Shown: one piece after another, positions 1-64,000 of the stretch
Layout: each line of letters opens with the position of its first letter
Position numbering within the stretch: the stretch's first letter is position 1
Origin: Moniliella sp. 'wahieum'
Taxonomy: Eukaryota
Reading direction: 5' to 3'
Length of the DNA stretch: 64,000 nucleotides
Assembly (NCBI GenBank): GCA_003971905.1
Contig: RSEE01000053.1
Location: 1-64,000, forward strand
Translations under genes and position numbers: made by a program
The notes under the pieces: generated by a model
The model's database searches: none
The model's input: only the letters and a program-made list of their open reading frames with translations
What the model was told of the DNA's origin: nothing

Positions 1-2434
1 GGGTACCAGCAACGATCCTTCTAATTTGCTGAAGATCCGGAAGCTTGTGACCACTCCCTCTATTTCTTTCGTTCGTTCTCGCCATAATAATGCATGACGG
101 TTGCTAAAGAAATGTAGATTACGGAAACAAAACCCAACAAGCAAGAGGGCGCTACCCTGTTCTACCAGCAAAAGTGATGAAAAGGTATAAAACACTGGTT
201 GGGTAAGTCCCACCGGACTTCAATAGATGACCATCTGTATAGATATATTTTGCAACCCCGTCATGTCGCCAACATTGTCGGTGCCAGACCAAGAAGAATA
301 TCTTCCCCCACACCCCAAGCGAAGCGCAGTGCAAGCTATGTAATCAATGAGGCTATACCTGCTGTGGACAATAGGATGCTGTCGGGCTAGGACGGTCGGG
401 GCGTATACGGGGTTCCAAAGCTTACGATACTTCGCAAGACTCGGTTATTCCATTTCAAAATCCCACCACAACCTAAATACAAGTATCACCAGTTGTAATG
501 GCCGATGTTGAATCGACGCTTCTGTCCAAACGATGTTGTGCCCAAAAGAAAAGGGGTAACATTAGTTGGCTGATGATTATTAACATTGCAATACGCTTCA
601 TATATGTTGCGCGGATTAATTGCGAGCTACGCCGGTGACATTCGACCAGCTGGCACTGCAGCAGGGGTTTATTTTTTCTTTTTCTGAACCCTTGCTGTAA
701 ATGGATCATAGCCTTGTGGGAGTATGCAGTGAATGCTATGACGTTACCCCTCATCCCCAAGTTAGCTGCAAAAACCCTTATCTTCAATTTGGAAAAGTGC
801 TGCGGTCCTCCGTAGACGGTTCGCCTGTATGCAACGCGTTCGATTTCGTCTTCTGGCAGTAGTAATGATGAAACAGTATAATAAAGCAATGTATGTTTCT
901 GTGGTGTTAGCATGAACAGGCTTACCTCTAGCCCGAGCACGACTTAAGTCCCAACGATGGACAGTTTAATTCCGGATCTGGCTGCGTTATTGACGAACTT
1001 ACTTCTTTTAGTCTGTGCCATCCATACCTTCTACTGTCACCCAATGAGCATTGTTAATGATATCTGTCGAGAGCTATAGCTTATCTGCAGCTGATCATAC
1101 ACGGTGAAAGGGAATTTGGCCCGTAATCGTTTGTAGCGAATATATCACGTGCATCGGGGCGTAGTCGACAACGAGTTCAATGTCGCCCCAGTGCTTACAT
1201 ATTGCCTCCGGGTTCTCACAACGAACCACAAACTGTCATGTGGACGGAGGTTCATGAGTGTGTTCGACCGCGAAATCGACTATTTTTAGTTCCATCAATC
1301 GCGAATACAATTGGTTGCAAAAAATGGGTTGAATAGATTGATAGATTCTATTACCCCTCCAAGATGACCTGTGCATCATGTGTTCATTGGGATGCAGATA
1401 TTTCAGCTCTACTAGCGGACCACCAGACTAGCGGGTGAAAAGTGCAGAAACGGTGACTTGCAAAAAAATGATTTTTTCCTCCCCTAGTTAGGTGTCACTA
1501 GTTGTTGGACCCACCTGTTCATGTTAAGCGCCGGGGGTGCATCGAATTGTTACGGACTCCCGATTGACTACACATAATCTTCATGCTTTCTGAAGTCTCA
1601 TTGTCCGAGTCTGAATCAGGGAGTGTTTGGAATGTTTGTTTCGCCCGTCACGTCACCCAACAGTTGGCATGCCTATTGACACCTTCACGGCTTTCATCCT
1701 CATCCTCTGACTTCAGGTAGGTCTCAATATACATAGCACTTAATAGAATGGCAATGTCTGATCGTTGGTCAAAGGGAGGTGGGAGGATAGGAGCCTATAC
1801 GCATGGTAACAATGCATATGCCGTTCAGCTGATAACATGCGGAGAGAGAGCCTCCACGGGAACGAATTTGAGGGCAACAGCGACATTATTCGATTGTCAT
1901 TACATCTAATGGTAGCGCACTCGCCGTGACGAGCTTTGTGCATAGTTCGGCATCTAACAGAGAATCGTAACTATTGTGCAACTAACTGGGATTGGAGTGA
2001 AAAGTTATACATAACATTCACTACGTAGCTCACACCAGAGCTATACTCTCATTCACAAGAAAAGAGAGGCACGAGAAAATAAGACACTGCTGCTGCAGTT
2101 CAACTGGTTGCATGCACCAGTGTAATACCCAATTCATCCGCACAATAGTAACCTGCGATGCACATGTCAAAACTGGCTATGTTAGTTGTAAAGTTGGATC
2201 TACAAACCATTTATCTCATTCATCGGCAGGAGGCAATCCGATGTTTCATTTGTGTCTGGATGGACTCTGAATGCAATCCAAGGTCGAAATATATTCTGGG
2301 CATCATGTGTTGAAGTCAGTCTTGATTCTTTTCAAAATTTCAAAACAAACAGTGCGATAAGGTACAGCTTTAACGAATAGTGCTAGAGTGCGACTTGAGA
2401 GCACTCGCGATCCTATGGATCAGCTGCAAAGCAG

Positions 2435-2586
2435 CCTTCAGACAAGGCGTGAAGGCAAATGGTGAGCCACAAGTCTTCAAGCAACGTCTCATTGTGAGGA
2501 GCAACAGGTCAAGAAAGGAAGCAGAGGCGTCCTTCAGACAAGGCGTGAAGGCAAAGTGGTGAGCCACAAGTCTTCAAGCAACGTCT
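2435..2586. repeat. Direct repeat, two ~55-bp copies (2435-2489 and 2531-2586)
   Basis: CCTTCAGACAAGGCGTGAAGGCAAA(G)TGGTGAGCCACAAGTCTTCAAGCAACGTCT occurs twice, differing by one inserted base. Confidence 0.9.
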
Positions 2587-3491
2587 GAAGGGAAGGAGAA
2601 GAGAGAGAGAAGGGAGATGGAGCGAGCAGGGCGTGCGCGGCCTGCGAGCGGAACGCTTCCGCTCGGCTAGGCGAGCGTCACCGATCCATTGAGGCCGTGC
2701 AGGAGAACCCTAGCAGTACCCTCTAACAAATAGGTGTTCTGGTGGTGGATTGGATAGAGTTTTAGGGGGTATTGCTAACAAGGTGTCGGCTCGACCCAAT
2801 GTAACACTGGCCAGAACCAGCCTTCAACCCAGCATATACTCCTTACAAAGCAACGGTGTGTGCAGTTTACAATTGGCACAAAGGGCGGTCGTGTCATTCC
2901 ACCCACATGGTGTCACATGATGACGTATCTCAAGAGGTCTCGTGACTATAACGGGCAAAGGACGGATGTAGCGCCAAGAGCGCTCCCCGCGATTTGATTG
3001 GCTAAGAAACTGAGAGCGAGTTAGGAGATCTGGAGGGCGAAGTCGAGAACCGGGGGGGCAAGTAGTAAGAGGAGAGTTGCTTGTAGTGGAATGATCAATT
3101 GGCGAGGAAAGTTGGGAGAGACGCCAACTATGGACCGTGGGGAAATCCACCAACCATTGCTTACAGCCACAAGGACTAAAGGGGAAACAAGGGGAAACAA
3201 CGCAACAGAAGTAGAACGGGGTGCAGAGGAACACGGCATGCCTGCGCCGATCAAACTTGAAGCTTGGAGTGAATGCTTTGGATACACTGACGGCTGCGGA
3301 CTTTGTATAAGTTTCCATGTCCTGGCTCTTCGGGTTTAAAGCACGTTGTTTTCCTATGGGGCATATAAACTTCCTTTAGTGTTTTCCCAGAATCAGCGCC
3401 GTAGCATTCATCTATTTGCCGGTATAGTGTCTCCGCTTGGAAATATCCATAGTGAGAAGGCACAGCCCGGGGGAAATAGTGAGGAAAAGAG

Positions 3492-3563
3492 AGGCTCGAA
3501 TGGGGATCGAACCCATGGCATCGCCGATTGGTCAGTGACGCGTTACCACTACGCCATCGAGCT
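3492..3563 (-). ncRNA. tRNA-like element (tRNA pseudogene or SINE head)
   Basis: Minus strand folds as AGCTCGA-TG-GCGT-AGTGGTA-ACGC-G-TCACT-GACCAATC-GGCGA-TGCC-ATGGG-TTCGATC-CCCAT-TCGAGCC. A box (TGGCGTAGTGG), B box (GGTTCGATCC), D stem and T stem are intact. The anticodon arm is non-canonical. Confidence 0.7.
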
Positions 3564-4432
3564 GCGATAGGAGCAGCTGTAGGATCACAGAGTCTCTCCG
3601 CTGCGAAAGCACAAACCACAAGGGTAGAAGGCGAACAGGCAGACATCTCCTCCCTATTACTATAGGTTGCATGCTGGCTACTAATATATCAACGCCGCTG
3701 ACGTTTCAGTGCTAGACAATATACCCAACAGAGAGAGTTTTGTCTTCGTCGCTGGTGGTTCATACACCTGCTTCACAGTTGATGCGGCATTACTATTCAG
3801 ACTCTTCATCCTCGTTGGTAGCGTCCAAAACAGATGCGTGGGACGGGCGAATGGTCCGCGTAATGGGCCTACGCCGTCTCGCGCCCTCTTGGCGGTATGC
3901 TGAAGGAGCAGCACCCACAGCAGCCCGGTGGCGTTGAGCTATCACTTGGGCCAGTGTGCCGGCTTCGCTGTGCTTTGTTCTCGCTTGTCCAGGCGCAAAT
4001 CGAGGTTTCCGTGGCCCTTTGGAGAGGTTTTCAATGCGTACTCCACCAGGACATGCTTGAGATGCGCAACATGCCGAATAGTACCGATTCAAACCAAGAT
4101 TTGGTTGATGCCGATGGCTTTTGAAGGTAACATATCCTGTCAGGCAATGCTTGGGCGGTTAGCCTCGAGCAACCATTGAATCGCCAAATGTTTTGCGGAG
4201 GGAGCGTACCAGGCGTTTTTTTGGCCCTGATATCAGCCAAGCATTGAGCGATCAGATTCGACGCACTTGGGGGGCGAAGGAATTGCACCCTCTGTTTCCT
4301 TGCCATTGAGGGAAGGTTCTGGCGATATCGCATGCGGCTGGCAGATTTGTTTCTTGGGGAGATGGTGATGGTGTCGCTGTAGGAGAGTTTAGCTAGGTGA
4401 ACAGGTGTCTCTGTCCGGAAGTGGGCTTGAAC

Positions 4433-4661
4433 TGATGAGACCTGGAGTGTGGATGGTCTTTGAGGGTGATGCAATCGCACTGGTGGTGGAGGTGGTCTAA
4501 GCCAACCAGCAACACCTACAAGGAACAGCAAGCAGCGAGTCGCCACCAGGGGTTATGCTGCGGAACAAGGAAAACAGGAGAGAGAAAACAACAGAACTCC
4601 CAGGCCTAAGGAGGAACTGAAGGGACATTGGCCAAAGCACGACCCACCCGATGGCTCAACA
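4433..4661 (-). mobile_element. Solo LTR, family A (~230 bp)
   Basis: Ends TGTTGAG...CTCATCA on the minus strand, with a perfect 5-bp target-site duplication TGAAC (4428-4432 and 4662-4666). Homologous end to end with 28420-28654. Strand is given relative to that copy. Confidence 0.88.
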
Positions 4662-5079
4662 TGAACTGTCTGTCCGTTTACTTATTTCTCCCCATGTCAG
4701 GCAGTATGCGGGTCTTATTTTGCAGGGCTGGGCTCGCTGAGCGCCCAGCCGGAGCCCGAAGGCTGAGGTTACCGTAGGGCTTACCAGTGACCGGTGACCA
4801 GTTAACGTTTAACGTACTTTAACATGCTTCGTGCGAGCGACCCTGCCCCGCACGGGCTTCAGCCGCCTCACGTCGCAGGGCAGCACAGCATGCTCTCCAG
4901 CACCATGCTTCTGTTTTGGGGGTGATGCAGGATGATCGCTGAAACAGCGGCCCCAGGCCTCAATTTGAGGTGGTAAATCAATTCACGCTCCGCAAATCTC
5001 AGCTCGATCGACCCCTGGGAATCCGACCCCTGGTGGGGAAGCGACCACACAGCTGCATCCATTTTAAGCGAACTGCATG

Positions 5080-6560
5080 CCCCCGCCCACCACCTTTCCC
5101 GCCATCATCTTGCTCTTGAACCAGTACTGCCACTCTACAATGCCTCCCTCCACCGTCAGGACGCCCTAGTAACAGCAACGCCGCTCGCCGCCCGAGAGGG
5201 AGATCCACGACGTATCAACCCTGAGCCGGAGCCCGTGGTGGAGACTGCTTTCGACGGTGACGAACCGTCCCCTGAAGAACCACCTGGTGGCACCAGTAGG
5301 GTCAACAGCGATTCCGACATCGACTCCGACGGCGGAGAGGGAAAAGAGGAGTACGAACCGAGACTTACGTTGTAGTCCCTCCCTCCCTGGTTCCCGTGTT
5401 GGTTCGTGAAATGATTATACGGGGTCAATTGAACCAGCAGACGACGACGATGAACAACGAAGAAGTTGCGCTGGATCTTGACGCTGACACCTTGTTCCCC
5501 CGCACAATGGACGCTGACGAAGAGAGCTCCGTTAATCAGGACGAATTTGCTGGCATTCCCCCTCTGATCTGGCCCTTTCGCCGGGTTGGATCCATATTTC
5601 ATCGATCCCCTCGTTACAAGGGCAACATTGATCACTCAGCGAGGAAAGCCTATGCGAGATCAAGACTCTTCGGGTTCTCTTTTTTGTCAATCAATGCGAA
5701 GCAGGAGTCGTTGGCCAAAGGCTTTACCATGTCCAACCCACGCCAGTATTTCGAACGCTTACTGGAGCACAAAAAGGTCAGGACCATCAGCTCTCGCCGC
5801 ACACCCCAGGATTACTTTGAACTATACTGACACTTTCTCTTTCCATGAACGGATCGCCACTGACAGAAATGGTACAAATGGCTCGCGGTATGGGTTTGTC
5901 TGCATCCCGAGAGCAGCATCGGCAACAATTAAGGATTTAGGCTTTTGGTTTTCTGTCCACAAGCGGCTTGTTCCCCGCGAGGTCTGGAAGAGTTCACTTT
6001 TGACCTGGGACAACTCCTGGCCCATATCCTTCGTGTGACAAAAAGTTTGTCCAAGTTCTGTTGACCGTGTTCCAGAAAGAAGCCGACTTGGTCGACCATG
6101 CGTCGTCGCATTTTCGATTTGGCGGTACGCGTTTTTTATGCTTACACTGGTCATGACCTTGCTACCCCCTAACCTAACTCATTGCTTTGGAAAAGAAGGT
6201 GGCCACAGGAGATGGTGAATGTGTGGTCCTGGGTGCTGAAGGGGCATCAAGTTTGAAGGGCAACGTTTAAGGCCGCGATGGCGAAAGTTGATGTGGCCGC
6301 AGTCCAGAATGGACACCCTAACCCACCCAACAAATGCATTTGATGATCGAACTTACGATTAAACAAGTGCGAATTGCTTGGATATATACCCTTGGCGCAA
6401 ACATGAGGTTAAGCGAAGTATTTTCTATTATAGCGAGATTTGGATAATGGCCAAACCCACTAGAGCTTATGGCCGTGCTTTTAAACCATTTGTTCCGGGA
6501 ACTTGGGTTTATCCCATACCAACCCCGCAGCCGTGCAGCCAGCGTCCGCCCGTCACTGTT
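5080..6560 (+). pseudogene. Degenerate or frameshifted coding region of unknown family
   Basis: Overlapping protein-like ORF pieces (5396-5830, 5586-6038, 6378-6650), an acidic N-terminal part and an intron-like GTACGC...CTAAC segment near 6125-6200. No recognisable domain. Confidence 0.3.
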
Positions 6561-8934
6561 ATGGGGTGCTCCGGTCATCTCTCCGGACACCGAGCCCCGC
6601 ATTTCGTAGAACTCTCATCGAAGCACACGCCAGCCCCTCGACATTTGTGAGTAAGAGTCAGCACGGACCACTTACCGCGGATATGTTCCGCGGAGAGCCA
6701 CAGGAAAGGACCGGACTTAGCGGTACGAGGCTTCGTATCCGCGGCGTCCGGTCTTGATAGAACTCCACATCGACTGAGGCCCACCGGATCGCAGTCTGCC
6801 AGGCAGAACACAGGCCGCCCTTTACCTTTTACTATGATTGTAGACTCCCCTTCCTTCTGTTGATGCCTATTCTGATGTTACGGTATATACTATAAGCAGC
6901 CCGATCTGAGGCTTGCTGGCGGTGATCCTCACCGCCCAACCCCCGTCTACCCTAGTCTACCTACGTCAATTCACGTCTATACCCCCGACTTCCCTCTCCA
7001 TTCTTCACCCTTATACGCTTACAGGATCATTAGCTTGACTGCTAAATTACTCTCAAACTTGGTTGGGCTTTTTTGGGAGCGAGCTTCGTCAGTAACAGGT
7101 TTTAGATCGGATCGAATCGGCGGAACCCGTAGCAAAGGTGTGTCCGAGTACGACCAGGGAAGATATTGTGACGTGACGATACAGTATCCACCGAAAGCAG
7201 CTTTGCCATATCTTTTCCTCCTGGTCGCAGGCTGTTTGAAGGGGAGGGAGATATGACGCTATAACGTTTTCTTTTAGACCTCTCTTCCACCGTTTAGTAG
7301 CCGACTGAGTTCTTCTGCACGGATCTGTGGGGTGGAAGGACTTCTGGTGTAGTAACTCTGTAATCAGTTCTTCCCGTCCCCACTTACTCTAACTTTGTCC
7401 TCCGCGCCTGCTGCAACCAATCCCTCTTTTGACATGTCTTCCTTTATGCCACGGGCGACGATAAGTCGCCTTGCACACAGCCACTTTCACTCACTTATTG
7501 TCCCTCTCGCTTCTTGGCTCCTCTTCGTATCACTAGTCAAGTTCTCTATCGTTCGCTATTGCTCTCGCTATCATGATTCGGATTCTCGGCCTACCTACAA
7601 AACCCACAACAATCGTTTCTTCTCCGCTCGCGCACGTCTAAAATCCAAACACTAATATACATATGGTTTCGACTCCGTTTCTGTGGCCTCCCGTTTCTGG
7701 TATCGGGTCCGTTTTGCCCTTGACCCTCGCCTCGTCTCTCACCTCGTGCCTCTCGTGCTTGGGCTTGACTTCTTCCCTTTGACTTGTTTCCCCTTTTCGC
7801 TGCAGACCTGTTGGTCTTTCCTTTGTTTCCCTTCTCTTCTATAAAACCAGCCTGTTCTTAGACCCAATCGTGATGGCCTAAGCCATACACAATTCTTTCC
7901 CCTCACCCTTCTTCTATTAGGCAAGCTCCATTCTAGAAGAACTATACCTTTTCGATCAGCTCACTTGTCCTCCCTCGCCCATCGGAGCTCCCCGCTTCCT
8001 CGTCCGGCCCCCCAACGTGCAACCTCATTTGCTCACGCTGCCTGGATCTGCCCGACGAACAGCAAAGCTCTACTCGCGACCCTCCTACGTTCACGCCCGT
8101 GTTGTTCCTTGGACATTGGATCTGAAACGCGTTCAGTACTCCGTGAGTCTTGTCTCCGATGGGCAGGGAAGGTCTCCGCCTGGGAAGCCAGCAACCCCAT
8201 TACACTTTTTATACGCCTATATTGCCTCTATTTTTCAGTTTCGATCTAGCCTCTACCGGGGAGCTCTACCCCTGTGGTTGGTGGAGATGCTTTCCTCACC
8301 TGCCCAACTCCTGACCGTTTCCAGCCAATTGATTCAGTACAGGCAACCTCGTCTCCACTTAGTTGCCTCTTCGTCTTCCGGCCTCGTCACCTAGCCGGTT
8401 CCATCCGCCCAGTCGCGCGAGCCTTCCGTTAGCCGCGTCGAGGCCCGGTACCAGCCTATCGCGCGGGTTCCTTTCCAGCCACCTCGTCAGCTGCTCCTGT
8501 TCAGTCCCAGCTCTGATGGCAGTGTTGTCCTCCACTGCTTCTACCTTTCCTCAAGGCCCGGAGGCTTAAGACACGTTAGTACTACCGCCCGAGCCGGGGC
8601 GCACGCAGCCTTGCCACACGTGCAGCCGCCTCCGCTTCACGCACAAAAAGGCCTCTCCTCGTCCCGAGTTCCATTCGGATCTACCAACTAGTCCAAACCC
8701 GAAACTACCGTAAGTCGTCCTTCCGTCTGCTAAGGGGCTGTACCCCACAAACCTGAGCGAGCCCCTGGCCGGGCCCGCCCGTGATAGAAGCTTGATCCAG
8801 GGGGGTGAGAATTTAGCGGGAAAGAGTGCCAAGTACCAGGAAAGAGGTGCTCATCTGAAATCCGTTTCCCCCCCTGGTGGCAATGACGACGCGTGCTACC
8901 AAGACTAATGAGAAAATGTTTGACTCCAAACATG

Positions 8935-8990
8935 ACTGACTCCACACACTGACTCCGCACACTGACCCCGCAGACTGTGACCCCGCACAC
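8935..8990. repeat. Degenerate ~13-bp tandem repeat (about 4 copies)
   Basis: ACTGACTCCACAC, ACTGACTCCGCAC, ACTGACCCCGCAG, ACTGTGACCCCGCAC in succession. Confidence 0.7.
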
Positions 8991-9671
8991 CACCAAGAAA
9001 TTGAACTAATTCGTAGTCAGTGAAATTCTCTTTGCAGGTGTGGTGTGCCGGTCCGCCGTCACACGCGCGACATTCGGTTTGGGAACGAATGGGGGAGGGA
9101 CGAAAGGGCCTTGACTTGGTGGCAACGTCACTAGCCCTGGCCTTCCAATTGTGGGAAAACGCGCTGAAGAGCTGTCAGTCAACGTGGGATGAGCGAGGCG
9201 TTTCCCTCCACACTGTTCCTGTGCGGATCTTCCGCCCACCCACGATACCATGATTAATGATTATGCGCATCATTTCATTTGATGGGCTTCCCGCCTTGGT
9301 TTGCCTCCCGCCATGACCGTTGTTGAATGCAGGCAAGCCGCGTCGGCGGCGTAGGCGTCGTTTCCAGGCGATGAGGAGGGGGTAGATGGAGGGAGGGAGG
9401 GATAGACGGAGGGACACGTGCATGGATGGGTGATGCAGATCGATGCGTGCTGACCAGTGATCGATGGACGTGGAAGGGGCCCTGGCGGGTAGGGTTGCGG
9501 CCGGCGCAGCATGCGGCCGGCAGGGCGGCAGTGTGGGCGGGTCAGGCCGGTGGGGGTGGGCCGCCCGGGCACGGGGCCCGTGTGGCGGTGGGCGGCCACT
9601 TTAATGCATCCCAGCAGTCCTCGTCTAACCCGCCGCCTCCCACCCGCGGCCAAAATTTGGGCGCCGGCGCC

Positions 9672-11709
9672 ATGCGCTCGCGCCTGCCCGTCGCCTCCCT
9701 TTGCTCGCCCATCGTCCCCAACCGCCAACGCGCCATGTCGGTCGCTGCTGCCCCGCCTGTGCGCGTCTACCCCTCCTCCCCCGCCCCCGCCGCCCCGCCC
9801 TCTTCTGCCTCCGCACTGCCCACACCCATGTCCCTGCCGGCCGGGAGCATGCCCCATGTGCGCCGCAAGCCCTCGCCCCTGCCCTCCGACGCATCTCTGC
9901 CCTCGCACCCCCGGACGCTACCCGCCTCCCGCCCGCCCCTCTCCACTTCTGCTGCCTACAACACCCACATCCGCCGCGCCACTGACTTTGGGCCTTCGCC
10001 CTCTCCTCGGGCCGCCAGCACCATCGGCTCCTTTTCCACCCTCGACCACCAGCCCCCCTCGTTTTCAGGTCCTCCCCCCCCCGCCCCGGGTCCGATCCAG
10101 CTACTGGCGATCCGGGTGCCCCGCCCCGCCGCGGCGTCTTCCACCGCAAGTTCAATGCCTCCACCGACAACATCTCCCTTTCCTCCCGCCTCTCCATCTC
10201 CTCTACTGTCTCGAGCGCCAGCGTCATGATCCGGCGCAGCGCCCATTCCATCGGCGCCGGCGTCTCGCGCAGCCGCACCAAGATCTCCCGTGCGAGTAAG
10301 CACTCCATTATGGGCATCTCCAACATCTTCTCCAAGGACAAAAAGAAGGAGGATGTTCGCCCTACACTTTCCCCCCTTGCTCCTGCTACTACTACTACTA
10401 CTCCTACTCCTCCTGCTACTACTACTACTACTTCCGCACTCCAAACAAACGCCACCCCTCTTCCAACCACCATTTCTCCATCGGGGGAAACATCGCGTGC
10501 CGCCAGTGCGGGTGTCTCTGTGTCCCACATGACCATCGAGTCGGACGCGGCCGCGGCCACGCGGCAAGGCCTTACGCCTGCTGCCTTTTAGTGCGGCAAA
10601 TGCAAGAGGCTGAACAAGCGCGAGTGCAGTCGCACCAAGCCTCCTCGGGATCGGAGCATGGCCCCGAACTCAGCCCGCGGGAAGCGATGGTGGAGCGAGA
10701 GAAACAGCGGCTCAAGTCGCAGAGGGCAGACAAGCCGCGATGGACAGCCCGCGTGTTTCGGGAGGAGAAGATACCCGCGCCCACTGCCTCTGGGCCAACA
10801 CTAAGTGCTAACCAGGTAGCCGCCTTGCAAGGTGGCCCCCAACGCTCTCCCTACCCGCAGCTCAAAAGAGATGTCGGATGCTCTTCTGCGCCATGCGGCG
10901 GACCTTCAGGCGGATGCAGCCCCTCAGCTGCCCTGGCGCGGGACGAGCGCCGGACAGAGGAACAGCGCGATGAACGCAATGCCTCTTCTTTTTACGACGT
11001 GGACCAATCTTGGGCCCCTGAGCTACCCCCACTGGATTTGTCTGACAATCCGCTTTTGGACCCCAACATCGAGGTGCTCACTCCACCCCGCGCTGCTCCT
11101 GCTCCTGCACCGCTTATGTCCCCCAGTCACCATCACCCCGCAAGCGGCTCCGTCGTCTCGGTGGCCAGTCTGCATAGCTTGGGCACCGACTCCTCCGCTC
11201 CCTCTGTCGCACCCGAGACAGACTCGCTCCGCCAATGGGCCGAGGGCATTGAGCGCGGTCGTCTTTCCGCCGCTCGAGCCCCGACGCCTCGCAGCATCCT
11301 CAAGAAACGGGAGGGCGCATTCAGCTCTGCCCCGACTCCGGAAGGGTCCGCTCCTCCCTCGCTTACCTCCACCCCACCTTCTGCCTCGTTGCCTTTACAT
11401 GCAGGCACCCCGCCGCCGCCCCTGGGGACCACAACGAGTCCCCTGCCTCGTATGCCGTCTGCTTCTGTTGTTGCCATGTCTCCGGCACAGAGCATGAGCG
11501 GAGGCGGGAGACGGATCGTGTTTGCCCCTCGGGCGCAAATGCATTCTACCTGGCCTGCTCACATTTACGATCGCCGTGGAGAGCTAACGACTGCCAACCG
11601 TCTCACTCCCGTCTTGGCGCAGCAAATCAAAGAGGAACTGAACGCGTACAAGATGGAGGAGATGCCGGTCGCCCCTTCGTCGCGCATGTTTACCCAATTT
11701 TTCGTCTAG
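9672..11709 (+). CDS. BNI4: Bni4-like protein phosphatase 1 (Glc7) targeting protein; frameshifted, start uncertain
   Basis: C-terminus RRIVFAPRAQMHSTWPAHIYDRRGELTTANRLTPVLAQQIKEELNAYKMEEMPVAPSSRMFTQFFV matches the Bni4/Phactr PP1-binding domain (RVxF-like motif, W..YDRR, IKEELN). An upstream SILKK motif and a low-complexity Pro/Ser N-terminus are spread over ORFs 9426, 10226 and 10591. Confidence 0.8.
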
Positions 11710-12293
11710 GCCCTGGACGCTCGCTATGGGTGCTGTGGTACGTGGGGCTCGGTCCTTCATTTTGGAAAGCGACTGCTGGTGCTTAGCAGACACTCAGCTA
11801 CGCTCCAGGTGGACCCGTGAGCGGCCTCTGTGGATGGCAACGCCTTGGTTTAATGGACTGTGCTTATTCCCTCACCTCACCCTCTGCCCGGGCGAGGACC
11901 TGAGGACTCCCCCTCCCCTCCCCTTTCCTTTCCTTTTCTTTCCTTTCCTTCCCTTCCCTTCCCTCCGCTCATCTTCTCCCCTCTCCCCTCTCCATCCCTT
12001 CCATGCGCTTGATCTGCTGTGAGGATCTTCCCCTCCTTTGCAATTCTTGTTTGTCTTCCCTTCGCGATATATACTCGTCCACAGGGCCTGCTCCTCGGCC
12101 TTCTTCCAGACAGCTCCCGCTGAGCTGTGCTCAGCCTGAGCGATCGCTAGCAGATAGATGGAAAGCGGAATCCTAATTCCGCCCTCGGCCCCACGACAGG
12201 TTTTTTTTTTTGGGTAGCGAAACCTCATAGCGGCAACCAACCCACCAGCTCTACTGCTAGTTCCTAGACCCATCTGACCTGGGAAGTACGCAG

Positions 12294-14069
12294 ATGGCGT
12301 CTCGCACCCCCTCTTCCTCGCCCGAGTGCGACGACGCGGTGCTCTTCCACATCGACAGCAACGAGTCCCAGGGATTCATTCTTGACACGCAGGGCGACCA
12401 GTTGTTCGCGGCCGATGCGCATTTGCCCCCTCCCCCCAGCCTCTCGTTTCTGCATCACGATCCCGAGCGTGCTGCATCGGACGCAGGTCGCGAGGAGGCT
12501 GATGCTGATGCCGCGCCTCAGGGTCTCCTCCTTCCTGAGAATGCGCGTGTGACAAAGGGTTGGAAGCAGGGCCAGCGGAAGAGGATGGGGAGCGGTACTA
12601 CGACTCGGACGAACAAGCATCCGAGACGGAGCGACGACCGGTGGTGCGTTGTGCGGCTTGTGGCGAAGAAGGTCACATGATGAAAAATTGTCCGCACCAA
12701 CGCTGTCTTACCTGTGGTGCGGTCGACGAGCACAGCACACGCGACTGTACCATGGGCATTGTATGTCACAAGTGCGGCTTGGCAGGCCACCGGATCCGCG
12801 ATTGCACGTACCGTGGACCGCGTCGGAACTTATGTTCGCGTTGTCAATCGCTCCACCATACTGCCACTGCCTGTCCCACCCTCTGGCGCATCTACACCTA
12901 CTTTGATGAGGAAGAGGTGGAGGAAGAACGAGAAGCGTTGTTTGCTGAGGAAGGGCTTGCTCCCGATGGACAAGAGCGGGCAGTGCCGCCACCCGAGTGG
13001 GACTCAGCCACGAGGTGGTGTTACAACTGCGCGGCACGGGGAAACCATTGGGGGGACGATTGTCCCGAACCCCGTCGGATTCCGCTGAGCGATCGAACGG
13101 TCTGGAGCGAAGTGGGAAGTCGTACCGGTCCCTTTACTTCCTTTCTGCCGCCGCCACCGAAACTCGCCCCTTCAATCTACCAGGACGAACGTGCCGCGTT
13201 GCACGAGATGGATCGTGCGGTGAACGAGTACATGGGGCGCAAGCGCATGCGCACGGCCCCGAGGGCAGAAGGGAAGCCTGGGACGCTGCTGCAAGACCGG
13301 CTGGGGGCACGAGGGGAAGGACGTGTACCCTACTCGTACCCACGGGGCGACCGGGGACGGGGCGACGCACCTCGGTCTTCCCGGTGGCCGGGATCCGAAC
13401 TAGGGCGCAGAATGGACTTGGATGCACCTCGCTCCGGAATGGGAAGGGGTGGACTGGACTATGGGGAAAAGGAGGAGGCATCGAAGAAGAGGGAAGATTG
13501 GCCCGAAAGGAAGCGGGCCAAGGTGCAGCAGGCGGATCCGTCGCGGGAAGCAAAACACCGACCTACCGGGACCAAACGGCACCAACCCCCTCCGCCGAAG
13601 CAAGGACCGGTGGGGAAAGATCGGGGTGTTTCCAAGGCCCCGCCTTCTCGAGGCAAGAGTGGGGGTACCCCGGCCGGTGCGCCCGAGTTTGGCAAGAACG
13701 AGGCATTTGCATTCACGTTTGGCCTGGACACAGCGCGGGCAAACGGTAACAGGAGCAGCACGAGTGCCCCTTCATCCGGGACCCATACTCCTCTTGTATC
13801 CGAGGGTGGCACCGAGACTTCGAAGAGCACGCGAAGAGCGGAGAAAGGAGCGGAAACGAATGAAAAAGGCGGCAAAGTCAGAGATGGGACAGGGCAGCAA
13901 AGCTGCTGGGACGAAAGCGATGACGGAGAAGAAGGTCAAGACCGCCAAAAAGGCTCCAAAGGCCCAGAAGGACAAAGCGGCATCCAAGCCGAAGGAGGGC
14001 AAGAAACGTTCTTCCCATACCACCACTACGAAGCACGCACCTCAATACCATGGCAGTCTGGTAGACTAA
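12294..14069 (+). CDS. AIR1: Zinc-knuckle RNA-binding protein Air1/Air2 (TRAMP complex); frameshifted
   Basis: Five CCHC knuckles (CAACGEEGHMMKNC, CLTCGAVDEHSTRDC, CHKCGLAGHRIRDC, CSRCQSLHHTATAC, CYNCAARGNHWGDDC) with the Air-typical CPTLWRIY linker between knuckles 4 and 5. Lys-rich tail in a shifted frame ends at 14069. Confidence 0.85.
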
Positions 14070-14113
14070 ACTCGGGTCGAATTCATCTCGATTCTACCGT
14101 ACCACCAATTGTT

Positions 14114-15640
14114 TCAAGCGAGATCGAGTTCGAGTTCGAGCTGGGCCAACGTTGGGTCCGGGGGCGGGGCGGCGGTCATACGTGCCAGTGCGTAGCCCAG
14201 GCCCAGGTCTGGGTCGAGCTGCATAGGCTGGATCGGCCTGAGAGGCACAGTGGGTGGGGGTCGTTGACGGGTACCCTCAAGCTGCTGAAGGAGAATGGGG
14301 TTGACCACCCACTCTGTAGCTTGTGCCTCGGCCACCTCGACCCCAAAGGGAGCGTGAACCGGCGAACTGGCCCTCCTATCCCCTGTTGTTCCTTCGCTGG
14401 GTTCATTAGTTTCGTTCGCTGCGACAGTTTCTTCCGCCTGCCGTACCGGGCGTAAGGGCAAGACACGAATGGGAAGCGTCCATTCCTGTGCTTCAGGGAA
14501 GATCCCCACTCGTCCTCCACCTCTCCGTGTCCAAAGTGAGTGGCAGCACCCTTGGCTGCGCGGGCGAAAAGGTAGCGATTGTAGTACCCTATTCCCTCTC
14601 CTTGATCGGGGGATGACAAGTCGAAGGGTCAAGGAACGCGTGGAGCCCAGCGTGGAAGAAGAAGACAGAGGCAGAGATAGAGACTCAAGCTGATGATCTT
14701 CCTCTTCTCCATCCTCTGCTTGTCGTAGGTAGCGGGCAAACCTCCATTCTGCCAACGCCACCACGGGCGGGACAGCATCGAGCCAGCGTGTGGCCGAACC
14801 AACAAAATCCGATTTACGATGGAGGACCAAGGTGAGTTGCTGTAGACAGGGAAAAGCCCCGTCCTTAACGAGGGCCAGGAGGGTGGTGAGTAGGTCGGTG
14901 GGGGACCACCCACTCTTCAAGCCAGGAAGAGACAGAACCAAGTGATCCAACTGCGGCAAGTGGCCCATCGCGTGCAACGAGCCCGGACCCAACACCATCC
15001 TCGGACCAATCAGATGGAGATGCGTCAGGCTCACCCACCTTTCGTCCCAGAGACGGTCGCCGCACCCGATCCCGCTCAGCTCGGTGCTAAAGACAAGGTG
15101 ATGCAGTGTCCGGAGCGGGAAGGGAGGAGGCGCTTGCAAAACAAGCGTTTCAAGCGGGGAAGACGATTGAAAGGGACGAGGTCCACAGCCTGTGCCAGCC
15201 TTCGAGGCCCGGCCAGATGATCAAACAACGCACTGCCTCTCGCCTTGCCCCGTTCGTCTGCCGAGAAGGCAGAGGCGTCCGCCAGGCAGACAAGGCACCG
15301 GGTCTGGTACAGCGTCTCGGGCTGCATCGTGGCAGCGGCGAGGGACCAGCGGCGGAGACGCGCGACACTGGTCGTGACCACATGCTGAAGAGATGGGCGC
15401 GGACAACCTCGGCAGCTGCGCGCTCGGTGCAGGCCAGCTGGGTGCGCAGCCAGCGGGGGGAGCGAGCTGGGTGAGGGCGCGACACGGCCATGCGCACCTC
15501 GATGGGCAGCCGCGCGGAGGAGCAGGACGGGTTCAGCAGCTCGATGGTGGTAACGGTCGTCGGCGGCACCGGACGCGGGCTCGAGGGGTGGGCGCCCATC
15601 CTCTCGATCGTAACCGGGACAGCGGGAGCCTCCCCCACCA
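14114..15640 (-). CDS. Hypothetical protein with Leu-rich, LRR-like segments; frameshifted, start uncertain
   Basis: Long minus-strand ORF 14114-15139 (LTHLHLIGP, LPQLDHLVLSLP, LQQLTLVL) continued by upstream pieces. No family recognised. Confidence 0.45.
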
Positions 15641-16415
15641 GCTGGGGGAGATGGTGGCGGCGGGCGCATCCACCCAGAGAAGCGAGAGCGTGAAAGTTTC
15701 ATCCCCCGGGTGTGCAATTTAAACAGCACCCAGATTGGGGTCACGTGTTTGCCATGATAACACCCCATCCTATCGCTCTTCGGTCGGTTGCTTGCAGCTC
15801 GCCGCTGGCGAAGCCCCACCATCGACGGCCACCCTATCCTCCCAACGGCTGATCTATGTCCAGTGCTCGATTGCGTCCATAAAACGTTCTCATTGGGTCC
15901 CATGCCCACACCAGTGCACTCCCCCCTCCTCCGCCCTCCGCTCACGTCGCGCGCGATAAGAATAGCTTTGGGCAAAGCGGAGCAGAGCCGATGCGCCCTT
16001 GCACAAGTGGGTGCTATCTCTTACTCGCTGCTCATATGGCCCCGAGGCCCCCAGTACGGGTGCAGCGGGATGGGGAAGGCAGCTTGAGCTTCGAGCTTTG
16101 GTAACAGCCTGGTCGCCAGCGTCCCCGTCGAATCGGTCACGAGCGTCACACAGAACAAGTTCGCGAGATGTGGTGGGTACTGGTGTATCCCCTCCCCGAA
16201 AAGAGGACCGAGGTAGACGCATATATGCACCCCTTGCAAAAAAACCGCTGTGCTCCTGGCCTGCTCATCTGTGCGAGGCATGTAACAGTTGACACAAGAC
16301 GACTCCCCCCATTTTCGTTCGTGTGGCAATCAGGTTTCTGGGCCTTCTCTGTGGCAACTCTCACCTCTCATCGAGGCTGCGGCTAAAGCTGGTGCCAGCA
16401 TGGTGTGACGAGGTG

Positions 16416-17520
16416 CTAGTCACGTAGCCACGCCTGGTTGGCCGCTTTGCGCGCCCGTTTGCGTGCCTGAAATTCTTTGACTTGCTTTTTGGTCGGATGG
16501 CGATGGACGTCATGAGCAGACCGTTGAACAGCGGTGCCACCGCTGGCTCCATGGGCATACACTTGGTCTCGTGCCCGCTGGGCCAACTGGGATGGATCGT
16601 ACACCTTATCATTCTCCATAGCATCCTTGGGACCTTCAGGCCCATGCGCCTGGGTACGCGCCCATAGCGCGCCATACGCCGATGCCCCCCGCGCCGCAGC
16701 GATTGCTGGATCGTACGTGCCTGGATCGAGATAGGCCAAGTCGGGATCTACCTCCTGAGGGTAGGCGGAGGAAGTGGATTGTGAGAGGAGGGAATGGTCA
16801 TCTTGAGGTTGAAGTTGGGGTTGAGTTGTAGGAGTTGCTGACGTGGTGCGTACTCCAGCAGATGCAGGGTTCGTATGCGGTACAGTCCAGGTCGTCTCGT
16901 TGGTATGGGCATTCCAGTAATAGTATGCCCCCGCCGATGGATCCCAAACTGGTATGGCATAGCACGGGTACAGCAGGGTTAATATGATCCATCACTCGCT
17001 TCATCGAGAAAAGACAACAACAAAACGTACCTGCTCGCCACCCGGCTGCGGTAGCAGCTTGACCCGCTGCCTGAGCCTCGGCATCGGGGGAGGAAAGCTC
17101 CCGAGTCGAAGGGAAGGTGTCATGGCTAGGCAGCGGGGGTTCCTCTTCCAGAAGCGGAGGCTGTTCATCCGGTAGTGGTGGTTGCTCATCCGGCAGCGGA
17201 GGCTCCTCGTCCGGAAGGGGAGGCTCCTCGTCCGGAAGGGGAGGCTCCTCGTCCGGAAGGGGAGGCTCCTCGTCCGGAAGGGGAGGCTCCTCGTCCGGAA
17301 GGGGAGGCTCCTCGTCCGGAAGGGGAGGCTCCTCCCGGAAGGGGAGGCTCCTCGTCCGGAAGGGGAGGCTCCTCGTCCGGAAGGGGAGGCTCCTCGTCCG
17401 GAAGGGGAGGCTCCTCGTCCGGAAGGGAGGCTCCTCATCCGGAGAGCGAGACGCTTTCCGTTTTGGTGGAGGTGCGTATGAGGTAGGAGCGGGTGAGGAA
17501 CGCTTGCGTGATGGCGGCAT
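16416..17520 (-). CDS. WW-domain protein with N-terminal (DEEPPLP)n array; intron 16949-17030
   Basis: Splicing GTACGT...CCAG gives GWRAVWDPSAGAYYYWNAHTNETTWTVP, a WW domain. It is followed by VDPDLAYLDP and a basic C-terminus PTKKQVKEFQARKRARKAANQAWLRD. Confidence 0.8.
17127..17441 (-). repeat. Coding 21-bp minisatellite, about 15 units
   Basis: Unit GACGAGGAGCCTCCCCTTCCG (DEEPPLP). Most copies are identical, the last few are degenerate, and two units carry small deletions. Confidence 0.95.
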
Positions 17521-17957
17521 GGTGGGGAGCGAGCGAGGTGGACGAGCGAAGCGGCAAGGCAACAAGGCAAGCAAAAGCAAAAGGTAAACGAGGTGGTCTG
17601 CCCCAGGCATTAGGTAATCCGCCGCTTGTCAGCGGGACGAAGGAGATGTTCAATTTCAAGTTGCAGCCATGGCGTCGATCTGGGGCAGGAGCGCATCAGC
17701 CTGAGGCTTTGCGCTGGGAGACGGAGGCGACGTGGAGCCTGCCTGGCCTTTGACCCGGTCCGCCCTGCGCCACAGGCAGTTTTCTGTCCACCACCGCCAT
17801 CGCCATCGCCATCCACCCACCACCATCGCCACCGCTACCGTCACCGCCATCGCCATCGCCATCGCCCTTCTTACTTGCCTGGGTTGGCTCTGTGTGTTAC
17901 CTCGCCCAAGTCCTTGACGTGTGTTCCCTTTGCTCTGTCTCGTTCCCCCGCGCCGCC

Positions 17958-18880
17958 ATGACCAGCTCCAATCCCGAGTGGGAAGCTCTGCGGCGCCGGA
18001 TCCGGGTGCTGGAGACGTCGCTGGATGCCAAGTTAGCTCTGTACAGTGGTCTAGCGACGCGCGTTGCCTCGGGCCATTCTGCCACTGGTGCCGCGAGTGG
18101 ACGGCTGCGACGAAGTGGGTACGGTGCGTATCCGCTTTTGAGCGGGGCTAGTGGGGCGGGGTATACCGCGACGGGGGAAGAAGATGATGTGGTGTTGGAT
18201 ATGAGTGTGGGTGGGGCGGCGGCACGAGCAGCACAGGAGGAAGCAGCGGAGATTGCGGATGACGAAACGGAGATGGAGACGTTGTTATCGGAGTTGGCCG
18301 GTGCGGTGGAGCGGATGGAGGAGATGGCGGATCGGGATGGGAGAGGCCTCAGTTCGGTCCCGGTCCAAGCTGCCTTACGGAGACACAGAGAAGTGCTGCG
18401 CGATTTGGAAACCGAGTATGGGCGGCTGCACAGCAACTTGCGCGATGCGCAAGCCAAACGCGATTTGCTCGGGAATGTCCGTTCTGACATTCAGTACGTC
18501 CCCCCCCCCCTTTTTTTCTTCGTCTTTAGGCCTCCATCCAGCCGCCTCGTTGACACGCAATCACCACTTGCCTTGTCAGGTCGTACCGCCAACGGCAACT
18601 TGACGATGCATCGCATCACCTTGCCGATCGAGGCAGGCTGGACAACTCGGGCCGGATGTTGGACGAGGCGACCCAAGCTGCCTACGCGGTACGAGACGAT
18701 TTGGTGGCGCAGCGGGAAACCATGAGTGGAGCTGTGGCGCGGTTAGGCCAGACGGCTGCGCAAATGCCTGGGATCGACAAGGTCATCACGCTGATCAATC
18801 GACGTCGCCGACGCGACTCGGCGATTGTGGGATTGGTGTTGGGGTTGGGCACGATTGCGATTCTGAGCTATTGGTTCTAA
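17958..18880 (+). CDS. GOS1: Golgi Qb-SNARE Gos1/GS28; intron ~18496-18579
   Basis: N-terminus WEALRRRIRVLETSLDAKLALYS, central LRRHREVLRDLETEY and RDLLGNVRSDI, and C-terminal MPGIDKVITLINRRRRRDSAIVGLVLGLGTIAILSYWF (SNARE end plus TM anchor). Confidence 0.92.
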
Positions 18881-19362
18881 GGGAGGAACCATGGGATAGT
18901 TGGGAGCGGCTTGGCTGCTCGCTTGTCCCACGTACCCGTCCCATTTCCCCTGCCATGTGTTGCCACTTATTGATTGTCTCTGCCCGGGAGTGCTACGTGG
19001 CCCCGGGAAGGCTAGTAGGAAAACGCTTTTCCACTGCATTTGCATTTGCGCTATGTAAAAAGCGTCCCATATCTTCCATAATGCATAATATCGTAGCAGA
19101 AAGGCAGTGCGATGGGAGGGGGGGATGGGGGTAAAACAAACGAGAACCAAGTGAACAAGTGAAGATAAACAAAACAAAGGAGAAGGTGACCTTTTTGAAG
19201 AAAAAACATGCGCGAGATAGGAGGGGGGCAGGGTGGGGGGGCGGGGTCAAGACCGTTTCCAAAGGCAGTGGGGACGTTACTCGACTGAACAGCTGGATAT
19301 GCACATGCAACCGATTGGAGAGGGAAAGGCAAAAAGGGAAGATGATCAAAACTGGCGCCAAC

Positions 19363-20059
19363 TCACTTGGCGGCAGCGCGACCAGGAGGGGCGACAAGAG
19401 CACGAGCAGCGATTGTGGGTTGGGCACGAGGAGCCAGACGGCTGCCTCCGTAAATGGGACGACCTGACGCATAGGAGAGATCGCTACTGGTGATTGCGCC
19501 GTTGTAGCCTGGGATTTGACTCAGGGCGAGGATGCCGCCAGAGGTGTAGCCGGTGGGGAGGGGTACGGCGGACGCCTTGGGTGGCCAGTAGCCCGAGATG
19601 GACTGGAGATGGGCCGAGATGGTAGTGAAGCTGATCGAGGAAGAGGTTGATGTGGTGGGGGTTGCAACAGGCACGGTTGGAATAGGATTTGTCGGTGTGG
19701 GCGCATGGGCATGGGAGGAGGCCACCAGGGTGCTGGTCTCGACTGGATCGTCATCATCATCGTACCCAATTACGACGGTGTGGCCACCGCGGGTGCGCGT
19801 CTGGGACCAGGCAAGAGATACGGAGGGATGGGAGGATAAGGCGGAAGGGGAGGAGATCGAGGAAGTGGTGGTGGAGAGATGCGCAACGCCAGGATGAACC
19901 GGGTCGCCATCTTCATCCAAGGAGGCGGTCCATGAAGCCACGAGAGGTCCATGTCGACGACCCGTACTCGTCCTGGGCAAGGACAGTGGGGAGGACCACC
20001 GAGAGAAGGAGGAAGACGGCCGCAACGGTAAGAACGGTGCCGGAGGAGAGAGCACGCAT
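19363..20059 (-). CDS. Secreted, possibly GPI-anchored, Ser/Thr-rich protein; frameshifted
   Basis: Signal peptide MRALSSGTVLTVAAVFLLLSVVLPTVLAQ and a Ser/Thr/Pro-rich body. A hydrophobic C-terminal stretch lies in a shifted frame. Confidence 0.6.
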
Positions 20060-21391
20060 GGAGCAGGAGCGGCCGGGCGGCTTCTGGTGGGGCAAGGATT
20101 GGGGAGGTGGTGGATGTGTGTGTGGAGAGGAAGCGGAGACCCCTGTGCTGGGTATGTGCCAGTGAGTGCATATGGACTTAGGGGAGTTTGATCCAAGCCA
20201 TTTCGGGTGCGGCGTGCTGAGTGGCTGAGCGGCGCCCAAGTGGATTATATTGCCCTAATCACAAAAACGCAAAAAACTGCACTGCATTAGTGTGTGCGCA
20301 CAGGCGCGCAGCCTCAGGCCTGAGGCTGGGGTGTGCGTTCAGGCGCGCGGGGATGCGCAAAGCAATTGGTGCGAGACGATGCGAGGGCTGCTTGAAGATG
20401 ACGATGATGCTCAATGATGCAGAGTGGGTTCTGCCGGAGCACAGAACAGGGGATGGGTTAGGCTGTGAGCCCAACAGGAGGGAGGATTGCGTCGACGTCA
20501 TGAATGACCGCATTGCAATGAGAGGCCATTGGGCAGCAAAGCAGATAGATCGATGAGCGATGGTCGATGGTCGCTATGGTCGGTGACGCTGAGGCCGAGG
20601 GCAGCACTCCAGTTGCGTCATGCGCGTCGTCATGACGCGCATGTGTGGCTGCCGCTATGGGGTGTGCGGGTGGTACTTAAAGGGCACTGGTGTGAAAAGG
20701 GGGGCACACGGGTGGGCCATTGGATGGCTTGCGCCTTGGGTCTGTCTGGCGGGTCTGGGAATGGAGCAAGCTACAGAACTTCAAGTCTGAACTTCGTAAA
20801 AAAAAAAAGCGGACCAAAGGGAGCGCAGGCACGAGGCCAGTGTAAGATACTAGCACGGGGCAACCGCTGGGCGCGGGGTCTGCGTCCGCGGCGGCTTCGA
20901 CGTCATCGATCCTGCATCTTCCTCCCTAGTGCCTACCAACTACCACCAATCAAACAGGACAGGAGCACAACCGACCAGGGTGGAAGCAGACGCATCTCAG
21001 GCTCAGCTCAGCAATCAGGCTCAGGCTGAGCCATCAGCTGATGGCTGATGGCTGATGCTGATGCACGATGCTCGAGATAATCGAGACTGGTAAGCGTATC
21101 CCTATGTATGTCCAACCCACGCAGACGGCAGACGCCTGCAGGCGCGAGTAACAGTGCTGACGTCATCCCCTCCATCCACCAGCACGAATGGTGCATCACA
21201 CGTTCATCACAGCCCACCCCCGGTCACCTGACCAGCCTGCGCGACCCGCTCGAAATTCCGCATGGGCGCAGCCCCACTCGGGACTCGGGCCTCGGACACT
21301 CGGCGCGCTCACCACGCCAGGCGCCAGCAATTCACATCAGGGCAGCAACACTACTAGCCTCGCACTCCTCTGCCCCCCGCCAGTGGCACGT

Positions 21392-23560
21392 ATGATCGGC
21401 CCTGGCCACTCCCTCTGGCCCGCGGATGGACGCCAAGTCACGTCTGGCGCGCCTCAACTGGTGGGCAGGCAAGCTGATCCCGTCCTTGCTGGTGGTCTAT
21501 GGCGTGTAGGTTGCACCCCCTCTCCCCGTGCGCATCAGAGCACTGCAACGCTGACCACGACCATAACCATGACCATGACCATCTCCCGTACCTTGTATCC
21601 TGTCCACCTGCGTACCCGCTACGCTCTCACGCGGCCACACGGTCGCAGCACAGCGTACCGGTGCGTAGTGCGGTACCTCCTGCACCCGCCCAATCCCCCC
21701 CGCACCTTGGGACCCAACGTACTCCGTCTCACCTACATCAACTTCTGGTTACTGCTGACCGTGTCGAGCTATGCGCGGGTATATTGGGCGCGAGCACGTG
21801 GGACGCCCCTGCCGCCTGTGGAGGCTGACTGTGATCCCGATACGGCCGTGCCGCGGTCGCCGTGGGCGTGGGTACGGTGGGTGAGACGTCGTTTTTCCCG
21901 CTTCGCTTCGGGATTCCTTGCCGGCGCCGGCAGACGAGGATGGGTTTGAAGCGGTGCGCAAACATGATTCATCAGTGCGAGCCCGACGGCAGTCTGCCCC
22001 GTTGTTGGCGGGACGGGTGCCAAGGTCGATGGAAACCAGCCCGGTGGGTTTTAGCTACCCTTCCTTCCTCCCCGTGTCTCTTTGTGGGTTCGTGCTGTGC
22101 ACCACGTACTCACCATCTTACCTTTTTGTTTCGTTTTGAGAGCAGAACACGGCATTGTGGCGACTGTCAAACGTGCCGGTTCGGCCTGGACCATCACTGT
22201 CCTTTGGTACGTTCTAACCCGCCCTGCTGCCTCCTATCCTATCCTACCCTACCTACCTACCTACCTACCGCCTCGACCTGATCTGATCTGACGTGATCCA
22301 TTGCGCGCAGTTTGACCATGACATTGTGGCCAAACACCATGGGGAGTTTCCTCCTGTTTCTCGTGAGTGCACCTGCGCTGCTACTGTTCCTTGTACCTGT
22401 GATGGGGCGGTACGCGCTGGAGCAAACGCGGGCGATTGGAACGTTTGCCTGGACCGATGGGAGGATGGAGGAACTGTGGTGGGCCAAGCGATGGACGTGG
22501 CTTGGAGGACCTACGTTGCGTACGGGGGAGCGTTGGTCCAAGCCCAGAAACTGCTCAACCAGACGAACCCCACTCGGCCCTATACCATCTTTCCCCTTGT
22601 TGTGCTCTTCTTTGGCGTGATGCTCAGTACGATTGCGTTGGGTACGTGGTTGGTTCGGGCGCTGGGGGACCGGGGCGGGCGCGAGAGAATACTGACCGAA
22701 CGGTGATGGGGGGTTGGTAGCTTTGTTGTGGATGACCTGGAAACAATCCATTCAGGGCACGCTGGCGATCGATCGCGAACGCGAAAAGTGGTGGCAACGA
22801 AAGGCCCGCCTGGCCAAGCGCCAGGCCGAGCGGCAGCACTCCGACCAAAACCAAGACCAGGACCAAGACCAGGACCAGACCAGGACCAAAACCTAAACCA
22901 TAACCCGTCCCAAGATCATGCGCACGCGCGTGTACAGCCCCCCTCTCCTCTTGTTCCTACCTCTACAGACAGAGCAGGAGAAGTCCGACGGCGAGGATGC
23001 AGCGTGCCGGAGCGAGAGTTCTGCACCAGACACCCATCCCTCGCCCTGGCTCTACTTTGGGTTCCTATCTCTACCTTTCTTCCCTCGGCGGGGAAGCGAG
23101 ACCAAAGCGCGGCCTGACAGTGGCCAACAAGCTGCGCTCGATGTGGGTGGCGTAGTGGTCCGTGTGCACGAGCTGGAGCAACCGTACAAGTGGCCCAGGT
23201 CATCGTGGTTGGCTCTGTTTGAGATGATTGAGTACGTCCTGTCCCCTAATCCCGCTCCCTCCGCCCTCGTCGCTTTTCTTCCTTGGTTTGATCCAGCCAC
23301 GCTCACCTCATCCCATTCCGTCTTGTTATAGACCAGTCCATTCCCCCTCGCCCAGGCCCAATGGCCCCTTGTCCCGTCCACTCAGACCAAGTTGGTGCGC
23401 CAAGCTGCGGCGCAATTTGCCGATCTCTAATCGTACCCAATACCTTAGACCTCACAAGCAAGCCTGCCACTCCTCCCTGCTCAGGCCTCCCTCCTCCCTC
23501 CCCCCCTACTCCTTCCTCCCCCGGACCCCAGACTGCGTAGCTCAGAGGCCTGAATCCTGA
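21392..23560 (+). CDS. DHHC palmitoyltransferase (Pfa-type); multi-intron, frameshifted, ends uncertain
   Basis: CWRDGCQGRWKPAR / TRHCGDCQTCRFGLDHHCP cysteine-rich domain split by introns (~22044-22144, ~22207-22310), flanked by hydrophobic TM segments. Confidence 0.85.
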
Positions 23561-23849
23561 GCTGAACGTTGAGTTCATCAATAATTCAATGTTCGACCCA
23601 GCTCGCGATGAGGTCAATGTCATCGCCGACGGGGATAGGAGATCCTGAGAGATGCGACCAGCATCCAGGTCCAGCATAGAGGCAAGACTGTTTTTCATCC
23701 ATCCATCACCACCACCACCACCACCACCACCACCACCACACACTTTCTCTGAACAATGGGTATCTCCCATTTTGCCGGCGTGTGGAGCTTGCGTTTTTTT
23801 CTGCCAGACGCGGTATCGGGAAAAGCCGATCGCACTACCGAGCGTATAA

Positions 23850-23944
23850 GCTTCAATGGGTTAGTGGTATACTACATCGTTGCCAGACTGGCCCCGTGCC
23901 TGTGAGACATCGATGTGACAGGGGTTCGATTCCCCTTTGAAGCA
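23850..23944 (+). tRNA. tRNA-Gly(GCC) with 24-nt intron (23886-23909)
   Basis: GCTTCAA/TTGAAGC acceptor stem, CATCG-TTGCCA|T-CGATG anticodon arm, AGGGG-TTCGATT-CCCCT T arm, intron at the canonical 37/38 position, followed by a T6 Pol III terminator. Confidence 0.95.
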
Positions 23945-24799
23945 TACTTTTTTACACCACTCTCCCACACCTGGTCAATTTATCTACTGTCCTGGTTAAA
24001 CAAGGCCTACCTCCTCATCTCTCCCCTTTCTTTTTTGAGACACGGCTGAGCACACCCTCATTTATGATTGGACTACTATGTGTTCGACCAGCCTGTTTTC
24101 TTCCTCCGCCTCTCTCCACGGTGCTGCTGCACAGTAAAGGAAGAGCTTTCGCCTACGCCTATACTATGTACATGTACCTCGAGAACATATAGTAACCTCT
24201 CTTTTTATTATTGTGTAATGAGGGCCTCTTTCTCCTTTCCTTTCTTGTCGGTCCAAAGCACCCTGAAAGTAGACAGACAAGTCCCTACGAGGCTCTAGGA
24301 TTGCGAATTTTTACGGCTAGGAGCAGAGAGGTTGGGAAGAACGAGAAGGGGTTGCTCGGGGTTATCTATACCCCCCCTCCTCTACATGAGCCAGGTTTTG
24401 TGGATGTTGTGTCAACTGTTCTTGGCTCTCTTCTCTCACCTTTTTTGTCTTGTTTGCTCTGGAATCCTCTGGACGTTCTGCACACTAGCGTGTGGGTTTA
24501 TGTGGTACTCCCTCAGTCTGGTACCATGAACGGACGAGTGGCGGGAAGAAGGGAGGGGAAAGATTTTCATCCCCATACCGCAAGTTGTGTACTCCAGAAA
24601 CCACGTGCCACACACAAGCTCAGTATTAGGAACAACAGGCGGACAAGCGACAGGTCACCAAGTAAGTATACCAAAAGCCCAACACCACAGAAAACTCTCT
24701 GTTCTGTTTGATCCTCTCTCGCCACCTCCTCCGTCTCCTCTACGTGGTATTACACTTTATAACCCACATATCGCAATGTTGTATCAATGATGCCAACAC

Positions 24800-26960
24800 A
24801 AGTGAAAAAAGAGGCTTGTTGGGTGTTGCAAGACGGGGACGGAGAACAATCAAAACTACAGCATGTGCTTACCCCTCTGGTCGCACCCTGGCACAACAAG
24901 GTGGGGGAAACAGTCCATACTGTCTCTTCCCCCGAATCCAAAAGTACAAGAATGGAATCTACCGCTCCTCCCTCTCGGGGCTTGCGGGGGAAGGATCTCC
25001 TGCTGATCGGGGTCTGGTCTGCGACGTGGCCAAGCTGGACGACATATAACACCCCCCCGCTCGGCGTACCCCTCGCCCCGTCGTCGGAACATGGACAGTG
25101 CGCTGCCGTCCTCGGTGGGGATGAGACAAGGAAGGGAGGGGCAGTATTAAAGTAGCTATTGCCAAACGCACTGGTCACCATCTCGGGAGATCGGGCGGAT
25201 AAGGGCCGAGGGAAGGATAAACGTCGCAAAGAGCTGCCGCCATTTTGCTGGGAGGAGTGGGGAAAGGTGTACTGGGCGTTGCATTCCGCTTGTAATGGTG
25301 CCTGAGACAGGCGTGAGAGACCTATTCGACCCAGGGGGTTGGGGGCAAAAGGGAAGCGCCGTATCTAGCAATGGATCCGTCGCCTACTCCCAAAGCGGGG
25401 GAGAAGAGTGTTGTGACAAAACAGGAGTAGTCGCGTTGGTTTGATCTCCTTTGTCACCGTTCCCCTCCTTGTCCTCAATGCTCCCCTTTTCGTCATCCTT
25501 GTCCCCCTTGTTGTCATTTCCCTCGTCTTCATTGCCCCCCGTGCGGCCCTTACGCTCTTTTAACCCTCTTGTCTACATTGTGCCCCTCGGCTCCCTTGCC
25601 TTCTTTGCAGCCCCCCTTGGCCCGCTTGGCCGCCTTGGCTTTCTTAGCAGCCGCTGCATTGGCTTTGGCTGCTCTCGCTTGATCCGTTTTTGGGTCCGTC
25701 GTCCGGGAGGAGGGTACGGTCCATAGGCACAGATACGCTTGCCACGAACACATTTGGTACATGGCATACCATCCTGGGGGCACTTGACTTTACGTTCGCG
25801 GCAAACAAGACATCCAGTCCGGCTACGTGTAAACTTTTCCTGTCGCTTCGTTCCTGTCCGAACACGAACCTCGGATGGTTCTTTGTCCTCGGTGTCAACG
25901 ACTTCCAACAACGCCGAGACAGAAGCTGGACCTGCCACGGAGGCGGATCCAGACGCTGACCTTGGTGCTGGATCAGATGCCGAGCCCGAGCCCTTGGCCA
26001 GAAACTCAGAACCTGTGGAGCCAACGGAGGCTGGAGGAGGCATCCGTATCAGATCTTTGGTCTTCTTCGTTCAACGGTTGCCACGGAATGGAGGCAGAGT
26101 TGGAGGTGGTCGAAGGATGCGAGTCAAGGCGAGTAGGCAAGCTGGAGTTGAACCTAGAGTGGTGGGAAAGAGGGCGAGAAGTAGATGAGTAGAGAGGAGG
26201 AACGCGTATTGCTCAGCGTACCATTTTCTCTTGTCTCCATAGTTCCCATCAGAGGACGGCGATTGGAGGAGTTCATCAAATCCCGTCAGGTGAGAATCAG
26301 GAAGAGAGTCATGGCCATGTCCCCGGCCAGATGGCCTTGCGTGGAGGTCGGCGTAAGCTGCATTCATAAGGACGCGGGCCGGGCTGAAAGTAGGTTCAGA
26401 TGAGGACGAGGGGGCGGGAGAGTGCTAAGTGGTAAAAGTGGAGACGGGGCATTGGTCGTGTCATCGACAGCAGCTGGCACGCCGTGGTAGCGGGGCGGTA
26501 GCTGCTTGTGCAGGGATGGTCAATTTGCTCATACCTGTACCGTCCTCATGCGAGGAGGCAAAGGGGGCATGGCAACCAGTGAGCTGTTGAAGGGGCAGGC
26601 AAATGAAGAGGTTGTGAAGGAAGGGCTGGATTCCGTGGGGAGAATGGCCCATGTCGCGATCAAGTCTTCAGAGTGCACTAGTAGGGTGCTGAAAGAGGCT
26701 TGGTCATCAAGAGGTGGGGCCGGAGAATAGACCTGGTGCGAGAGCTTGGTGTGTTGGCGAGAGGTAGAAGTGTAAGGAGGAGAGGGTAGAACGAGCCAGA
26801 ATGTCGGTCAGACCACGATCGGTGGCGAGGCGATATTTAGAGTGGAAGCAGGTGCCCACGTTGGCGCCGACGGGTGTGGTGAGCTATAGCATACTGCCAC
26901 CAGCCTCGCAGGCTGCTGCAGCAGTGGAGATAACAAGGGTTGGGAGATCAACGACGCCAT
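24800..26960 (-). CDS. Zn(II)2Cys6 transcription factor; frameshifted, boundaries approximate
   Basis: TRSRTGCLVCRERKVKCPQDGMPCTKCVRGKRICAY is a complete GAL4-type zinc cluster (~25725-25830). The flanking sequence is low-complexity. Confidence 0.8.
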
Positions 26961-28419
26961 GGGCCCGGGATTAACAAGCATGATGACGGAGGTTGGCTCG
27001 TGGTGGCGGCAAAGCTGGTGGTGTATACGGTGTCCCGGGGCCCTTAGGCGAGATCCGATTTGGGGGTGAGAAAAGAGGCTTCCGGGCTAGGCTGAAATGG
27101 CTGGACTGCACTGGAGCCGAGCAGAGGGAGGATGGCCACAGTGTGCGTTGGAGGGAAGGAGTAGTGACCGAAGCGGACGGGCGAGGAGAAGAGCGAGATG
27201 CGATATAGTAGCGAGCGTTGGCCCTGTTTGCTGTAATGCCCACCACCCACGGTGTGCGGTGTGTGAAAGAGGCGAGCGGGAAACGGGGTGGATCAGTCAA
27301 ATAAGCTCGGGACAGACCCTGTATATAATGGGAGCTGCTCTCTCGCAATATCGGCGCTATAAGACATGGCAGATCAGCGAGCGTTTGTGGCAAGACTGGA
27401 GGATGTTGCTATACTGAACTTGGTCTCCCGTAGTGAACTTAATTTCCAGTAGCATTACATGGTAGCAACGGGGCGTTGCTGCGAGTTGCCTGCCTTTTCG
27501 GCCCCCGGATATCCACAATGGCCTGTTGGCTGGCTCTTCTCTTGGAGGGCAATGCTTAATGAGGACTGGCATCGAGTGCCGCAGTAGGGGCGCTTGCGGC
27601 GAAGCGGAGTATCAGGGTCGGATATCTATCAGGCTGAAGGCCATGCTTACGACTGCGGAGCACAACTGACTTGCGCAGAGCAGGCGACGATGACGGCGTA
27701 CTCGCAAGAATCATCGGCCTGCGGCGGTCCCATTATGCATTAGGCCTCTCAGGCTGAGGGCCTCAGTCCCTCTGGTCTTCTTCCTGAGGCCTCAGGCCAC
27801 CCCGACTCAGTCTCGTCTCACTCTTTATATAACCCCCTGCAGCGGTCAGCCAGCAGCGAGCCGCAGACGAAAAGGGCTACACAGCTTAGCGACAGCTCCA
27901 ACCGAAGCAGAGGCAATTGCACTTCAAGCTTCATCAACATGCCTTGATGAACCCTGCGAGTTGAGCTTACCGCCGTGCTGGCTCCACCGGTATGGGCAAC
28001 GACCGTGCAGGTGAACTTTGTACGCGCGTTGTCGAGTCAGTGCTTAGCCGCGCGGTGCGCTATAATAGGATCCGCCTTGACAACCCCCTATACCCCGCCG
28101 GGTGCTGCGGGGCGTAGGCGGGTACGGGCGCGGGTTCTCCATATGACAACAGGAAAAATGATATATTTTTTAAGCGACGCCAGCAAAGAGGATGCCAAGA
28201 AAGAGTAGAGGGATATTGATTGCTAGCTGGACTGCGAAGCTGAAGCTTGAAGCTCCATACTTTTTGAACGTGATAAGCTTGGCGCTTTTTTAGAGCGACG
28301 ACGCGCTGTGTGGTTCACATGTAACATGTAACACATCTTGGCCGATCGGGATTTACCGGAATGGATGCGACGCACATCTCGATGACTAGATGACTGTTGT
28401 ACCCCATTGACAAGAAAGA

Positions 28420-28654
28420 TGTTGAGCCATCAGGTGGCTCGTGCTTGGGCCAATGTCCCTTCAGTTCCTCCTCAGGCCTAGGAGTTCCGTTGTTTTTCTC
28501 TCCTACTGTTTTTCCTTGTTCCGCAGCTGCCCCTGTGGCGACTCGCTGCTTGATGTTCCTCTGTAGGCGTGCTGGTTGGCTTAGACCACCACCACCACCA
28601 CCACTAGTGCGATTGCATCACCCTCGAGGACCATCTGGACTCCAGGTCTCATCA
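28420..28654 (+). mobile_element. Solo LTR, family A (~235 bp)
   Basis: Ends TGTTGAG...CTCATCA, with a perfect 5-bp TSD AAAGA (28415-28419 and 28655-28659). Inverted homologue of 4433-4661. Confidence 0.88.
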
Positions 28655-29172
28655 AAAGAGGGCGATTGTACTTCTCTCGGGTCCACCAATACCAGTGCGG
28701 CCATCTTCCTCGTTTGTTTTTTCCTCCCCTCTCCCGCTTCAATTGTTTTTGTTTCCTCTTCCCCGCTTTTATTGTTTTTTTTTTCCTCGCCGCCTCTTCC
28801 TCGCATCATTATCATTCCTCTTCCTCGCACAGCTCTTCTTCTTCCTTCCCTCCTCTCTTCGCTTATCTCCGACCGTTACCGAATCTACCCTATATCTCCT
28901 TCATCTGGAAACGACCGGTGGCCACACACGTAGATTATACTCAACGTATACTGTCCTAATTTATATTATGCGGGGCGTTGTACATCAGCGCCATGACCTG
29001 CATCTGTGCATCAGCGTTGCACTTGATTAGTCATAGCTTTATTCTCATTCATCAACGTTCAAAATACTTCTACGTCATCGAAGTTGGACGTGTGTGGCAA
29101 CCAGCTGCGTACCCTTTTTTGAGCCCCAAAGTCCACCCAACTCCGCTCCCTGCCTTGTCAATCTCCTCAGTC

Positions 29173-29330
29173 TGTGACGCCTCACTGGTGTAGTGGAGCC
29201 GGTAGCCCAAGTCCGGAACCTTTGGTTTGTTCCGTGCAATAGTCCTTCCTGGCCGCAGGAGATATTCTCTAGCCTCTGCAGTCATGTGCAATGCAATACA
29301 CTACCACTGCCTGCTCTCTGGTCTATAACA
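29173..29330 (+). mobile_element. Solo LTR, family B (~158 bp)
   Basis: TGTGACG...TAACA. Aligns end to end with 62320-62480. No TSD preserved. Confidence 0.72.
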
Positions 29331-31199
29331 CATCGCTCCTACAAGATCCGATCGTACACCACAGATCCATTACAGGCGAGAGATTATCAATAGCATGCTA
29401 TGGTATGGCATGTTATACATGTGAGGGTGACAGTGACCAATGCGTATGTATGATGCTCGGATCGAGTGATCAATGACTAGATGACTTTGGATGGTCGATG
29501 GACAGGCAGTTGCATGGCCCGGTGCCTGTCGAAACTTATGTTTTTGACAGACGTTTTTGACGTCGCGTCACGCGTCACGCGTCACCAAGGACCTTTTGGC
29601 AGTACTTGACCGATAAGCAATTTGACATTTGGTGGGGTTTTTATATACCCGGTACCGGCACCACCCTCATAGTTTCTCCAACCGTACACACCGCAGCACC
29701 TTGGCATGGCCCCACTAGCTTGCTCTGGTCACAACCCGGTCACGTGACCCACCCCACACCGAACTGACCCTGCACAAGCGAATGCTTTTGGCATGTTGAA
29801 CCTACGCGTTCGCTGCACGTTGACAATGAACGTTGGAGCGAGGAGGTACGTTGGAGGTACGTTGAACTCCTCAGTTCTCTCTTAACGTTCAACGCCCGCA
29901 GACAAAAACGCTCCTGTTGACCGGCAACAGTGGCCCAATCCAACTACCCTTAGGCCTTAGGCATCAGTACATCAGTACCAACAGTGGGCTGGGCCTCAGC
30001 GAGGGCTCTGCCCACTGAGCCCAGGCGCCACAGCCTGCTAGCCCTCAGGCCCTTCAGGCCATACTCAGACCTCACCGGCGAGCTTCAAGAGCTTCACTCT
30101 CACGTTTCTCGGCAGACAGCTTGTTGCGCCGTGCGCGGGACGAACCAGTGGCCGCAATCATATGGCCCCTACTGACCGAAAGAGCTAAGGAGCTGATTGT
30201 GAGCAGGACGGAGTGAACGGAGTATCGAGTATCGATGAGTACGCCGAGTGGAAGCGGTCTGATTGATCTGAGTAATGAATTGCGGCCAGTTGGTCATGGC
30301 GCAACAGGTTGTATCGAGTGGAGTGTGCCTCTCCCCGGACGGGCACCAACCCTCACATCACACATCCGCTTCCTCTGTCTCCCATCGCTCCATCGCCCTT
30401 CCCTCTCACCGCACGTCCAGCCTCCCTAAGTCCTGAACATTCCGTTGCTCCTACGGTTCGTCTCTCGCCCAGCCCAGACATTTTGCGTCTCACGAGAAGG
30501 AGCACTGGCAACCCCCGGTTCGAGACCCCAAGTTCTCAGCCCAAGGCGACCACGGTATGCAATGCCGAATGCCTGCAGCAGGGCTGCTTTAGCTCTGTGA
30601 GTGCCACGCCCAAGCATCAAGCCCCTCTCACCTTTCGACTCGGCCGGGCTGAATGCGAACCTGCTGTCCAAGTGGTCCCGCTGCAGAAGCGCTGGAGCCA
30701 TCCAGTTTCTCATTTTGCTCAATAAGGGCGAGCCCACCGCAAGACGGCCGGCGACACCGTCGCCCCCATGCCTCAAGACTACAACACGTGGTCGCAATCC
30801 CGTCTCTAGCGCACCCACTGGGATGGCGGACTGAAAGCAAGGGCCGTATTAAGTGCCGAGCGCCCCCGTGGTATGGATTGATCAGACTTGTTTCGTTCGG
30901 GCTTGTTCTTTTGTGTGGCTGCTGCCGTGGCGGGGACGCTCATCTCTCTCGCATATGTTCGTCCTTGGCCCTCGGCGTCCTGGTCGACCTCCCTCCGCTC
31001 TTCCTTGCTCTTGTCTAAGAACGTTTTAGGGGGGGAACTTGTTACGTAGAGAAGACAACTTGACCTAGCCAGACCCTGTGCGATGGTGGCATTACTAATT
31101 AATTTCTGAGGCTACGCGCTAGCTCTTCCGTCTTTTGGGATTCTGGGTTCGCGTCTATCCCTTCTCTCCACGACCGACACGGCTTCCCCTTGATCCTTC

Positions 31200-32560
31200 G
31201 TGCCCCGTTCCCCGTGCCCCGTTTCCCGTTCCCCTTCCCCGTTCCCCGTTCCCCGTTCCCCGTTCCCCGTGCCCCGACGTTCCCCCCGCGTGCTCGTGAT
31301 CATCGCGTGTTCCTTTGGCCATCCGACTGCGGCGCGTTGGTCACGGGTCCCGGTCACGCGCGGCGCGCCAAGCTCCTCTTTCTCTGATGCTTCCGACTTA
31401 ACGTTTCTCACCAACTTTCCTAGCGTGAGCAGCTGGAGCGCGTATTGTGTGTGTTCTGTGTCACTGTGCAGCGTGTAAGTACAGTACAGTACAGTGGCTA
31501 GATTTGACCTCACCAGTCACCCCCCAACCTCACCAACCAATTCATACCTCCACCGGCTACGTTCCAAAATCCTAACCACTGAATCGTCCTAGTAACCTCT
31601 CCCTGTCCTATCCTACCCAATCTCGATCCTATTCGATCCTGTTCGGAGCGCGTCGTAGCTCAGTAGGGGGTTCGAGAGAGATAAATCAAATTATTCGGTA
31701 CGACGAGCAGAGAATGTGCGGGGAGGCAGAGGGGGAGGAGGGGGAGGATCGAGAGAGATGGCACGCTGTGGTACAGATCGGAGAGCAGGTAAGGGGGGGG
31801 GGGAACAAAAACAACGAGAACGGGAACAGTAGGTAGGTAGGTAGGTAGCGCGTTTGAGTTTGTCGTCTTGCAACTTATTTTGCTTGCTTTTGTTTTGCCT
31901 TTTGGATTTTCCTGCTCTTGCCCGCGGGTGTCACTGCAGCCCCCCCCGGGACGCTCGGTTGGCGGGTCCGAAAAGAGCTTGCGGCACGACTCCGCAAACC
32001 ATGCCCCCGCAACCCCAAGAAAACAGTGGGAAGGAAGAAAGACGGCAACCACAAATCAAACCAAAACGCAAGCGCAAATAAACGCAAAACGCAAAAAAGA
32101 AGGTGCAAAAAAGCATGAACCAATGAGCAAAAAGCAAAAAACAACGGAGAAGGAGCACAAGCACAAGCACAAGCACAAGCACAAGCACAAAAGACGAAAC
32201 GATAATGGGAAAAGGGAAAAGAGGGAGAAAAGATAATGAGAAGGTGAGGGAGTGGGGGGTGGGGAGTACAGTGATCTTTTTCTCACCGGAGAGAAGAAAG
32301 GGGGGAAAGGGCACTGGGCACTGAGCATTGAGCACTGGACAAGGAGAAAACAGAAAAGAGACACGAGAAGAGAAAAGAAAAAGGCGGCGGTAGGAGATAG
32401 ATGGGGTCCCAAGCAAAGCAAAGCAAAGCAAAGCAAAACGTGCAGGCATAGCAAAAAAAGGGTTCGGATAGATATAGAGAGGTACGAATCGTAGCATAAA
32501 GCGCGGCCGCGTGAAACCGCAAAAGGGTAGTCGACCCGAATCGAATCGAATCAAATCAAA
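31200..32560. repeat. Cluster of simple-sequence repeats
   Basis: (CCCCGTT)n at 31200-31290, (GTAG)n at ~31828-31847, (GCACAA)n at ~32155-32190, (GCAAA)n at ~32412-32437, (TCGAA)n at ~32540-32565. Confidence 0.85.
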
Positions 32561-33110
32561 TCGAATAGAGTCGAGTCGGGAACAAAACGGTGGGTGGATA
32601 GAGTGACGATAGAATGAGGATTGAGAGCGTTGATCCGGTGAGGCTTGCGGAGCTGGAAGCAGTAGAGGAACTGGAAAAGCTGCGGGGACTTGCAGCGTGC
32701 TGAGGCTCAGGCGTGAGGGTTAGGGTCAGATCCGAGGCTGGCGGACCCAAGCCCAAGGTAATGACATTGAACGGACGAACGCTTGAGGGTGGTGCGCTTA
32801 ACACGAATAGAAAGAATGCGGGACGAGACCAAGTCGAGACCAAGGAGGCCTCGAGGGGAGGAGGTTGCAGTTGGGCTTGCAGCGCTTAGCGTTCAGCGTT
32901 TCGCTTTCGCGTTTAGATGGGGATGGGTTCTCGTCATGGTCGTGGGCGTCTCGCTGGCTGGCAGCGGAGGACCAAAAAAGTAAATAGAGCGAAGAGAAAA
33001 GCAGACGACGCGCACTTGGATTGCATTCCAAAGACATAATGGAGCAATCCAAGGCGAACCCAAGCCCAACCTAACCCACACCAAGCCCCGGCACGCGCTT
33101 ACGCCTTAGC

Positions 33111-33522
33111 TTACTTGCTCTCCCGGGAGGACGAGGCAAGCGGGACGGGAGGCAAGGTGGCGCAGGCGGGCGGCTTGGTCAGGTGGGGATGCGGATGCGG
33201 GCGCGGATGCGAGCGGGCGGGGGAGTCGGTGGTGTGAGACCGGCGGTGTGGCAAGCGAGGTGGGGGAGAAGGTTTGGATATGGACATGGGCGTGTGTGTG
33301 TGCACGGGAATCTCAGGTTCGGTACAGGACAAGGAGGCGCTACCGGGATGCGTGCAGGCTTGGTGCAGTGCTTCGTGCATGCGTGTGATGGCGACATGCA
33401 CACTGCTCGTTCCGCCTGATCCTGATCCACCTACTCCACCTGCTCCGCTGGCGGTAGAGGCAGCAGCAACCGATCCCGGTCCCGATCCGGAGCCTGAGCC
33501 CGAGTTCGATCCCGATCCCGAT

Positions 33523-33558
<36 letters not shown>

Positions 33559-35738
33559 GTACGACTAGTGCGCCGATGGGTGCGCGCCGACTTGCTTCCG
33601 CTGCGGAGGCGGGGGTGGGAACTGTGTGTGTCGGTGGGCGGGGCGGGTCAGGGGTGGACGTATCGGGGTAAGAGCCGGGGAGGCGCGCGGGGGCGCAGCA
33701 GCTGCCGCACCAGCACCTACCGCCCCTACCGCCCCTACCGCACCAGGCGCACCTACACCTGCCAAAGGGTCCGGATGAATAAAGCAGCATCGATACCCGT
33801 ACGGGCACACGCCCGTACTGGCAAACGTGCGACACACCTGCGTCTTGTACAGATGGTGACGTTCCACTGGCCGCAGTTCCTGTGCACCATGAGCAAATTG
33901 ACACTTGGCGCCGTACCGACAACTGCCACGCTCCGACCATTTCCGACACAGCTCGGTCTTGTACAGCTCGGTCTTGCGCGCTCCATTCGCCTGTCCTGGT
34001 GCCGCCGGGTGTCCGGTTGCTGTTGCTGTTGTGGGTGCGGGTGCGGGTGTGGGTACGGGAGCGGATGCGGTAGTTGTCCCGGCTGCAAGACCTGCTGCGG
34101 CACCTGTACCTGTTCCGGCGCCTGCGCCGGCTCCATGGGCTGGCACGATCGGATCAGGGTGCGCACGGGGGAAGGTGGAGGTAGGCGAAGTGGAAGCTGG
34201 TGCACTGTCCTCGGTCCGGGGCAACCCCATCTCATGTCGCCGAGTCACAAGGCCAGGAAGTAACGGAGGAGTGAGTTGACTGACTTGGTCGTACGCCGTG
34301 TCGCGTGTGGAGGAAGACAGGGCATGGTCCAGGGGCGACGCTGGTTCCGGGGGCCAGAGGGGCAGAGGCGCAGAAGTCGGATGAGTGAGGTGCGACCAGG
34401 TGCCCATGCTAACCGAGTCGGGTGCGCCTGCGACGCTGCCGCCCGTAGCAGGGGTCGTGCGGAGCATAGCAGCCAACAACTCGTGGCTCGTACGTAACGC
34501 TTCGAGACTTTGTGGCGGGGCAGCTGTACTGGCCGTGGTCTGGCGCCGCGCAAACGACCGTCGCACCTCCTCCTGGCTGGGGGGCGAAATGCACAGCTGT
34601 CCCAGCCGGGCCGCAAGCACATCATTCGGATTCGGAGGCACGCCCGCACGCCGCCGCCGCCAGCGCCAGCGCCAAAGGTGAGGTTGGTAGCGTCACCTGT
34701 AAATACACTGTAGCTCCGGTTGCGCGGGCGGTCGGAGCAAGGGAGGGACCAGGGGGGCGCAGCAAGCGCCGCCTGGCTCCGTTTTACTGCCAGATCGTAT
34801 ACAACCTCGTCTCTCGACGTGGCCAACGTAGGGGAGCTGAGCGAGGGGTGCAGCATCGATGAATCTGACCCGGACGGAGGAGGCGGATGAGCCGGCACCA
34901 CCTTCTCCCACGGCGAGGCGGGCGATCGAGGCGGAGGCGGGTCGAGGGGTGCGTAAAGTCGTGGTGCCTAGCATGCACAGGAGCCTGGGCTGGATCGTCG
35001 TAAGTGCGCAAGCGGGCATGGGGGAGACTGGGATAACCGGCCTGAGGAAAGGCCGGCTCGAGGGGGGCAAAGGCCGCACCGGCAGGCGGCATGCCGCTCC
35101 AGCCCGCCTGCGGAGGCGATGGTTGGAGGAAGCGGGAATGCAGGGCAGGGGGGGAATGCTTCCCTACTTGTGGGACGGAGCGCGGGGCGGCATCGAGGCA
35201 GGAGCCGAGGTGCGGGGCCTGGGCGAGCGGGACGGAGCGGGCGGAGCGGAGGGAGGGGGGGGCGAGGCTGGGGGTGCTGTACTCGGGCGGGGTGGGGTGG
35301 AAATAGTCCGCGTCGGGCTCGTACGCAACATGAGCCAGAGGCAGGCCATCGGCGGGAGTGGCAAGACCGTCACTACTCTGCCAAGGCCAGTGGGGAGCGG
35401 GAGCCTGGAGGAAAAGCAGCGGGGGCAGGCGTCAGCAGGGGCAAGAAAGATGGGATGGAGGGCGGGGGGGGGGGGGGGGGCACCAGCGTGAAGCAGGAAG
35501 AGGGAGGGAACATACGTTGGTGTCGTGGGGAGGCAAGATGGGCAGTGCAGAATGTTTGCGGGTGGGGCCACTGGGGCCGAGGGGCGAGTGGAGCGGTGTC
35601 CTGCATGGAGGGCGGCAGGGCGTGGGTGGGGGAAAGCGCAGGGGGGCGAGAGGTCGCACGAGTCGAGGGGGGGGACGGATGTGGGCCAGCCGGAGAGGTG
35701 GGGTGGGAAGAGAGGGGGGGCGGGGCCGTGTCGGCCAT
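33111..35738 (-). CDS. CTH1: Tandem CCCH zinc-finger ARE-binding protein (Cth1/Zfs1/TTP family); intron ~35405-35516, frameshifted
   Basis: [57 protein letters not shown]: two CX8CX5CX3H fingers with YKTEL-type lead-ins. Both termini are reconstructed across frameshifts. Confidence 0.88.
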
Positions 35739-38199
35739 GGTGTGTGGGTGTGTGGGCTAGGATGCAGGCGTACGGCTAGCAGGTGGGCGGGCAGGCAGCG
35801 GTGGTGGGAGTGGGAGTGGGAGTGGGAGAGGAGCGGACGCGCGAAGCGCATCGGGGGGCCGCAGGAGCGGGACGGAAGGAGGTGGTGGGGTGCGGGTGGA
35901 AGAGGGCGGGGGGTCGGAGCGGATGGGTGGGGTGGGCGAGCAGGTGCTGGGCTTGGCTTGGCCTGTTTTTCTCAGGCGGTTGGCTGCTGGCGTCTGCGCT
36001 GCTGAGGCGCTCGGATGGCCAGTGCTCCGCATGTATGCAGCATGCCGCCTGCTGCTCTCCGAGCGGGGCTTGCGACGCAAAGCCCAAGCCAGGCCCTGCC
36101 GCTCGGCCCGCACCCGGCCAGTGTGCGGCGCGCTGCCAGGGGGCGTGCTGGGTGGGTGGCCACACCCTGCGTCCTGCCCCCTGCATCTGCATCCCGCTCG
36201 GCTGCATCACCCATTCGATCACCATCCCACAGACCCTGCAGCCCACCCGACAGTGCCCGTCTGCTGGCTGCCGCCACCTGGTGTGGCTTTGGTGTGGGAA
36301 GTGGCTGGCTTCAGCGCTTCAAGCTTCCGTTGTCAATCGGCGCAACGCTCCCGCTGGCGTCGTGCCCGGTGTCTGCCGCTGCTGCTGCCCCGCCCCTTCT
36401 CCGCTTGGCGCCACTGCCACCATCCACCCTCCCACGCCCCTCACCCGTCCTTCGCCTCTCACCCGCCACACGTCCGATCTCCGATCTCAGATCGCTTGAA
36501 TAGTTTCATTTCTCTCCATTTTAGCGTCTCTCACCATCCCAAGCCATCGACTTGATGAGTGAGATCTGAGATCTGACAGTGTACTCGCTGGCCTGCGTGT
36601 CCCGGGTACGTACGGTACGCTGGGCCTGGCACACGGTACATGTTACACGTTGGTATTCGTAGTAGACCCTAGGCCCTTTTCCTGCTGCAGTCTCCTGTGA
36701 CCCTACCGCCCCAACCCGCGTCCAGCCTGAGCCTCAGGCTGAGGGCTCACACATGCATGTAGTTCTGCTTACGCGGTCCCGGCCACCCCATTCGACCTGT
36801 TCAATTGAACGCTCAGCGTTTCAAGCGACAACAAGCGATGGACGTATGGACCCCAGCTGCCCCAATAGCAGCCGTACCATGTACCATGGAAGAGGCAGCA
36901 GCTCGGAAACAGCCGTGCATCGGCCGTAGGTCCGTCTGTTTTGCCGCGGCTGGCTGCTGGCGAACTGCCCGCTTATTGAGTACAGACAGCTAGGCTTCAA
37001 GGTCTTCTTCAAGCTTCAAGCGTCACGCGTCACGCGTCACGCTTCGGCAAGCTATATCGTCACTCTTCTGATCGATCATTAGTTCGTGCAGGGACCAAGA
37101 GGTCGCAAGATCCCATGCATCCTTCGAAGGCATCCTCGGTATGTTCGGTATGTTCAGGCTTCCAGAACCCTTCTGGAGTACTCGGAACGACGTATGATTG
37201 GATCCATCGATGACGCAATGACGTTTGCGCTCGTCCAGGTTCCGACCGCAACCGCCCACTCGGTCTTTGAGCTCCAGCTCCAACTGAAGTTCAAGCTTCA
37301 CAGCTTCGAATATCAGAAGATCCGATACCTAGAGCTCCAAGCTTCACTGGCTTCACGCTCAGGCCAGGCTTTGGTGGAGCTTCAAGCTTCAGTATACTCA
37401 GTACTGGAGTTACAATAAAGGTCTTCTGCTCTTCGTCCTGTGGGCCATGATACAGGCCGCAGGTGCATGGTGCATGGCCTAGGTGTGGTGCATGGGAAGA
37501 TGGATGGTCGATGATCGATGATCATGCATGGCCTGCTGCCCGCGATGAGACAGCCAGGGTGCGGCCGGGTCCCGAACGGTTGACCGAACGGGCGACCGAA
37601 CCGAGCATCCTGCCTCCCAAAGTACTCATCGACCATCCTATCAACGTATCAACCCACTCGTTCATGGTCTTCTATCGAACATCCGTCAAATCTATCCCCA
37701 GCGGTTGGTGCAGATGGCTTGATGCGGATGCGCCTTGGCCTTACCGGTTGCCTGGCCCCACCACCGGGGCGCTTCCGATGCACCGAGGCCAATGAAGCTA
37801 CGGAAGCTTCAAGCGGCACGCTGATGATCGATGACCTTTTTTGCCTTTAGTCCTTTGAAATTTGAGCTTGAGCACCCCGGTAACCGGGAACCGGGAACCC
37901 CGATACCCTGTACCCTGGGACCCTATGCTATCCGGAACCCAGAAACCGTTGTCGCCATCTCAAAACGCCACTGCCTCGTCGAGAAGGAAGGTACGAACGC
38001 TGAAATTTGAAACCTTGAACCGCACACCTGAATCTGAGACTGCACAATGACACTGCGGTGCTAACCCGCTCGCCCCCCAAAGCATAGGATCAGGAAGGGC
38101 CAGGCTGACGCTGTGCAAACCCCTAAAGCAAGCATTGCATGAACTTTGGGGCAATCCGGGACAGGGGGGAACGCAAAAAAATGAAGGAAAGAAAAAGTA

Positions 38200-38294
38200 T
38201 GCTTCAAAGGGGAATCGAACCCCTGTCACATCGATGTCTCACAGGCACAGGGCCAGTCTGGCAACGATGTAGTATACCACTAACCCATTGAAGC
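38200..38294 (-). tRNA. tRNA-Gly(GCC) with 24-nt intron
   Basis: Reverse complement of 23850-23944 with one C/T difference in the intron, followed by a T5 terminator. Confidence 0.95.
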
Positions 38295-39055
38295 GTGCTG
38301 AAGAGCAAATGCAACGTATGTTCACCCCATGAGTCCTCCTCGCCGCTGGCACAATCAGTTGTGCGCATAGATCAGGCGCCGGCGTTCGCACCATGCCGGC
38401 AACAACGTCAACTTGCTTCGAGAGACGATGGAGGCTAAAAGGGGTCGAGGTCATCGTCAGGTCAGAACGGATGGTGGACGGGCGAGCCACAAGGCAAGGT
38501 GGGCGGCATGCGACATGCGACAAGTAAACTTAAGCAGTCTATAGGCCTGTGTGCAGCGGCCCCGTTCCGCGTCTGGTCCGTCTCTCCTTGTTGCACTTCG
38601 GGACTGTCTTTGCGTGATTGCATCCCCATCGATTCATTCCTGGCCTTCATCTGCTTGAGCAGCTTGATCCTTCACAGATCTCACCGGCCATTGCATGAAC
38701 TTCGTGTGGTGGGGTTGAACTGCCAAGGCCGGAAAACATACAGAGCCTCACAGGACCAACGAGTCCCAACGAGACCAGCTCCAAGCTCCAAGCTCCAAGC
38801 TTCAAGCTTCCATCAAAGCAACCCCCAACATCCAACATCCAACCCCAATCTACCGCTCCCAGCGCCGAATACGAATCTGCTACGCACCTGAGGCCTGATC
38901 GATGATCCCGCACCACCCACCGCCCTAACCCGCGGGTCGTAGCGTCCCGCACAAGCACCCCACGCACGCAAACAACAACTTCCAAGCAGAGACCAAAAGA
39001 GGGGATCAAAGAAGAACACAGAGCCAAGAAAAAAAAGAAAGAAAGAAAGAAGGGA

Positions 39056-39151
39056 AGCAAGGAGGAAAGGAGGAAAGGAGGCAAGGAGGAAAGGAGGCAA
39101 GGACGAAAGGAGGCAAGGAGGAAAGGAGGCAAGGAGGAAAGGAGGCAAGGA
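39056..39151. repeat. Purine-rich 8/16-bp tandem repeat (AGGAGGAA/AGGAGGCA)n, followed by (CCAAA/CCAAG)n
   Basis: About 12 eight-bp units, mostly alternating A/C at one position. Confidence 0.9.
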
Positions 39152-39351
39152 TCCGGATACCGATGCCCGCCAAACCAAACCAAACCAAACCAAGCCAAGC
39201 CAAGCCAAACAAAAAAACGAGCGTATGTGATGGGGGGGTGATAGGTAGTAGGTGATAAGTTCCTTCGCCGCACCTTGACGTTTAACGTTTAACGTTTAAC
39301 CTGCGCGCGCAACTCGTACGCGGTTTACGAAAACGCGTTACGCGTTACGCG

Positions 39352-41549
39352 TTAGGTGGCGACGTAGGTGCCTGCCTGGGCCGAGCGTGTGGCCGAGACG
39401 AAGGTATCCTGTCCAGCCTGGACCAAGGCCAGAGCGACGTCCGACCGGTCCCGTCGGTGGTCCAGGACGCTTGACAGGTTGCGCCTCGCCAGCCGGGACG
39501 AAGAAGCGGGCGCGAATGACGCCAGCTTGGGCGAGAGCGGAGCGGGGGAGGGCCCAGCGCGCAGACCTGTAGATAAATCAAACGATTCTGTCTCAGGAAT
39601 CGCTTGGACGTGAGTGGTGTGTGGGACAGTGGTTTCCACCACCACCTCGTCTAACTTCGGGGCCAACTTGCCCCCAGCCTCGTAGCGCAGGAGCAAGTCC
39701 GCATGGTCCTCCAGCACACGCCACTGTGCCTGCAACTGAAGCGGGATGGACTGGGTCTGCTCAGCCGGGTCGATATGGACTTGGTACTTGGCCAGGACGA
39801 CTTTGGTCCGTTCCTGTGCCAGGGCAGCCAAGTTCAAGTCCCATTCGCCTGTTCCGGCGGCGGGCTGTAGGAAAGCCGGGTTGGGCACCAAGCGGTCCAA
39901 GTTTTGCGCTTGGTCCAGGCGGACGGGGACGCTGGCCAGCCGGTGGGATGGCAGTTGGGTTCACGATAGCTTCTAGGTCCCCAACAACCATGAGGCGAGA
40001 AACCGAGGGTACCAGTAAAGTAGACATTGACCTTTTCTGCCACATTGATCTTGAGTGCGTTCGCAGGCAGGGTAGGCGCCGGGGTCAAACTGGGTGCTTC
40101 GGTAGTAAATGGATCTTCGGGATCGGGGTGGCGGTGGTGGTGGCACCATACGGAGACGGAGGTGCACGACGGGTGGACGAGCCGCGACGCACGCCGGTTT
40201 GGGCGGTGCCAAGTACCCCGTAGCGACTGCAGTGCCTCATCGTCCTGCGCCGACGTAGGGGGAGGGGAGACAGACAAGGTACTCAAGTCCGGGGGCGCAG
40301 CACCATTGGAGAGAAGAGCAGCACCCGCGGCGCCAGCTACAGCTCGCGCCAGCGCCAACGCCGGCGCCCAAAGCGACCTGTGATCCGCGTGAGACGGTTG
40401 GAGAGGAGCAAAGTGGCCATCGCGCTCCGCCGGATCGTCAGCCAACAAGTCTACTGCTACGTCGGGCGTATCGCGCACATCTTCTTGGATCGGCGGTGGG
40501 CCAAAGTCTGGGGCGGGACTGCCGGAATGGTGAGTGAACAGCTTGGTGGCCCGCTTGCTACCGAGCAACGTCTTGCCACGGCGGATGAAGCCTCCCGAGG
40601 GGGCCTCAGATACCTGGGACTCGGGCGAGTTGCTCCGCGCGGGCACGGGAGGGGGTTCCTTGTGACTCTGTCGGCGGCCGAACCGGCCCAACGCGCCTCG
40701 CAGACCGGAAGGTTTGGGCTCGTCCACTCGCGCCGCGGTGTGGGTTCTCCCCTGCTTTCGGCCAACGCCTCTGACGGCGGGAGAGGGCGGGAGCGGAATG
40801 AGAGGAGGCGGTGGAGCAGGACGTCGATGTTGCCACTTGGGCAAAGGAAAGTACCTCGTGCTCCACGTCCAGGCCCAACGAAGCTTGCAGCGCCATCTCA
40901 GCCGCGTTGGACAACTGATGGGCCGAGTCGGCGGCGCCCGTTTAAATTGAGCCACCACCTCTTTCAACAGGGTGAGACGTTCGACGTCGGCGCGCTGGGC
41001 CAGCTGGAACGCCGGGCCGCATCTTTGCGCCACTGAATCAACGCTTGGTCCACATCCTTCTGCATCTGGGCCACGGTGCGCGGCCGACTGTTGCGTCTGC
41101 TCCGAATTCGAGTCGAGCTTACGCGACTCGCGCGTCAGCCCCGACTCGAGCAGGTTCAAGTCGCGTGTCGTATCGTGCAACCGGTCTTCGAACGCGGGAG
41201 AGCTGGGCCCAGGCACCTTGGACGGGGCTTCGCGCACCTGTTGTTCACACAGGTGCACCGCGCGTTCGCGTGCGGCATGGACCTGGGTCAAGGCGTCGAG
41301 TTCGCTCATGAGGGCGTCGAGGATGGGACGAACGCCGCGGGGCGCACGTGCGGGAAAAGCACGGGCGCTTGGCCAGCTGGACAGGGCGCGGGCATGGGAG
41401 GCCTCGACGGCGCGGCGCGCAGCAAAGTAGTCGCCCAGTTCATCGCAGAGGGCAGAGGCGTCGCGGAAGCGCTGCTGGAGGAGCTGGGTGGCTCCTTGGG
41501 GTCGGCGTGGGGAAGCGCTGGCGTACGCCTGGGTGGAGAGCTCGGCCAA
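39352..41549 (-). CDS. SYP1: Muniscin Syp1/FCHo-like endocytic adaptor (F-BAR plus mu-homology domain); frameshifted
   Basis: Helical N-terminus (DELGDYFAARRAVEASHARAL; ERLTLLKEVVAQF), Pro-rich linker, and C-terminal INVAEKVNVYFTG..VVGDL, LVPNPAFL, VLAKYQVH, IPLQL..QW, LLLRYE. The start reads CATTGGCC, probably ATGGCC with an extra T. Confidence 0.8.
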
Positions 41550-42248
41550 TGGGTATAAGGGGGGACGCTGCGCGGGGGCGCGGGCGGCGACGGATGGGGG
41601 GGAGCTGGGAGCGGAGCGCCGAGAGGGCCAGGCACGGTGGGAGGAGGCGGGAGGCAGGGGAGCTGAGCTCAGCTGAGCGACCCAGAGGGATGGCGTGAGC
41701 TCAGCCGCGGAGGCTCACTAATCGACTAATCGGCCATCGGCAATCGACAATCGCTGAGCGCTGAGCTGACTGAACATGCACACCCGATGCATGATGGGCG
41801 CCTAGGGCGCAGCGCCAGTGTCCGCCCGCGCCGTGGCCAGCCCGCCAGCCGCCTGCCAGTCTGTGGCCGCGCCAGAGTTCAATGTTCAATGTTCGGTGTT
41901 TGGTGTTCAACGAATGCGCTGTCGACGCTTGGCCGTGGACGCCTCAGCGCCTGGGCGCTGGCCACTGGTAACCGGCAAGCGTAACGCCGTAACCTCCATG
42001 GCGGCACGTGGTTGAACATTGCACGTTGACCTTCAACGCTGCTTCGGTCGACCCAGATGGAGGCGCCGAGGCCCATTCCCCCCTCCTGGCAGGGCGCGCC
42101 CCCTTTATATATACGTTGGCGCTTATCTGCTGCCGCTCCTGTAGGCTGAATGCTACGCAACCGCAACGCACACACGCAAGCCCATCGCATCGCATCCATC
42201 CAATCCAATCCAATCCAATCCATCCGCCCCTCCGCCGCCCCGCCGCAT

Positions 42249-44101
42249 CTACAGCTCCGTCTCATCGCTCGCGCGGATCAGCTGCGTGTAGAACGTCCAG
42301 GCGGCAGTCAGGTACTAGCATGCACATGCTCATTCACCGTGTGCGCGCCCCAGCGGCCCACGATCGCCCGCTCGTCCTCCGTCGGAGGGTGGATGAGCGC
42401 GGGCTGAAGCGGAAGACGCAGACGAGCTGTTGTGGATGTAACGCGTGTCTGTGTTGCCCAAACTGGTGCCGCCCGAGACGTACAACTTGGCCTGCCGATC
42501 GGCTGCGTCGGGCGAAGTGGCTGGGTCCCAGACGGAGTGGATGACACCACTGAGCAGTTGCCAGGGTTTGGAAAGCGGTCCGGTAAGCGGGGTGACCGGC
42601 GCAGGTTCCAGTCCATGCCCAAATGCGTCGCGGAGCACGATGGTGCCTGCTGCGGCTGTGGGTGGCGAGTAGCTCAGCGTTCCGTCCGACCACGCATCCA
42701 GCTTCAATCCATTCTTCTTGGCTACAGGTAACACGGTGTTAGCAAAGTGGCGACGCAGAGCGTTGGTCGAGGAGAATGTGCCAATGCGGTAGTTGACAAT
42801 CACCTCCACCTCTTCCGGCAGCGCATTGACCTTGACCCCTCCTCGGATCAGATCGGTAGCCTGGGTGGTCTGGAACGCGGCACGCTGAAAGCCCGACATG
42901 AGTCAATGCTTTCGCCTTGGCGCGTTCGAGCCGCTGAGCGTGCATGGGACAAGCACCAAAGCTGTTCTGTTCCAGTTGTACCACGTCGCGCAGAGCCTCG
43001 CGCAGAGGTCCCTGCCCGCCTCGCCACATCACACAACAGCCGACCCCAAGAAGGATTGTGGGGCGTGGTATCGAGCACCGCGGCTTCCGGGCTCACCTCG
43101 AGAGCAACGACGAGTTGACTCAGGTACCCGATCCCGTGTGAGCCGGCGGGACAGACGAGTGACCCCCCTGGGTCTGGACGGTAGCCTTGATGTTGAGTTT
43201 ACCTTTTTCCGCTGTGGCGGGGGCGATGCTGTACCCCACCCCGCTTCCGATTTCGGGGACGGAGAAGGCGCCACCTTCATCCACCACCATTGCCACGCCA
43301 TGCTTGCCATACCGTTGTTCGATCACGGGGGCAATGCGGCCTGCGCCTTCGAACCCGCCCCGCTCCTCGTCGAAGCCAAAGCTGAGGAAGAAGAGTGCGC
43401 TTGGGCGTGTACCCAGCCTCCGGAGCGACTGCACGGCGGTCAAGATGCCAGTCAAGGACGCTTTGGTATCCTGTGCGCCGCGTCCCCAGATCAAGCCACT
43501 GGTGCGGTTGTAGAACCCGCCAAAGGGGTTGTGCAACCACAAGTGCCGTCTCTTCCAGCACTGGTACCACGTCCTGGTGGGCCATGAGCAGAAGGGGTTT
43601 GAGCGTTGGGTCGGTTCCCTTCCACTCGTACAACAGTCCATGTCCATTCACTTTTTCCAGTGTGACAGGGGACGTGGGGGCGTGCAACAGCGGCCAGGCC
43701 GACTGGATAGGTAAAGAAGGGATCAAAGATCTTGGCCCACACCTCAGGCGCATCGCTCACATGGGGCATGGCATCTTGCACCGAAGTGTCCACCTTCAAT
43801 GCCCCAGCGAGCAGGTGAGCGAGCTGGTCTTGGCTCGGAGCCTTCAGTGCCGCCGGTGGGGGAGGTGATGCTGATAGGCTGGGACTTGGGGGCAATATGC
43901 ATCCCAGTCAACCTCGGCCAGGGGCTGGCCGCGCGAATGGGCATCGCGTGTCGGAACCGGGAGCCAGGTTGGGATCCGTAGGGTGTGCACCACTACCACC
44001 AGCGCGCCCAGTGCCAAGAAGGGCAAAAGACGCTTGCTGCGGCTGGTGGGGGCAGCGGGTGGCACACTCGAAGGCGCAGGAAGTTCGTCCTTCTTGGCCA
44101 T
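42249..44101 (-). CDS. CPS1: Gly-Xaa carboxypeptidase S (peptidase M20); frameshifted
   Basis: N-terminal TM segment, then GLLYEWKGTDPTLKPLLLMAHQDVVPV, IWGRGAQDTK, FGFDEE, VDEGG, AEKG, GGHSSVPP, TTQATDLIRGGVKVNALPE, GNTDTRY and HTVNE. Confidence 0.93.
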
Positions 44102-44733
44102 GGTAGGAAGGATGCCAGGGGTCGAGGAGGTGAGCAGGTGGGGCAGGCGATTCCAATTTTGCAGGATGGAACAGGTCAATCCTCCCAGGCCTCAGGGGCG
44201 ATGAGCAAGCAGCGCGGAACACATGCAACACGGTCCTCCGATTGATTGAGTTATCGATTATCGATCATCCAAAAATCGGTAATCGAAATCGTAAAGCAAC
44301 AACTTATCGATAATCGATAAGCGGTAAATACTAACTGGCGGTTGCGGGGCGGGTTGCGTGAGTGCGCTGGCCAATCCGACATGGAACGCAAGGATGGCGT
44401 TGATGGGTTGAGCGCGGTGGCACACGCTTGCGTCATGTCGCCCCGCTCAACGCTCAATTTCCAGGATCGTTACAGCGACATGCCACATTGAGCAATGACA
44501 TTCTCATAGCATACCTTGGCCGTCCCGGTTAGTATCCCTGCCTACGTCCGACGACACGAAAAATCCATGACGCTACTGTGGTTCTCTAGTAAACTGGTAG
44601 AGGGTCTGATGCGCCCGCGCCATCTCTGGCCTAACCCACAGGCAAGCCAAGGCACTGCAGGCCAGGTCAAGCTCGGTGTAATAGCTATACGCGGATAGGC
44701 AATCCATTCATATCTCCTACACTGACATAAACG

Positions 44734-47174
44734 TCAAGTGTTAAACCCACTCCCCCAAGCTGGCGAAGTAGACCGTGCGCAACTCGTCCAGACCGCCTGG
44801 AGTGCCTCGTTAGGCAACTTGCTTTCGCGCTGGGTGGTTAGCAGGCCATTAGTTTCTTGTTCGCAATCGGCCAGTTGGGTGTACACCATGCCACACAGAT
44901 GGGTTGCTCCAGCCGCCTCTTGCCCGCGTACTCCCTGAGCAGGACACTTGGACAACGCGTAGTCCAAGCCCCCCTCGCGCTCTGCCACCTTGACCCCTAC
45001 CAGCGCCAGAGCCACGCGTCGGATTCGCGCAAGCAGGTCTTGTGCCGAGGAGGCTGTCGTGTACCCCCATTCGGCACCGCTGTAGTCGCCTCCAATACCG
45101 AGATCTTGTCCGCCAGAGGCCGAGACTTCTTTCGCCTCGGGCTGCGCTTGGGTGGTGAAATGTTGATCCCGCCACACTCGGTGTTGAGGACAGGCATGCC
45201 GGGCACATACCCCCGTGGCAAGGGTGCACCTGTAAACGTGGTGCCTGCTACGGCCGCCTGCGCCGTGCCGGGTGACGGTACAAACATCGCCCGACGACCT
45301 TCATCCTTGATCCCCAAGATTGCGTTCCGTTTGGCTCGGCTGGGAGGAGGTGGCGACACGTCTCGTAAATGTGCCATCGCTGTAATCGTGGAAGGAGGCA
45401 AAGTCACCAGCGACATGTTGCCAGCCACAGTTATCGTTGACGGGACGGGTGGGATCGAGGTGCTTGGTCAACTGGACCAATTGGCCAATATGCTGGCGTT
45501 GGCGCAATGCCAGCTGGGTCAGCTGGCCCTGCTCATCGCGTTGTTCCAGATCGGTGTAGGCCCAACTTTCATTGACCGGGGTCCAGGCCACGATCGACGC
45601 ATGGTTCCGGTCGCGCTGCATGGATTCCGTCCACTCTTGTTCGATCCGCTCTGCGTACTCCTCCGACCACTGGTACGCATTGGCAAACTCGCCCCAGACT
45701 GAAGAAGAGAGCAGTTCGAGCACAAGTTAGCGTTTGGCTCGTCACCTCGAATGAGAGAGAGAGAAAAAAATATGCGTACCCAAAAACCCAAGACGATCAG
45801 CCCAGTAGAGGAACCGAGGATCCTCAACCTTTTGGTGCTTGCGCACCCCATCAAAGCCCATCGCCTTACCCACTCAATGTCCCGCTTCAGCGCAAGACCC
45901 GTATTGATCCCCTTGGTCCCTCCCACTGCTGCGTCATCAGGGGGGGTGAGGTTGGTTTCTGGCCAGTAACCCTGGTCGAGCATGAGGCAGTGGAAGTAAG
46001 GTAGCCATTCAGGCGGAAGGCACCCTTGGGCTGTACCTCTTTGTCCCCCACCTGGCGCAGAGGCACAGGGTCCCATTCAAGCGAGCGGGCACCAACGGTG
46101 GTACGCACCACATCTACCACTTCACCATCTGCATTGGTCAGGGTGAGCACCGTCATACAAAATCGGGTGCAGCGGGGACCACAGTGCCACTCCGTTGTCC
46201 GACCAGGCCGCTTGCTGCAGCACCGTGTCTTCCCCCCGAAGCCGCGCATCACGCCACGATTTCAGCACATTCGTAGTGGTGGACGAAGCAGGGTGGGCTC
46301 CGACAAAGGCCGAAGGCAACTGGGCTTGCACGGTAGAAGAAACAAGGAGGGAATGGGTGAGCGTCGGAGGCTCCGGCAGCAGTTCCGTCGATTTCAAAGG
46401 AGACACCGCCACTGGTTTGGACGTTCCCAGAGAGTGCCGGCGAGAGATACCTCTGCAGACGCACGAAGGTCCGCGCCTTGCCCCCGCCCTCGACTGCAAC
46501 CCAGGCGAGCAGGTCGCCCTTGAGTATGTCGGTACGGAGGATAGTGTGAGCGGCCGAGATGCGCGCTGGCGATTCTCCCGAGCGAGGCGATGCTTCCATC
46601 CATACACTCTGCCAAATTCCGCTGGTAGGAGTGTAAAATCGAGGCGCTACCGTCCAGAACCCAGTACTGTTTCCCCGCGGCTGGGTAAGGTCGAAGGGCG
46701 AGTCACGACGTGCACCGTCAGACGGTAGCTGTGGCCCTGACGCTTGAGGTACGAGGTGATGGGAAAAGAAAAGGGAACGTGACCTCCTTTGTGCTCTCCA
46801 ATCTTCTGACCATCAAGGTAAATGGAGCACTCGTAATCCACCGCACCAAAGTGAAGGGAGACATGTTGCGTGGCAACTTCCTGGGGCAAGAAGAAAGTGC
46901 GTTCGTACCATAGATACTCATGTGCCTCATGGGGAGCATTGATGCCCGACGCTGGGGACTGGAAGGCGTAGGGTACCGTGATGGTGCGCTGCGCCTGCGC
47001 ACCAGCCTGGGCGGGGAGCCCGCTGGCGCCCCAGCCAGCCGCTGTGCCCTGGTTCTCGTCATCAAACAGCACCGTCCACTCGCCGTCGAGCAGCGCAAAG
47101 CGCGTCGAGTCGTGTACCCAGTCAGGACGGGGGTAGGTCTTCGCACTGGTCGGCTCCCAGGAGAGGTCGGACAT
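44734..47174 (-). CDS. Glycoside hydrolase family 2 (beta-galactosidase/glucuronidase-like); intron ~45699-45779, frameshifted
   Basis: [63 protein letters not shown] (acid/base Glu), [32 protein letters not shown]. Confidence 0.92.
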
Positions 47175-47452
47175 GGTGGTGAGCAACTACGTGGTAGAGC
47201 GAGCGAGCGACTGCGAGCGACTCTGGACGAGCGACTGTATCAGCACGGACCCCAGGGGTGCGTATGTAACCTCAGGGATGAGCCTCATCGATCAGCGATC
47301 ATCACGTGATGCCACCCGTTTTCGATGCCTACGCTGCCTCCTCCTCGGGGTCGGTTCTACCTGCGGGTGGTTCAGCCTGAACTGCGTAGCCCTTCCGGAT
47401 CACAAGAAGTCCCCTGAAGGAAAGGGATTGAACAAAAGAAACACAGGATGAG

Positions 47453-49598
47453 TTACGTGGAAAAACTGCGGACCGGCGAGTAGAGAAAGCCGTGCGGTGG
47501 CGGGCCGGAATGTCGTCCACCGTGCCATAGCGCAAGTTGAGCGACTGAGACCGCACCATGTCCAGCCGGTTCCATTTGCCTTGGGTGCGTGCTGTTGCCT
47601 GTCGTAAACTGAGCACAAGGAAAAAGCGCATGTGGGGCATGGTCGGGTCCAGCACATCCGTTACCGCCACCACGGGACCCGGGTACTTGGCATACTCAGC
47701 TTCCCTCTCAGCCTCCTGCACCGCGCTCTGTCCGTCGTCTCCCTCTGCGCCATCGCCAGTAGGGTGCATCAAATCATACATCTTCAACGAAGCATAGAGA
47801 GCCCACTTGCCCACGGCCGAGCCTCGTTGCCGCATGATCCACGGATGGTGCAATTGGCGCACCTTTTCCTGAGGCGTATCGGTAGTTTGAAGAGACAAGG
47901 CCAGGCCTGAAGGGTAAAAACGCAAGTAACGAAAGTACTCGATCCGCTGTAACACCCGAATCCACGACGACGACTCGGACTGGCCATCCCGTAGGTAATG
48001 ACACGAAGCAATGTACACCCCGCCCGTGCGGACACGCGGTTGGTGCATAGGCAAGCCGTGGACTGTGCCATAGGTGGTTCGAATCAGAACTTGCATACTT
48101 GCCCACTCTTGGGCGCGAAGCATGAGCGTCTCCCGTTCACGTTCCGCCTCACGTGCCTCTTTTCCCTTCAAGTGAGCCTCTTTCTCCTTCTTCTCAATGG
48201 GGGGGGGGAAAGTGGCATCGGGTGCGGGCAGATCCATGTGCGCTACCTGGGGGCCGGTATACACGTGCCGTACCGCTTGTCGCCACAAAAGTGGTTCCAG
48301 AGACAAAAGGCGTACTTTCCAACAAGTCCGAGCAAACGTCTCGAGAGACGTCACGTCATACCCTTGCTGCTCGGTTTCGGGCTCGCGAGCAGTAGCGGGG
48401 GGTTGGAGAAGGGGACGAGTGCTCTCGGATTTGCTGCCGGACCGTTTCCCCTTGGCTCCGTGGGCCGGCGGGGGAGAGCCTAATCCTTCCTCTACCACAT
48501 CCGTCTCGGCCGGATCTTGGAAAGGAAGGTGCCTCACGCCAGTGGATTGAGGAAGGGAAAGGACGCGGGTCAAGATCCCTAGTAATACTTCCTCGGGAAG
48601 CGTTGCAAGGGGACACGGAGCGTCCCGATCTGCAGGAGGATGGTGGTCATGCTTCCGAGTCGCTCTAGTTTTTCGGTGGCTGTGACAGGCTCCAATGGTG
48701 GTCCCAAGCGAGTTGGGTCGATGGCCTGGTGGGTGGTCCCCTGTGCAGCCTCGATCTCAGCTTCCCGAGCCAGACGGGCCCGAAGCGCACGAGCCTCGTC
48801 CATTATCCCGCTCAGAGGCCCTAACGCAATATCTTTTCTGTACTTGGAAGTGAGATCACTGGATGGAAGCTCATGCGAAGGAAGAATGGCAGGCGGGGGC
48901 GAAAGGTGAGAATCTGCAGGCGGCTTGGAAGAGGTCGCCGTGGCCTCCGGATCGAGGGGCGGTACATCAAGGTTCATCCCATCCGTTGCGTGAGCAAGGG
49001 CGGAAATTGCATCGTCGTCGTGAGGAAGGACAGGAGCTGAAGCGCGGGTTCCTCCCCTGTACCACCGAAGAGGGTAGGGCAGCACGGCGAACTTTGCGTG
49101 CCAGGCGTCGCAAGAAGCGGTGAGGGTCGGGCATACCATTGTGAGGAGGGCGAAGGGGGAACATAGCCGCAGGATCATTGGCTACCACGACGGCACGACG
49201 AAAGGTGCGGTCCACACTCTCGTCGGCACGGAAAGCAGAGCGATAAAGTCGTAGGGCAGTGTCGAGATCGCCGCTTCGCTCAGCAAGAACAGCGTCGACG
49301 TACGTGCCCAGGACCGACTCGGGGCCAAAGAGGCCGAGCACCTCCTCTGCGACGTTGGACTCGAGCCCGGCCTTCCGGTCCACGTCCACGCCCAGTCGTC
49401 GTGCGACTCAGATGCGGAGCCGTCCTCGGCAGCCTGGGCATCTGCCGCCGGTGCTTCCCCCGACGTCCACGGCGTGTCGTGGAGCTGGAAGGCATGGCGC
49501 TGCTGGCGGATGTCGGCGGCCCACTCGGCACGGAACGCATCGAGATCGCTCGCGCCGGCCTGGGTCCGAGCGGGTGCAGCTGCGGACCCGGATGCCAT
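47453..49598 (-). CDS. HRT3: F-box protein Hrt3/FBXO9; frameshifted
   Basis: DLDAFRAEW, TPR-like YVDAVLAERSGDLDTALRLYRSAFR, F-box start LPEEVLLGIL, PRVRTGGVYIASCHYLR and YFRYLRFYPSG. The C-terminus SPVRSF lies in a shifted frame. Confidence 0.9.
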
Positions 49599-50887
49599 GA
49601 TGGGGCAAAACTGGAGGACAGGGAAGGTGGTTGCGCTTGTGCTCTCCACCGTCCCGTCGGCACAGCGTCATAACACCACACCACCACACACTAACCAGAG
49701 ATAGAGGGGTGGATACTTTTGAAATCAAGTGCGGCACACCGATGAGGCAATCTCAGCGCCCCGCCCAGGCCACCGAGACGCCCGGTGCAACCCAATCCAC
49801 TCCGCCGGCAGCGGAATTCGCCACCGAGACGCATTGCCGGGGCTGGTTACCGCCCCCGTGCCCCTTCTCAAACGCTTCGGCTGCCCCAAGCAATGTTCAA
49901 ACGTTCAACTGTGGGGCTTGCGACATAGCGCTTCGAACAGGGTAGGCCCGAGATATACGCAGTGGGCGATGGCGAGGTGCCTTCATCTCTAAGGGAGCAC
50001 GCCAACAGAGAAAGACGAACCTACGTCCTCAGCCATACACCATGGGCCTTGGCATTGATCTGCTTAACAATGTCCGGTCTCACCGTGGGAGCTTCTTGAG
50101 AAGGGTACAGACTTCCTCTGGGTTCTTACTGCATGGTGCGCGCTTGATTGGTTCCTCGAACTGCCCAGTAGCCGCAGATGATATGCATTGGAAGTGTTGG
50201 GCACCGAGGGTTTCTGGTAGAAATGGTTCCAGTCCCCAGCACTATGCTAGGGGCCACTTAGGATAACTATAGGTCCGTGTTGGCCATATGGTGACTTATT
50301 CGTATCAGAGATCTAACGAAACTTAGAGACACCTGCATTTGATACTACATTGACATTTGTCCCCGAGTAAAAGCTACCGCAGGCTACCGCTCGACCCCCG
50401 TTGACTATACGTTGACCGTCCAGCCCAGAAACCGGAAGAGAGAGGCTGAAAGAAGCGCATAGGAGAGTTGCTTGCAGTACTATAGTAGAAGTCACTATAG
50501 TCAGGCCTTATAGCTTGGCCATATATAGCCAGACCCATAAGCCAGCTCATAGTGTCTCTACGAAACCTCCCGTGGCTTCATTAGCTTGGTCAGGCTCAGG
50601 CTGAGCGGTTGAGCGCCGGTACTGTCAATGTTGCAACCAGACAGCATATCACCGGGCCCAGCCGGCACACCGGGAGTGGGTTACTAGTTTACTCCAGGAT
50701 CCAAGTACTGAGCGCAACAGATTAATAACCCGGTTCGGACACTGGCGCTGTGCTGCCGTCTCGGCCCCCATTGAACTGAGCTGATAATTCACTATCGTAT
50801 AACAACCCCGGTCCCGCTCTGTTCTGACCGATACTCGATACCCACCCACCACCCCAGCCCCAAGCCCTCCACCTGCACTTAGTCCTG

Positions 50888-51681
50888 ATGTTCGTTCGTG
50901 CCTCTTCCTCTGCTCGGTCTGCTCTCACAGCCGGTGTGCGCTTCGCCTCCACACGTGCCGCTGCGCCCGCTGCGCCTGCTGCCCCGGCCCCCGTGATGGG
51001 CCGACGCGTCGCCACCCCCTGGCCACCCTGGGGGGAGTGGCCTACCTCGCCTCCGGCCCGATCAGCTGTACCTCGAAAGTCGCGGGAACTATGGTGAACG
51101 TCTGGGTCACTACGCGGTCGAAGCACAGGGTGGTACGGTGCCGGAGAAGCGCGGGGCATGGCACGACCGTATTGGCAAGCCCAAAAGACCCCGGCTCCTG
51201 CGACTGAGGAGCCCCCCCGTCGTTCACCAAGCCTACCCGCGCTGCTTGGCACACCCGACTTGGCCTGATTCCTGAGCAAGTTATCATCGTCCAGTCAGCT
51301 ACCGTGACACCGGAAGGTAAGCCTGGCCACTCTCTTTTTTTCTCTTTGACGCACTGCTAACCCCTTTTCTGGTCAGATGCAGATGAGGGAGAGGAAGACG
51401 TGGACGTCACTGTGCTTGTGGCCGAGGTGGCCGACATTCTTGCGGGAGACGAGACGCCGTTGGCCTTCGAAGCAGGCGAAGTCAACTGGGAAAGCCCTTT
51501 GTTGGCACCTAAGCTCAGTGGCCCGTGCGCCGAGAGCTTCAAGACGGCCTTCTCGTGCTTCGCCACGTCCGAGACCGAGCCCAAGGGCGAGGATTGCCTG
51601 GATGCGTTCAAGGCCACTCAGAAGTGCCTTATTCACAATGACGCGATCGATGCAGCGGCCGAGGCGTCCGAGGAGGAGTAG
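50888..51681 (+). CDS. MIA40: Mia40/CHCHD4 homologue lacking the canonical CPC motif; intron 51317-51376
   Basis: Presequence-like MFVRASSSARSALTAGVRFAS and a weakly hydrophobic segment, then AFEAGEVNWESPLLAPKLSGPCAESFKTAFSCFATSETEPKGEDCLDAFKATQKCL. This aligns without gaps to the Mia40 core (NWDCPCL..GPC..FK.AFSCF..S..EPKG.DC), and the twin CX9C motif is intact. Confidence 0.85.
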
Positions 51682-52652
51682 CTTTCCCCAAGTACTTCTT
51701 CGTCAAAGTCCTCCTTCTCTCGGCGTGACGCTTATGAATGGAATGTGTGAAATGAACGAATGGCTGTCTAGTTATGTCCTTTTCGGGGCGTTGTGGTACT
51801 GGTGGGTTGACTCGGCTGAAGCGCCGACGTCTGGTTCTGTGCTGTCCATCTTGATCGACTTGAAGCTTGATCCCCATCCAAAACGGGTGGGCTGGGCGGG
51901 CTGGGCGGGCTCTAGCACGTGTGCACAGACCAGGCTTGGGCGACGCTCCACATCAGATAGATGAGCTCATCACTCAACAGTTCAATTTTCAATTGATCAA
52001 TTAATCAATGATCGATGATCGGCGGCGCGAACTGAACTGCTCATTTAAAGTGAGTGAGGTGAGATGATCGATGATCGATCATCAGTACCTGTACCAGTGG
52101 GTTATTCTGCCAGGCAGGCTCAGCTTGGTGCAGCACGCGTCTAGCTGGTGTCTCCCTGTCATCATCCCCATCATCATGTTCCTCCCATCCATCCGCTCCA
52201 CGTGATGTATGAGCGCTGCGTTCCAATAGGAGCAGGGGAGCCTGAGCTTCGGGTTTCATTATACGACGCATGGACGTTGAACTAAGAGAGGTCTTCACGA
52301 CGCAAGCAAGAGGCATGGTAAAAAGATGGCAAGGATAATAACCAAGCAGACAAGTAGGAGCCAAGATCAAAGCGAAAAAAACGAAAGGAGAAGCAGTGGG
52401 AAACCTCGCGGCCGCCAAGGGAACGTAGGATCATGTTGACAGCCTCCGGGGCTGGAGACCCATGTCTGGGGAAGACAACGTCATCCGGCAGGGCATAGGT
52501 CAAAAGGGTGCGGGTCAAAAGGAAGTTGGGGGCGGATCCGAGAAAGGGAGTGATACGACCAAGCCGAGAAAGCAATCCAAGGTGGACCGTGAACGCGTCA
52601 ACCGAAAAAGAGTGTGATAGATGGCCATGACCATGATGCATGATGATAACGA

Positions 52653-54656
52653 TCAGGCGTGGTGATCATATGCATCGGGGTAGCCACCTGGCTCAGTGTA
52701 GCCTACCACTTGGTCTTCGTTCGACACCAACGACGTTCCAACCGATTGGCCCGAAACGCCCGACTGGGGCCGAGCAGCTCCTACCAGTGTGCGCGGGCCG
52801 GCAGAGGCCGTACGAGCATGGGTGTTCCCCACTTCTCGCTGGGCAACCGAGGTGGACCGCCCATGTCCTCCGGCGGGAAGGTCGTCGGTAAGCCCTGCGG
52901 CAGTAGCGGCTTGGTAAGCAGCAAAGCCTTGGTCAACTGGCTCGGCCGCGGGGAAATCAGCGGGCGTCCATGCCTCGCTCGCCCTGGGCTGATGGCCAGC
53001 CGGCCGCGCATCCATATCGGCCGACCAAGGATCATCCGCCGCGTCGGCGACAAAAAGGGGGTGTTGGCCTTGCGCTTCGGGCTCGGCAATCACGTGGGTC
53101 GCTGTGTCTGTGGTCGTACTCTCCTCTGGCAGGTAACAGGTTGGGGGCCGTACCGTTGGTCCTCCGATTGCGTGTAGGCATGGCCAATGGGTCCGTTGGA
53201 AACCATAGCACCATCATCGTACGCTGCATCGTGGGAAAAGGAAGTATCTGCGTAGGCAAGGCCAAATTCCTGTTGGGGCGGCATGGGAGACTGGCCCGGG
53301 GTCAGATCCAGATCAAAGGGGTTGGTCGCCTCGGAGGGAGTGATGACCGAGTCATGCGGCCCAGGGGCAGCAGACAGGGGATGACTTCCTCCGGGGATTT
53401 CCAGTTCAATTGCCTCGGCCGAAGGAAGCGGACGAGCGCCCATTTTCTCTTCGGCCGACATGACGGCAAAGTCGTCTAGATCCTCCATGTCGTCGTCTTC
53501 CATCCCACGACGAGCAGGGGCAGGGGGGTACCACGATTGTTTCAAGTTGGACCCGGAACCGATGACGCCCGTCGAGGAGGAAGCACGATGAGACCGATCG
53601 CCAGCCAAGGGGGAGGGCACGGTAGGGTCGTATGCCGAGACGCGTGTGCCTGGAGCAAAGGAAATTTGGGAGGAGCGCTGACCTGCGTTGTTCCACTCCA
53701 TGTCGTTGCTCGCACCGATGCCGGCACGGTTGTGCAGCCCATAGTCTACCGAGTACGAAGTGCCATGCATCCCTGGACCAAACGTGCTGCCGGGGCGAGA
53801 CTGCGAGACGTAGGAAGCCGGGCGGGAACCCGGAACAGCACCGTGACGACCATCTCCACCTGCGTTCCAGTCGATGGAGATACGGCTCATGCGCTTGTCC
53901 ACCTTCTCGGCAAAGTCGGCCGTCTTGTTGTTGCGATTAATGTGGAGTTTGCGGATGACCAAAGAAACAACCACGACAAGCACAATGAGCGGACACACAA
54001 TTGCCGCAGTCTTGCCTGCACCGGTCAAGCCGCCCGAGGCGTAGAAGACGGAGATTACCTTGTCGCTCATCGACGGATCAGAAAAGGCGTCCTTGGGGGG
54101 GTTGTGACCCTTGCTAGGCGCAACGTACATCGCGGTCCAGGTGGGGCCGGTTGGGTTGGCCGTGTCCCACGGCTGGTTGCCCGAGGTGACAATGTTGATG
54201 TACAAGCTCTGGTTCTGTGAGGTATGCGGGTCATCAATCCACCACGAGGGAGCGAGCTTAACCGAGGTAGAGCCCTTGTCGGCGGGGATGGAGCGCCATC
54301 CATGGATAGGGAGAAGGAGGGACGACTTGTTGAGGGCATACAGGTACATGTCCAGCGTGCCGCCGCTGTTCTTGAAGCAGGTTTGTCCCAAGAAATGGTG
54401 GTCTTGACAGAGGTATCAACGAGAGCGCCGGCGGCGGGGGCGAGGTAGCCCTCGGCAAGGAGGCATTGGGTCTGGTTGACTGCGTGAGACGTGGTCAGGA
54501 TGCAGCTGGAGAAGACGGGCACAGGACAGGGCGAGAGGGGAACCTACGTGCACGCTTGCCCCAGACGGGCGGCTGGGGGCGGGGCTTGGGCTGGTGGTTG
54601 AGGCGGTAGTTGGACCAGCCGGCGGAGAGGACGGCGTCCTGGTTGGCAGCAGGCAT
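52653..54656 (-). CDS. Single-pass membrane protein of unknown function; intron ~54481-54548, frameshifted
   Basis: Cys-containing N-terminal domain after a KR site, TM segment TAAIVCPLIVLVVVVSLVI, basic juxtamembrane region, VDKRMSRISIDW and a long disordered tail. Confidence 0.7.
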
Positions 54657-57600
54657 TGCGCGCGGGCGTGAGGAGATGTGGGAGGGTGGGGATGGAGGGG
54701 GCCGAGCCAGCGGCGGCGAAGGAGAGGATGGATGGGGTGAGGTTGGGTGGATGCTGGCGGCGACGGCTGATCTGAGGCGAAGGGCTGCTGGGTAACCCTA
54801 AGGGTGCCCAGGCGTCCAAGCCGCCGCCGCGCCTCGGGGCGCGTGGCCGGTGGGGCGGGTGGTTATGTCAGCAGATCGGCGGCCTATCCCAGGCACTCGG
54901 CCGCTGTGATCCGCGCGCGCGCGCCCGGCAGCGGTGGACCCTGGCGCAGCCTGGCACCAGCGGCAGCAGGGCGCTGATCGGCATCCCGACAGCGTGTGGC
55001 TGCCCCCATGCCTCCCGCGGGGGGCACTGCGAAAGTGACTGCGGGAGTCCGCAGCCTGCCACTCCAGCCCCAGCATACTCAGCCTCAGGCCTGAGAGGCC
55101 AGCCGCCGTCATGCTCATGCATCATGCATCATGCAGGACTGAAATTTGCAAGGAACGACCAATGACCCATCCGACGCTATAGCACAAAGCAGCAAGTAAA
55201 ATCCAAGCATTGTCCAACTCCATCGATATGAACCAGCAGCATCCACTGGTTCTCCGCTCCACCACTCTTGCCCCAAAACGTCCATTGCCACGCCATACCT
55301 ACTATACTACAACCGTATCATTGACAGAGCCTAAGGCTGGGACCACGAAACGCTGCGCCTAAACCGACCCGTTAACGCATCTCCTGCGTGTGCTGCTTGG
55401 TAGCGCCAACCCCGCTTAAGGAAACAGGGGAATCGCCAGCAGATCAGATTGGTGATATGGTATCCTCTCCAGCGTGAAACGGTGGACCGGCGGAACGATG
55501 GCTACGGTGGCGACGATCGTCCAGCACAAGCTGGGGCGAGAAGCCCCAGCAGCTGACCGGGCCGTAGGCCCGACGGTGGTCTCCTTGTACCTACTATAAC
55601 AACTTTCCCGCCCACCGGGGGTGTTGTTTTTCGAGATAAAGTAGTTCCAGCTGGCGCCTTCGATCATCTCGCTGCAAGTAACAACGTGTACCGTGCTTTC
55701 TCAAATACCACCGTCCCCCATCGGCTTTTGTACGGGGCTTCTGAATCCACAATATAGTGATAGTGACAAGATAATCGGTTGGACGTTGAACGTGTTGAAC
55801 TTGAACGCGTTGAACGTTGAAAGTTGACCTTTTTCTCCAGTCCAATCACAGTCTCGATCGACGCACGTCCGTTCCGTAAGTTGAGGGTAAGGCTCGGCAG
55901 GTCCCCACCCAGCTTCTCACAGAAAACTCACGCGCGTGGCGAGACGTCCATCTCATTTCCCAGAATACATGGTAAAATGTCGTCCTCGTCTCCGGCACCA
56001 TCACAACCTGCCCAAATCCACAATAAGAAACCGTCGGGTCCGCAGCCCCGCGGCCGTTGCGCTCTATTAATCAGTGTGGAGATAAGGAAGAGAGGGAGAG
56101 TCCCACACCCTGCAGATGATCATCTGGTGGAATTGTTGCTACCCGAAAAAGTATGTCTTCCTCTTCTTGTTCACACGTTCACATCTGGAGAAACCCAGAA
56201 CTCGGGGTCGGGTCCACGTAAGACCCACACAGTTCTAATGATTAATGACGAATGAGGGATGTGTATCCAATGTTGAAAGCGGTGGTCAAACATACAAGTG
56301 GGCGACTAGGTTAACACTCTCTCCCACAGCCCCGACGGATCATGGTCAATCCGCCCCCTCTCAGATGTAGGCCTGAGGCCTCAATATCAATTAAGGTAAA
56401 AAGGTAGGAGTTATATACAAAGGTATATATAGGCGCGGAAATGGTGCAGCACAGAAAGCAAAAAATAGGACCACACACGTGCAGCACATCTGTCACATGT
56501 CAAGCTTCAAGTCTCTCACACCCACCCAAGGGCCTAAGGCCTAAGGCCTCTAATCATTAATCACTTCGAATATGTCCGCTGTGAAATGGATAGTGCGGGA
56601 GAGAAAAAGAAATTCAGTGGCGTTGCCCTGCAGGCGTGTGCATATACCCTGTACATTTCCTGACATGCGGTTGTTGCTTGTGTGGGTGGAGCGTGGAGCC
56701 GTCTTTCTCCACTGTCTGTTGCCTAGAAGAGCATATTCGCAAACTTAATAATCGAGATCGAGAGTGACTAGTGACTAGCAGTGACTAGTGCTAGTGATAA
56801 TCGATAATGTGGGTATGATATATGAGCGATTGTAAGGGTCTGTGAGTTACTAACGCCGGTGCCATCTAACTATCACAGAGAAAACACACAGGAACCATCA
56901 GTGCATCAGTGCTCGCAGTCCTTCAGTGTGCTTCCGGCACATAATTTGTCACCACGACAGAGAGCCTGGATCTCCGCACAGAAAGTACAGAGGGTGGCAA
57001 CAAGACAGGGCAAGATCGCCCTTCCGTTAAACAGCTAGACTCTGGAAAAAGCCCAAAAGACATTCAAGTCCAGCCACGTGTAGCACACGGACTTACGATA
57101 GTCGATAACATCTGGAGGCGCGTAAGGCTCATGAAGTGCATGAAGCCGCTTGCAGCTTGACGCTTGCATCTTTCATCTTGCATCTTGCAAGATCACCTCG
57201 CCATATGGTCTCCCACCAAGTTTGCCAAGGCGCACTTTCACTTGACGAGTGCGACGAGCACATGCCATCCGCATCTCTCCATGATCACTCACAGCACGTC
57301 GAACAAAATTTCCTGCTGCCTCCCGCTCCGGGCCTCATCATGCCAAGAACGAGAGCGGGTCTATGGCGAGCCCAGACCCAGACTGAGGCCTGAGGGGCCT
57401 GACGCCTGTGCCTCACTCAGGTACTCAGGCATCTCAATCTCACGGCGTAGTCTGTTTTTGATTCCCCCACATGTTCTCGTTTGTGGCCACCGCACAGTGC
57501 CCCCATGCCTCGTCGCGTGTGGAGACCGGGTTTATCTAGGTGTGATTATCGCCTCTCGATCATCTCGATCATCGATTAATGCACTGGCCGACACTAAGGT

Positions 57601-57719
57601 CAATGTTTCACAAGGGTCACTTTGCCTTTTTGCACCATCTTGACCTTTAGTTATAATAGCTGTTCGTCTGCGTTCCACCCGCGTTCTTTCCCCCCATCCT
57701 TGCTCCCACCCCCACCACC

Positions 57720-60417
57720 ATGGACATCAGCCCTACCGAGAAGGAGGTAGTGACCAAGGAGCCGGTTGAGAACGATGAGAACCCCAAACCGCCTACATCC
57801 TCGACCACGAAGCGTCCTGTTTTGGTGGCATTGAGAACGACATTCGTCATGAGATCACCAATGGCCGCATCAACGATCCTAATCTTGACCCCGAACTGCT
57901 GCAAGAAGCAGATCGTGCGCTTCGCAAGGGCGACCAGAAGGCCGAGCTACGTCTTGAAGATGTGATCGGGGACGATTCCATCTACCCCGAAGTGCGTGCC
58001 GCCGTCAGCAACATTGACGACCCAACATGAGGGCCAACACGTTGCGCACCTGGCTCATGGGCATGATTTCCTGTACAGTGCTTAGTGGTATCAACATGTA
58101 CTTCTCTGCTCAGGTACGTTGCATTTGTTCGCCGTGATGTTGTTTGTGCTCGCAGAAGAAGGGACGTCTCGGGCTAACTTACTCATCGTTTCTTTTCGCT
58201 CTGATAGTGGCCTATGGTTCGATTCCCATCTATTGCAGTGCAATGTTTGCCTACCCCATTGGTGTGGCCATGTCCAAGATTCCCTACCCCCCATTGGCCC
58301 TTGGCCGACTGGGTCAACCCCGGTCCGTTTAACATCAAGGAACACACGCTGATCACCGTCATGGCCACGGTTGGCGTTGGCTCGGCATATTCCACAGACA
58401 TTTTCATCACACGCAGCACGCGACTATGGTCAGCACATCACTGCTGGGTACATGATTCTTCTTACGCTCTCGACCCAGCTCATTGGATTTTCTTATGCTG
58501 GCTTTGTCGCCAGGTGCTGGTATGGCCTGCCTCGATGATTTGGCCAAGCAATTGACCAGCACAGCGTTCCTCACATCGATGCACGATAACAAGAAGGTCG
58601 GCTGTTTCCGTGGCTGGTCTCGGTTCAAGATGTTTTCCGTGGCGTCGTTCCTCATGTTTTTGTGGGAAGTGGTTCCGTCGTATCTCTTTACGGGTCTCTC
58701 TGTCTTTTCGTGGCCCGCCTGGGCAGCTCCCAAGAACAAAGGTGTCAACCTTGTCTTTGGTGGGTCGGGCGGCATTGGTTTCAACCTGATCACTCTCGAT
58801 TGGCTGCAGGTTACTAGTGGACTTGGTTCGCCCATCTTTGTCCCTTGGTTTGCCATTGCCAATACGATGGTGGGTTACTTTGTCATCATTGCGTTTGTGG
58901 CGCCCATTATGTGGGCCACCAATACCAAGTACACGGGTTACCTCACTTTCTCCGACTCGGGCATCTTTGACCGTTTTGGCAAACCCTACTCGGTGAGCCA
59001 TGTGGTGACGAAAGATTATGTGCTGAACGAAGCTGCCTGCCTACGAGACTTATTCCAAGGAGTACCTCAGTGCCGTATGTCCTCTTCTTGTTGCTTGCCT
59101 AGATTAAATTCAGTATACTGACACGGTGTGAGGGCAGACATTCATCATTAGCTACTGTGTTGGGTTTGGGGCCATCACATCGACGCTGACGCATGTCGCC
59201 TTCTACTACGGCCCTCAGATTCTCCAGCAAATCAAACGGTCTCTTCATGAGGAACCTGACATTCACGCTCGTCTCATGTCGCGGTACAAGGAAGTTCCTT
59301 ACCTGTGGTACTTGGTGACCTTCCTGGCCTCCTTTGCGATGGCTGTCCCTGCAATTTACTGCTACAAGACCCAGTTGCCCATTTGGCTGTTCATCATTGC
59401 CATCCTCATGAGTGCTCTCTACACGATCCCGATCGGTATCATCGTCGCTGTCACTGCCAACGAGCCGGGTCTCAACGTGATTAGCGAGATGATTGTTGGT
59501 TACGCCATTCCGGGCAAGCCGGTGGCCATGATGATTTTCAAGACGTTTGGCTACATTTCCATGGCCCAAGCTGTTACCTTTGTATCGGACCTAAAGCTGG
59601 GTCACTATATGAAGATCCCCCCCCGCGACATGTTCTGGGCTCAGATGATTTCCACCATCGGGCCTGTCTGGTGCAAGTTGGTGTCACTGCCTTCCTCTTT
59701 GGATCGACCCACAACCTCTGCGGTGTCAATCCTGCCGAAAAGATCAGCCCGGCTCACTTTACGTGCCAGTATCAGCACACCTTCTACTCTGGTACGTTTC
59801 CTTCTACCGTACTTCCTCCTTCTTTAATTATTCTGACCTTCCATGATCACTTGATGCTTTGTCTGTTTAGCGAGCATTATCTGGGGGCTCATCGGGCCCG
59901 CTAAGACGTTTGCAATTGGCCAGACGTACGGTGCACTAAACATCATGTTCATCATTGGTGCTGTGATTCCCATCCCGACGTGGTATCTGGCCAAAAAGTA
60001 CCCCAACTCGTGGGTGCGTCTCATCAACTGGCCCGTTTTCTTCTCGGCGACGGGCATGATGCCTCCTGCGACGGGCATCAACTTTACCTCCTGGTTCCTG
60101 GTCGGCTGGTTCTTCCAGTACTACCTCCGCCACCACTACTTTGAATTTTGGAGCGACTACAACTTCTCTCTGCCGGGTTTGACTGTGGCTCGGCCATCAT
60201 GTCCTTCCTCATTTCATTGTGTCTCGAGGTACCCACCACGCGCCGCCTCGCGGTCGACAATGCGTTTAATGGTGAACACCTTTGGTGGGGCAACCGGGTG
60301 GAAGCGCAAAACCTACAGGGTTCGTATACTCTCACCATGAAGGAGGTACCTGCCCATGGCTTTGCACCCGCACCCAATGGCCAGTGGTTGCCTAACCCAA
60401 TCAAACGGCCGAAATAA
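57720..60417 (+). CDS. OPT-family oligopeptide transporter; about 3 introns, frameshifted
   Basis: DDSIYPEVRAAVSNIDDP, NPGPFNIKEHTLITVMA, VWPASMIWP, ITLDW, LMSRYKEVPYLWY, GLNVISEMIVGY and SDLKLGHYMKIPPR, with many TM segments. Confidence 0.95.
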
Positions 60418-62319
60418 AGCCGATGATCTTTTCCCCCGTGATTCATGTCGCTACTTCTAGTGCACGGCACTTTTTGCCAATCATCTTTTCGGTAACGGGC
60501 ACTCCGTACTTTGGACCAACCAGCTTCGTACTGTGGTTGTGGTCTATATTTACGTTGAGTGAATGACTTACGTTCAATGGTATATACTTACTTCTGTGAG
60601 CTGTGCGACTATATAATCCTAATAGTCCCAGACCTTTTTTCCTTCTTATCTGTTGCACTGTCATAGTTTGGCTGATCTCGCTTCTATTTCCAATTTCTTC
60701 GTCTCGAGCGTCTCGCTCTTTCCCTGTTTCTTCCACTTCGCACCATGTCCTCTGTCCTTGCTTCTTCCCCACGAACGATTGCTACACCCCTTGCCTAGCT
60801 AGTCCGATTCTGGTCTCCCTCTTCGCCTTAGCCCCGACTGTGACATGCAGGGGGAGTGCGTCTCATCTTGTTGGCTTTTAGAAAGAGTGATATCCTGTAC
60901 GCAACGCGCGACTAGGAGGGTAGAATACAACATGTGGTCCTCAAGCTGGTATGATGAAGTATGGCCCGTAGTTCAATGCTCTGTCGCGTATAATATACGC
61001 CCTCGGCTGCTTCTCTACTGCTGTGGCTGCTGTCTAGCGATGCAGGCGCACACAGCCGATTGCGTTCCGAAGGGCGTTCCAACTTTAAGCTTCAAGCTTC
61101 AACATTCAAAATTCAACGTTGATTGAATGTTCAGCCTGCCGCAATTTGGGCGGAATCCATAAGAATTGGCGGCTGCAGCGGTAATAATGTATTGCACCGA
61201 TTACCCTCCACCCAGGTTTTTCTTGTGCTGCCCTATTTATTCAGCCGTCCGACCCTTCAACCATTTGGACCACCACCACCACCACCACTCCAATCCCAAC
61301 CACCCCCACCACCACACCAATCCACCAACAAGTCCCCAGCAATGCATTCGGATCCTCGCTATTATCTACCTTCTGGTTTTGCTTGTTGCTGAACCTCTCC
61401 CATCGCTCGATGGAGCGCTTTGCTCCCGTGCAGAGAAGGACGAGATGATGATCCATTAACAATTAGAGTCAAGCACGGATCCAACCGCGTCGCAACGGTT
61501 GATGCCGATACGCTTTAAGCATTCTATCTGATTTCGTCCTTTCTCTGCCGGTTGCATTTGCCTTTCTCCTCGAGCCTGATGAGTGGAAGATTGTTCCAAT
61601 GCATGCTTTTTTCACCCGACTCTTCCTGTAGACTTATGGACGAGTCGCATCCAGAGGTGAGAAGCATGAGCATTTGAGGACATGAGAGGTTTGTTCTATC
61701 AGACCAGCCCGTACCGCCCAACAGGCCGAGCTGGCAGAGCGCAGGGCAGAACCGGAGGGAGGCCCAACGTCGACAAGGTGATGCACGACGGGGCGACCCC
61801 CCCTGCTCGTGCAAGCAAGAGGAACGCATAACCTGCATGACACGTCTACGTCGGAGAGAGTGACTGTCGGAAAATATTTGGTATCACAATGTGCATGAAG
61901 CATGAGCGTGATGCATGAAGCTGCAGCTTGAAGGCTACAAGCTAGTCAAGCTTCAAGCTTCAAGCTTCATCCTGACTTGTATCACAGAGCTTCATCGATA
62001 ATCCGAACGATCATCGAGATCATGGATCATCATAGACAGACACCATGCATCAACCAGCCGGGTTCCACCGTGGAGAACACCCGAGCTCAGGCGCTCAGGA
62101 GGAAGGACAGGAGAGCCGGCTATCTCTTCGTCCTGTGCTTGCCGCATTCCACGAGGTGTGACATGTGCGGTGCGTCCACATACTGTAAAACCAAGCAAAA
62201 TGGCGCAGTTCTCACGCGAAAGTTTCCGTGCCGTCTGGCTATCCTTTGCGATACCCCTCGACCCGACCGCACACCCATACGCGCCTGGTCGAGCAAGCAA
62301 GGTCGGGGGATGGCGCGGG

Positions 62320-62480
62320 TGTGACGCCACACTGGTGTAGTGGCGCCGGTAGCCCAAGTCCGGAACCTTCTGGTTTGTTCCGTGCAATATTCCTTCCTGG
62401 CTGGAAGGAATATTCTCTAGCCTCTGTAGCTCATGTGCAATGCAATTCACTACCAACTGCCTGTCCTCTGGTCTTCTACA
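62320..62480 (+). mobile_element. Solo LTR, family B (~161 bp)
   Basis: TGTGACG...CTACA with flanks GCGGG/GTGGG (4 of 5 TSD match). Homologous to 29173-29330. Confidence 0.78.
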
Positions 62481-63603
62481 GTGGGATGTGGCGGCATTCG
62501 ACCAACAGGACACACATGGCATAGCGCAACAATGGGCGAAGGACAAGGGGAGTGTATATAGGCGCCAGGGGGGCATATCTTTTGACGGTCTACTATACAA
62601 CCTAGATAACCGGTTAAACTTGAATAAGTTTTGCGTTTGTTTCTGGTATGGGCTAGGCAGGGGTATTATTGGACGCGGCTTGAGAGTCCTCGGTAGCTCA
62701 GTACGGGTCTGTTGGGGGGTTTGGCGTCTTGCAAAGCTGTTCCTCTGTTGCATATTGCATGTACTTCGTTGACGCGTTGACGCGTTGACGACCCTGCGAT
62801 TGGACTATGGGACGCCCAGCCTGGCTCGCGAGCAAATGGATTTTGAAGCTTGAAGCGTGAAGGGATTTGCAGACCAAACGAACCAATCAGCGTAAGAGGG
62901 CGGTGCGGCCTGCGGATCCACCCATCACCGGTGGCCACCAAGGGGGCAGTGCCAAATGCGGTGCAACCAGTCGTATCACCGGACCACCGCCACGTCGATC
63001 ACTAGCATCATCGATCACTCGATCACTAGCTATAGCTAGCTATCCTATATCATATATCACTAGCTCAGCGCTCGCTCCCGAAGTTCGTAGTCACTAGCTC
63101 GTTAGGGTCTTTCGCTCATGGCGCTCATGCATCAAGCTCGCGCAACCACAGGTCGCTAGCACTGCCCAAACGGCCTCCAGCTGGCCTCCAGCTTGCCCAG
63201 CTGCTCGGCTTGTGCGGGGGGTGGCATAATGGGGTGGCCAGGGACGCGTGACGGCGAGACCTGAGGTGGGCCTGAGACCCTGAGGCTGTGAGCAACCCAG
63301 TTACTGGGATCTACTAGGTACTCACTGAGTGCGTGTTGTGACGCGTGGGCGCGTGGGCCGGAGGGATGAGTCGGGTCAGTAGGTTGGGTTACAGAGTGAA
63401 TATTGAACATTGAACACTGAGTGAAAGGCGGATCGAGGCATTGCTATGCAGTGGAGAGTGACACAGGCTGCGTAGTGTGAGCTGTGGATCTCCTTCCTCC
63501 ACGCAATCCAACCTCGGCCTCCCCCAACCGAACCGCTGATAGCTTCTTCCTCACTTCCTTCACCTGCCCCACCACCTCCTCTTGACCTTTTTTCCTTTGT
63601 GCC

Positions 63604-64000
63604 ATGTCGTCCACCCAAAAGAAAGTGCGAACGGTACCGTGTGCATACAAGACGGGCCGCACCTTGGGCAGTGGCACCTACGCCGTAGTCAAAGAGGCGC
63701 AACGAATCGTCGATGGCCAACGGTTTGCCTGCAAGATCATTACCAAAAAGTTGCTGCGGGGACGTGCAGATGATCCGCAACGAGATTTTGGCCATGAGGA
63801 AAGTCCCAAGGCCATCCCAACTGTGTCACGTTGGTGGACTATTTCGAGACGCTCAACAGCCTCTATGTCGTCACTGAGCTCTGCACGGGAGGGGAACTGT
63901 TTGACCGGATTTGCGCACGGGGATCGTATTATGAAAAGTACGTTTTGATTGGTACCCAGCACCCACCCATTCCTCTGGCTCTATCTAGAGCGAATCTGAC
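63604..64000 (+). CDS. CMK1: Ca2+/calmodulin-dependent protein kinase (Cmk1-like), 5' part only
   Basis: TVPCAYKTGRTLGSGTYAVVKEA, FACKII, LVDYFETLNSLYVVTELCTGGELFDRICARGSYYE. An intron donor GTACGT lies at ~63938. Confidence 0.88.

Follow-up and report, generated by a model that had tools for sequence, protein, structure and literature searches.

What process writes short palindromic heptamers, repeated in a single register, into the intergenic DNA of this genome? The question is raised by a type array (37007-37041) that lies in a spacer between two protein-coding genes and joins two different 7-bp words, both centered on TNA. The window analyzed here is the 64,000-nucleotide stretch at positions 1-64,000 of contig C53, in an assembly of 69.5 Mb and 223 contigs. 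Pfam domains in its open reading frames, which include Zn2Cys6, OPT, CCCH, and F-BAR, mark it as fungal. For the F-BAR protein, the sole homologue with a name comes from Pseudozyma flocculosa (31% identity), which makes the source a probable smut-related basidiomycete; a search of metagenomes for relatives by means of this protein yielded none that could be confirmed. Each region tested has a second copy in the assembly (C53 with C29, and C1 with C25), from which it diverges by 3.0% (6,651 substitutions in 225,373 aligned columns); the duplicates are either two subgenomes or two haplotypes. Scar counts were drawn from about 0.5 Mb per copy. The features discussed are collected in Table 1.

Table 1. 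Positions of the bordering genes, arrays, and scars in the window.
Feature	Position	Strand	Remark
Spacer around the type array, 3.6 kb	35739-39351		between the F-BAR and CCCH zinc-finger genes
F-BAR gene, 3' end	stop near 39352	minus	one border of the spacer
CCCH zinc-finger gene, likely start	ATG at 35738	minus	other border of the spacer
CTTCAAG x2 block, type array	37007-37020		C29 has three units
CGTCACG x3 block, type array	37021-37041		C29 has one unit; copy number changed independently of the CTTCAAG block
First-round scar GATGA-TC-GATGA (5 duplicated, 2 inverted)	37823-37834		plain site in the second copy
Plain site TCACA	36747-36751		second copy has scar TCACA-TG-TCACA
First-round scar around TGA-TTAA-TGA	56236-56248		absent from the second copy
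Mixed-core array cc-TGA-GGCC-TGA-TCGA-TGA-tc	38887-38907		one left-hand and one right-hand event on ancestral cc-TGA-tc
Mixed-core array tg-TCA-CATG-TCA-AGCT-TCA-ag	56491-56511		same logic of one left-hand and one right-hand event
8-base class ga-TGA-CTAG-A-TGA-ct	28381-28395		one-base overlap at the joint
9-base class, 7-mer GTTGAAC, 2 inverted bases, 7-mer again	55785-55800
CCTCAGG-CCTGAGG, minor class with N complemented	20312-20325		27783-27796 likewise
CTCCAAG x3 plus CTTCAAG, in-register unit without TNA	38777-38810		most readily explained by slippage following a point change
GTTTAAC x3 and CGTTACG x2-3 arrays	39278-39354		at the F-BAR gene 3' end
(TCAAGCT)n array, commonest core	61946-61969		seed for the metagenome control

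Abundance and form of the heptamer arrays

The original prediction quoted 17 stretches of in-register heptamers, all of which match the sequence as written, the type array being two units of CTTCAAG followed by three of CGTCACG. Fifteen of them are strict runs of at least two palindromic TNA heptamers, whereas both units at 4786-4813 are imperfect and a CCA-centered variant makes up most of 38779-38806; three further arrays in the window, at 41753, 52632, and 61083, had been missed. The proposed excess of period 7 over shuffled sequence was borne out, with 58 perfect tandems in the window compared to 4.2 ± 2.5 in 20 local dinucleotide shuffles. The proposed dyad symmetry and TNA center were equally evident, 28 of the 58 tandems being palindromic (0.5 expected) and every one of the 28 carrying TNA, and the neighboring periods of the window showed no such symmetry bias (16 of 84 palindromic at period 6 and 1 of 12 at period 8). 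In 464 kb, made up of the window and 40 loci, 170 of 327 period-7 tandems were palindromic, with a TNA center in 164 of these 170. Assembly-wide, CTTCAAG x2 occurs 3150 times and its reversed control does not occur at all. The variety of units also held, as all 16 possible 4-bp cores are present and N takes all four bases; among 467 units N was G in 191, C in 183, T in 51, and A in 42, such that 374 (80%) are TCA or TGA.

The TNA-palindrome-TNA 10-mers of the window number 61, of which 15 lie in the 3.6-kb spacer and none within the 8,664 bp of Pfam-supported open reading frames. This agrees with the non-coding location that had been claimed, a result that is partly trivial because TGA and TAA are stop codons. 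A coding proxy based on frame-preserving blocks, itself partly circular, gave 232 of 6,906 versus 24 of 1,982 TNA sites. Approximately 415 arrays were counted in 524 kb, the scars occur about once per 1.3 kb, and they are clustered, with 38% of neighbor distances below 100 bp. The arrays are confirmed to be real and genome-wide.

A stereotyped one-sided insertion

The arrangement in which two TNA triplets with the same N enclose a 4-bp palindrome was found 468 times compared to 15.8 expected, a 30-fold excess over shuffles. The corresponding form with N complemented (63 versus 20 expected) was 7 times rarer, and palindromic spacers of three and five bases were hardly raised (100 versus 70 and 34 versus 20, respectively). 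Among isolated pairs, ab-TNA-cd-d'c'-TNA-cd was present in 67 cases and its mirror form in 62, as against 0.4 and 0.6 in shuffles; the core matched both flanks in 40 pairs (0 expected) and neither flank in 45 (13.4 expected), and decayed forms of the scar were present as well. The control triplets ANT, GNC, and CNG gave at most five cases per class. Inverted (P-type) bases copied from the flank were thus found at the joint of 129 one-sided isolated scars, where about 1 was expected; the type array is slightly atypical in that its AG|CG joint is non-palindromic. The 194 clean events showed no strand bias (N = C in 77 and G in 71), no strong preference in the bases flanking TNA, and no preference for C or G at these positions. 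The two-sided footprint of an element with a 3-bp TSD, which has two different palindromic units, was rejected because it accounted for only 4 of 488 isolated TNA-4-TNA pairs (1.0 expected); the joint of the type array belongs to this rare class. We conclude that the unit is a stereotyped insertion that turns an ordinary site, ab-TNA-cd, into ab-TNA-cd-d'c'-TNA-cd or the mirror form.

The second genomic copy allowed this rule to be compared with individual differences. Indel lengths between the copies peak at 7, with 61, 58, 95, 39, and 16 indels of 5, 6, 7, 8, and 9 bp, respectively. Among well-flanked 7-bp indels, 44 of 87 add a word of the TNA-palindrome type, to which 2.7% of random words belong, and these 44 are split 22 and 22 between the two sides. 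Differences of single units at orthologous sites, proposed earlier as a check between strains, were seen here between the two genomic copies, 36 of the 44 TNA-type indels having a plain short allele. The target is non-palindromic in 28 of the 36, which means that the event itself creates the symmetry, contrary to the earlier suggestion that a palindromic TNA site is required. When stricter flanks were applied, 17 of 68 7-bp indels consisted of exactly five duplicated and two inverted bases, and 15 of these 17 were at TNA. The rate corresponds to about one TNA-type event per 150 substitutions. The two-copy comparison does not polarize these events, some of which may be reversions; the structure must originate by insertion. 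When 32 solo-LTR copies from four families were tried as polarizers, they contained no clear TNA-type insertion, in too little sequence to tell. Despite the 3% divergence, 143 of 253 scars are common to both copies, and therefore the arrays are not an assembly artifact. At the type locus the unit numbers differ between the copies (Table 1), indicating that both blocks are dynamic.

Longer arrays follow from the same rule. The 524-kb sample contained 333, 65, 13, and 4 arrays with one, two, three, and four cores, respectively, and 21 of 103 adjacent core pairs were mixed. For 11 of these 21 pairs, both outer flanks are those predicted by one left-hand and one right-hand event at a single site. 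Array ends lie at most two bases from a TNA in 101 of 134 cases, whereas random phase predicts 3 in 7. The arrays are built by repeated hits at one site from either side, plus some slippage. A pure slippage microsatellite is contradicted by the phase of the array ends and by the TNA palindromes among period-7 tandems (164 of 327), and slippage contributes later; that it does act is seen at 38777-38810, where the repeated unit has lost its TNA.

The minor classes of 8, 9, and 11 bases show that the duplicated target is exactly 7 bp and is centered on TNA. With both copies pooled, where one base separates the second TNA from the inverted pair, it is b in 77 of 89 cases; where two do so, they are ab in 46 of 118, compared to 7.4 expected by chance. 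In the 9-base class (one copy only), agreement with the left flank extends to one, two, and three bases in 48, 35, and 11 of 85 members; it falls to about chance after two bases, which indicates that the duplicated target ends after ab. For the 8-base class, again in one copy only, the corresponding counts are 57, 38, and 8 of 66, consistent with an extra one-base overlap at the joint. The target duplication is thus of fixed length, and both the 8- and the 9-base class show a sharply bounded 7-bp unit. In the pooled copies, 6 of 36 strand hits, from three sites, retain both inverted tracts (0.14 expected). Paired 9-bp indels combine 7-bp homology with two inverted bases in 2 of 12 cases, both TNA-centered, and the 7+1 structure is present in 1 of 19 paired 8-bp indels, also TNA-centered. 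Genome-wide, a pattern of one core with two to four extra bases had 667 matches versus 52 for the reversed control. Flank matching at control triplets gave 4-8 matches among 7-24 cases, a comparison in which any tandem duplication also matches the flank.

Candidate sources of the scars

We favor, with moderate confidence, the explanation that the arrays are accumulated footprints left on excision by a hairpin-forming cut-and-paste DNA transposon with a 7-bp, TNA-centered target duplication (mostly TCA or TGA). A 2-fold symmetric enzyme would cut 3.5 bp on either side of N, insertion and fill-in would yield abTNAcd-element-abTNAcd, and excision would seal each host flank as a flush, covalently closed hairpin that a host nuclease would open two to three bases off its tip. 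End joining would retain one extension and trim the other end, and the two would usually meet at the T within TNA. This T is the only microhomology that every TNA site offers, which would account for the dominance of the +7 product, in which the extension d'c'T would meet the T of the opposite end; re-insertion and ordinary slippage would lengthen the arrays. The symmetric 7-base stagger, the whole 7-mer at both ends, the flush inverted bases, and the microhomology joins are all expected from insertion followed by hairpin-type excision. If 2e-10 mutations per base and generation are assumed, about 7,000 differences over the 3% divergence would require only approximately 2e-5 events per genome per generation, a frequency that a few persisting copies could sustain. 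Such an element would be present in few copies, would have diverged too far for the profiles applied, or would have been lost recently. Of the interpretation offered in the original prediction, a dedicated process, a 7-bp duplication, and fold-back after a staggered cut are supported by the one-sided scars and the minor classes; its palindromic target, PIF/Harbinger elements, and structure-read cis-element are not supported.

Some results count against a transposon. The class TNA-cd-d'c'-cd-TNA-cd (31 of 155, and frequent in the genome-wide one-core pattern too) is not predicted by this model, plain direct repeats of 7 bp are not enriched at TNA, with 17 cases there compared to 22-25 at control triplets, and the number of arrays is very large for an invisible element. 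An exon-by-exon search of the genome with 16 transposase-type Pfam families (PF05699, PF13359, PF10551, PF18758, PF18759, PF03184, PF14372, PF04937, PF18803, PF20231, PF13358, PF04827, PF12940, PF00589, PF18802, and PF20515) gave no match, and for 12 of these families the control set gave none either; the positive control, rve, had 148 matches. The profiles without a match in the genome include those for RAG1, MULE, KDZ, CxC1, CxC2, hAT, and TET-type proteins. Three zf-BED matches were rejected as transposases, being host C2H2-like proteins. The Transposase_21 (EnSpm) search recovered two broken genes, the stronger of which is a single locus on C17 with no visible TIR or TSD; its syntenic copy on C62 makes it older than the split of the copies. 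These relics were rejected as the source because they are broken, the C17/C62 pair predates the split, and EnSpm/Plavaka TSDs are 2-3 bp (PMC12730594). No insertion flanked by a TNA-centered 7-mer was found in 235 kb of paired alignment, and a scan for TIRs and TSDs, which covered about 0.86 Mb or some 1% of the assembly and is blind to TIR-less elements, returned no element so flanked; it recovered only the arrays, pairs due to chance, and one case resembling an LTR. Most interspersed repeats of the sampled DNA were solo LTRs, two of them with 5-bp TSDs.

Transib and RAG duplicate 5 bp, and RAG coding ends are flush hairpins. These systems and MULE elements resemble the proposed footprints in having a host-side hairpin, opening by a host nuclease, and end joining; they differ in the 5-bp duplication (Transib and RAG), in mostly precise excision (Muta1), and in that the RAG1 and MULE profiles were blank here. 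As described in PMC5499845, flank hairpins of hAT, Transib, RAG, and MULE systems are opened by host enzymes prior to end joining, and excision of Muta1, a MULE, in yeast is >90% precise. Ac/Ds footprints (Candida albicans, budding yeast, and plants) are alike in keeping the target duplication, in a short inverted copy of the flank, and in microhomology at many joints; in fungi they show P nucleotides and microhomology, fall into 28 kinds in 128, and have palindromes centered on a single base (PMC5873905). The Ac/Ds palindrome centers on the complement of the element-adjacent base (same source), whereas the one here is flush and even-centered (cd|d'c') and does not fit a hAT element in the narrow, Ac/Ds sense. 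Furthermore, Ac/Ds footprints are varied, whereas here one product dominates, the target is TNA-centered, the scars are dense, and no element is in view. Two kinds of basidiomycete element, hAT7 and Kyakuja (KDZ), have 7-bp TSDs, with Kyakuja lacking TIRs and occurring in Russulales (PMC12730594), and Cryptococcus KDZ elements have 8-bp TSDs (bioRxiv 2024.08.15.608186). Compared by TSD length, hAT7 and Kyakuja share with the scars a 7-bp target duplication in basidiomycetes, and Russulales are a group in which a similar scar pattern was glimpsed; they differ in that the KDZ, CxC1, CxC2, hAT, and TET-type profiles are blank in this genome.

The failure of the genome searches to find an element is in keeping with the main rival, a host-encoded or domesticated transposase-like nuclease that would cut at TNA with a 7-base stagger and leave hairpin ends with no resident element. 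The scars would then mark a mutational process that operates permanently in this lineage and perhaps, at low strength, in further basidiomycetes. We regard this as possible but clearly less probable than a transposon. The process has been as active in one copy as in the other since they separated (22 and 22), the product is very stereotyped, and the same edges and mixed cores are present in Russulaceae-like and other fungal-looking metagenome contigs, all of which is consistent with such a nuclease. Kat1 in yeast is a domesticated hAT enzyme that makes hairpin-capped breaks (PMC4763223), although Kat1 cuts one locus. A candidate gene was not found in the profile searches of the genome, and a whole 7-mer with a flush hairpin on both ends is hard to obtain without something between them; cuts on sister chromatids, or a donor inserted and then removed at once, are examples of routes that might serve. 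The more specific proposal is more doubtful, namely that a transposase-like host activity, which cuts and then heals, writes palindromic units of 7 bases at TCA/TGA with the flank as template, leaves no element, and, being weak across basidiomycetes and very strong here, is an unrecognized birth route for heptamer repeats. Template switching during replication needs no dedicated enzyme and yields short reverse-complement copies in one step (PMC8794818); the nascent strand would turn back two to three bases after cd and re-enter at TNA, helped by the T/A symmetry, and the later slippage that it invokes clearly acts on some arrays (38777-38810). It is nonetheless unlikely, since it gives no reason for TNA over the equally symmetric ANT, GNC, and CNG (67 and 62 versus at most 5) and leaves unexplained both the fixed 3.5-bp distance on either side and the sites with both inverted tracts.

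The non-coding location, the clustering, and the 80% share of TCA/TGA could reflect a selected cis-element or protein-binding lattice that would read TGA/TCA half-sites four bases apart, or a structure read by its shape. We consider this highly improbable because the flank on only one side sets the core, 16 different cores are used, scars come and go between copies 3% apart (143 of 253 shared, with gains on both sides), and the complement-N pairs, the expected favorites of a dyad binder, are the rare form (63 versus 468); nor does a structure-read element, as originally suggested, explain one-sided units that differ between the genomic copies. Footprints of PIF/Harbinger or NuwaII elements with a 3-bp TNA duplication, the former also put forward in that prediction, share the TNA at the target center, and NuwaII, which fungi also carry, has C|TNA|G as its target (PMC4482050). 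The 3-bp duplication, the generally precise excision of PIF/Harbinger (PMC4561436), and the C|TNA|G flanks of NuwaII (PMC4482050) set these elements apart from the present sites, which have a duplication of 5-7 bp, are TCA or TGA in 80% of cases, and show no C/G preference next to TNA. PF13359 and PF04827 were without a match in the genome, the 9-base class largely refutes a 3-bp duplication, and we find this origin barely credible. Sequencing or assembly artifact, or chance, can for practical purposes be dismissed, given the scars at matching places in both genomic copies, the 30-fold excess over shuffles, and the decayed forms.

Novelty and occurrence beyond this genome

A literature search that covered titles and the starts of abstracts, with most subscription papers outside it, returned no description of this pattern. 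The chemistry resembles that of known footprints; the features that were not found in the literature searched are the TNA-centered 7-bp target, the flush palindrome, the genome-wide density, and the self-extension. The scars constitute a sequence-specific mutational signature; extrapolated from the arrays in 524 kb, its marks in this one genome run to tens of thousands, and half of the 7-bp indels between the two copies are due to it. A single exact rule is here seen to turn ordinary sequence into short tandem repeats, and the geometry of the enzyme, itself unseen, can be read from sequence alone: a stagger of 7 bases, flush hairpins, and joining at T. If the source is a transposon, the arrays are the footprint record of an almost vanished element; if it is a host enzyme, they reveal a new source of mutation. 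The rule is easily counted in any fungal assembly.

As a control, we examined 80 of at least 120 metagenome stretches that contain (TCAAGCT)n. Together they held 13 further one-sided scars in 454 kb, compared to 325 in 460 kb of this genome. The loci were grouped after their ends had been seen, and 23 were left out as duplicates, short, or unassigned. At 37 prokaryote-like loci, 28 of 74 ends lay within two bases of a TNA, and 8 scars were found versus 2.2 expected, with 4-7 for the control triplets; these contigs share the (TCAAGCT)n word with the arrays described here but differ in having ends of random phase and no other cores. At 10 loci with eukaryote-type Pfam matches, 15 of 20 ends conformed to the rule (p 0.004), and there were 7 further one-sided scars, two of which adjoin the seed, versus 0.7 expected. 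Ten low-coding loci without assignment behaved similarly (17 of 20 ends; 4 scars versus 0.3 expected). These counts are a hint, to be taken as a lead, that a few metagenomic fungal contigs follow the same scar rule. One such contig, L158, is closest to Lactarius and thus Russulaceae-like, and it has mixed cores.

Two copies of the genome

Every region tested is present in the assembly in two copies, which differ by ∼3% in substitutions and by numerous small indels. The copy pairs compared were the window and its second copy on contig G000:C29 and, from the same assembly, contigs G000:C1 and C25, C17 and C62, and C40 and C7. The paired regions at ∼3% divergence represent a hybrid or two haplotypes. 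Within the window, purine-rich and GC-rich tandem repeats of ordinary type differ in length between the copies (see the table).

Departures from the main scar rule

Insertions in which five bases were duplicated plus two inverted were also found at TTG, TGG, and TGC in place of TNA (window 42037, 49708, and 62909, and position 5533 of locus L010), and thus the preference for TNA targets is not absolute. The second copy carries the insertion at all three window sites. Pattern matches genome-wide additionally revealed a class of the form TNA-cd-d'c'-cd-TNA-cd, which is not accounted for by the proposed mechanism, and doubled cores with a non-matching left flank.

Arrays on metagenome contigs

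Mixed-core TNA arrays were present on three fungal metagenome contigs, L158 (Russulaceae-like), L119, and L136. Arrays of the commonest core, (TCAAGCT)n, occurred with ends at random phase on four phage-like contigs with a GP88 gene (L114, L139, L147, and L153). On the AT-rich contig L123, which carries an RNA ligase gene, two such arrays lie 4.4 kb from each other and are oppositely oriented; each ends at the 0/2 phase.

Transposase traces, repeats, and tRNA genes

No DNA-transposase traces were found in the genome beyond broken CACTA/EnSpm-type genes. Loci L091, L092, and L093 encode a small host-protein family; its members share a conserved finger, CPHC...HLQCKH, whose score exceeds the zf-BED cut-off. 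The solo LTRs of the window belong to four families, and its tRNA-Gly(GCC) genes to a family of ∼40 copies. The start of a further interspersed repeat family (L015:5680-6443, L088:2241-2586, and window 6140-6950) often adjoins telomere-like TTAGGG words.

Coordinates of transposase genes, repeats, and tRNA genes
Feature	Location	Strand	Remarks
Broken CACTA/EnSpm-type transposase gene	L094, G000:C17:555595-559041		
Same	L098, on C62		
Same	L095, on C34		
Solo LTR	window 2380-2728		
Solo LTR	window 4432-4664		
Solo LTR	window 28419-28655		5-bp TSD; missing from second copy
Solo LTR	window 29173-29332		
Solo LTR	window 60655-60846		
Solo LTR	window 62320-62480		
tRNA-Gly(GCC) gene	window 23850-23944	+	24-base intron
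tRNA-Gly(GCC) gene	window 38200-38294	-	24-base intron
Tandem repeats	window 17129-17443, 31200-31270, 39030-39150
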